A DNA stretch of 64,000 nt, taken from contig NC_061781.1 of assembly GCF_022458985.1 (NCBI RefSeq), positions 26,321,222 through 26,385,221 on the forward strand. Direction: 5' to 3'. This document shows positions 1-64,000 of the stretch, piece by piece. The position numbers and the translations under genes were made by a program. The notes under the pieces are model-generated. The model made no database searches, was not told the origin of the DNA, and worked only from the letters and a program-made list of their open reading frames with translations. The stretch comes from Mugil cephalus (taxonomy: Eukaryota). Positions within the stretch are counted from its first letter, which is position 1, and every line of letters begins with the position of its first letter.

Positions 1-1945
1 ATCCACGGCGCAAGAGGCAACGCTACTGCAGGTCCTTCATCCCAACGACACCCGTCTGAGGCAACAATGACACAAATAAATCAGCTTTTTTTGCACGTTT
101 TGTATCTTACACTGTAGAATGTTTTGCCTGCTTGTCCTGTCTGTGACTGGCCTTCCCACTTTTAAAACCCACCTTTTTACCGCAGCCTTTGGCTGAGTCG
201 CCTGTTTTGAGCTTTTATTTGTATTTAATTTACTGTTTTACTTTGGTTGTTATTTCATCTTGTTACACACTTTGGTTGGCCTTAGCCTTTTAAATGTGCT
301 TTATAAATAAAAGTGACAGTGATATATTCTTTTTTTGTATATTTTTTCAAATCCATTATTATTTTATATATATATATATATATATTCTTGTCCAATTCCA
401 CACTGCTGTGACAAGGACATTCCCTGTATGTGGGATAAATATGTTCTGTGTCTGCATGTGTTCTCCGATTGGCTGACATTGGGCTCCAGCCTCCCAACCA
501 CCCACCAGAGGACAAGAGGTCATAGAGGATGAGAATGAGACACCACTCATTTATCATTGCCATCATTGCATGGCATGTGCAGCTCCAGAGACCCCTCACC
601 CTTTAAAAGGAGGGTGGGTTATGATGGTTAAGCTCCATGTGCTCTGAAAGCTTTAGAATAAAAATGCTCCTGTCTCCAGTGTTTCAGAGTTAGTCCTCAT
701 AAAGAAGAAGTACAAGTGTGTCAAAAGTGAAATGGGGCAACTTTGACGTCTAGAGGGAAAAATATTTACGTGCTTGGTGCAACAGAGGATGTGAATAAAC
801 AGTGGGACGTGATGTTTGCAACACGCTGCTTCAAAAGAACACACTTCTTCTGAAAAGGAAGGAAGCTCAATAAAATATCACCACTTCCACTTGTGCTCCA
901 GTCATTTGACCACAGCTTGTTTTCTGTAGGAGATGAAGTGTGGCCGACACTAGATGGTGCAATAGAACAGAACCTAAAACGTCTGAATGAGAGCAGAACA
1001 TGTGGAACGGCTACTTCTTCTAATGTCCTGGTGTCGAGTTTTTAGCAGTTAAAGAAATAATCTTTGCACTGAAGGATCTAATGTGTTCACATTACAACAC
1101 AAAGTAGCTTAAGGGCAGTTTACCAAACATGACATACATTTTATTGACATTAATAGTAATGTAAGTTCCCGAACAGACCACAGAAATCAAGATGTGGCAG
1201 CAAAATTACTCTGGAGATTAATCAGTGAACCATTCGCGCCAGAATTTAAGCAGCGCCTCCTCGATAAACGGTAAAAAAAATAAAATAAATCAAATATCAG
1301 CCATTATCAAAAAGTCCAAACTAACACCTTCCTATTCACACTCTCACTTTTCACTTTTGGGTAGAGTCTGGTTAAGAGGGACGACCCTGACGAATTTCAC
1401 TTGGGCATCGAGTTCAACTTAAGGACACAAAAAAAAAAAAAAAGAAAAAGAAAAAGCAGAAACTGATTTATGATTTCAAAATGACAGCCATACCTCAACA
1501 TAAATTAAGAGAAGAAAGTGCATCAAGTGTTCAAGTAGGGTGTATAGTTTCATAGAACGGGAGAGGAGAAGGGGTCAGGTTGGTGTGTGAGGGAGGTAAC
1601 ACTGGCACAGAACAGGGAAGTTGCAAAAAAGATAGAGGACAAGGACTGAGGACGACCAAAGCTCAACCGCCAGATCTGATCTGTTCAAGAAGCCCTGATA
1701 ATAGTGCATCAAGTGGGAGATCATAATCACACTGTGCTGCTTACAGAGAGACCTACGCGCACTATGCATGACAAACAACACATTTAACCATGTTAGCCTG
1801 CAGATGCAGGTAGTCCCATATAATTCATGATTTTGGAAGCCAATGCAGGCTGTGATGAGGAGGGGGGGGGGCGGAGGTTAAGATGGGGCGGGGGGAACAG
1901 GGATGTCCATAGTCCACCCACATGATCGCCCCCCTAAGCCCGGTT

Positions 1946-6139
<4,194 letters not shown>

Positions 6140-7381
6140 TGTTTCAAGTCTCTTGTGGGGAAAATAAAATGATAATAAAACCCACTAACGTTACTGGTTC
6201 TCTTCCCGTCTATTAAACTCAGGGCTGCTACCGCGTTAGCTTCAACTCAGCTAACCGACTAGCCTGTTGCTAAGTGAACCTTACTTCACACACTTAAGTT
6301 ATTTTTTGTCTTGTAATCGTTTATAACCCAGTGTTTAAGGGCTCGGCTTCTTAATATAGTCGACCACGATGAAATTAACAACATAGACGTGTGTTTCAGT
6401 GGAGGCAAGAGTGGAAATGTAACTATACACTAGCCGTGTCTTAGCTACCTTCTTTTAGCTTCAAGGTACGAGTCTTTTGGCGTATTTCGTCATAATGGCA
6501 GCTGCATTCTTCACATAATATTAGTCAGAAGTTTGATATAGTGTAGGCTATGTATTGCAAACTGCATGGAGATAACCGTACAAGTATAAGGAACTGTTAG
6601 CTTTGTTAGCGCCAATGCTTTGTTATATATTTGTCTATATCTAGCTGTCTTGGACTCGTATAACGATGCAGTATTCCGGAAAACTTATATCAGATGCCCT
6701 GTATGTATCTCACCAAAGAACATCAAAGCCACAAAGCACTATTATTTAAAAAATAAAATAAAAAACTGTACAAACTGGTCACTACACGGCCTCTTTCAAC
6801 AATGCCCCCAAAACTACGTCAACGTGCACACACGCTACTGGTCTTGGCCGGTTCCATTACCCTTCAAAGGGAAGGGGTCCGAGTGTAAAAAAAATAAATA
6901 ATTAAAAATGTTGTGGGTATTATACGAGATACTTAGAATTATCATTGTTCTCAGTATATTGTAGCACCAAATGTACTGAGACAATTTGCCGCTTGTTTGC
7001 AGTTAAGGAAGAAAACGGATATTTATTTGGTTGTGGCGGTGATGGTTTGTACCAGTTTGATTCCCTTTACAAACAACGCGAGAATAGGGTGCACATGAGC
7101 CTTTAAAATAAACTGAATTTAGAGTCGTGATATTTTTTCTCACTAAAGTCGTACAGTTCATAGATTTAGTTATCTTTATGTTTTCTCTTCTATTATTTTC
7201 CATCTGTTTGCTTGTAGAAGTCATTGAAGTGGCTGGTACCAAACAAACATTTAAATGACTTGCAATCATCATTTATATGCTCTTGTGAAACACGGTCCAA
7301 TGTGTGTCGTGTATTTAAAGCTCATGTTTCATTCACAAACGGAGTGGATCTGAGTTTTTAGGTTAAAAAAAAATAAAAAAT

Positions 7382-7463
7382 CGTCACGAACAGGATTCGA
7401 ACCTGTGCGGGGAAACCCCATTGGATTTCGAGTCCAACGCCTTAACCTCTCGGCCACCGTGAC
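7382..7463 (-). tRNA. tRNA-Ser (anticodon CGA), 82 nt with a long variable arm
   Basis: The reverse complement reads GTCACGGTGGCCGAGAGGTTAAGGCGTTGGACTCGAAATCCAATGGGGTTTCCCCGCACAGGTTCGAATCCTGTTCGTGACG. It has a 7-bp acceptor stem (GTCACGG/TCGTGAC), a D-loop AGGTTAAGG, the anticodon loop CT-CGA-AA, an extended variable stem-loop (TGGGGTTTCCCCGCACAGG) and a T-loop GGTTCGAATCC. This is a canonical eukaryotic type-II tRNA-Ser. Confidence 0.9.
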
Positions 7464-8904
7464 TATACTCAAAAATGCCCAATTAGGAGCTTATGTAGGC
7501 ATTTGATGTACAGTGAGTCACTGCAGACAGTCGTAGAATAAGGAGTACGTCCGGACTTTCCTCATCTTAAAAGCCACATGCTCTTAGAGGTTTGTGTGTC
7601 TCTGCTTTTCCCTTCCTGCAACAGATCATTCAGGTGAGATACAACATGTTTCTCTGCTATTCTACAGTCAGTGCATCAAGTTAAATTACATCTTTTCATT
7701 TTCCCCACCAACCAGCAGTTTTCTCATTTTCACCCTTTAACCCCCTGAGATCCCGTGTCCTCATATGGGCACGTTAAGCTTTAGGTTTGTGGCAGCTTCT
7801 TATTCTGCTTCATTTACACTTTTGTCCTCATAACTATTTACCAGTTGGTGTAAAAAAAACATGATAGCGGTCAGTTCAGTGGATTCATTCTGCAGCCGAT
7901 CACGTAACAAAAGAGCAAAAATGTACAAAACCTCATCAAATCTTAAAGTCGTAAGTTATTAACTTTTCTAGTTTAAAATGACATGCAAACATGACAAATT
8001 CTATCAACAGTAACAGCCACAACTTCGCTAATTAGCAAATACTCGTTTGAGGACATTGGGATTTCATTATTCTATCTTTTCACAGCCATGCTCAGGTTTA
8101 TATTTTGTTGCATACTGATCCCAAATACCTTGGAGAAATTAAAAATGCTTACCAAAGTAAAGCTCAGGTCTCAGGAGGATAAACAGGAGGCCCATAATGA
8201 TGAGCACTGTTTGCAGGGCCGCTCCACCTAATTCAGTAGAGAGTTAGCACAGAGTAAACGTATTAAATTACAACCAAAAACAAGTAATAAGAATAAAAAT
8301 AAAAATAAATAACCTGCTGCAGCTTGCATTTTCATCACTTGGCTACTGAATTTCAGCACAGTTTCAAACCTGATAAGACAGCAGGACTAAGCACCAGCAG
8401 CAGCAACTGCGTCAGTGGTCGCACAGTTGTTAATACTAGTTTGGACTATGGTAAAAATACATTTTCAACTCGACCAAACATAATAATGACGTGATGAAAC
8501 TGAAATAAAACACCAAATCAGACCGGACATGCAGGCAGAGATGATAACTGTGCAGAAAACTAATGAAAACTCATGACAAACATAAACAGCGCAGATGCAG
8601 TGCGCATTAAACACGGTGAAGCAGAAAAATGTGCTAGCGAGCTAGCGCAAATAAAACGTCTTCACACAAAACGGCGTAATGAAAAAAATGGCACAACCTA
8701 ATGTTACCTTTATATTGCAACTTCCTCTTTTCCTCCTCGTTTCTTCTCTTTCGGGCTCGCACGGCCTTTACATCTCGTAAATAAGAAAAACCTCACCTGC
8801 CTGTGACCTGAGCTCTGCTCCGTCTGACCCCGAGGTCTCACCCGTCATGTGACTCAGCAGCGCCACATTTTAGGGACAATCATTGATTATTTATTTGTTA
8901 ACAT

Positions 8905-9600
8905 TTGTCATTTTCAAGAGAGAACACGCAAAGGAGGGCGACTGGGCACAGAAAAACATTTTTATTTTTTATTTTTATGGTTTTCAATTATAGTTTTTTC
9001 CTCGAGGCCAAGGGTGTCTGGCGGCGCCCCTCCAGCAGGTGGCGCTCTAGGCGACCGCCTATATCGCCTATGCCAAGAGTCGGCCCTGACTGTGGGATAA
9101 TGTGCAAGGTCAGACAACAGCATAGTGAAGGAAGCAAACAATTTTGCAAGAACCACACCATCCATGCTGCATCTCAGCAAGCTGCCGTCACCTGGCTCGT
9201 CATAAATAAAGGTTCAAGAACCTGTGAAAACTTTTACAACTGTCTCCGTGCAACAGTGGGTGGGAGGCTTCTCCCACTACGCTGGAGGACTGAGAGGTTC
9301 AGGAGGTCCTTTGCCCCCACAGCCATCACACTGTACAAGGCCACTGTTTAAATGCTTTAAGTCTAATTTGTAAATTGTTCAACTGTACATAGTTTTCACA
9401 CAGTAATTCATATTAACATGCTGGTACAGCCCATACATATATATACTCCCACATATATCTACATATTTCTCTTGCACTGTAGATTGTGGTGATTTTGTTG
9501 GTGTGTTATGTTGATGCCTGTGTATGTTTGTGGACAAGCTACTGGACACTTGAATTTCCCAGGGGATGAATAAAGTATTTTATAAAGTATTCTATTCTAT
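8905..9600 (+). mobile_element. Transposon-derived ORF remnant plus repeat tail. It is a common teleost interspersed repeat.
   Basis: The ORF ends ...LPLRWRTERFRRSFAPTAITLYKATV. It is followed by the widespread fish repeat tail ..cttgaatttcccaggggatgaataaagtattttataaagtattctattctat. I recognise the motif FRRSFxPxAIxLY as recurring in fish repeat-encoded ORFs, but I cannot assign a family. Confidence 0.35.
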
Positions 9601-9720
9601 AGTCAGCAGATTGGATTTTGGAATTTTTAAATTAACAGATGGCTGGCGATGTGAAAGCAAGCAATGTAGGATTGAGTCAGTTTCAGTTTAGCCCTACAGT
9701 TGCCATCTGTGCATGTGAAG

Positions 9721-9732
9721 AAGAAGAAGCAG

Positions 9733-9762
<30 letters not shown>
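9721..9762. repeat. (GAA)n microsatellite
   Basis: gaagaagaagcagaagaagaag... is read directly from the sequence. Confidence 0.9.
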
Positions 9763-9763
<1 letters not shown>

Positions 9764-11693
9764 CCCTAACTGACACGATTGACTGTATATGAGTGACACT
9801 AGTGACACCTACTGAACATCCTAGTGCAGACGTGTCACCAATCAAACTTAATTAGACTTAGACTTAATGATATGTCCATTACTTTGCCTTTAAATTTGTT
9901 ATTAAGGGAAACTGCCTTGAAGAAGTATATAAATGTTAATATTAAATCTTACCTGTAGAGCGGATTCAGAGATGTTTTCAGGTTTGTGGTCATTAATGTG
10001 TCTTTAGAGAACCACTGATCAGAAAAAGAAGGTTCATCTGAACTACATCAACTATCTGGCTGTTAACAGACACTAGTTAAAGTCTAAGGTGAGAAAACTC
10101 AATTATCTTTGTTTTATCTTTATCACCATAATTAGACCAATAATATATAATTGTACAAGAACAAACACATAAAAACTAACAGCCGTCACTTTTTAAAACA
10201 GGATGTGATCCAGAGTTTTCTGAAATGTTCTCATGGTTCTATTCCAGCATCCAGCACATACACATCCACTCCTGGTGTCATTGCCCTCATTAGTTTCACC
10301 TGTGTCTTGTCATTGTTGTGTATTGATGTGCTGAAGAAAAGAAGAGATCACAGCTGACAAGTCCCCTCTTGCATTTAAAAAGGCTTTATTACAAGAAAGA
10401 AGACCGTCAAAAACTCTTGTCGAATCTGAGAGAGCTTCTGGTCCCATTTGCCGAATCCTCTCTCTTGTTCAGCTCCAACAGTCTCTTACATATATATATA
10501 TATATTCTCATCCCCAAGAACCCCACATTTATCAACAAAGGAAACTTGTCTTCTCACGTCTGGTAATTTTATGAGCCAACTATAAAAAGTAACTTAAAGA
10601 TAAACTGGTTAATCTTTACACCACGTACACACTTCACAAACCCCAAAGCAGGAAGAGGGATAGGATCATATACTACATCGTCCCTCAGTCCTTATGTGTG
10701 TATATATAGTCCTGCCTTTCCCTTTGTTCTCTGTTGCGTCATTTTTGTCCCCATCATCCTGTCTCTATGTCCTTTTGTTTTGTAATCCTGTCCCTCACCT
10801 TCACCATTCCTGACAGAAATATCAGATAAACATCCAAAAGGTTTTAGATTCCAATGTTGACTCAGTGGAGTCTATAAACAGAAACACATCTATATGCTGA
10901 GTGAGTGAAACTGAACACTGGCTGCATCACTGTGAGTAGAATGTGTTTTAGTTCATGTTTCGGTTGAACATGTGGTTTATTCTGCAGCATTTATCTGAGT
11001 CAGAGTCTCTCTACACACAAGCTGCTGCTGCTTCAACCTCTGGATCATCAGGACACAGCTCATCCTCTCTCAGCTCACATACCGTCCTCTTCACAAACAT
11101 CATCACCTCCATCTGTAGAGAAGAAAGAAGAGAGGAGATAAATGAGCTGTCATTCATCAGCTGTCAGTCAGTGATGCAGCTCATCCAGTATAAAGAGCAG
11201 CAGGGACTTCTGTCCTGTTCAGAGCAGCACTGGAGCAAATATATACAAATGTGATGAGTGGACCTCTGTAGAAAGAGCACATGGTTACTAAATGTAATGC
11301 TGCTTCTGTGATGTGCAGGCTTCAGTCAGACTGATCTCAGAGCTGTGATCAGTTGTTGATCAGATGTGATGAATGACCACCACTGTCTCTATACATCTTG
11401 GAAGGCTGTCAGCTGGAATCCAGCTTTATTTCCTGGACACATCAACACAACAACAGCAGTCGTCTTCACATCAACTCAAACACATGATCACAACAAGCAT
11501 CTGGCTCATCTGATTGGCTGACTGTTGTCTCTCTCTCTGTCTTTCTGTCCAATCCTGAAGCCTGTCTCCATTCTCCTCTCACAGCTTCACTGAGAAGCTG
11601 CAGGTTTACAGGAAACACTGGATCTTTGATACTAACTGTGTTTAGGAAGATACTGATGAAAGCAGCATGGACTGACTGGAACCGTCTACTCAC

Positions 11694-11867
11694 CCCAGAG
11701 TCTCCAGTTTATAGTCTGGACTCTCCACAAGATCAAGAAGCTGCTTCACTCCTGAATCCTTCAGGTTGTTGAATGTCAGGTCCAGATGTTTCAGATGGGA
11801 GGGGTTGGACTTCAGAGCTGAGACCAGAGAATCACAGCTGATCTCTGACAAACTGCATCTCCTCAAT
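11694..11867 (-). other. NLR leucine-rich-repeat exon, 174 bp, a tandem duplicate of the exon at 12386..12559
   Basis: It encodes [58 protein letters not shown]. The flanking intron sequence (aataaagaataaaagatgtagattaaa) is shared with the upstream unit. Confidence 0.7.
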
Positions 11868-12385
11868 CTGAATAAAGAATAAAAGATGTAGATTAAATCA
11901 TGAATAATTATGTCAGATGAGTTATAATCAGTGAGTCTTTCTCTAAAATGAGCAGACTGACTTTCTCCATTTGTTAATAAAGAGTACCATGACATGGCAT
12001 GTTTTTTGCGGTTCATTTATGAGTTTTTGAGTTGTCTCCAATATAATAGGATCAGAACCATGAAAAACTGTTTCTTGACTTGGGGGATGATCTATATTTT
12101 GGAACAAAGGCTCCTACATGTGCAAACTGAATTGCCCTATTTGGGATAGATAAAGTTGTTTGATTGATTGACATGTTACGTTCTTCATTATTTATTGGTC
12201 TCTACATTGTGTGCATTTTTAAATGACAGAATCACAAACGTCCTTCTCATATTCAATAATGTCATGAAGTTCACACAGTGTTTGTTGACCAGAAGTGCAG
12301 CTAACGGCATTGCACAGTTAGATGTTTGTCTTCAGTTGGTGATTAAACATATCAGATCTACAACAGTAACAGACAGTGAACTGAC

Positions 12386-12559
12386 CCCAGAGTCTCCAGT
12401 CTACAGTCTGGACTCTCCAGAAAACCACACAGCTGCTTCACTCCTGAATCCTTCAGGTTGTTGTAACTCAGGTCCAGATGTTTCAGATGGGAGGGGTTGG
12501 ACTTCAGAGCTGGTCCCAGAGAATCACAGCTGATCTCTGACAAACTGCAGTCAATCAAC
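12386..12559 (-). other. NLR leucine-rich-repeat exon, 174 bp
   Basis: It encodes [57 protein letters not shown], with a ttcag acceptor and a gtcag donor. Confidence 0.7.
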
Positions 12560-13626
12560 CTGAATAAAGAATAAAAGATGTAGATTAAACCTCCTCAGAC
12601 ATGTTTGACTAACTTTGTCCTTGTGATATTGTGGATCTCCATCACGTCTTCTACAGACATCATCACTTACTGACTAAACCCAGTAACATGTAACACCAGT
12701 TGTAGCATCCCTTCACTGCTTCTCTGTGTATTTTAGAACAGATGTTAAAGTTTCAATGATGACTTTCAGTCTGGTGTGATGTGGCTTGTCTCTGTAGCAG
12801 CCATGTCCTCTGACCACAACATGCACACAGCTCCTCCATTATCAGTCTCTGTTACTAATTCCTGGGTGGAGGCTAAAAACCAGAGGAGACTGAGCCTTTG
12901 TGGTCAGAGACCATTGACTCTGGAAATGAGCTCAACCTTTTGTCTGCAGTCATTCCAACAGAGTCCTGTCTCTTCTCCAGCTTCTGTTTGAAATCCTCCC
13001 ACTGAGCCTGAATCCTGCTTTGTTGGGATGTTTGGGCCTGTGTTAGGCTGCTGTTTAGGACTCTGCTTTAACACACACCTCACCACAGCAGCTGTGTGGC
13101 TTGTCTCTGTAGCAGCCATGTCAGCTTCTGATCCATCAACATCATCACAGCTCCTAACTTCACCTTCATCCAGTTTTCCATTCATGTCTTTCTCTTCTTT
13201 CTCTGACCTGTCTCTCTCTCAGACTCTCTGCTGCCTGTTTTTATCTGCTATCATCAGATCTTCATCAGCCTCATTCACATCCTCACACACTCTACAGCCT
13301 CATCAGTCCTGACTTCATCTTCACTGACTGATGGAGCACAACATGAACCTGTGGAGGCTCACATTATCTCCCTGTCATAACTCCACTTCTGTCACCTTTA
13401 AATTAACCCTGCTCAAGTCTTTCACTTCTATTTGAAGCCACAAGGAAAAACTATTGTTCAGACATTTGGAAAAACACAACATTTGAGAAAAAGAAGAAAC
13501 TTCCTTCAGATTTGTGCTCATGGAAATATTGAACATTTATCAATGAAAGAACATTTGACACATCAGTCAATGATTTAAATTAAATAAATAAAGAAAACCT
13601 CCAACAGCTCCAGTCAGTGAACTGAC

Positions 13627-13800
13627 CTCAGAGTCTCCAGTCTACACTTTGGACTCTCCAGTCCACCAGGTAGATGCTCCATTAATAAATCCTCCAGGTT
13701 ATTATTACTCAGGTCCAGCTCTGTCAGATAGGAAGGGTTGGACTTCAGAGCTGAGGCCACAACTTCACAGAGAGTTGCTGAGACGCCATGTCCAGATAAT
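13627..13800 (-). other. NLR leucine-rich-repeat exon, 174 bp
   Basis: It encodes ..[57 protein letters not shown], with a cacag acceptor and a gtcagt donor. Confidence 0.7.
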
Positions 13801-14869
13801 CTGTGATTAGAAAACATATAAAATCTGTTGTAAAATCAGATCATTAACATTGTAGATCCAGACTGAATGAGTATCAAACAGAGTGAGGTGATCATTTGAT
13901 GAACATCTGTGGTTCAGCTCATCTCATCTCACTGTGTTTGACATGACACAATGACTCTCTTCAGTCTCTTTCACAGCTGCAGACTTTTGATGAGAACCTC
14001 TGTTCTGGTTTCATCTTGTAGATGAAGGAGGTAAATAGAGTTACATTTAGGCTTCATACTCTCCACAGTCTGTCAGTGTGATTTGATCCACACAGTCAGA
14101 AGGAAGACGTCTGGTTGATGAAAACATTTCTTCAGTTTGACTCCAGAACATTTAGAATGAGTTGAACTCAGTGAACAGTTCCAGTTGGAGAGATGATCTC
14201 TCTTTGCTACCTGCTACTGTCAGCTACGACTGTTCACGTCCATACGCAGGAAAAATCTGATGATGCTGCCAAACTCTGCAGAAATTAAACTAAACACTTG
14301 ACAAGAAGGAATTCACCTTTTACACAAACACAGTGCGTTAACTGAACCAGGGATATCTGACTGATGCGTTTGTTTTTGGGTGATGAGCTTACAGCCTGAA
14401 GGGATCTAAAAGAAAATGTAGACAGAATACAAACAGAACTAAAACGGTTCATCCTTCACAGCATGTCATGTATAAAACAACTTGGAAAAATAAGGTAAAA
14501 ATATACCTCTAATAAAATGACACTTGTTATGTGAGTGCGGTTATTTTGTTACATGTAGATCTGGTTTTCAACCACTAAACTCACCAAAACAAACACAAAA
14601 AAATACAATTGTGTGTGTCTCAAAAACGTCCAGCACCTCCTCCCTCATTAGTTTTATTAGTGTTTCATGAGGATTTCATCACACAAAGAAATGGTTAAAA
14701 ACAATATAGAATCTAAGATTTATTGTGTAATAGATAATAAGAAACATCAAAACCAACTAAAAGAGGTAACACCAAGAATAATGACACTAATGTAATCCTG
14801 TGTAAATCTGAATAACTAAACTACTAATCTCCACTGATTGATTCTGTTAATGATTACATCAGGACTCAC

Positions 14870-16663
14870 CGAAACTTTCTGCAGTTCCTCACAGCTGGAA
14901 TCAGTCTCCGTCGTCCCTCATTTGATGTGTTGTACTGATCCAGGTCCAACTCATCCAGAACCTCCTCTGACATCTGCAGCATGTAGGCCAGAGCTGAGCA
15001 GTGGATCTCAGAGAGTTTCTTCTCTGATCTTTTCTCTGACTTCAGGAATTCTTGGATCTCCTGATGAACTGAGAGGTCGTTCATCTCCATCAGACAGTGG
15101 AAGATGTTGATGCTTCTGTCTGGACAGATTTCCTCAGCATTCATCTCCTTCAGGTTCTTGATGGTTCTCTGGATGATTTCTGGACTGTTCTCTGTCTGAC
15201 CCAGCAGACCTCCTAAGAGTCTGTGGTTGGACTCCAGAGAGAGGCCATGAAGGAAACGAACAAACAGGTCCAGGTGACCATTTTTACTCTCCAAGGATTT
15301 AATCATGACTCTGTTCAGAAACTCATCCAGAGACTTAGCAGCGACCTGGTGGTCTTTCCCCAGAAAGTCCTTCAGCACCTCTGTCTTCTTGTTGGTGTAA
15401 CAGTGGAACATGTAGACTGCAGCCAGAAACTCCTGAACGCTCAGATGAACAAAGCAGTAGACTGATTTCTGGAAGATCACACTCTCTCTTTTGAAGGTCT
15501 CTGTACAAACTCCTGAGTTCACTGAGGCCTCTGTCACATCCAGACCACAGCGCTCCAGGTCTTCTTGGTAGAACATGATGTTTCCTTCCTCCAGATGTTC
15601 AAACGCCAGCCTCCCCAGCTTCAGAAGAACTTCCCTGTCAGCCTCCATCAGCTCCTGTGGACTCGTCTCATGTCCCTCATGGTACTTGTTCTTCTTCCCC
15701 CTTGTCTGAACCATCACAAAGTGTGAGTACATGTCAGTCAGGGTCTTGGGCAGCTCTCCTCTCTGCTCTGTAGTCAACATGTGCTCCAGAACTGTAGCAG
15801 TGATCCAGCAGAAGACTGGGACTCACACAGGATGTGGAGGCTCCTGGAGGTCTTGATGTGGGAGATGATTCTGCTGGACAGCTCTTCATCACTGAACCTC
15901 CTCCTGAAGTACTCCTCCTTCTGGGCGTCAGTGAAGCCTCGTACTTCTGTTACCCTGTCAACACATGTAGGAGGGATCTGATTGGCTGCTGCAGGTCTGG
16001 AAGTGATCCAGACCAGAGCCGAGGGAAGCAGGTTCCCCGTTGATGAGGTTTGTCAGCAGCACATTGACTGATGCCTTCTGTGTGACATCAGACACAACCT
16101 CACTGTTGTTGAAGTCCATGAAAGTCTGCTTTCATCCAGGCCGTCAAAGATGAACAAAAGTTTCCAGACAGCCAGCTGCTCTGCTGTGACCTTCTGTAAT
16201 GTTGGATGGAAAACATGGAGCAGCCTGAGAAGACTGTACTGCTCATCTTTGATCAAGTTCAGTTCCCTGAACGAAAGCACAATCACCACACTGACATCTT
16301 GGTTTTCCAAACCCTCTGCCCAGTCCAGAGTGAACTTCTGCACTGAGAAGGTTTTTCCAACACCAGCGACGCCGTAGGTCAGAACCAGTCTGATGTGTCT
16401 CTGTTGGTCAGGTAAGGCTTTAAAGATGTCGTGGCACCTGATTGGAGTGTCATGGAGAGCCTTCATCTTGGAAGTTTTCTCAAGCTGTTTCACCTCATGT
16501 TGGGTATTAACCTCTTCACTCTGTCCCTCTGTGATGTAGAGCTCAGTGAAGATCCTGTTGAGGAGGGTTCCTCTTCCTCTTACATCAGTTCCTTCAGTCA
16601 CACGTTCACATCTCCTCCTCAGACTGATCTTATGTTCATCTAAAACCTCCTGGAGACCAACAT
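14870..16663 (-). pseudogene. FISNA-NACHT exon of the NLRC3-like gene, disrupted by at least 3 single-base frameshifts between about 15790 and 16110
   Basis: Two long minus-strand ORFs, 16053..16682 (Walker A) and 14866..15780 (NACHT C-terminus/helical domain), lie in different frames, and the 270 nt between them has stops in both. Following the conserved NLR sequence through the gap (..[26 protein letters not shown].. / ..[68 protein letters not shown].. / ..[19 protein letters not shown]..) requires -1, +1 and -1 shifts. In functional fish NLRs this region is a single ~1.8 kb exon. Confidence 0.7.
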
Positions 16664-17139
16664 CTGATGGAAAGAAGAACAAATGTGAGACAGAAGGAAA
16701 ACAGTTTCTTTAATCACAAAGAACAGATAACTGTCTTGTGTTATAAACTGTTTGGGAATGATACATTAGAAATACATCAGTTCATTTTTTTTTTAATTCA
16801 ATATGCAGGATAAGATGTGTATAGGTTAGAGAAGAAGGAGACGTTAGCAGGAAAGCTAATGTGGGCTGTTGTTCAGAGTCTGTGTCTCTTGTTGTGTCTC
16901 AGGCTGCTGTCTGGCTGTTAGTCAGTCTGACTGTCTGTAATACACAGCATTCACTCCTCTCTGTCCTGCTGTTATTACTCTGGAGTAGAAACAAAGCAGT
17001 GACATTTCACTGGGAGTTCATTGAGAATGATCTTTATAATGATCTTAAATCCCCATGATGCAGAACACAACAATGAGTCTGGATGAAATCAACAAGTTTC
17101 CAGAAAAGAGTCCATCAGCAGACAGATGTCCAGTCTTAC

Positions 17140-17375
17140 TTTGTCCAGTGCTGCTCTGACTGGCTGTCTGCAGTCCAGGTCTTGTTGTGGATCTTTGTCC
17201 ACACTGGGGACAGGAGGAGTGTCCTGATGAAGCAGACTGGTCCCAGTATGAGGTGATGCACTGTCTGCAGAACCAGTGTCCACAGCTTTTAGAGACTGAA
17301 TCCTTCAGGACGTCCTGACACAAAGCACAGCAGGACGGCTGCTCCTCCACAGAAACAGGACTCCTCTTCCTCTCT
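17140..17375 (-). other. RING-like zinc-finger exon of the NLRC3-like gene (phase 2 to phase 1)
   Basis: It translates to KERKRSPVSVEEQPSCCALCQDVLKDSVSKSCGHWFCRQCITSYWDQSASSGHSSCPQCGQRSTTRPGLQTASQSSTGQ. The acceptor is tgttgacag and the donor is gtaagact. Confidence 0.7.
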
Positions 17376-17638
17376 CTGTCAACACATTTATTCATCATGA
17401 AAATCATTTGAAGATTGAAAATCTTTACAGACTTCAACATTAGGACAAATATATCTGAACATTGATGAGTGGACATTCAGAAATGGAGGTTCTCAGGTTT
17501 TACTACAGAAATACCATCAGTACTTCCTGGTTCTAAACCCAGTCCAGGATCTTACCTACCTGCACTAAAACATCTGCATCATTTACTGTAAATCATCATC
17601 TTCCATCAGGTCAGTTTACAGTAGAAACAATCTCTTAC

Positions 17639-17758
17639 TTTGTGTCTGAGGGTCCAGGTTCTTCACTGAATTTTATAGGTTCTTCTCTGGACCTGTCACT
17701 CTTCATAGACAGACATCTGGATACTGTAGACTCTGGTCTCTGTCTGTGGTACTGACCT
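17639..17758 (-). other. Duplicated 120-bp N-terminal exon of the NLR gene (symmetric phase 2-2)
   Basis: The acceptor is ttttgcag. The exon encodes GQYHRQRPESTVSRCLSMKSDRSREEPIKFSEEPGPSDTK and the donor is gtaag. It is near-identical to the 3' half of exon 1 (18108..18244). Confidence 0.65.
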
Positions 17759-18925
17759 CTGCAAAATCAAACACATTTTATTCTCATCAATCACTGATAA
17801 ACTCTGAGATAAAAGTCATTTCAGTAGCAGTAAACACACTAACTCCAGCTATTGCAGATAATGAGATGGTTTCATGTTTGTAACAGTCTCTGAGATTAGA
17901 TTCCAGCTTTTCTAGGAGACTGACAGCTGTCAGAGAAGCTCAGAGGAAGACAGGACTCAATATTTCTATTTGAGCCATGAAATCAATTCAAATATATCAG
18001 CAAATATATTGTAGTTAAAATGAATCAACCCTCAGGGACAGAAAATATACTGGAACAGACACAACTGATTTAAAATGAGTCATAAATGAGTTAGTAGCTT
18101 CTCTTACTTTGTGTCTGAGGTTCCAGGTCCTTCACCGAATTTTATAGGTTCTTCTCTGGACATATCACTCTTCATAGACAGACATCCGGATACTGTAGAC
18201 TCTGCTCCATCCTCCTCTTCTTCCATCTTCTGGACTTCAGTCATTCTGAGGTAAACCAGTAACACTGAGTTTACATCAACTTCAGTTCCAGTCAGTTTTC
18301 TCCAGTCACTTTATTTCTGGTCAAACATATTTTCACTGGAGACATTTTATTGAAACACAACAATGATTCAGCCGGTTCATGAATCCTGGCTGCTTTCTCT
18401 GGATTTATTTTAGCTTCACACTGTCAGTGCAGCTCATTCTGATCTATAATATTTAATGTCAGCTACCACAGCTCAGTGTTAACATTATACTGAGCTACAT
18501 TCTCCTAGAAACAATGGAAGTGAAACACAGAAGAGTTTCTCTCCAGTTTTCACTAAACAACAGTCAGTGTTTTGCTGCTTCTTGTTCACCATGAGAACAT
18601 TGTTCCACTGTTGTCCATATAGATTATTTATTCTTGTTTATTTTAAATAAATCAATATTTTTTCAACATGCACCATCTGTGAATAATTATCCACTGTTTC
18701 CTGTTATGTTAATGTCTTGTAAAGCTGCTCACACTCTGAACTGAGTCTTGTTGTCATGTTGAACCCAAAACTGATCCAACCTGCTCTGGTCAGTCAAGTT
18801 CAACCACAGCCCTTTGTGTCGAAGACTGGTGTGACCTTTAGTTATGAAATGCTAACATAATAGTTGTACTTTCGTTTTTACTAAAACTAAAGAAGTTTAG
18901 ATGTATTTGTCCAGTGCTGTAATAA

Positions 18926-18947
18926 CTATACCTATATATATATACAG

Positions 18948-19029
<82 letters not shown>
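18926..19029. repeat. (TA)n microsatellite, ~100 bp, in the NLR 5' region
   Basis: A perfect TA dinucleotide run is read directly from the sequence. Confidence 0.95.
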
Positions 19030-19032
<3 letters not shown>

Positions 19033-19169
19033 AGGTTTTTAACACAAATGTGTAAAAACAAAAAAGTCCAAATGTTGTTTTTGGTCATTTCACATTAAAC
19101 AGATGAGCTCAGTATCATTAACCTGATGTGTCAGTAGACACAGGAAGCTGTTTGTAGCAGTTCTCTTAC

Positions 19170-19297
19170 TTTGTGTCTGAAGGTTTAGATTCATCACTGA
19201 AGTCTGGAGGATGAAGTCTGGACTCTTCATAGACAGACATCTGGATCCTGGACACTCTGCTCTGTCCTTCTTGTCCTCCTCTAATGGAATTAGTCTG
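19170..19297 (-). other. Third, diverged copy of the NLR N-terminal exon (possible alternative first exon or relic)
   Basis: The same flanking intron sequence is present (ttctcttactttgtgtctga...). The coding part has changed to ...CLSMKSPDFILQTSVMNLNLQTQSK, so the frame and content are altered relative to the copies at 18.1 kb and 17.7 kb. Confidence 0.4.
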
Positions 19298-19979
19298 AGA
19301 GAGAAACCAGCGACACTGACTGTGAGCTCAGAGCAAAAGAATCTCAACCAACACGTTTTTCAAGAGACGCACCAAGAAATCAACAAGAAAGTAAAACACA
19401 CACTTTTCTCTTTGAACTGTCAGAAGTTGATTGTTGTGAATCTTCTTCCCTCCACAGTCGATAAAGAGAAAACTGACTCAAATGATAATAATATTGTGTC
19501 AACACTCACCCTGTCTCATCATTCAACCTTCTTCTGTTCACTCAGAATAAACCCTGAGCTCATTTCAGAATTCACTTCCTGTTCTCATGTAACTTGTTCA
19601 CTTGCTCAGGTGAGCTCCTCCCCACAGGAAATCAGGTGAGTTTATCTGTGAGGATCAGACTCACTACATGACGTGTCAACATATATCAACATATAAAATG
19701 GTTCATCTCACATATTTAGAAACACCCCCTGCATGTTACTGATATTACATGTTTGGGTCAAATTGACCCGGAGGTGAAAGGGTGTTACAAACGTGAGACT
19801 ATTTCTTTCTTTGAAACTGTGACACATACAGTACTGTGCTAAGGTTTGTAAAAAATGCTGCAAACTAAGAATGCTTTCAAAAATATAAATTATGAATGTG
19901 CATTTTTATCCATTTACTTTACTACCCTTTGGCTTCAAATCAGCATCAATCCTTATAGGTACACTGGCTCAGTGTCAGA

Positions 19980-20760
19980 GATTTTGTAGGATCTCTGTTT
20001 CTGTGCATAGTTGAGTCTCTTGGTCTTGTTTCCATGTCAGTGAGATGGATTTCTGGCTGCAGCTCTTTCATGAAGACCACTTGTGCCCAGACTTCTCCAG
20101 ACAGTAGATGATGAACCTGGGTCCCACTGGTTTCTGACAGTTCTGAGCTGATGTCTCTGCTGGACGTCTTCAGACTTTAAAGGGAAATAAGCTTGATGTG
20201 TTTTTCATCTGCTGCACTAAGTTTCCTTGACCGACCACTGCGTCTACGATCCTCAATGTTGCTTGTTTCTTTGTGCTTTTTCAAAAGAGCTTGAGCACAT
20301 CTTAAAACACCAGTCTGCTTTGAAATATTTGTCTAGGAGATCCTTGCTGATGCATTATAACTACCCCGTGTCTTGTTGCTGTGTAGTAAACAATCATTGT
20401 TTATAGTTCATACAGCATTTTTTCTCGCCTGCCTAAAACTTTTACGAATGAAAGGCGAGTGTGTGTTTGTAGTGCACGTCTTTGTCCAGAGGAGGGCAGC
20501 ATGACTCTGTGTCATGTGATTGACTGGAAACTCAGCACGAATCTGTCAAGTTACACACACTCACAGTGAGTCACACTCACCGCTTCTTAAAACATCCTTT
20601 CAACATCAAGAATTAGAATATGTTCTTAAAATTGTGCTTGAATTTTACTTGCAAAAAAGAGGACATTTATTAATTTTTAAAGCCAACAATTTACACAATC
20701 TGGGATTCCTGAGTTTTTCTGGGGTTCTGTTTACTCGGAAGAGTTAACCACTTCAGATTA
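19980..20760. mobile_element. Probable degraded DNA-transposon or interspersed-repeat remnant. The family is not assignable.
   Basis: This is a non-coding block with a composition unlike the flanking sequence. No terminal inverted repeats or intact transposase ORF could be identified. The assignment is low confidence. Confidence 0.25.
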
Positions 20761-20870
20761 ATTACTCAGGTTTTCCATATTTTTTCGAATTATTTTTAAA
20801 CATCTTCATCAATCTCAAGCAAAGGTTAAAAAGAAACCGTGGTTTTAGACAAGATTTTAATTTAAAACCT

Positions 20871-20875
20871 CAAGC

Positions 20876-20950
<75 letters not shown>
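20871..20950. repeat. (TATC)n microsatellite
   Basis: ctatctatctatc... is read directly from the sequence. Confidence 0.95.
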
Positions 20951-20951
<1 letters not shown>

Positions 20952-22230
20952 GGTGCGTCCAGGACTTTTATTTTGAAATCACAGTCACACTCGGTGCCGT
21001 TAGCTTGATGCAGGTCTTGTTGTTTCCGTGGAGCTTCATGTCGGTTCACCGCTGCTTCCTGACAGCAGCTGCATGACTGGTAAAATAAACTTCTTATTTC
21101 TTTTTTAGCCAGACCTCTCAGATTACAGTTACTTTATTTGTTCCGAGTAGAAGGAGAATCGTTTGTTTGAAGGGAAAACGCGCTGTCATAAACCGTTTCA
21201 TAAACTATTTCATGATCTATTTCTTGACATTGTTGTTGTTTATTTACTTGTATATATACATATTGCCTATAGATAAAATGGTTAGATGAACGTCCTGTCA
21301 AATGCTTTCGCTTTGCACCTCTTGGGGCGTGCATTTTATTTATTTTTTATTTTCATTTAGGATGTTCACTTCCGCATCCTGAATTTACCTGCGAGTCAGG
21401 TTACATGTCAAAGAGGAGAAACTTCCTGAAACTTCTAGTTTTCTACTTCATCTAAGTAGTTTTAAACATTGTCTGCAGATATTAGTTCATACAAACATAT
21501 CTGTTGTAAAAGGAAAATTAAAATTAAAAAGTGCCTCCTGTTTTTTTTTGTTTGTTTGTTTATTTGTTTTTATTTATTTATTTATTTACAATTATGGTTC
21601 CCTGCAAGAAAGCAAAAGATCCAAAATAACCTGGGCACATATTCATGTAAAACACAGGTCTCAAACATATGGCCTGCAGCCCTGCAGCATGAATTTGCCA
21701 ACAAAATTCTATAACTGCTATTCCTAGTTTATCCAACACAACACTGAGACGCATGACTAAAGAGCACACAGGCATGTGTCCAAATTGCATTTATTTTTCA
21801 AAAAAATGACAATAAAAAATCTTTTATTTTGAAGAAAAGTTTATTAAATATAAACATTGTCCTAACTTACTTGTTCTTCTTTGCACTAAAACACAAAAAC
21901 AAAGAAAAGTCTTAGGATTAAGTGGGTCTCTATGTGTGAGTTTGACCTCCCTGATTTAAAACATCCTCTGAGATTCGAGGAGTACAAATCCTGAACAGTC
22001 TTTAACATTATGAGTTATATTGAAGGTTTTCTGAAATGCTGTGTTTAAATGTAGACATGAGGCATCGTTTGGTTAAATGTGTGTTAATTTGCATTTACTT
22101 TGCAAAGCAAGAATGTTAACGCTGAAATTATTTTCTTTGTTTTAGACTTTATTTATTGTTTTGACACAAACTAAATAAAACCAGCGTTTTTTTTGCTCTA
22201 ATACCTCTTGTGTCCTCTCCTCTCGCAGTC

Positions 22231-25200
22231 ATGGCTCTGTTCGAGAACTGCTCTTTGCTGCTGGAGCTGAAATATTTATCGTACAAGGAGAAGAAGAAGG
22301 TTCAGTTGGCGGTGACAGAGAACGGGGGCAACATTGCCTTTGTGGTCAATAAACAGGTCTGAGATCCAAGGCGCCATCATTGTTTTTGCGGCGTTCTGCA
22401 AACCTTCCCCTCCCTCCTCTTTATCCATGTATTTCTGCCTACGTTTCCCACAGTGCTCTCTGGTAGTGACCAGCGATGTGGCCAACCTGAGCTCCAACAG
22501 GCTGCGCAGCATCCACAAGCACCAGATCCCTGTGGTCGGAGTGGATTACGTGTACTGCTGTGTGGAGAGAGGAGTCCGTCTGCCTGTGGACGAATACAAA
22601 CTGGACACGTCCTCCACTTCAACGCTTCCTCCTCCTCCTTTGTCTTCACCAAAGAAGACTCCACGTCCACGTCAAGGTCAGTCCTCGCTGATGGTTTCAA
22701 GACACTTATGTACTAAAAAAAAACACAAACAAAAAAATGTAGGAATTTGGTTTGTGCACTTTACTGTGAAATCCAAAGCAGAGCTGCACCCACTCCCACT
22801 CAGTGACTCATGACTCCTCTGAGATTATTTTTAAGGCCTCACACAAGTCTTGTGTTTCTTATCTTGTCAACACACATGTTGATTTGTGGCCCTTCACATG
22901 AAATGGACCCATCCTGCAGGTTTAACCACACAATCTGCTGCAGGGTGTGTTTGCTCATGGTGTGTGTTCACTTGTGAACCACGGTACAGGTTTTCTTTAG
23001 ACCTTTACCTCCAGCGTGTGGCTTCACTGTGAGATTTTAATGTGTCCTGTCTTGTCTTTGTGGTTTTTAAAGTGTCTGTGATCCATGTGGTGGATGAGAC
23101 GCCTCAGAGGAACGAGGCTCCGCAGAGGAGTGGGAATGTCCTGGAAAAGTTCAGGTGAGGAAAGAGGGAACGTTAGCGAGTCACATTAGACCTGGAGGAC
23201 CATGTAGTCTGTGAAGAGTCTCTGCCCCCGTTCAGACCTCACGTTAATCTGGTCTCAGTCCACATGTGGGGGTGGTCTGGGACACATGTGACCTCATTCC
23301 TTCAGTTAGTGTGATCACACAATGAGTCCTGGTCCCATTAAAGACCAGCTACTCAACAGGAGAGGAGATGAACTCATTCATTCTTAACCTGAATAAGTGA
23401 CGTCTGCTCATTAGTGATAAGACTTTTAAGAGATTATAGTTCATTTCAAACTGAACTAGAGACTAATCTGAACTAGAACCAACTGATTCTGAGCTTTGTC
23501 TCTAAAAGAACCAGTATCAGAAATAAAGAAGAACTTCTTTAATGATCACCCAGTACTTTTTTTTTTATCTTGCTTTTCTTAACCTTTGCCCAGGTCCTTT
23601 GACTTATTAGTAATAGTATTAAAATGATGTGAAGCCTAGAAGCCAGGCGAACTTTAACTTTTTAGAATCTCTCTGCAGAGCCCAGACAAACACTTCATCT
23701 GAGCGCTACGACTGGTTGCAGAACCATCCAGATGATACAGAGACATTATTTGTATCTGAATCTGGTTACACCTGGAATTAATCTGGAACTTTCAAAAGTT
23801 TTTTGTAAGAACAGAGCTGCCAGCATTCATCATTGATTACAGTGGTAATATAAGAGCTCAAAGCTCCAGACTCTGGTAGATCTCTGCTTTCATATCTCTG
23901 TCACATGCTGGTATAAAAACTGCAGTGAACTAACAGTTCACTTGTTTTGCTTCTGTACTGAACTTGCAAGTCAAAAAAAGAACAAAAAAACATACAAAAT
24001 TTCACTCATCTTTGTTCACCTGTTGTTCAATCTGACAGGATCTACTCTGAAACTGATTCCAAACTTCCATCGTTTCCTGATCGTTTTCACGTGGCCAAGT
24101 ATTCGATCTATGAGAAGGTGAAGCTGCTCTTCATTTTATTCAGCTTTGTACGACTCTAGCGCTGGAAGAACTGCTGCAACATGATTTCCCATATTTCTCT
24201 GCAGAGAAACAGCTGGTGGGTACTGGAGCTGCAGAGCTCCACAGGAGAGAAAGGACGTCAGTATCGGGTGGTCAGGTACTGGAAGGAGGATGCTGGAGCA
24301 CAGGTATGAAAGCTTTACTGTTGTACTGCAGCTTTAAATGTGTTGTAACTGGAGTCAGACTTTTAAGGACCTGTTTAAACTGGAGCTGTTTTTATTAATC
24401 TCTATTAACGAAAGGGATATTTTTCCTCTGTTATTATTCCTTTGTTATTAAAAAGACTGGTGTTTCTATTAATCTCTACTTGTGTGTTTTGTCTTTTCTT
24501 CTTCTTCTTTTTTATATTTATATTTTTGCCAGTACTGCCACTCCACTCCACATCAAAGTGATTTACTGCAGCACTTCAGATTTGTTTTTCCCAGCGTTAC
24601 TGCTGCTTCGATCGCTTCCTGATTTCACAAATAACGATTTGGGCCGAGGTCATAAAACAGAACGACTCTAAAAGGACTTTGTTTTAGCCTTGACAGCCCT
24701 AGTTTAAACTTGTTTCTCCTCTAGACCTAAAGCTCACATTTTGTTGTAGTCTGCCGTAAAAGTAAACTGAAACCAATATGATTTTCACTCAACATTTAGA
24801 CCGAAAACCAACATTTTTTGTCAGGTGCTAAACCTGAAATAAGGGTTGCACATTTTTAATTTGAGTCAAATAAAAAAGTGATGTGATTTTTTATGATTGT
24901 TGATTTGTGAAGTCTGAACACTTAGAACATTGTAGCACACTAACCCGTCACATATCTGTGTCCGTGCCGACAGAAGGCGGCGGTGAGGGACATGCAGGTG
25001 TTTCTGTCCAGCTCAGAGGAAGCTCTGGAGGTGTACCAATCCCTCAGAGACTCGCTGGAGGCTTCAGGCCTGCAGAAGAGGAGCTGCGTCCCCCCACAGG
25101 CCAAGAACCTGGGCTCTGCCCCCCTCCACCAGGTCAGACACTCTCACTGCACGTGATGTTAACAGATCACATTCTCTGATGAGTCTCAGTGAAAACAACG

Positions 25201-28200
25201 AGAAGTCAACTGTGTTTGAACGGACATGTGTTCCTAATATTCTGACATTTTAAGCTCCACCTTTCTGGCTCTGATTCTACATCAACTGAACATTAGATCA
25301 GTCAGCAAGTGAGATTCAAAACATCTGAAAATACATTTAACACATTTCCCCTCTGTATGACCCATGTAGATCTAAGCTTGATAAAGAACAGTACAATAAT
25401 AAGACTTTCTATATTTCTGAAGCTTAAATGTCTGTAACTCACCATGTCTCAGTATATTTTAGGACTTTCATTTTAAGGAGTTTTTTTTATTGGCGTTTAG
25501 CTGGTTTTAATAAGATTTTATTATTTTTATTTATTTATACAATATGTTCAATATGCTCTCATGCCCCTTGGATTAGTAGCTCTTTCATATTTCTATGTTT
25601 TTTTCCAAACTGGTTTAAACTAAGATGCCAGAATATCTTGATTCCTGCCTTAAACTGCGTAAAATAGTGAGACTTTTCCTGTTCTTTCACATGGCAGCTT
25701 CTGTTGGAGGAGAAGCTGAACACAGGACAGTTATCTGAGGAGGTGGGCGTGTTTGTGGAGCTGCTGTGGACCGAAGCCCTCGGCTGTCTTAACGACATCC
25801 TCAGCGTTTCCATCGACAAACTCAGCATCAATGATGTAAAGATTTCTCCTAGGACTGTTCTGGGAAATATCAGCTATAGGTTTGTGATCTCAGATCACTA
25901 GAATCACGTCTGTCTCTGTTTGTAGGTGAGCAGGGCCGAGGGCTTGTTGCTTCAGGCTCAGAAGAAGCTGAGGGACAACGATTATGAGGCGGTGATTTCT
26001 CTCCTGGGGGAGTTTTACACGCTGCTGCCACACAAAAGACAAAACTTACATCCCGAGGCCAAACTCATCTCTCAGAAACTGGATCTGTGTCAGGTAATGC
26101 ACATATCCGCTGTTGCATTGGAGGCACTTGTGTAGGTTTGTATTCAATGCTGCATGAATCACACACATCTGGACAATGAAAATGCCCAGTGAAATGATGC
26201 AGAATGAACCAGCTGTTGAGACAAATTCCTCCACAAAGTTTAGGTAAAAACCTGCTGATGATCCACCTCTGCTCTCATGTGTCCTTATTTATGATGTGGA
26301 GCTACAGTCATGCACCCGGTCTGAAGTCTCATGTTGATAAGCACTGACACAGAGATATTTTATCAGAGCGATCTCACGCATTGTCCCACAGCGTAAACTA
26401 ACACAATGGTTGTGATCCTGCAGATAGACACACAAAGAACAGATAGTCCTGTTTTGAAAGGGAGTTTTAAATTTAAACTGATTGAGGTGAGTCAGGATTC
26501 GTTCGCTGTTGATGTCTCATGAAATTAATTAAGAAGCTTTAAAACATTGGACCAAATTCCCCCCAAATCTAAAAAAATTAAACTCTCAAAACATCAATCA
26601 GTCAGAGCCATTTAGTTAAAATAAATAAAATGATATAATCCTTTAATTTATCGCTCTTACTCTTCTGTCATTCACCACATTAAACCCAAATGATTCCATT
26701 GGCCCAGCGGTTCATTTTCCTCTGGATTCTGTGGAGTTAGAGAAGCAGCTCTGGGACCATAAGGTCACTGGTTCACATCCCTCCATGTGTTCTACTTGAA
26801 CAAGCATTTCCTGGAGGCTACAAAGGGGGCAGCATACACTGCTGTGTGAACAAACGAGTGGTTCAAGAATAAATTTCCCCACGAAGGAAATAAAAACGCT
26901 GGGTTCAGATTGAAAGAAAAAAAATCAACTGTTCACATTGTGAAGTAATTCAAATAATTTCTGAATTAAACGCTGTATTGAATTATTACTGAGTCAACAC
27001 ATTAGTTAAGATTAGACAGAACTGATCTGCACATGAGAGAGAGAGAGACTTTCTGTGTGGACTAACATGAACACAATCTGCTCCGTCTGTCAAGTTAATC
27101 AGAGACGTTGTGAACGTGAGTGAGATGACTCTGAGGAGCCCGGCCCCCTCCTGTGTGGGGAAGTATCGCGCACTGAGGTGCAGCATTGAGCCTGTTCCCT
27201 CCAACAGCTCCGAGTTTCAGGCCGTGAGAAATCTGCTGCAGGGCAGGTACTTCAATCTACTGATTATCATTGCAAATAACATTCAAATCTTAATGTGTTC
27301 CATATAGGCCACATCCATCCTGTATATGCTTATGCAGCCATGTTTCTGTTTGTGTGTTGCAGTAAAGTGCAGATCCAGCAGATTGTGCGTGTCAGCAGAG
27401 GAGTGGAGCTTCAGACATTTAAGAGCGAGCTCGGGAACATTAAGCCTCTTCTACATTCCTCCAGCCCCAGCAACTTTGTGGGGATCCTGTCTCGGTGAGA
27501 TAAAACACGAAGAAAATACTCAAACCTTCTAAGATCAAACAGGAAACTCCTGATGAAAGATCAGGGGCCTGTTTCTACCTACAGCTAAAGCACATCCTGC
27601 AGCATTTCTTTTCTGCTAATCTAGTCTGTCTACTTTGACTACTCACTCCAGTTGGTAGATTAATGCTCGGCTGCATTGTCCCACCATCAGGCTCCTAGCG
27701 TAGCACCCTGGGAGGAGCTGCCAGGACGTCACAAAGCAGACCACATGTCAGCTGATAATTATCAAACTAGTAATCAGAGGAAAACCTGATCTTCTAATAA
27801 CCAGGCCACCATGTGACCTATTTGAACCCACCCAGAAATTGTTGCTGATTAATTCCATGTGTTTGTGCAGACAAACTAATGACAGTGTGTACATGTACGT
27901 ATTGTATATGCTTCAGAGGCCGGCCAATGTCTGAACAAATAGTAAATGCATGCTGTGGGCTTTAACGTTTCCTGCAGCAGCTTCAGAGCATAGTTTAAAT
28001 CATTTCATCAGTATTTGACGCCGTGGGTCGAACCGTAAAGAAACCTGACGTTTGTTTTTCAGCTCAGTGTTTTTGACTTCTCTCTCTTTTTCTTTTTAGC
28101 GGCCTGCTGCTGCCCCGCGTTGGAGTGGAGCATCATGGGATAGAGAGAACAGACGTTGGCAATCTGGGCAGTGGAATCTACTTTGGTGACACCATGAGGT

Positions 28201-29856
28201 TAGTGGACCGCCTCAGATGGTGGGTTTATCAGCAGGTTCCTTTGAAAAAGGAACAATTTTAGATGTAACTGCCAGTGAGTCCTTCATGTTTAAAACTTAC
28301 TTAGTAAATCAAGCTTTCGAAGTCTGATTGCGTCCTCTGTGTTTTCCATCCACAGCACCAGTTTGAAATATTCCAAACCCAGCGTGACGGACGGCTCTCG
28401 GCTGCTGCTGGTGTGTGACGTGGCACTGGGACGGTGCAGGGACGTCCACCAGAGAGACACCACACTGACCCAGGCTCCTGAGGGACACCACAGCATGCAC
28501 GGGGTCCGGCGCACCGCTAACGCTCAGTCTGACTTTGAGGTAAGACCACACAGACCAAACAGTTTGACTGATTTTAATCAGTGATATTAACGTCGATCAG
28601 CAACATCTTTATCTTTGTGTTCTCCAGGATGATGAGTATGTGGTCTACAGCACTGACCAGGTGAGGCTGAAGTACGTGGTTCAGTTCAGCATCGAGGGAG
28701 ACCAACGGAAGGACTTCAGTCCCGACATCAACACATCGGCCGAGCTGTGTCTGCCCCCGTCCAGCCAAGGTGAACTGTCCGGGAAATTTCTTGGTATTTT
28801 TCAAGCTCGATATTTGAAACCAGAAACAAAAACTGAAATCTTTTATTCTCTAGTCTAAAACAAAACAAAACAGCTGGATTTTTCCTTGATTGAAGCAGGA
28901 AGTAGTCTCCACGGTGAACTCTAAATAAACCTGGTTCTTCTTCCTGGTTCTGACCAGATATCTTGTGTCAGAAAGTCTAAAATTCCATCTGAATATTGTT
29001 CCGTGCTCCGTTGAGATGAACAGAAATCACTGACTGATGGAAACAACTTATTCTTCTTCACCTACAAAACTGTCAGTTTTTTTATGAATCAAATAACAAC
29101 TCGTTTCTGTTTTACTCCCTTGGTTTCGTTTTTCATAGATTAAAACCAAACTAAAAGGAAATGTACTTGTTTAGCATGAAAACTTTATTTAATTTTATTT
29201 TTTATTTTTCTCTACAGGCACCATCTTAAACTGTTCCTGCACCCATTTTTTTTTTTTACTTTTACGGATATGTCAAATTTTAAAGTACTACACTCTGAAG
29301 TCAAATAACTTTGTCTTGCTACCAGTCACATGACTGCAGAAACTCTTTGTGTGTGCAGACTTTGGTTCGGAGGATAATGGTGTGGAACATGTTAAAAACC
29401 CTATGGAGGATGTGAAGGCCGGACTGTTGAACAGCTCTGGTCAGCAGCTCCCTCTGCAGGCCGTCCACGTGAAGTGCAAACTGATGGATCTGCTGTCCCA
29501 GGTGAAAAATAAACAGAAGATCTTCTTTCTGTTGTCTGTTGTTGTCCGATGTTTACTGGATCACACCTCGAGATGGAGGTCTGACAGCGGGTGTCTCTCC
29601 CCCCTCTCTAGGTTGTCATTTTCCAGAAATACACCAATCAGAGCTCTGAAGCCATCGAAGCGAAGTATGTGTTCCCTCTGGATGATTCTGCAGCCGTGTG
29701 TGGATTTGAGGCTTTCATCAATGGGAAACATGTGGTTGGACAGGTAACATGTTTTAACATTTCTATTTTTGTGTTTAAAGTAAGTTTGTTTGTGATGCTC
29801 CTGGCCAGTTGCATGGTCAGGGGCGGGGCTTAATGTGGCGTGGGACAGACGATGCC

Positions 29857-29893
<37 letters not shown>

Positions 29894-32800
29894 GGAAACA
29901 GAAAGAATAAAAGGCAGCAAAAAGGGTCACAAATAAAGATATATATATACACAAAGAAGAAGAGTAAGCTTCACAGTCCTACACACCATCTGAGCACCCT
30001 AGAGTTGAATTACTTTAGCGCTAAATGTCTTTGATTGGTTTCAGTTTCCTTTTTCACCACCTCATAATAAAAATCCAGGCTGCTTGTAACCTGACTCTTA
30101 TTCTGACAGGAGTTAAGTGTAACTGCACCAGGCTCGAGTGGATATGTTCTCATTGCATCGTACTATACAGCAAACACCCTCCACTGGTGCAGAACCAGAG
30201 TGACTCTCTATCTTGTGTGTGTTTGTGTCTCAGGTGAAGGAAAAGGAGAAGGCTCGCAAGGAGTACAAACAGGCTATAGAGAAAGGCTACGGAGCCTACC
30301 TCATGGACCAGGATGCCCCAGTATGTGCATCCACCTCCAACCTCTTACTGGTGGTTCTCTGCATCAGAACACTTTTAATGTTTGATCTCCCTGCAGGACG
30401 TGTTCACCATCAGCGTGGGCAACCTTCCGCCCGGTGCCACCGTCCTCATCAAAATCACCTACGTGTCCGAGCTGATGGTCAGGGACGGCAGTATCCTCTT
30501 CTCCCTGCCAGGCAGCGTGGCCCCGTGGCAGGAGAGCGCCGCGCTCAACCAGACCACTCAGGTGAGGTTCTTAAGAACGTATTAAACAGAGACGGACTTC
30601 ATCAAGCTTTCTTTGTGTGAATCTCAGGAGGTATAATAACCTGAGGCTAGCTGTGTTCTTAGTGATCTGGTTCTGTCAACAGGTCACTGTGGAGAAGGTG
30701 TGTGTGACTGACAAGGAAGCCGGCAGAAGGTGAGCTTCATTATGCATCCAGATTTTCTACCGAGCTTCTGTTTCTCTTTACTTTGACCTGTTTTCTAATG
30801 GGTCTCGATTCTTACGTCTCCTTGTTAGCTGAAAGCGTTAGGAGCTCATGAGGCATTCTTTATAGCACACTGGCTTCTACCAATCTGCAGCACTTTCCAA
30901 ACATGGTGGACCAAATAAAAAACCATCAAACTGTGGAGCAAATACAGATTTGATTTATTCCCAGTTTGTGCATATTGCATATTGATTTCATTATGAGACA
31001 AATCTTTCCAGGAGCTGATAAGATGAGGCCTTGGTGTGTTTGAAAGGATTTTTCTATATTCGTCTGGATTGAGGAGGAAAACTCTGCCACCCGTCCTTCT
31101 TATTCATGTTTTGATCAATAAAGTCAAAGTGGGAGAACCTCTTGTGCTGATATACTGATGTTTCGTGCTTCCAGTGTTTGCTGATGTGTTCATGTGCTGT
31201 TTCTTTTCTACCAGAGAGTTCACCTTGGACGCGTCGGTGGAGATGCCCTATGAGATCTCCAGCCTGCAGTGTGTCACTCACAAAGTCAAGATGAAGGTGT
31301 TTGGATTATTTCTAAATATTTTATTATATTTTATTTTATTAGTTTTTCTGGAACTCAGGACGAACACAAAAGTTTAACTCTTTCCAGATGATATTTCTTG
31401 TAATTATTAAGCAGCATTTTCTTATATTTATATTTGGTTTTTATATTATGAAGTGGAGTCATTGGAAGAAAGTATTAATTACTTGGGGATTTAGTCATTT
31501 TCCTCTTGTCATGTTTATGATTTGATGTTTTGTGATGGCACAGAGAACCGACTGTAAGGCTGTGGTCAGTGTGCTGCCAGGAGAGGTCCTGGGTCCGGAC
31601 GGTTTCCAGCTGAACATCACTCTGTCTGAAGTCCATCTACCCAGGATGTGGGTGGAAAACCACCCAGACAAGGACAGCCAGGTCTGTCTCTTCCTTTTTC
31701 AAAAACTAAACTAAAGTCCCTAAACTTCAGTCCTGTCACCTTGGAACAAGTTTTTATAAGGTTATTCAAATATATGTTTATTTTATCTCAGTGTAAAGCA
31801 ACATTTATGTTCACATCAAATTTGAGGTTCTCGTCTAAAAAGGTGCCTAGATATTTATATGAAGCAACCTTTTCTACCAGTTCACCACTGATGATGCCTG
31901 TAGCTGTGTGTTTGTTGCATCTAAAATCAGGAGTAGTTTTGGACACATTTAAGTCTAAGTAATTACTGTCACACCGTGAAACAAAAACAAGAAGAGCCAT
32001 GTCTCTGTGTCCTGATTCGGGTCCTTGAAGGAAGGACAGCAGCACAGTGTCATCAGAAAAGTCGATTAAATAGCTGCCTTCTTTCACACTCCTCCATTCA
32101 CCCGTATTCAGGATGAAAGGGAAGAGCTGAACCTTGTGGTGAACTGGTGGACAGAGCTAAAGAGTTTGAGACACAACCATTTACAGAAAAACCCTTTCTG
32201 TTAGTTAAAAAGTCAGACAACCATAAATCAACTTGGTGGGACACGTTAAAATCACTCATCACGTCTCGCTCTCTCCTCCAGGCCTGCATGTTGGTTTTCT
32301 ATCCGAACTTTGAGGTCGACTCCGGCTCAGCAGCCGATGAAGTCATCCTGTTGCTGGATACGTCTGAGTCCATGAGAGGAGAGTCTCTCCAGGAGGCCCA
32401 GAGAATCGCCCTGCAGGTCCTCAAAGTCCTCGACAACAACGTCAGACTCAACGTCATTTTGTTTGGCACGGGTCAGTTAAATGGTTAAATAGATTGAGTG
32501 TTCCAGCACTTCATCTTTTATTAGCCGAGTATCATTTACATGAGATATGAGCATTAAATCAACCAGTGGACAAGGACTGCGTGCTTTGAATAACTCAAAT
32601 GTAATCTGTTCTTTAGTTCCTCAGTTATTTAGCAAAAGTGAGAAATAACAGTAGTCAGTAGCAGTTCCACTTTGTCAGTGGTAGTGTTTCTTATTTCAGG
32701 TCACACAGATGCTTTCCTGACAGCAAAGCCACTGTCTGAAGTTCATCAAGCTGCTCGGAGCTTCATCAAGGTGAGTTACCTTTCCCTCCTGTCAGACTCC

Positions 32801-35665
32801 TCTTCCACACATCAGCCCTTTTGAGTAGTTGGTCTTTAACGGGAGTCAGGATTCATTGTGTTCACACATGTGTCTGTGTCTGGACTGAGACCAGATGGAT
32901 CCATCCAGGATGGATGTTAATGTTGTTAATGGTTATTTAAGTTTGTGCTGTCTAACAAGCCCACCCCAAATGTAAAATTTAATTTTCATTTCTCCAACCA
33001 GCCATAAGCCTACAGCTGTGAATGATCACAATTTAAGTTTCATGTAAAACATGGAAAACAACAACATACAGAATTCTATGACTAAACTTTAAGTGCTTAA
33101 AATACACAACAATAATACAGTTTTTTTGTTTTGTTTTGTTTGTGTCCTGATTCAACCTGTCCAGTCTGAATACAGCTCCTATTAACTACTATGAATGGGT
33201 TTTATTAGTGATCATGTTGGATGTAACTGCCAGTAGTGGTGCATTTGCAGCCTTTCAACAGTTCATTGACACGTGTTTAAGTAAAACCTATTCCTGATTC
33301 CTTTCCCTCCCTGCAGCGCTGCTCTTCAGTAGGGGGCAGCACCGAGCTGTGGCGCCCCCTGCGAGCTCTCAGCCTGCTGCCTCCGTCCCGCGGCGTCAGG
33401 AACCTGCTGCTGCTGTCGGACGGCCACATCCAGAACGCAGAGCTCACCTTGCAGCTGCTCAGAGACAACTCTCAGCACAGCCGCCTCTTCAGCTGCGGCC
33501 TCAGGTCGGTCGGACCATACACTGTAGATTTGTGGCTGGCTGCACTATACCTCATAATCTCCTTCCCTTCTATGATAGAGGATGGAACATGGGCCAAACA
33601 AAAACACTGAAGTAGCTGATATATGTATGCCCATTTTTTTTTATTTGATGGTATTAAAACAGGATGTGACATCATGGTGATTGACTGGACTGCCTGGATG
33701 TCCTGGACAAGCAGGAAGAGGTGGCGATGGAAGAGGAGGAGGAGAAGGGACAAACTGGCTGTAGAGGAATAGAGACAGAAGTTGTGAACAGATGTCTAAT
33801 GTATTAATGTTTCTTCGTCATTTCAGTCCAACAGCCAACCGGCACATGCTCAGAGCCCTGGCACAAGCAGGGGGCGGAGCCTATGAATTCTTCGACACAA
33901 AAACCAAACACAACTGGGCGGAGAAGGTGAGACTTTAATAAATCACACTTAATCACTTCCTCCACGTGTTGCATGTGTTGCGTTTGAGAATTTGAAAAAA
34001 ATAAAAATAAAAATCTGAAGACACATTTCCTTGAGAAAGTGCAGAAAACCTGACATTCAGGGAGACTCGAGGCCTGAGTCCTGAGTCCCAGCAGCTGTGA
34101 AGAATGACACACAGGATGAAATAAACGGTGCTGTGTGTCCGTTCTGTCCTGGCTGCAGGTGGCCCGTCAGCTGAAGCGTATGGCATCTCCGGGTTGCAGC
34201 TCGGTGTCTGTGAAATGGCAGCAGTTCAACCCGTCAGCTCCTCCTCCTGTGCAGGCGCCCAAGCAGCTGCATGCTCTGTTCAGTGACTGCCATACGCTGG
34301 TGTATGGCTTTGTGCCGCACTGCACTCAGGTACACAGTCAGGCATCACAACTTCTGATTCCGTGTGACAAGAGTGACCCTCGTTTTTGCTGATGCTCACA
34401 TTCTTCCTGACATTGTGATTACTGGTGCGTCACTCAGGCTACACTCGTTGGGAACTTGAGTGGTCAGGAGCTCAAAACCATGGTGTCGACGTCTGAGCTG
34501 CAAAAAACGAGAGGAACAGTAAGAACGCACACATGACATAAAGTGAATTGAGTAGAAATCCTTTTACATCATGCAACAAGCATGAGAAGCAGGTACTCAC
34601 ACAGAAAGTCATGCACTGTGAGGACGGCGCAGTGATGATGGTTATGATCTTTTGTGTGTTTTCAGTTCCTCCACAAGCTCACAGCGAGGGCGCTCATCAG
34701 GGACTACGAGGACGGGAGCCTGGACACCAGTGAAGCTGGACACGAGGTCTGTTTGAAAGGCAGCGACCCTCGCTACAGACCTCCAGTTTGAGCTTCACAG
34801 GTTATTCAATTGTTTTTCTCCAGGGTAAGAAAGTGGAGCTGAAGTCCTTCATCGTGCAGTTGAGCAAAGAGTTCTCGATCCTGTCTCAGTTCACCAGCTT
34901 CGTGGCCATCGAGGAAAGGGTCCGTCAGCCTTTTCTTTGCTGTTCAACTCATCCTGAAAACATTCAACACGAGATGTGAAGTCGTTGGGTTTGTCTTTTA
35001 ATAAAAACACTTTCTTTGATTCATATTTAGGATTCTGAACAAGCAGAGGATGGCTTCACAGACATCCCCAAGTTGATCGCAGAGGAGGATGTGGACTTCC
35101 TCTCGTACATGAGTTTTTCTCATGATGACGATACCGACAGTGATTTTTTCAAGTCAGCTTTGGTACATATGCACTTTATATCACTACAAATATTTGTTCA
35201 AATTTAAACATTAGATAAAACATAAAACAGGGGAAGACATCTTAAATTGGAATTGCATATTCTTTTCTCTATATGCACATTCGTTCATGATAAGATATTA
35301 GATCTGCTTGTGGTTTACTGTCATGTGTGTTCATCTCTCTCTTATTCCTAACAACGACGACGTTAGTGCTTTTGCTTTCACACCCATATCGGAGCCAGAA
35401 CAGATAAAGCAAATAAATGTCTAGGATATTTTTGTTTGACTAAATAACATCCAAGGTGTTAACAAATGTATGTTTGGAGCACTGCATGATACAATTTTCT
35501 GTTCTTTAACTGATTATTGCTTATGTTTTGTGAACAACTCGATTTTCTCGTGCATGTATTTCACAAAAAATCTGTGTTTGTCTCTGTGGTATAGCTCAAA
35601 GACCTGCCCATACCGCGGGTTAGTCCTTTCACACAAGATAAGATAAGATAAGATAAGATAAGATA

Positions 35666-35696
<31 letters not shown>

Positions 35697-38600
35697 CAAA
35701 TCTAATTGTAGTTTCCTAATGTGTGCTTTCATCATCTCTGTGCTACAGATGGCCAGGTTCCCGTCCAGTCTTTCTGATGACGAGGTTAGTCCTTTTACAC
35801 ACAAGATTTGCCTTTGTTCATCCCACAATAGACAAATCCTCATTATTAACAGCAGCAAATACATTCAGTAATCACAAAGACAGTTCACATAGTGCACATA
35901 TGGATGGACTAAAGAATAGAAATAAGAGTATAAAAATCATAGGGGGCGCTGTGGAGTAGTGGTTAGAGGTGCAGTTTGGAGGCCGAAGGGTCCCAGGTTC
36001 ACCTGTGTTTACTGTGTGACAAATGGACGGGCCAAACAGCAGGAACAAATTTTACCCATTGTGGGACAATTAAGGATTACAATTTATTCATTTATAAAAA
36101 GATGCGTTACAAACAAACATTACAAGCAGCATTCAAGCAAGGTAGATAGTAAGACAACGGATGCAACAATAATCAAGCAGTTGTCTGTTCATTTACTGAT
36201 TACTGATTACCGCTTTTGTCTTTTATCTGTGTTACAGTGGAGCCTTTCTTCTGACGACAAAAAAAATGTCTGTATATTTTTGTTTGACTAAATAACATCC
36301 AAGGTGTTAACAAATGTATCTTGGGAGCAGTGTATGGTACAATTTTCGGTTCTTTAACTGATTATTGCTCACTGTGCTAAAGTCTGAGTTTGTCTCTGTG
36401 GTAGAGCTCGAGAGGCAGGTTATGCTAAGTTGCAGAGATGTCAGTCCTTTCACACACAGATTGACGTATTTTAGGATGCTTTGGAGGCATAAAATAAGAT
36501 ACGATACGAGCAAGTAAAAATAAGCAAATCTACTTGTGGTTTACTAATGTGTGTTTTCATCATCTCTGTCTACAGCAGGCGCTGACCAGTTCTTCTGATG
36601 ACGATGAGGTTAGTCCTTTCACACACATACTGTAGCTACAACAGATGAAGCAAATAAATGCCTGTGTTTTTTTTAAAGATTTGTAATGCTGTTCGCTTGA
36701 GACGTTTCACTAAATAACATCCAAGGTGTTAACAAATGTATGTTTGGAGCACCACAATGTTCAATTTTTCTGTCCATTAACGTTTTTATTATTGGGGGAA
36801 AAATCCATGTGTCTTTTCACACACAGACTGACATATTTTATGATGCTGTGGAGGGATAAGATAAGATAAGATAGCAAATCTAATGTGATTTACTAATGTG
36901 TGCTTTCATTATCTCTGTGCCACAGGTGGAACCGTTGGAATTTGGTGACTACGATGTTAGTCCTTTCACACAGAGATTGACGTATTATATGATGCTCTGG
37001 AGGGATAACATAAGAGACATTCAGTAATCACAAAGACAGTTCACATAAGGCAAAGATAACACAAATAAACACAAAATGCAGTTTTTACACAAAGGTTTTT
37101 ATTACTAGGGGTAAAAAATCCCAAAACACAAGGCCATGAGGAAGCCCACCTCTAAGTGGCTGAAGAAAAACAACATGAATACTTTGGAGTGTCCTAGTCA
37201 AAACCCTGACCTGGATCCTATTGAGGTGCTGTAGCATGACCTTAAAAAGTTGATTCATGCTCAAAAAACCTCCAGTGAGGCTGAATTACAACAATCACTT
37301 GACAGCAGCTGTTGCTGCCGAGGGCTCGTCCAAGCAGTTATTAGGTTTAGAGGGCAATCACTTTCTAACACAGGGCCATGTAGGTTGGGACTTAGTTTTC
37401 CCTTAATAATATCTGGTCTGGTCTGGGTGGGTGCTACATGTGTAAGTAACATCCACACCAATGAGTATCAGGTCCAAAGGTTTCCCAGCAGAACACTGAA
37501 TCGGCACCGGGTGGTTTGAATGTTGTTTTCTCCTGTCAGTGGTCATAATGTTGTGGCTTATCAGGGTGTATATCATGGATTGACTCGATGTGTCTACTTG
37601 TGCTTTTGTCTCTGTGGTACAGGAATTGTCAGATGATAGATTTGATGAAGTTTTGTCCTCTTCACACACATTTGTTTTAAGTGTTTATTTTTAAAAACTT
37701 CTCTTTTTAATGCTGTACCTCGTGGAATTTAACTAAGTGATATTAACAAATCCTATACTAGAGCAGTGTGATGCATAATCATCTATTTATTAGCTTTGAA
37801 ATGTTGATTAATATTTTACCGATCATTATTATTATATTATTATATTATTATTTCCTGCATGTGCTTTACAAAAATGAAATTTAATGATTTGCTGATGGTT
37901 CAGTCACAGCTGTGCGTGTTTCTGTTGTTTAGGGGGAATGCGCTCTTATGTCGGCTGACAAACAATACGGATCCTTTTTACCTTCACTACAAGTCACTAC
38001 AAGTTTCCATTCATTCCCTTTAATAAGTTAATGTTGGTTTCTGAAGTTTTTGGTCTTATGGACTCAGCGTCTCCTGCTTGTGTTTCACAGACTTTAGAAG
38101 TATTGGACCTTCCATCTACGCCTGTAATAGCTCTCGGAATGGTTAGTCCTTTCACACGCAGACTGAAGGGTTTGGATGTTCAGATGTTAACATGTGTTTT
38201 CTTTTCAATTTTTTTGTTTGTAGTCACCAGTCATCAAAAGGGACCGACCTCCTCCTCCTCCTCCTCCTCTTCCTCATCCTGTTGTTCTTGGTTTTCATTC
38301 TTTTCCTGGTTCTCCTCCTCCTCCTCCTCCTCCTCGTCCTCCTCGTCCTCCTTATCCTGGTCCTCCTCCTCCTCTTGCTACTGGCGATTCTAGAGCAGTT
38401 CGTTCATGTAGAGCTAAGTCCATGGTAGCACGAGCCATTGAGCCAGTGAGGAAAAAAGGGAGGAGGTCCTCCCGCCCCATCCTTCCACCACCACGAGGAA
38501 CTGTAATTCCCACATCGTTTGGCGCCATCATGTCTTCCACTGATGCACTTGACCTGAGTCAGCAACTTGAAATTTGTAGTCGTCCGCTTAGTGGAAGAAG

Positions 38601-41600
38601 GTCTTCACCTGCTCCACCAGCAGCAGCGCCTGAGATCTCTGAGGCTCTGCCTCTGTTTTGCAGAAGCAGTTCTTTAGATGGTTCTTTCAGCGAGGGAGCT
38701 CCACTGGTGCCTCAGCAGATGCTTGAGGCTCAAGGGGTTCCATCTTTCGATGCTGCAGCTGCTCCTCCGTCAACAGTAGAAACGGGATCTGGATTTCAAT
38801 TTGGGGCTCTGTTTGGCAGCAGCAGGTCTTCAGCTGCTTCATCCAGCAGGGGAGCTGCACCAGTGCATCAGATACCAGAGGATGTTCTGTCGCGAGTAAG
38901 AGTAGGAGGGTGCAGGTCTTTGGCTGCCAGGGGCAGGTCTTTGGCTGCTCCACCAGCACCGGTGCCTCTGATGCTAGAGGCACCTATCGGTTATGCAGCT
39001 GCTCCTCAGCCAACATTAGAATTGGGATCTGGATTTCAATTTGGGGCTCTGTTTGGCAGCAGCAGTTCTTCAGCTGCTTCATCCAACAGCGGAGCTTCAC
39101 CAGTGCTTCGGAGGAGACCAGAAATTAACTTCTTAAAAGAACGCATGTTCTTGGATCGATCTTCACGAAGTCATGAACGTGAACGTCAACTTTGGTGAGT
39201 CATGAAACAGTTTCCTTTAAACACATCTCTGTTGATAAAATGAGCTATTTGTAAAGGTGAACTGAGTGAAAAGACAGAGAACGCTCTTAAAATGCTGCAT
39301 CAGTTTCAGGATGTCATCAGCAGCTCCAGAACCAACCCCAAATCCCAAATGGATAAAGATCTTCCAGATGCAGCATTCAGTAAGATATATATTTATTTTT
39401 ACATTTTCACATAGACACTCAAACTAAACTTGTTTCTTATCCTCTCTTCTCCTCCTTTTAACCATCACTGATTCTCTCTTACCTCCCTTCTCTTTTGCTC
39501 CAACCAATGCCTGCATGCTTGTATGTGTGCATGGGCTTATGTTTTTAAATTTCAAATTTAAACAGAGAATTCTAATCACAAATCATCAGTATCAGAACAT
39601 CTTACACTCCAGATGTTGTGTCGCTCTTCAAATTCACATGCATACTTCCCTTACAGAGCAGTTAATATTCAATTCACTTTTATTTCTATAGACTCATGAA
39701 CAAATATTCTCCAGACACTTTACAGAACCTGGAGTCAAAGCCCTTAGAGCAGAATTAAGACGATGGTGGAAAGAAAAAGGTTTCATCAGGAAGAAACCTT
39801 TTTGAGAGAGGAAAACGATGATGCAGACATCTGATTGAAACAGACATGAAACATCTAAGTACGATGAAACAAGAGTACAAGATACAGCTGATACATGTTA
39901 CGTTTAGTGTGTTTACAGAGAACTGGTGAAGTTACTGTTATAGGGATCAACAAGAGCTCAGGGGCATCAAACTGTGGACTGAAAGATATGAACACTGGAC
40001 ATAAATAAAAAAGGATAAAGGTAGAGAGGGTCTCTGCTTCCTTAGGAGAGGGATCTGGCAGCTGAAGGCTCTACGTCCCGTTCTACTTTATAAACTCTGG
40101 GAACCACAGCTAAGCCTGAACTATGAGAGAGAAAGGATCTGTTGGCATGATGTTGTACTATGAGGTCTTTAAGATAGGATGCCTTGATGTCATGAGTGAG
40201 TGCAATAAATTGGAAGTGGATCATTTGGATAAATATTTTCTTTTGACTCATGTGCCATCACCAGTTTATGTCTGTCTGTTCACATCTGGACATGATGACG
40301 TGAAGCTTCCATCGCTTGCTGGGAAACATCTGACCTCCTGTTCTTTCCTTTTGCTTCAGTTCTTGACTCTGACTGTGATGTCATGGTGATATTTGTGCCT
40401 TCCAGGAGGGCTACTGGGAGCTGACCGAGGAACTGGGTGAACTTATTAACATCAATGTGGACGTCTTTGCCAACGTGTTCCTGAAAAACAAAGGCATCCG
40501 GTCTCTAGGTGAGAACTCTCACAACCAGAGTCACGCCTCCACAGAGGGAACTTTCTCTAACTGATGGCTTTTTGCTGTAATGTAAAACATAACATTTGGA
40601 AGTTATTTTAACTGGGTCAGTGTAGGTTAGTCTGGACGCTGCATCATTCTGTAGGAGAGCTTTTAGTTTGAGCCCTTCAAGAAAAAAATGTAGATTAAAG
40701 AAATTGTAGGAAACCAGAGACTCCAAAAGACACCAAATGCAACAACCATGCATTGCCGATCTTTAAAATGTCTGCTCATGTTTGTGTTTGTTTTTAAGGG
40801 GTGAGGGCACATGCAGACATCCTGAGGCTGGTGGCGACTCTCCTGGTTCTGCAGCTGATGAGGTTGGAGATGCTGGAAGAAGGCAAACTGCTCAGCAGCC
40901 TCTTCCGTCTGGAGCTCTCTGAGCCCAGGTTAGTCCAAGCGAAACGGAGAATGAGCAAGTGTCTCTAAAAGCACAGCATCAGTTGAGTCTGAACTTGAAA
41001 TGCAACCAGTGCCATCCAAAAATATGTGTCCAGAATCAAGAGTAAATCATGAATACTAAGAGAAATACTCTACGTAAAGAAGTTTACACCAAAAAAAAGA
41101 GACAAATGTGAATATAAAGTTTGATCTGCAAATCCGTTAAAGCCTAAATTGTGCTAATAACATATAGAACAGTTATTTTTCATTTTGATTGTGATGCCAC
41201 ATTTCAGGGCAGGAGCAATTTAAGACTGGAAGATTCAATGCATGAGTGTTAGAGCACTTCTGTAAACCATCGGCAGTGAACACAGTTTGGCCCCATGTAC
41301 AAGTTAAAACCCTGAGTCACGCAAATGAACAGAGCAGAAGCCAGATTCTGAGGGGCTGATGTCGTCTTTGACCAGAGCTCATTTTAAGGTCTGAGGTGAA
41401 GTGAAAGGTGTCGTCCTGCAGTCTGAAGGTTTAAAATCTGGAAATCTTTTTAGGACTCCTGGACACTGCGTCCTCAGGGCTGAAAGAGACAGAAGGGAGG
41501 CCTCTCTTGGATTGGTTGGATAAGAGATAAAATAATCCCACACTTAATATCAGACCACATTCAGCTCGTATCAGAGCGCAGCTGCTCCTCAGTAACACGG

Positions 41601-42214
41601 GTGCTGCACTGATCTGCCATCAGAGGAACTGATGCTGTATCCTAATCCTATATCTTACGAATAAAATCAAATCAAAAGTTAAAAAAGCATTGTAATTTTT
41701 TAATGGAGTTATGCCATTAGGCTATTTCTTGCAAAATATTGGCATTTTTATTGACATTGAACAGTAAGTTCAATTATGCTACATGACTAAGGGTTTAATG
41801 ATATTCAAACCGGCCGCGATACAAATCGGGGGTGGGGAGAAACTTGACACAGTCTCCTGTTTTCATGCCATGTGTCCCTGTTTCATGTAGTTACTCAACT
41901 GCCTCCTCGTCTGCAGTGGAACTGTTTCCGCCCAAGTCAACCTGCTCTTGTTTGAGTTGTTTTTTCCTGGAAGTGAACGTGATGCACTAATGAGTTCTTC
42001 TTCCAGGCCTCAGAGGTGGCTGAGGGTGAAGACGGCCGTGGACTGGGTCTCCTGGGCTGACCGTCAGTACCCCTCCATCTACAGTCGGCTGGAGTTCGGT
42101 CAGAGCTGGGAGTCCGCCACCCGCCAGCTCCTGGGCTACGAACGCCTCCCTCACTTCTCCCCTCTCAGCGGCCTGGACCTTCACAGGACCACACCCCTGC
42201 TGCTGGTCCACTAA
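22231..42214 (+). CDS. parp4: PARP4 (vault poly-ADP-ribose polymerase): BRCT, PARP catalytic, VIT, vWA, a proline-rich region and the MVP-interaction domain. The exons are 22231..22356, 22454..22676, 23073..23154, 24039..24117, 24205..24303, 24974..25132, 25698..25835, 25926..26093, 27095..27246, 27363..27494, 28100..28198, 28356..28539, 28628..28769, 29359..29501, 29612..29743, 30234..30320, 30397..30561, 30683..30729, 31215..31296, 31543..31680, 32282..32471, 32700..32770, 33317..33504, 33827..33925, 34159..34329, 34438..34518, 34666..34746, 34824..34919 and 35031..35161. They are followed by mini-exons 35595..35618, 35749..35784, 36407..36439, 36576..36608, 36925..36954, 37624..37650 and 38091..38141. 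The final exons are 38224..39194, 39310..39379, 40406..40508, 40799..40928 and 42007..42214 (stop TAA at 42212).
   Basis: The spliced translation follows human PARP4 block by block. Examples are MALFENCSLLLELKYLSYKEKKKVQLAVTENGGNIAFVVNKQ (BRCT), ..KYRALRCSIEPV.. and ..GLLLPRVGVEHHGIERTDVGNLGSGIYFGDTM.. (PARP catalytic). Further examples are ..LLLVCDVALGRC.., ..VIFQKYTNQSSEAIEAKYVFPLDDSAAVCGFEAFINGKHVVGQ (VIT) and ..VILLLDTSESMRGESLQEAQ.. (vWA). Later blocks are ..SVSVKWQQFNP.., ..EGYWELTEELG.. and the C-terminal PQRWLRVKTAVDWVSWADRQYPSIYSRLEFGQSWESATRQLLGY.... All junctions are GT-AG and phases were checked to chain through to the stop. Confidence 0.9.
31788..32289 (-). mobile_element. LINE reverse-transcriptase fragment (non-LTR retrotransposon relic) in a PARP4 intron, antisense to PARP4
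   Basis: Minus-strand ORFs encode ..YLIDFSDDTVLLSFLQGP...LDLNVSKTTPDFRCNKHTATGIISGELVEKVASYKYLGTFLDENLKFDVNIN, which has the RT C-terminal motifs YADDT-like and KT..LGV-like. They also encode ..FLTNRKGFSVNGCVSNSLALSTSSPQGSALPFHPEYG. The fragment ends just upstream of the PARP4 exon that starts at 32282. Confidence 0.6.
35595..38141 (+). other. Tandem array of 7 phase-0 symmetric mini-exons of 24-51 nt inside PARP4. They are embedded in a repeated intron unit of roughly 350-700 bp.
   Basis: Each mini-exon sits between a conserved acceptor context (..tctctgtg[gc][tc]a[ct]ag|) and a conserved donor (|gttagtcctttcacaca..). They encode LKDLPIPR, MARFPSSLSDDE, LERQVMLSCRD, QALTSSSDDDE, VEPLEFGDYD, ELSDDRFDE (weaker donor gttttg) and TLEVLDLPSTPVIALGM. 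They are acidic and resemble the human segment ..ELSQPEVSEDFEEDGLGVLPAF... Confidence 0.55.
35635..35694. repeat. (GATAA)n microsatellite inside the PARP4 mini-exon repeat unit
   Basis: gataagataagataag... is read directly. Shorter copies recur at ~36480 and ~36850 within the duplicated units. Confidence 0.9.
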
Positions 42215-44680
42215 ATGAATAGACATTATTTACATAGATAAATGTGCATGCATTCATTTGTCTTCTACACAGCATTTGCATCTATCTCTGCTAATAAGAC
42301 AAGGCGCTAAATTTCAAGGATTTAATCAGCTAGAGTTATTCTGCAGAAAGAAACTGTTGCACCGTAAAAGTTAAGATCTCTGTGATTTGGAGCGCATCAT
42401 TATCTCCAGAAAAATCCCGTCTACAGGTAAAACTAATTCTGCGCCCCCAAAGTCTCAATAGATCTGAAGCGACATTTGACAGAGACACCTAGACACGTTC
42501 AGTGAATCATTGCAGCTTACTGAGATATTCCACTTGTCCACAATTATCTCGATCATTGAGTTAGGTTTTGTGAAAACAAGTTTTTTGTTCATGTCACTAA
42601 GTTTTCTTCAGCTGTGATACAGATGGAAAAGCAACGTTAAAGGAGCTGTCCCAAAAACCAAACCACACTGTCCCAGACTCCTGAAAGAAGCCTGCAGCAT
42701 GATGAAGGCGAGAAGGGATGTATGAGTAAATGATAAAAATAAATAACAAAAGATTAGTGATCACTGAGCGCGTGAAGACAGACACAGGATAGTATCATTA
42801 CAGAAATATTTCTGATGTTTTTGGAGAAAAGAAGGGATTCATCATGCTTCTTAATAACCTCTGAGGTTTGTTTAATCATTTTATGCATTTATTTTTTTTT
42901 TATCATTTCACTTCAGTGAGTAATGCTCAAATCACTTATTTTATTTTTATTGTTAGCTGGCTGTTGTTTATCGTTTATTATGTGAAATAATGAAGAGAAA
43001 TATAATCTTTCCTGGAAATTCATTGATGTGTCTGACTCTGTGTCTAGAAAGACTGAGTGTGTGATCTGTGTTTGGTGTGTGACTGTGAAATTAGAAACCG
43101 CGTAAATTTCTGCGTAAATCTTTGAGTTAAAAACACTTCAGAAGCAACAACTGCTCAGGTCACATCAGACGTTTAGATGAGTCACACATCCAGCCCGTGC
43201 TCTCAGAGTTTAAAAGACTGCACAGACATTTTCCTGCCATTCACTCTTCATTTGACAAAACCTCTGTGGGTTTATATTATCATCAGTCAACCAATTCAAA
43301 CAACGTGATAAATATGAAACAAACTCATCTGTTAACTGTGTTGAATACTTTCAGAGCTTGTACAGTTAAAAGGTTTTTGTTTTCAAAGACGAGGGAGTAC
43401 ATCAAAACCCACATACCCTCATTCAAAGCGTGCAGGCACTTAATCCTGTCTTAAATCGCCTCCATTTGTTCTCAGTCTGTCTGACTGTGGGTTCTAAACT
43501 CCTTAGAGATGGTTTTGTAACTTTTTCCAACCTGATAAGCGACAACGTCTCTTGCTGTTGTGAAGATCAGACTGAAACAAAACTGTGGTTTATTTAAACT
43601 AAACCAGGAACAGAACCACACCTGAGTAAGTCTCACACATTGATGGAAACACTTCTGATCCATTTTCCTGAATAAACACTGATGCCTCACAGGCAGAAGG
43701 TTCTGGGTTTGAATCCACCGGCCAACTGGGCCTTTCTTTCTGCCACCACCATTATTCCAGCATTCAAAGATGAGCTAGTTAAGTTCACTGGTGATATTAA
43801 ACTCGTCTGTCTCTCTATGGGGTCTGCAGGAGCCCAGCAGATGGCGCTCTAGTTACACGACAATAAGAAGGTGACTAATGAGAGATTAAAGAGCATTATG
43901 CCAAGTGGAGAAGTAATTTGGTATTAAAAAACAAAGGAGGTCTCCTTTTGCCTGGACCCTGCTATAAAGGCTGACATAACTGAGCAGGCAATAAATGAAC
44001 ATTACTTCGCAGGAACATGGATGTTTGAAGATTAAATACAATAAACCACATTAGCCAGCCATTAAGTAGTCAGCTGAACTGGAAACTACAGCAGCTGATT
44101 TAGTGAATGAAATGATTTCTTTACTCCTAACATTGCAGGGGACCTCCTGCTAACATGGTTCTTATCAGTCAACAAATATTCCCACACAACTGCAGTTTTT
44201 CAAGTTAATAAATCCAGTTCCTGCACCATGATGGCACATCCTGGCCACAGAATGAAACCCTGCAGACATGTGAAACATTATCCTTTCAGCCACTACGCTC
44301 CAAAACTGTGGAACAGCCTGTCGGTGGATCTGAGAGGAGCTAGAAACATCGATTCTTATTGAAACAAAGCCTAGAAACCCATCTGTTCCATCTGACTTTC
44401 ATGTCATAGTCATTTTATTCTATTTTACAGTTTTATATTCTCCTATTTTTAGTATTTTTTGTTACATTTATTTATCCTATTTTTATGTTGTTATATCATA
44501 CTGTGTTTTTATTTTATTTTATAATTTTAGATTTGTATCTATTTATATGATTATACATTATTATAATAATAATCACTATTTTTATATTATTATCATCATT
44601 TACTTGTTTATTTATTTTGATATAATTTTTTGTTTAAAAACGTGCTGTATAAATAAGATTTGAAAAAGAATAAGATTAAG

Positions 44681-44740
44681 ATGGATGGATGGATGGATGG
44701 ATGGATGGATGGATGGATGGATGGATGGATGGATGGATGG
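44681..44740. repeat. (GGAT)n microsatellite
   Basis: ggatggatggatgg... is read directly from the sequence. Confidence 0.95.
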
Positions 44741-45421
44741 ACTGTATGACTGCTAGCCCCTGGCCAGTACCTGCCCTTGAGTTAACATGATGTCTGGTTC
44801 AAACTCCCAGAAGTCTCCTTTCTATGGAACCGGGCTATCTCTCTAGAAAACATCTTTTCTATCTTTTCCTCCAGGGACGTAGTTTCTTTCTTAGATTTAT
44901 AGTCAGTCTGCTCATTCTGCCTCAGCCTGCCCCACCAGAACTAGAAGCCCAGGACTCGAGTGCAGCTTCCTGCTCTCCTTCTTTCAGCTGGTACGGTTCT
45001 AGACCCTGATCCTGACCAGAACTGTGACACTACCTGAATGAGGAACTATGGGCAGAGAAGTCAACTCAATTAATCCTTTGATTTGTGAGGAGTGGAACCA
45101 GCAGTCAGATTGGCTTTGTAGGGTTTTATTCATGGGGTGTATAGCCTAGAAGGACTGGTCAGAACTAGTATCATTTAGAGTTGTCCAAGTTTTTTTGAGC
45201 CGTTCTAGGCAGTCACCATAATGGTGACGTCTGTCATTGTGAAAATTAACTAATTAAATATTAAGTATCATGTCAGGCTGAGATGGACACTCTAATCACT
45301 CATTTTTTTTTTTTTACCCACAAACCTTTATTTATTTTTTTGTAGATTTTTTGGGATGCTTAAACAAACAAACACAACAACAATAACTTATATATATACT
45401 TAGACCTATATATATACTGTA

Positions 45422-45463
<42 letters not shown>

Positions 45464-46452
45464 CATCTACTGGCAGGTTGATAATATTCACCTTCAGACT
45501 GAAAACTCTACACATCAGGCGTGAGCACATCATTTTAGTTTACACAAACAGCAATTACTTTTATTCAAAATTTGCATTTAATGTCTTCTATATTTTCATT
45601 TTCACACTGCAAATTCATCCCACAAGTCAGATCAGATCCTCCGCAGGCCGGTTTTGGTCCGCAGACATCTTTGACACCTCTGTGTTAGACAAAAAAGCTG
45701 AGACTTCACTAATTCAGTTATTGCTGTTTTCCTACTAATATATTAATATTTTGTCTGTGATGTACGTCCCTTCACCTTGTTAGAATGTATGAGTGTAGAG
45801 ATGAGTATAGTTCAGTCTCCCCAGGACTTCATCATCAATATTAATTTAGAATTTAAATTTAGGAACAAGACCAAGCCTGGGATGATTCTTACATCTTTCA
45901 TTCCAGAAACCAGGGGACAAGGAGCCCAAGATTCCCAAGATGTGCCCCCTTACACTGAGTCCCACTTCCTGACTTCCTCTACCACCATCCATCTGCACAC
46001 TGTGTCCCTCTCGTCCCTTCATCCCATTTGCCTCACATCCTGTCTGCCAACTAACTTCCTTGCATCAATTAAAGCATGGTCTTTCTTAGTGAATTAAAGT
46101 TTAATTAAAAGATGTTCACGTCAGTAATCCTGGAGGACCTGTGCTCTCTACATCAGCTCAGGTTTGTTCCTGGTGATCAATTGAAGCTTCAAGTGAGCTC
46201 AGAAACTCTGAATGGGTCTGAACGGAAGCTGGGGGAGAACTTGTAAAACCAAAATAATTCAAACATTCATCGTTTTGATTAAGTGTGGAGTCATTTTCCG
46301 AGTTCCGAGTTGCCATGGAAACGACCTGAGAAGACAAGCAGAACAGAGTGAGACGAGCTTTGAATCTTTAAATGGTCGACAGGCTGACACACCAGCAGCT
46401 GTTCGTCCCACGTGGGCCAACAAGATTTAAAGGTGACAGTTCAAACCTGGAT

Positions 46453-49400
46453 AACAGCTCACCTAATTAGTCCAGGCCATGGTGATGAAGACACCCTCCT
46501 CATCTTCATACTTAGACCTGGCCGACCTGCGTCTTCTCTTCCCATGGTTGCAGCTCTGAGACAAACACACATAGGTGAAGTTTAGTGTTCAGACATCATG
46601 TGCATGGGTGGATTTGGGGAGCGAGGCGTACCGGGGCACAGGTCTTGTTTTTGTCCTTCACGCACAGGTTGAGTTTGCAGTGCAGGTAGAGGTCGCCGGC
46701 AGACCCCTGGAACTGGAACATGCTGAAGGAGAAGTAGTTGGATGTTCCCAGTCCGTTGGCCACCACCTGCACCGTCTGGTCCCTAGGGTTCGGACAGCTG
46801 CACCGAAACAAGCATGAGTTGAGCTTTTTGCTGGACTCCTCCCTTTAACCCTTTAAGACCTAAACATCTGCTTGCAGATTAAAAAGAGAAAAACTTGTGG
46901 TATGTGAATTACTGTAACTAACTAATGGACAAAATTCAAAGTGTGGCTGAAAACTGGAGAGAAAAAAAAAGGGTGCCATTACAGTAATGATGACGCACCA
47001 TGTCCCAGAAAGAGAGAGAGAGTTATGTGGAGGAATTTATCGGTAAAAAGTAACTTAGTTATACCTTAAGATTTCACAAAGGTCACACAGCTTCCCAGTG
47101 TTCAGCCACACTTTGAAGTTTGTCAATAGCTTAAACCATTGTTCGAGTTACAGTAATTCTATAACCTGCTAACTTTAACAGATCATCAGTGATCTGTTTG
47201 GTTCGTAAGGGTTAAAAGGCTGGACTCAGAGAGCCTCTCACCCGTTGATGATCAGATTGTATCTCACGTTCCCATTAGGCGATGGCTGGTTGGTTGCCCA
47301 GCAGGAATCCGTCACCACGGTGATTACTTTGTCATCCAGGCCATCAGTCTCCAGCTCCACCCAGACCATCTGCTTGAGCTGAATGCCTGTGCTTGACTCA
47401 ATGGGTTGTGTGCGATCAGCGTCGGTGTAGGCCTTCATGAACAGAGTATAGTTCCAAGTTCCAGATACGATTTGCTGGATCACAGAGCTGCAAGATGCAC
47501 ACACACAGACAAAAAACATTCAGCTCTACTCTAAGGTCTGTTTCTGGTCAAATCTCTTCTGTGTCACCTCATCCAGCTTATGTCCCCTCACCTGTCTTTG
47601 ATTCTGAAGGACATGGTCTTGACGTTGGGCTGGCCGTAGAAGCAGGAGAAGTCGATTGCCACTTGGTTGTGGCGATGGATAACCTCACCTTGTGACTTTG
47701 CCGAAGTCATGATGGTGTTCTTGTAAATAATTTGGCTGTTATTGCCCTGTAGAGTCAAAGGGATCCAGAAGGTGTTACTGCAGACAGTCCATCACAGGAT
47801 GGGACAAGATTCACTGATGTTTATAACAGAGGAGTTGGAAGGGCAAAGGGGCAGAGACCAGAGCTCTGCATCCATACATGGATCAATCACTGCGGAGGCC
47901 TGAACTTCATCAATATTAAAAACATATTAAAAATCACAAGCATCATTATCATAAATGCGACTTCTGTGTTCATAAACAGCAGTGAGTAAATGAGAGACGC
48001 CCACCGTGACCACCGTCCCACAGGTGTTGTCCCTATCGAAGCTGAACGTCACCATGTGGCTCTCCTCGTCCATGTGACCCGTGCAGTTCTGGTCGACGAG
48101 GTGTAGGATGGAGTAATCGATTAATTTCTCTTCCAGGAGACAACCGACCAGAGACACAGAAGCAGAGTTCTGTCCACAGACTGTCGGCTCGCCTGGAAAT
48201 TAAGTTCCTGTTAACTGGCTGCGCTGAACTGAACTGTAGATGAAACTGATGAGCATTCCTCCCTCCTTACCTAAAGTGTCCATTGATCGGTATCTGGAGG
48301 CAAAAATGGCTCGACACAAGCAGCTGGTTCCTCCTCTGAGGTCATCACCGCAGAACTCATGAGAGCTGCAGAAGGTGTCCTGACAGAAGGCCTGAGGAGA
48401 GGCTACACGAAACAAATACGACCAGTCACCAGCTCTGGACATTTACTTGTTTATAATTAATATTACTATATGGTTCCTTGTCCTCAGGTGAACTTGAGCC
48501 TTGATTGTGTGTATTATTCTCAGAAGAGCGACAGGTGAAAGTGAGTTGTGTCCTGAGTTTAACTTTTGTATGAAAGCATGATATTGGGAAGATTCCGCGT
48601 TTTGGAGAAAATTACCTCAAAATCTCCTCTCTCCCTAAACCGGACTTGCTTAAATAAAACGCTGTTCTAAGCTAACTATTCGTTTGCATCATGCGTTAGA
48701 AAGCAAAGGAAGAATGAAGGATGAACCTACAGCAGCCGGCCTTTGACCTCCAGTCTTCCAGGGTGACGTTGCTGTGCAGGCTGCAGGCTCTGGCGTAGGC
48801 CTCCAGGAACTGGCACCTGAGACCGTCCACATCCGGATAGTAGCAGAGAGTGTTGGTGCAGGCGGTGACGAAGGGCTCTGGGTCGGTGTAGCCATGGCAG
48901 GAGCTGAAAGGCGCCTCCTTCAGGAGACTACAGCTGTTACAAGGAGACATAACAATCCAATCATCAGGCGAGAAAACAAGGTCAGTGAGTACTAGGAAGA
49001 ATGATAGGTCAGTGGAGTGTGTGCCAGAGCTGAGTCATGTCCAGTCTGGCCACAGGTATCAGCGGATCTACAACTCAGTCTCATCCAAATAAAAAGGTGG
49101 ACAGTCTGAGTTCAGGTGTGATTATGTTCCAGCTCATGTTCAGTGTATTCAGGAGTGTCTTCTACTCACTGTTCAGTCACTGTGGTGCAGTTGATGGTGT
49201 CATCGGCAGGCTCACTGTGTTGCATCTCACAGCTGGCAGGAAGTAAAGGACAAAGAGCACAAGGTCAGGAGAGTTCCTCATTCCTACAGATACACACATG
49301 ACCTCCATGAGACAGCAGCCAGGTAGTGACCAAGTCTCACCTGGCCATGCTGTGCTCTGTGAGCCTCATCTCACTCAAAGGTCTGCTGGAGTTGCTGCAT

Positions 49401-52057
49401 AAGCCCTGTAGTGTTCCTCCACCTGGTCCTGGACAGTTTGAGGACAGAATGAAGCACAGAGGAAAAACTGTCACCTCCCCTAAAGCATGAAGGAGGTTTA
49501 TTGTACCTGTCAGGTAGATCTGTGCAGTGTAGCCATCAAAGAAGACAGACATGTTATGGTTGGAGAGCTTCATCTTGACAGTGACTCCGGTTTGGTCCTT
49601 AGAGAGTTCCACACCGTGAAGGTGCAGTGGAGCATCAAGGCTCAGCTTTGTGTTGTTAACCTGTGCCACAGCAGAGGGAAGCACAGTGGGTTTAGTAGCT
49701 CCACAGCAGCCGCAGAAAACCTGGAATCTATCAGTGAGACCTGACTGATATTCATGATCTCTGTTACCTCAACTCTCCCTCCTTGTCCCAGGTGAATGTC
49801 AACGCCCGGTCCATCCAGACGCAGAATCACACGATCCAAGAAACTGACGTCTTTGCGTCGACGCTCCTGGAAGAAAGCCAGCACCTGGACATCAGCATCT
49901 GACAACAGAGTGTATGCACAACAGTCTGGGACAGACGTGACGCCATCAGCCAGGTCGATGAGAGTGGAGCCGGTCAAGGTGCAGGAGGCCTCCAAGGTGC
50001 ACCTGACAGCGGAGAAGGTAGGAAATCAGACACAAACACAAACATATAACTGATTCAGGGAATGGTAAGTTGAAATGAGAAATATTTACCGGCCACCATG
50101 TTGACAGCTCTTCTTAGGGCCACAAGGGCCAGTGCTAAGGGCTGCATTATCATTGCAGAATATGGAGTTGCCTTCAGAGTCACACACACCTGTGTCTGGA
50201 TAATATAAAACTCCTGGAGAAAAAAAAGTTGCAGGATTATGTGAGCACTACAGTAAAATTAAAACATTCATTTGTCCTTGAGAGCACCGAAGCTTAAAAA
50301 TGTCATCCTGGACTATTAAGTTCTTGCTTATTTTTGCCATAGGCAAGTCAGAATTTGAGATTTGAGTGCACAAGTGAAATTACCATGATGATGTCTCAGC
50401 TTTCAGAAACAGTTGGATTTTTTCCCCATAGCATAATAAGATGAAATCTTATTAGTGTGTAAATGTGCCACTGGCAACACACTAGGTTTTTCAAGTCTTA
50501 GAGAGTCAGCTGGCACATATTAATGAGCCAAGATTTTCCAGGTCATTGTGAATTCTGATGACGGAGGTTTAATTTGCACTGAAGGAATGCTTCCAGAATA
50601 TTTGCTCGGCTTTACCTTCATGCCTGCATCCACTCAGGTCCACGTAGAAATCAGGGTCGTTCCGTTCAATCACTTGAATGCCATCAACCTCCAAAAGTGC
50701 CGGCAGGGGCTGCATGAGAGCAACAGCACAGAGGTTACTGAGCTGGTGCCTGCACGCTCCAAAAGACTGAAGGGCACTTTCTACCACCAGGACATAGGTC
50801 TCCTCGACTCAACATAAACTAATCTCCATCTGTCAGTCCGCTATAATGTGCATTATGACTGTCACTTTACCAAACACCTGTCACCTTTAGTCTGTACTGC
50901 AAAAGCTGTAGATTTATCTGAACACATGACGATATCAAATATAGTTGATGGAGATAGCTTAAAGCTCCTTACATACATTCAAATACAACAGAAATACATC
51001 TAAATGCATCTAACATCCGGCGACATGAGCACAGACGCTACTGCTGAATGAATAAAGGAGAATAACAATTTATCTGAAACTAGAGGGGTACTGGAGTTGC
51101 CTGCCTCTCCTGAAATGCAACAGTCAAAAACACAGTCTTTACTCATTGAGATCCTACGATTACTTACCACCATGGACTGTGTCATGAAATACAGTTCTAC
51201 AGCTGACTGGGTCTCAAACTGGCGGAAAGAAAAAGTTATCTGAAACATGAAACAGAGATTCAAAGTTAGGGTTAAGCTTCTTAAAGGTTTTTTATAAAAC
51301 CATGTGAACTGATCTGTTTTCAAATTTATTTAGAGAGACGCTGATGGAGCAGAACATCACTCACTGACTGAGGATGGGTGGTGTTGCCTAGCAGCAGAGC
51401 GAATTCACATGTGGATGAGCCGGTCAGCTGTGGCAGAGCTTGGTGAAAAGGGGATTGAGGTCCAGCTTTAAGGCTCCGTGCATACCAGACACCTGATTCT
51501 GCTCCCAGCTGGGGGGTGAGGACGCAATCATTCATGGTTCCAGGGCTGAAAGGAGCTTTGAAGCAAACAGCAATCTTACCATCGGTGATGTTCACCTGGA
51601 CACAGAGATACAATAAATACAAAGTCAAACTGCAGAATGAGGCTGATTTCAAAGTTGAAGATGGATTTAACTCACGTATACTGTTGAGTAAAGTTCTCCA
51701 AAGTACAGGACGGGACAGGCGCTGGCATCTAACTGAGCTGGGGCTGTAAATACATTTGCATCTGCAGACATGGAGGAAATGCCATGACAGTCAGTGACGG
51801 CAATCAGCAGGCTGGACAACTGGACACATATTAGCAAAATTCAGGGCCTTCTGTTTATTGACTAAGATGAGCTTCCTGCTTCAAATCATTCCCAGACGCT
51901 TGGAGTCTCTGATATCAGTCCACTCCACTACACGGGTGTTTCTGAACTCATCGCGTGAGAGTTTCAAAATGGCTGCCATGCAGATGTGTGTGTTCTTACC
52001 TGCCATATGGCTGAATATGGCCAGGTGGAACAGGAGGAGGAGGAAGAGGTGGTGCAT
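46453..52057 (-). CDS. Secreted vWD-C8-EGF-ZP domain glycoprotein (alpha-tectorin-like), multi-exon. Exons identified include 52000..52057 (signal peptide, ATG at 52057), about 51368..51597, about 50608..50803 and about 50100..50210 (Cys-rich). The vWD exons are 49768..50002 and 49517..49661, followed by about 49351..49436 and about 49185..49250. The C8 exon is about 48724..48938. Further exons are about 48200..48390 (EGF), about 47940..48160 and 47560..47760 (ZP-N), 47242..47487 and 46632..46797 (ZP-C), and 46453..46545 (stop TAG at 46453).
   Basis: The signal peptide is MHHLFLLLLFHLAIFSHMAG. vWD motifs are CTLTGSTLIDLADGVTSVPDCCAYTLLSD...VNNTKLSLDAPLHLHGVELSKDQTGVTVKMKLSNHNMSVFFDGYTAQIYLT. 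The C8 motif is CHGYTDPEPFVTACTNTLCYYPDVDGLRCQFLEAYARACSLHSNVTLEDWRSKAGC. The ZP-N motif is CLLEEKLIDYSILHLVDQNCTGHMDEESHMVTFSFDRDNTCGTVVT. The ZP-C motif is ..VITVVTDSCWATNQPSPNGNVRYNLIING / CPNPRDQTVQVVANGLGTSNYFSFSMFQFQGSAGDLYLHCKLNLCVKDKNKTCAP. A consensus furin site GKRRRRSARS precedes a short hydrophobic tail. The N-terminal exon chain is not fully resolved. Confidence 0.6.
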
Positions 52058-52190
52058 GGTGGAGGAGACCAATCAGCTGGCAGAGAGCTGGAAGACAGAT
52101 AGTCACAGTTTATCTTCACAACATTTCCCAGTGATCAGGAACTAAAGTTGAGTTTCCTCTCAGACAGAAAATAGATGCAATAATGACTGA

Positions 52191-52295
52191 CTGATCTGAT
52201 CTGATCTGATCTGATCTGATCTGATCTGATCTGATCTGATCTCATCTCATCTCATCTCATCTCATCTCATCTCATCTCATCTCATCTCATCTCAT
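52191..52295. repeat. Compound microsatellite (GATCT)n-(TCTCA)n immediately upstream of the alpha-tectorin-like gene start
   Basis: ctgatctgatctgatc...tctcatctcatctcat is read directly from the sequence. Confidence 0.9.
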
Positions 52296-52699
52296 CTCCT
52301 ACTACCACATATCCTCACTAGGGTGTCGGGGGTTGCTAGAGCCTATCTCATCTGTCATCGGGTAAGAGTTGGGGTACACCCTGTACTGGTCGCCACTGTA
52401 CATAATATAATAAATAAATTGTAATAAAGAAACATAGAAGCTAAAAATAAAATAGGAAAACTAAATCAATATACACAATCAATATACACAATAATTCCAA
52501 GATTAACAAAATAATATAATCTTAAAAAAATATGTGAAAATACACTGAAATAAATTTCACAACTATGTGCAAAACGTGCCAGTAACAATAAGTCCAGTGT
52601 CATCAGTTTATTATTATGGCTGGTTAGCCACTGAGTTCCACTGAGATAACAGTAATAATAATAAATAATAATACATGTCTTTTATAATGCCCTTGTATG

Positions 52700-52960
52700 C
52701 ATGTCCACAGATGCATTGGTGGGTGAGGAGGGAAACCTTATATTCAGTCCTGGTGGAAACAGGAAGCCGTTGGAGTGAGCGGAGGATGGGGTAATGTGCT
52801 CATGTTTACGCATTTTCACCAGGATCCTAACTGCAGAGTCTTGGATGTACTGGAGCCTCTGCAGGCTCTTGCTAGGGATCCCGATGAGAAGTGTATTGCA
52901 GTAATCTAGTCTGGAGGAGACAAAGGCATGGACCAGTTTTTCGGCATCTGAGAGTGACCA
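52700..52960. repeat. Teleost interspersed repeat
   Basis: The minus strand encodes ..DAEKLVHAFVSSRLDYCNTLLIGIPSKSLQRLQYIQDSAVRILVKMRKHEHITP.., a sequence I recognise as recurring in many fish genomes. A SINE-like tail (caattcaattcag...tttatttatatagcgccaa) follows at ~52980-53060. Confidence 0.4.
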
Positions 52961-54889
52961 TTTAAATGGATTTCAATTCAATTCAATTCAATTCAGTTTT
53001 ATTTATATAGCGCCAATAACAATACAAATCGTCTCAAGACGCTTCACAAAAACCAGCCTGCAACCTGCAACCTCCAGAGCAAGCCTGAGGGCTTTTGAGG
53101 ATTTGAAATCTTATTTTATTTAAAAGAGCTTATTATATGTTGTCTGCAGACAGCTTGGTGCCGCATAGAGTTAAATGAATCCTGTGTTTTGTGGTGGGAA
53201 GGTTATAGTCGCTAAGTGTTGAGTTCAGATGGAGAGACATTTTAGAAATTAAAGAAATAAAGAGCCACTTCTCTGCCACCTCTCGACTTCTCGTGATTTT
53301 ATATATCACTCACATACTGTACATCGTCTTACAGACTGTTGTTGCTTCTCCACTGTTTTCTGACATTTTACATCCTAAATTGATGGAGAGGACTATTTGA
53401 TTTACAGGATTTCTACAATGGAGTCATTCAACAGATGACGATGATGATGATAGATAATTAATCTTTACAATCAACAAGTTCAACATAAACAGAAATGACT
53501 CAAACTAAAATTGTCCTCTCGACAAGACAGAGGGCCAAACATGAAGTACTAGTGGTGTTGTGGAGCCTATCCCTGCTTTCACTGGACAAGAGGCATGGTA
53601 CAGTCTCTCTCACATGCACACACCTGATTAAGAATCACTGATTAATCCAACACGCATGTCTTTAAACTGTGGGAGGAAGCTGGAGCTCCTGCAGAAAACC
53701 GACAAAGGTACAGGGAGAACCCTAAACCAAACCCCAAGGCAGAGAAAGGCCCCAGAATTGCAGCAAACAACAAATTCCAATGTGTAACAAATTATATAAA
53801 CCCGCACCATGTGGAGTAACACCAGCTTTAGTCTGGACTATATGAATCAGTCCTGACACACCTGTGGATGCTCAGATGAGGCAGAATCACAGTCAAAATC
53901 AGACTCAGGGCTGGGCGGCCTACCTGTTGATGGTTTGCTTGGAGGCAGAAGATGTTTTCTAATGAGTCTTCGGTTCTGCTTCAGGTTCCTGTCCTTCTCT
54001 GAGTGAGGCTCTGCTGTGCTCAGCTTTTATTTTTGTCCGGCTAAAGAAGAATTTCACCCCAAAGTGGTTTCACCTTAATCACACCATTCCTGACCAGCCT
54101 ATACACTGAAATATGTACCGTGCACATCTCAACTTACATTCCCACAATGCACTGGGCGGGATTGGATAGATTACAGCTGTCAGTGAAGATGCTCAGAGAT
54201 GGTGATCAGTAAGCAGAAACTTTCCCATGCAAGACTCCACCTCAAGCAAACAGCTAGGCGGAACTTTCTACACCTGCTGGGTCCATAGTTGAGCTGTCGC
54301 AGTCTCAGGAAACATACCTCACTAAATAAAAAGGTCACAGTGGTTAACTTTTACCAAAGTGACCAATCAGAGCTGTACCTCAATGAGTTTTACAGACGGA
54401 CATACCCTGTCTTCACATAATGAGCAGAAAACAGGCTGGGACTCACGCAACAAGTTCACATGGGAAGCTTTCTCAAGATCAGGAACGAGATCAGGTTGAA
54501 GACTCTTCTCAGATGGAATGGAATGGAATATTTTGAATACTTGGAATATGTGACATATGTACTGTGTACGTCTCTGTCTGCATTCATCTGTAGAAACTTA
54601 AATACAAACACCTGGGTGTAACATTAAGGAGGAAGATTGTGGTACATCTATTACAGAGGATGAAGAGGAGCTGAATCACTAGGGCAACATTACCTCAGGT
54701 GGCATTAGTAGGGAGCCTACAGCAGGTTTACTGCCATGCTGGTCAATCCTGACTGAAGTATAATTTATGATGTTCCAGTTCCCAGAGCAATGTTTCTCAG
54801 GATGATCTTTGTCCAAACAGAAATCTGAGTTACTCAGTATGTCTGCAGGTGTTTTACTCTGACACGTGGTAAGTATCATCTTCATTTAT

Positions 54890-55310
54890 GCACTTGTTTG
54901 AATTCGTGCCTTTTCCTGGGGGTGGTGTGACCACAGGAAAGCAGCTCCAAGGTATTTCTCAGGGATGTGTCTGGCCAAGACTCACTGACACAAATCTGGA
55001 CACAAGAGCTCCATGTTTGGTTCCAGTATGGACCTGGATCCAGCTTCTCATCTCATTTTCTATGACCACTTGTCCTCAAGAGGATGGGGCGAGTTCGAAG
55101 TGTGAAGTGTGAAGAAAGCCATCAGAACCCTTGAGGTAGCCAGCTCACGGATGGGATGAGAGGTGGGGGTACACACTGGACAGACAGACAACCATTTATA
55201 TTCGAGTCCATGGCCACTTTAGAATCACAAATGAACAACAAGCAAGAGTACCTGGAGAGAGCCCACGCAGACACAGGGAGAACATGCAAACTCCACACAG
55301 AGAAGCTTAA
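54890..55310. repeat. Teleost interspersed repeat (SINE/LINE-tail family)
   Basis: It contains ..gagagcccacgcagacacagggagaacatgcaaactccacacagagaag.., a motif I recognise from a very widespread teleost repeat. A second fragment lies in the opposite orientation at ~53640-53720. Confidence 0.4.
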
Positions 55311-55584
55311 TGCAACGTAGGACTATTATCATAAAGGTACTACTAATCAATTAATTGACAAGAGTTTTCTTTTTGTCATAAAATCTACATTTAAATAGAA
55401 TCTTGTGTTAGAACAATGACAATAAAGTTCAGCTACTTGATTATCATGTCACTGACTGGATTCTGTTTGTTGTTTTTTCTTTCTTTGGTCGAATTGGTGA
55501 AGAGGGGAGGAGCAGGAATAACCAGGTTTAAGATGGAGAATGTTGATCAGAAAGTTGCCATAGTGTCTTTGTCCCTCAGTGATT

Positions 55585-55899
55585 ATGGAGATCCTGCATG
55601 AAGCTGAACTCTGCTTTCCACTCCTCCTCAACACCTCCTGCAGGAAGACGCTGAGGCACCAGACACAAATCATCCTTTATATCCTGCTGTCCTGCATCTC
55701 TCTACTCACTGTGGTCCTCAACCTGCTTGTCATCATCTCCATCTCACATTTTAGGTATGAAATCACCCAAACCACAACTCTTTTTCTTCCTTCACAGAGG
55801 TTTACTCAGTGGGCTCTGGGGCAAAAGAGATGTCATGCAATATTAAAAATGATCACTCATGTGATGACTTTTACAATTGATATATGACTATATCTGATA

Positions 55900-55956
<57 letters not shown>

Positions 55957-56780
55957 TCAGGCAGCTCCACACCCCCACCAACCTCTTCCTCCTCTCTCTG
56001 GCTGTCTCAGACTTCCTCGTTGGCCTCCTCCTGATGCCGATTCAAATCCACGTTTTAGAGGGCTGCTGGGTTTGGGGAACTTTACTTTGTGTACTCTCTA
56101 ACTACATCGGTTTTATCCTTACATCCGCCTCCGTAGGAAACATGGTGCTGGTATCAGTTGACCGATATGTAGCTATCTGTGACCCATTGTGTTACCCCAC
56201 CAAAGTCACTCAAAGCAGAGTTCAGATCTGTGTTTGTCTGTGTTGGATCTGCTCTGTGTTCTACAACAGTGTGATGCTGAAAGACTTTCTGAAAGATACA
56301 GACAGATATGTTTCATGTTATGGGGAGTGTATAATTGTAATTGACTTCATAACAGGAGCTTTTGATATTGTATTGACCTTTTTTTGCCCTATTGCTGTCA
56401 TCATAGTTCTGTATCTGAGAGTGTTTGTGGTGGCTGTGTCTCAGGCTCGAGCCATGAGGTCTCATATTGCAGCTGTCACTCTACAGGGTTCAGGTCATGT
56501 AACTGCAAAGAAGTCTGAGAGAAAAGCAGCTACAGCTATTGGTGTTGTAGTGGTTGTCTTTCTGGTCTGTTTCTGTCCTTATTTTTCTTCTTCTCTCGCA
56601 GGTCAGAACATTTCAACCAGTGTGGAGTTTTCTGTCTTTGGGTTGTGGTTACTTTATTGTAATTCTTGTCTTAATCCACTGATCTATGCTTTTTTCTACC
56701 CCTGGTTTCGGAGATCTGTTAAGCTCATTGTTACACTTCAGATATTGCAGCCTGACTCCTGTGACGCCAACATATTCTAG
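55585..56780 (+). CDS. Trace amine-associated receptor (TAAR, class-A GPCR), clade-III-like. It has 2 coding exons, 55585..55754 and 55961..56780, giving 329 aa.
   Basis: The protein reads MEILHEAELCFPLLLNTSCRKTLRHQTQIILYILLSCISLLTVVLNLLVIISISHFR|QLHTPTNLFLLSLAVSDFLVGLLLMP...SVDRYVAICDPLCY...FFCPIAVIIVLY...CFCPYF...YCNSCLNPLIYAFFYPWFRRSVKL. It has 7 TM segments, DRY, C3.25, the CFCP motif (TM6) and the TAAR fingerprint NSxxNPxxYxxFYxWF in TM7. The intron has a GT donor (|gtatga) and an AG acceptor, and is filled with (TTTC)n. Confidence 0.9.
55891..55958. repeat. (TTTC)n microsatellite filling the intron of TAAR copy 1
   Basis: tttctttctttc... runs up to the AG acceptor at 55960. Confidence 0.95.
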
Positions 56781-58140
56781 AGATGTCTGAGGAGAGACTG
56801 GAGGGACAGAAGTAGTTGCTGTTACTGCTATTTCTAATTTACTAGTTTTCAGTGTTAATTTGTAAAACACTGTGTGTGTATTTGTTGTAATGAATTCACA
56901 CAACTTTCGAGGGCTTCAGAAGAATATAATGTGTCTGGGTAAACTTACTTAAATGTGTGACCAGGCAGCTTTAACATGTCGGGTTAGATGAAGTGTTGCG
57001 TGACAATATCTTATTATTAAAAATGTAAATCCTACTGCATGCAAGAGTGTGACTCAAGCCAACTCTGACTTTGTAAATAAAGTCCCTCTGCATCTCAGCA
57101 CTTGGGAGCATAAAGGAATCACCCACCTCCATCACCTCTTCCAGGGAAACTTACTCATGAAACACACAGATTTATTTGAGATATTTGAGATATTTGAAAT
57201 GAGTCTTGATCACCTACAGGCGATCAAGATAATCAAGAAGAAAACTGCAATGCTTCAGTACAGCATATAGCCTCCACAATTTGTCACCAACATTAAAAAG
57301 TCACACCACAAACAAAATATATATACATATATATATGGGTCAAAAACGAGACATGTCAATTCTGGTGTCCGAGGCATATTTATAATAGTAAAAATAAATT
57401 AAAAAAAATTAAAATTGTACAATTTGTTACTCAATTCTCCCCACTTTACTTGCTCATATGAGTATTTACACCTACAAATATAATGAAATAATGACATTGA
57501 TGTGTTGAAGATTAAGCTAATGTTTTACACAGTAGACCCAGTTAGTGCCCGATTATAAAGGAAAAATAGTTGTTTTGTCCTTCCTGGGTAACGATAGGGT
57601 TAGGGTATAACAATACAATAATATAACAAAGGTATTCTGTTACCCAGGACATGTCCTCTGTTAGAGACACTGGACATGTTAATCAATTCAGTAGCTGTAG
57701 GTTTTTAGACATTGATTTGATGTTGTACTGTTGTTCTTTTATTATAATTAATAGCAGCTGATTATGATTTATTTATTTATTTATTTATTTTTTCATTTTT
57801 AAAATCCTTATACATCTTTGACCCATATATAAGTTGCTATCAACCACCCATTCTATACATCTACTAATATCAAAATGGGAAGCAGACCTGTCCCTGTCCA
57901 CTGACTTTGATTTCAGAAACTCCCTAACTTGTGCCTCAATGGTGACCTGGCAACAATCAGTCTACCTCACCATCTATCACAGTCTGTCCCCGTAGCTTTC
58001 ACCACTGCTAAGAAACAATCCTAATCAACTGGAAGAATAAACAGTGTCTAAACATTTCCCAGTGGTTGAACCTTCTTTCCGAATACATATCATTGGAGAA
58101 AATATCTGCTACCCCGAAAAAATCAATTGACTTTGTTTAC

Positions 58141-59520
58141 AAAAAAAAAAAAAAAAAAAAGGGCTGTGTTCTCTGACTCTCTCAACCTTAATGTACAACT
58201 TGTCTTTGCCTGCTAGCCTATGCCATTTTTGTTTGGCAGTGCCATTACTCAACTGGCCGGTGTTGGTTCTTGGTGGTTTCCTGGGGGGCTGTTGCATCCC
58301 GGTTGCTGTGCTGCGCTGAGTAGGGTGGGGTCGGGTCAAGGGACTTCCTGATTCCCTGGGGCCCTCGCCCTGCCTGTGGGTCCCTTGGGTCGCCACTGGT
58401 CCTACAGCTCTACGGCCAGGGACCTGGCCATCATTTGCCTGCCTCCTAAATTGCACTCACATCACACTCCACTCTACGCTACGTTGCTTATCACAGCCAC
58501 AGCTAGGTGCACCACATACACCCGACCCAAGTTTTTAACACACCACACCTAAGGGGACTGCATAGGATGGGTTAGGGTCAGGGTAGGCAGCAGGACGGTA
58601 GTGTTCTGCAGTCCTCTGACCCACCCCACCCTCTTGCTCCCCCCCTTTCTTAATGCACCACACCACCTCCAGGGGCACAGGGTCACAGTGTAGGGTTATG
58701 CTTCCGGGACTGAGGAAGCACAAAAATAGGGACACTATCACCTAGATTCTCTAGTGTCCTCTTGTCTGGGCTTTACCTCCTGGTGCAGTGTAGCGATGGG
58801 ACTGTGGGGGCTCCTTGGGGGCCTCTGTCAGGCTCCCTCTTCCTGTGGTCTCCCTAGCCCAGGTTTGTCAGGTGCATGGGACCGGCACCATGACCTACAT
58901 GTTTTGGTGGCCCATCCCTCCTTGGGTGCTTTGTTGGTGTCTGTCTGCGGGGGCATTGCTGGATTCCTGGGTGGGTCTCCTCAACCTGTGGGGTGTCTCT
59001 GGCTGCCCGGTGGTCGGGGTTTGGGGTGTCGGGGTGGGATGTCGGTTGGCGGTGGTTGAGGAGGTGTAGGGAGTGTAGGGGCCATTCTGGCCTACACTGG
59101 CTTGTGCTCGCTTGATAATTAGGGAATGCCCACATGCATGTGTGATGTGACCTGCCAGCTTATGCTGGATCACATCTAGAAGAATTGATGAGTTCTGCCG
59201 AATAAGGGCTGGACTGCTCTTTCACTCTATCACTATGTGCCCTATTGTAGTCTTAGCTCCTCTATCAGGGCACCCTTATTCCCCTGGACTCTCCCATCTC
59301 TCCAGAGATCTACACAGCACCCCCCCTGGACCCCGTTAATCCTGTGTGAGGTGCCTTGGAAAGCACAGAACCCTACACGCCACCAGTTCCTACCAGCACC
59401 ACATGCCTCTCTTCCTCTGTCCATCCTTCCACATCTCCTCTGTCCTTTGTTCTCCCCCTCTATTCACTGAGGTGTAGCACTGCCCTCACTGCCACGCAAG
59501 GTCACTACACTCAATAAAGA
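58141..59520. mobile_element. GC-rich block of ~1.35 kb, preceded by a poly(A)21 tract, lying between the two TAAR copies. It is probably a retroelement-derived or LTR-like insertion.
   Basis: The base composition shifts abruptly relative to the AT-rich flanks. The sequence is rich in (GGGT)/(CCCA)-like motifs and ends with AATAAAGATCAACAGG. It has no codon-like ORF structure, and the ORFs on both strands are composition artefacts. Confidence 0.3.
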
Positions 59521-60968
59521 TCAACAGGATAAAATCAACAGAACATAACTGCTTCAGTGTCATATAATGTTGTCACCCCGTCGTGTTTAACTATGTACGC
59601 AAAAGCAGACAAAAAAAATAAAATAAATAAATAAATAAAAATTCCACTATGTGGCTTCATTTGTCAGTCACTTCATTTATCAAGGGTTTCCTGAAAAATT
59701 AACTTTACTTTCATGTTTTTTATCATACAGCGAAACACATACCCACACACTCTCTAACATTATTTGGTGGTAGTTAAGGACAGTAGAAAAGGATTTGTTC
59801 CAGCATCAAGTCAGAAGAACAGCTAAGAGCCCCAGTCATTGCCACAAAATGAGTCAATACATAGGAGTTATTGGATCACGAGACTGGCTGCTGGTACAAA
59901 ACAAACTGGAGGAAATAAACAAATTTAGCAATAAGAGTATGTGAGAGTTCAGAGTGTAAAGTAAATTATAAAATTTCCGTTACACCATCAGTGTCATATC
60001 TCACTGCTGCCAAGCATTTCAAGCTCACTCATGCATCACCTGCTTCTAAGGAGATCAACAGGCTCCACCAACAGTCCAAAGGCCTCTTCCATGGTTGATT
60101 GGTTGATTGACCCCAATCTTAGTCCTCTTCTGCAGTCAGAGGACACCTACCCTGTAGAGTCAGCTGACACCTGTCCTGTTCCAGAGTGAGGGTTTGTTGG
60201 TGCAAAGTTGCCATGAAAATCAGAGTCCACTGTCACCACGATTATTCCAGGGTGACCTGATGCAGTGAACTGAGAGTCACCTAGTGTCTTGCCTGGCTCA
60301 GGTGCAACCAACCATGTTGTTGAGTCAACCTACGAGGCAGAGCCTCTTCCAGAGGCCCCAGACTTCACCCTTTGCTCCTGAGCCATTGGATGTCCAGTCT
60401 ACTTGTAAAGTGGTCCTCCAAGTATACCTCCTGGCAGACTCAGAGCCAGTTGTGACCAACCCAATGTTGATGTCTGGTGGTCTGTATGGCACACCCGCTT
60501 CTGGGCTTCCAACGATGCTGCCAGTCACCAACCTCCAGCCAGGCTCCTGTAGGGATTCTCTAGCAGCTCCCTACAAGGTTTCTTCCTTTATTGATTAATG
60601 ACAAGGCCCAGGCTTGGAGCTGACTACCCTCATGTTCTGTATATCTATGTTTCTGATCCAACTGACAGATTGTCTCTGAACTCTCTACAGCTTTTCAGAT
60701 TCACTGTATTGTTGTAGTTCTTTACACCTCAAATTGCTGTTGTCGTGTACTGGACTGCATATGTAAAAACTCAACATGTTCAGTGGCTTTTTTTTTTTTT
60801 TTTTTTTAATTCTTTTTGGATATACCACGACCTGGATGACTGAGAACCTGCCCAGGCTTTTCTGTTTTGCTTTCGTTAAAATGGGAGGTGCCAGGAGAAA
60901 AAACAGATATATTATGGAGAATTCCACAGAGCTCCGTAGTTTCTTGTCTCCCCAGTCCCTCAGTAATT

Positions 60969-61422
60969 ATGGAGATCCTGCATGAAGCTGAACTCTGCTT
61001 TCCACTCCTCCTCAACACCTCCTGCAAGAAGCCACTGAGGCATCAAGCAGAGATCGTCATCTACATCCTGCTGTCCTGCATCTCTCTGCTCACTGTGGTC
61101 CTCAACCTGCTGGTCATCATCTCCATCTCCCACTTTAGGTACAAAAAACAAACACACAATAACCTGATATTGGTAACATTAATGATAACCATCCTCCATT
61201 TTTATTATTATTATTTTTTATTTTATACATATAGATATGGTTGAACATTTCATGACAACTTCAGTCAGCAGAAGCTCAGTATTTTTTCTGTTGTTACGAG
61301 CAAATCATGACTATGTTGACATATTCCTGTTGTATCTGAACATAATTTATTTATCAGACTGTTAATTGTGTTGCATGTTTTCACAAATGCTACGTTTAAT
61401 ATATAGATACACAATATACAGT

Positions 61423-61493
<71 letters not shown>

Positions 61494-62314
61494 GGCAGCT
61501 CCACACCCCCACCAACCTCTTCCTCCTCTCTCTGGCTGTCTCAGACTTCCTCGTTGGCCTCCTCCTGATGCCGATTCAAATCCTCCTTTTAGAGGGCTGC
61601 TGGGTTTTGGGAACTTTCTTATGTGGGCTGTCTTACTACATCGGTTTTATCCTTACATCCGCCTCCGTAGGAAACATGGTGCTGGTATCAGTTGACCGAT
61701 ATGTAGCTATCTGTGACCCATTGTGTTACCCCACCAAAGTCACTCAAAGCAGAGTTCAGATCTGTGTTTGTCTGTGTTGGATCTGCTCTGTGTTCTACAA
61801 CAGTGTGATACTGAAAGACTTTCTGAAAGATCCAGACAGATATGTTTCATGTTATGGGGAGTGTGTAATTGTAATTGACTTCATAACAGGAGCTTTTGAT
61901 ATTGTATTGACCTTTGTTTGCCCTATTGCTGTCATCATAGTTCTGTATCTGAGAGTGTTTGTGGTGGCTGTGTCTCAGGCTCGAGCCATGAGGTCTCATA
62001 TTGCAGCTGTCACTCTACAGGGTTCAGGTCATGTAACTGCAAAGAAGTCTGAGAGAAAAGCAGCTACAGCTATTGGTGTTGTAGTGGTTGTCTTTCTGGT
62101 CTGTTTCTGTCCTTATTTTTCTCCTTCTCTCGCAGGACAAAACATTTCAACCAGCGTGGAGTTTTCTGTCTTTGGGTTGTGGTTACTTTTTTGTAACTCT
62201 TGTCTTAATCCACTGATCTATGCTTTTTTCTACCCCTGGTTTCGGAGATCTGTTAAGCTCATTGTTACACTTCAGATACTGCAGCCTGATTCCTGTGACA
62301 TCAACATATTCTAG
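60969..62314 (+). CDS. Trace amine-associated receptor (TAAR), tandem paralog of the gene at 55585..56780. The exons are 60969..61138 and 61495..62314, giving 329 aa.
   Basis: It is about 97% identical to the upstream copy at protein level (MEILHEAELCFPLLLNTSCKKPLRHQAEIVIYILLSCISLLTVVLNLLVIISISHFR|QLHTPTNLFLLSLAVSDFLVGLLLMPIQILLLEGCWVLGTFLCGLSYYIG...). The intron position and phase are the same (the Arg codon is split AG|G) and the intron has the same (TTTC)n. Confidence 0.9.
61426..61490. repeat. (TTTC)n microsatellite in the intron of TAAR copy 2
   Basis: This is the same repeat as in copy 1, immediately upstream of the acceptor at 61494. Confidence 0.95.
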
Positions 62315-63399
62315 AGATGTCTGAGGAGAGACTGGAGGGACAGAAGTAGTTGCTGTTACTGCTGTTATCAATATCAGTTGCCCAAACTTGAATAAATGAG
62401 TTGATTCAATGGTGAATCAACTAAATGTTTTTTTAAATGAGTCAGTTTTATTGTTTGAGATAGAACTGTAAAATATGAAAGTTTCTCTTACCCTCCTATT
62501 ATCTTTGAAGTCAATTTGACCCCATTTAGTGTTTAACATCTCCAAAGAAATGATTTACATCATTTTTTTCACTTCATATTTCATGATTTTTTTCATTTTT
62601 CCATGTCAATACATCAAATCACCATTTGAGCTCTTTATAACACTATCAAGGAGAAACGATGTAGCCTACTTGAGAACTTTAGACGGGAGGTAACGATATG
62701 GGCATATTTGAATGGACTCGGATGTGACCCACTTGCAAGCCTACGTTAGCTCATGTTGACAGGAGTGTATAAGTCAAAAGGTAAAGCTACATTATGCCTT
62801 TGGCACACATAAACTTGGGTAACAATTTTAATTAGTATCAGTGTCTGTAGGTTTCAATTTCAAGGATAAAAAGTGTTAAATGTGAAGGTAACAGCAGGTC
62901 TAAGGAGACACATTCTGTATCACAGTGTACAGCATATCGTCATAAGGGTGTGGAACTGAGTGAAGTCTAACACAGGCATATGACATTTAGTGCTCAGACC
63001 AAGGTCACTGCAGTTGATGTATATGTAAACTTCAACAATAGAATTCAGGCTGTAAAGAAGAGAAGTCACTGAAACACCACAACTTAGCGTTCCCCTCTGA
63101 AATGAAAAGCCTGATGAACATGATAACGTAGGCACACTGTAAAAAATTCCAAGTCAGAAAACAAAAGTTCACCTGCTCAGTTCACTCATTTTATCTTGTC
63201 AAATGACTTATAATCCCTCTCTAATTAGAATTAGACTTACACAAACTTTAATGATCCACAATGGAAATTAATTGGTCAAAGTAGCTTAATTGTTAGAAAA
63301 GAAGAGCTGGATACATTAGGCAATGAAATAAGTTCTGTAGCATTCACTATGGCAATGGAGCTGAATCAATTTGTCCACTCTGCCCATTTGTTTGGTGTA

Positions 63400-64000
63400 G
63401 TGGATGGGATGGATTGTCCATAATGGAGAGCAGTTCATCCAGTGTCCTCCTGTCCTTCACCGAGAAAAACGACTCCAACTCTCTAACAATCACATGTCCA
63501 GCCTTCCGGATCAATTTGTTGATCCTACTGATGTCTTTTTTGCTTGAACTACTCCCACAGCAAAGTACAGGACACTCGCCAAAACTGATTGGTATAAAGA
63601 CTCTAGTAACTTGTTGAACATATTGAAGGACCTGAGCTTCGTCAGGAACTAGAGTCTACGCAGGTCCTTCTTGTCCACAGCAACACTGTTGTCCGTGATC
63701 AGTGTCCTATACTCCACCTCCTGTCCATCTCTGATATACCTTACCACTGCAGAGAACTTCTGCAGGTGGCAGGACCCAGAACTGTATCAGAAATCAGAGG
63801 TGTAAAGAGTGAACAGAAATGGAAATAGGACAGTCCCCTGTGGTGCCCCTACATTACTGAGAATGGTATCTGACAGGGACCCCCTCAGCCGCACAAATTG
63901 GGCCCTGTCAGACAAGCAATCAGCAATCCAGGAGACAGTGGAGGAGCCGACACCATCCTGAGCAACTTCTCACTCATCAGAAAGGTGTGAATGGTGTTAA
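63400..64000 (-). mobile_element. LINE reverse-transcriptase fragment that runs off the window end
   Basis: The reverse complement of ~63780-63960 encodes VAQDGVGSSTVSWIADCLSDRAQFVRLRGSLSDTILSNVGAPQGTV, which is the RT domain 3/4 motif ..GxPQGSVLSPxLF.. typical of L2/Rex-type LINEs. Confidence 0.6.

Follow-up and report, generated by a model that had tools for sequence, protein, structure and literature searches.

Three clustered single-nucleotide indels in the NACHT exon of an NLRC3-like gene of Mugil cephalus: assembly artefact or young pseudogene

The minus strand of the window, i.e. the whole stretch of 64,000 nucleotides analyzed here, harbors a gene of nine exons whose model displays a RING-FISNA-NACHT-LRR architecture (Table 1). 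All eight introns are bounded by GT and AG and their phases are consistent, as ascertained by a splice-site check of the gene model, which bears out the view of a preliminary description of this DNA that the exons flanking the NACHT exon are intact; with the latter repaired as detailed below, they join into an open reading frame of 963 amino acids. Exon 1 encodes the first 24 amino acids of the M. cephalus protein P0008 with 100% identity, and exon 2 shares 89% identity with the same protein (tblastn). The RING finger of exon 4 is recognized by the Pfam models zf-C3HC4_4 and zf-C3HC4 and by related RING models (E 4.5e-10). Exon 5 is 1794 nt long as assembled and would measure 1795 nt if intact. 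When its repaired translation was compared to Pfam, FISNA (PF14484, residues 11-82, E 3.9e-28) was found directly N-terminal of a full-length match to NACHT (PF05729, 1-167/167, E 1.4e-31), and NOD2_WH (E 8.7e-19) and NLRC4_HD2 (E 3.4e-32) share this single exon with NACHT. The preliminary description is also borne out in its placement of the Walker A motif (GVAGVGKT, 16373-16350) and of the ends of exon 5 (16663 and 14870). The C-terminal LRRs are encoded one per exon and in the same phase, each 174-nt exon ending 2 nt into a codon, and exon 6 has diverged further than any other exon. The protein would end on GWR, which is typical of the family, as the paralogues end on RWR, GWK or RWE.

Table 1. 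Features of the NLRC3-like locus (positions in the window)
Feature	Position	Strand	Description
Exon 1	19170..19240	-	Starts at ATG (MSVYEESRLHPPDFSDESKPSDT.); donor GT; splice sites checked
Exon 2	18108..18245	-	N-terminal repeat peptide exon, 138 nt, AG/GT
Exon 3	17639..17758	-	Second N-terminal repeat peptide exon, 120 nt, AG/GT
Exon 4	17140..17375	-	C3HC4 RING finger exon, 236 nt, AG/GT
Exon 5	14870..16663	-	Large FISNA-NACHT-winged helix-helical domain exon
Walker A / P-loop GVAGVGKT	16350..16373	-	Direct sequence reading
Walker B region LLFIFDGLDE	16131..16160	-	Direct sequence reading
Frameshift 1	16117..16119	-	One base missing between A16119 and T16118; in LDESRLS[L]DFNN
Premature TGA	16053..16055	-	In entry frame after frameshift 1
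Frameshift 2	16039	-	Extra C before GGGG run; in LTNLI[K]GNLLPS
Frameshift 3	15823..15824	-	One base missing inside variable codon 281; in SLHILC[G/A]VPVFCW
Exon 6	13627..13800	-	First LRR exon, 174 nt, AG/GT
Exon 7	12386..12559	-	Second LRR exon, 174 nt, AG/GT
Exon 8	11694..11867	-	Third LRR exon, 174 nt, AG/GT
Exon 9, coding part only	11103..11112	-	A-TGG-AGG-TGA; C-terminus ...LETLGWR and stop; phase set by exon 8

The best database matches of exon 5 are fish NLRC3-like proteins, with eleven M. cephalus paralogues at 88-93% identity over this exon and other percomorph fishes at about 85-87%. Together with the Pfam domains FISNA, NACHT, NOD2_WH, NLRC4_HD2 and RING, these matches uphold the earlier assignment of the gene to the NLRC3-like family. 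A B30.2 (PRY/SPRY) module was sought within the 11 kb downstream of the gene, where the minus strand of positions 1-11100 holds no open reading frame of B30.2 size, and a SPRY domain is likewise absent from the Pfam listings of the mullet paralogues, which end on RWR. Since the zebrafish NLR groups 2b and 4 also do without B30.2 (PMC4852459), its absence is compatible with membership in the NLR-C family. Judged from its sequence, this Mugil cephalus locus belongs to the NLR-C (NLRC3-like) family of teleosts and is structurally complete. Among the NCBI matches, no protein is about 100% identical to the NLR of the window, and the locus hence appears to be without a protein model.

Exon 5 carries exactly three 1-nt indels, which span about 294 nt. 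In a three-frame translation of the minus strand, the conserved peptide runs from frame 0 through frame 2 and back to frame 0 before it continues in frame 2. We employed a purpose-written, frameshift-aware protein-to-DNA alignment against the M. cephalus paralogues P0004, P0005 and P0008, each of which returned the same three events and none further in the region. Elsewhere in exon 5, the alignments to the second and third of these paralogues also contain a few whole-codon differences. At the nucleotide level, exon 5 was aligned to the intact NACHT exons of Anabas testudineus (L001) and Siniperca chuatsi (L002), to which it is 91-92% identical, and this alignment contains exactly three 1-nt gaps. 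The placement of the indels thus agrees at the same bases in five independent references, which is far beyond chance. Hence, the comparison to intact NLRC3-like NACHT exons that the preliminary description had proposed as a check, made with the species' own paralogues as protein and with the DNA of relatives, recovered its three indels in type and in place.

The final conserved motif ahead of the first frameshift is the Walker B region. At frameshift 1, the intact exons of L001 and L002 read TCA-CTG-GAC (S-L-D), whereas the window reads TCA-TG-GAC and the C is absent. At frameshift 2, intact ATC-AAG-GGG-AAC (I-K-G-N) stands against ATCAA-C-GGGGAAC in the window, and the protein alignment places the insertion at about 16032-16039, with the two deletions at about 16117 and 15823. 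At frameshift 3, the window reads TGT-G.A-GTC, where the paralogues would have GGA (Gly) or GCA (Ala) if their codons are as we assume. The 1-nt deletion that had been claimed for this third site is indeed there, but the peptide HIMCQIPVFCW given for it is the type of other species, the mullet type being HILC[G/A]VPVFCW. According to the alignment with L001 and L002, none of the three sites is a change in homopolymer length: a C is lost from CACTGG, a C is gained before GGGG and a base of a variable codon is lost. The earlier caveat that the indels might be homopolymer errors is thus not supported.

As assembled, the product is truncated at 391 amino acids, just past Walker B, by the TGA at 16055-16053. 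The three shifts had been called compensating, which we cannot maintain, since they sum to -1 and this TGA lies between the first two of them, so that functional rescue by the -1/+1 pair is ruled out. Alternatively, the gene could be functional as assembled if the shifted segments were removed or bypassed by cryptic introns, alternative splicing or translational recoding. A search for frame-restoring GT...AG pairs yielded 1272 combinations with a stop-free product; this number is at the level expected by chance for a 1.8-kb exon, however, no pair is convincing in its acceptor context, and any such intron must cut at least 233 nt (16055 to 15822) out of the NACHT core. Moreover, the segments between the shifts encode the exact family peptide in the shifted frames (122/122 against P0004) and align gap-free, as exon, to the intact exons of two other species. 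Since the family peptide is kept and the segments align as exon, they are coding sequence and not intron, and the cryptic introns that had been named as a possible escape from the pseudogene diagnosis are rejected. We know of no NLR that uses programmed frameshifting. Taken together, we give splicing or recoding hardly any credence.

The exon was repaired by inserting N for the two missing bases and by removing C16039. The repaired open reading frame comprises 2892 nt and 963 codons, starts with ATG and has a single, terminal stop. Across the whole model of the repaired gene, no nonsense codon, lost splice site, larger indel or insertion was found. We further aligned the repaired exon 5 with 120 homologues to look for signs of relaxed constraint. 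At columns that are at least 95% conserved, it deviates in 6 of 377 cases against a homologue median of 3; of the eleven intact mullet paralogues, six have listed values of 8-12. The NACHT exon displays no excess of changes at conserved columns and no relaxed constraint. Private substitutions of the window copy in exon 5 include F39, L93, G323, T390, K545 and F598. An older, decayed pseudogene is ruled out by these conservation tests and by the intact gene model. Exon 6 carries C5H, L7V and S39L at positions that at least 90% of the homologues keep, which places it at the top of the range of intact genes and is the only, weak hint of decay.

Residues 171-295 of the repaired exon encompass the three frameshifts and, the three broken codons aside, are identical to P0004 in 122/122 positions. 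Among the eleven M. cephalus paralogues, amino acids 101-300 of exon 5 contain 9-16 variable columns per 50 amino acids as compared to 19-27 at the ends of the exon, and all three indels fall into this block, which is the least variable of the paralogues at the protein level and is 94% identical in nucleotides even to fishes of other genera. The block has only three columns that are commonly polymorphic, and one of them is codon 281, which is Gly in seven paralogues and Ala in four; frameshift 3 removes, if the codons are as assumed, the exact base by which paralogues with Gly (GGA) differ from those with Ala (GCA). By our own calculation, the probability that three points placed at random on a 2892-nt coding sequence span no more than 294 nt is about 0.03.

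Other genes of the window served as a control. PARP4 (22231-42172) was compared to full-length PARP4 representatives from the 50% library; aligned to P0267, its exons, about 25 in number, are free of frameshifts. An apparent frame change in PARP4 at 30320-30397 is not a lesion and turned out to be a normal GT-AG intron of 78 nt. Exon 2 of both members of a TAAR13c-like tandem pair (61493-62311 and 55956-56777) is 100% identical to P0146 and P0147, which identifies the window as M. cephalus DNA, and both TAAR genes are intact. The M. cephalus proteins P0146 and P0147 share a chromosome of 27,784,759 bp with the NLR paralogues P0004, P0008 and P0014.

The preliminary description had read the interrupted exon as a recently inactivated receptor. 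Disabling lesions in an otherwise intact assembled gene are confirmed by our analysis, but inactivation in the fish is not established by them. The indels may be present in the fish, in which case the gene would either have turned into a pseudogene very recently or be represented by a null allele that segregates in the species, and we regard this as a serious possibility that falls somewhat short of an even chance. Translation would then stop at the premature TGA and leave a RING-FISNA fragment of 391 amino acids. The 50-55-nt rule of nonsense-mediated decay is established, and as the premature stop lies four exon junctions upstream of the last, the mRNA would probably be removed by this pathway. 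Such a reading is favored by the protein and nucleotide alignments, in which the frameshifts are real features of the sequence, and by the other coding sequence of the window, which is without frameshifts and speaks against an assembly that is generally error-ridden. In addition, the indels are not homopolymer-length errors, and C5H, L7V and S39L lie at conserved positions of the first LRR exon. The lack of a protein model among the NCBI matches would be expected if the annotators had called a pseudogene, but an artefact would give the same result. Dead copies are also to be expected in this family, since NLR-C families are large and show rapid gene turnover and copy-number variation (PMC4852459; PMC11192531).

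Several properties of the indels do not agree with this reading and lead us to favor an artefact instead. Under neutral decay, lesions would be expected all over the 2.9-kb coding sequence, mixed with substitutions and with indels of other sizes, yet only 1-nt indels are seen, and these within about 294 nt, for which the clustering alone has the low probability given above. Three independent neutral indels should moreover bring several-fold more substitutions with them, whereas the 125-amino acid block of residues 171-295 has 0 amino-acid changes against P0004, the conserved columns of exon 5 show no excess of changes, and the gene is free of nonsense codons, splice-site losses, larger indels and insertions. 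All three indels lie in the paralogues' least variable block, and the third one hits a base that distinguishes Gly from Ala copies, which is not predicted by random mutation and is what a consensus of mixed copies tends to give. It had been argued earlier that three indels within 300 nt speak against sequencing error; the clustering, the restriction to single nucleotides and the lack of accompanying substitutions point the opposite way. Overall, a local assembly error accounts for the pattern somewhat better than genuine death of the gene does.

The published reference assembly is of a kind in which such errors can be expected, as it was built from noisy long reads and polished with short reads only. 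In the literature that we found, a single chromosome-level M. cephalus assembly is described; it was assembled by wtdbg2.5 from PacBio Sequel II CLR subreads of more than 30 kb, and its polishing by POLCA relied on Illumina reads alone (PMC9247318). Given 100% protein identity, the window presumably comes from this assembly, although it might derive from a more accurate one. According to its authors, wtdbg2 performs a single consensus round, has a lower accuracy before polishing than other assemblers, so that polishing is needed, and is not heterozygote-aware (bioRxiv 10.1101/530972). [quoted passage not shown] The other M. cephalus assembly that the literature search turned up likewise started from noisy reads (ONT Flye with Racon, Medaka and Pilon; PMC12382950).

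We thus lean towards the view that the three indels are a local consensus or polishing artefact of a noisy-long-read assembly. Because amino acids 101-300 are nearly identical among many paralogues, reads of different paralogues or haplotypes could have been mixed in a single-round partial-order consensus, and a mixed consensus would leave 1-nt indels, especially where the copies differ. We infer that correct short reads would subsequently align better to the error-free paralogues and leave the damaged copy uncorrected, and a polisher that needs at least two reads with the alternative allele, at 2:1 over the reference, would then never repair it. Some observations stand against an artefact as well. 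Three errors in 300 nt exceed the assembly's claimed accuracy of 99.99% about 100-fold, and the rest of the window, i.e. PARP4, the TAAR pair and the three multi-copy LRR exons, is clean. Homopolymer-length changes are the commonest residual PacBio error, and the three sites are not of this type. Furthermore, at least eleven paralogues were assembled with the block of amino acids 101-300 intact, and the deviations of exon 6 at three conserved positions hint at some decay.

Alternatively, the indels could be real and stem from one event, for example an aberrant gene conversion between paralogues or error-prone repair, which we consider improbable. Such an event might leave 1-nt indels at or near the differences between donor and recipient, and frameshift 3 coincides with the Gly/Ala base. 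If this were true, an NLR that is otherwise under constraint would have acquired a null allele very recently, and this allele may still be segregating in populations of M. cephalus.

If the indels are an assembly artefact, the real gene encodes an intact receptor of 963 amino acids that would work like its paralogues. In proteins of this family, the NACHT domain oligomerizes in a nucleotide-dependent manner, the LRRs have regulatory or sensing roles and the RING finger acts as effector. Both leading explanations are known phenomena and the finding is ordinary either way. It carries little biological weight, as frameshifted copies are expected in a large NLR family with fast turnover and residual indels are expected in assemblies of noisy reads. 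It does call for caution, since unpolished indels in that part of the NACHT exon which is invariant among paralogues may inflate counts of intact versus pseudogenized NLRs from such assemblies. Where a locus shows clustered 1-nt indels but is otherwise free of decay, the reads should be checked before it is called a pseudogene.

When compared to assemblies made with wtdbg2 and POLCA, the indels resemble the residual errors that we would expect there, as they are single-base indels without substitutions in a stretch in which short reads can probably not be placed uniquely. They differ from typical errors of this kind in that they do not affect homopolymer runs and in that their local density is far above what the claimed genome-wide accuracy allows. 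Within M. cephalus, the closest counterparts are P0004, P0005 and P0008, with which the window copy shares 92-93% identity over the repaired NACHT exon and the same organization of RING, LRR and tail; their NACHT exon is open, whereas the window copy carries three 1-nt indels in this exon and appears to have no protein model. Among characterized systems, the gene is most readily compared to the zebrafish NLR-C / NLR-B30.2 family, in which FISNA, NACHT, winged helix and helical domains likewise lie on one large exon and the remaining modules, i.e. the N-terminal peptides and each LRR, lie on single exons (Howe et al. 2016, PMC4852459). In contrast to the zebrafish family, the mullet subgroup possesses an N-terminal RING finger and no B30.2 exon was seen for it, and the NACHT exon of the mullet copy is frameshifted as assembled. 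The zebrafish family consists of many near-identical paralogues whose NACHT exons are homogenized by gene conversion (PMC4852459), and the same process would account for the uniformity of the block of amino acids 101-300 in the mullet paralogues.

We compared the NACHT exon of the NLRC3-like gene (exon 5, window 16663-14870, minus strand) with the intact NACHT exons of Anabas testudineus (L001:1806-3604) and Siniperca chuatsi (L002:3036-4831), and found 91-92% nucleotide identity across the three fishes. Nei-Gojobori estimates for all three species pairs yielded a dS of just 0.13-0.15 and a dN/dS of 0.45-0.59. Alignment of the introns surrounding this exon was lost 25-45 nt past the splice sites in Mugil, Anabas and Siniperca. 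For percomorph fishes this distantly related, such a synonymous divergence seems far below expectation, in a comparison that covered this gene alone. The low synonymous divergence hence suggests that this exon is subject to constraint at its synonymous sites or else follows another unusual evolutionary mode.

The most divergent exon of the NLR gene is the first LRR exon (13800-13627, minus strand), for which the top identity among 120 homologues searched was 75%. Two of its substitutions, C5H and S39L, remove the conserved cysteine of the LRR and the DSG-motif serine, respectively. Judged from these sequence comparisons, the first LRR exon provides the sole hint of relaxed constraint within the NLR gene. 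At the 3′ end of the gene, the +1 frame of the last exon (window 11112-11014, minus strand) is 100% identical to the 33-residue end of P0004 (MEVMMFVKRT...AAACV), the NCBI model of an M. cephalus NLRC3-like paralogue. Since most paralogues, as well as the phase of the window gene, read this exon as ...(G/R)WR*, the tail of P0004 looks like a wrong-frame annotation or the product of a different splice donor.

Further genes and reading frames recognised in the window

Feature	Position	Strand	Remarks
PARP4 (vault poly-ADP-ribose polymerase) gene	22231-42172	+	~25 recognisable exons
Ser/Ala/Pro-rich ORF, 258 aa	38031-39198	+	inside PARP4 span
C8 + ZP-C domain exons	~46500-50000	-	Pfam
TAAR13c-like olfactory receptor gene, first copy	55585-56777	+	exon 2 match to P0147
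TAAR13c-like olfactory receptor gene, second copy	60969-62311	+	exon 2 match to P0146

The PARP4 exons encode BRCT, PARP catalytic, VIT and VWA domains, and the gene is intact when compared with the full-length PARP4 protein P0267. The 258-aa ORF, with a Ser/Leu low-complexity ORF ahead of it, contains an internal duplication in which TxExGSGFQFGALFGSS... is present twice, and a Pfam search with it returned no match; it could represent either a repeat or the part of PARP4 that varies at the C-terminus. An exact exon-peptide search found no M. cephalus PARP4 protein, which is odd given that the genome is annotated.

The minus-strand exons at ~46500-50000 matched C8 (PF08742, 1.8e-18) and ZP-C (PF00100, 1.3e-14), and are part of a tectorin- or zonadhesin-like gene of the VWD/C8/zona-pellucida type. 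The two TAAR13c-like genes lie in tandem, and in each the coding sequence is interrupted by an intron just past transmembrane helix 1; in the first copy this intron ends in a TCTTTC-type repeat. Their second exons are 100% identical to the NCBI M. cephalus TAAR proteins P0147 and P0146, respectively, a match that established the species of the window, and share 95% identity with each other.
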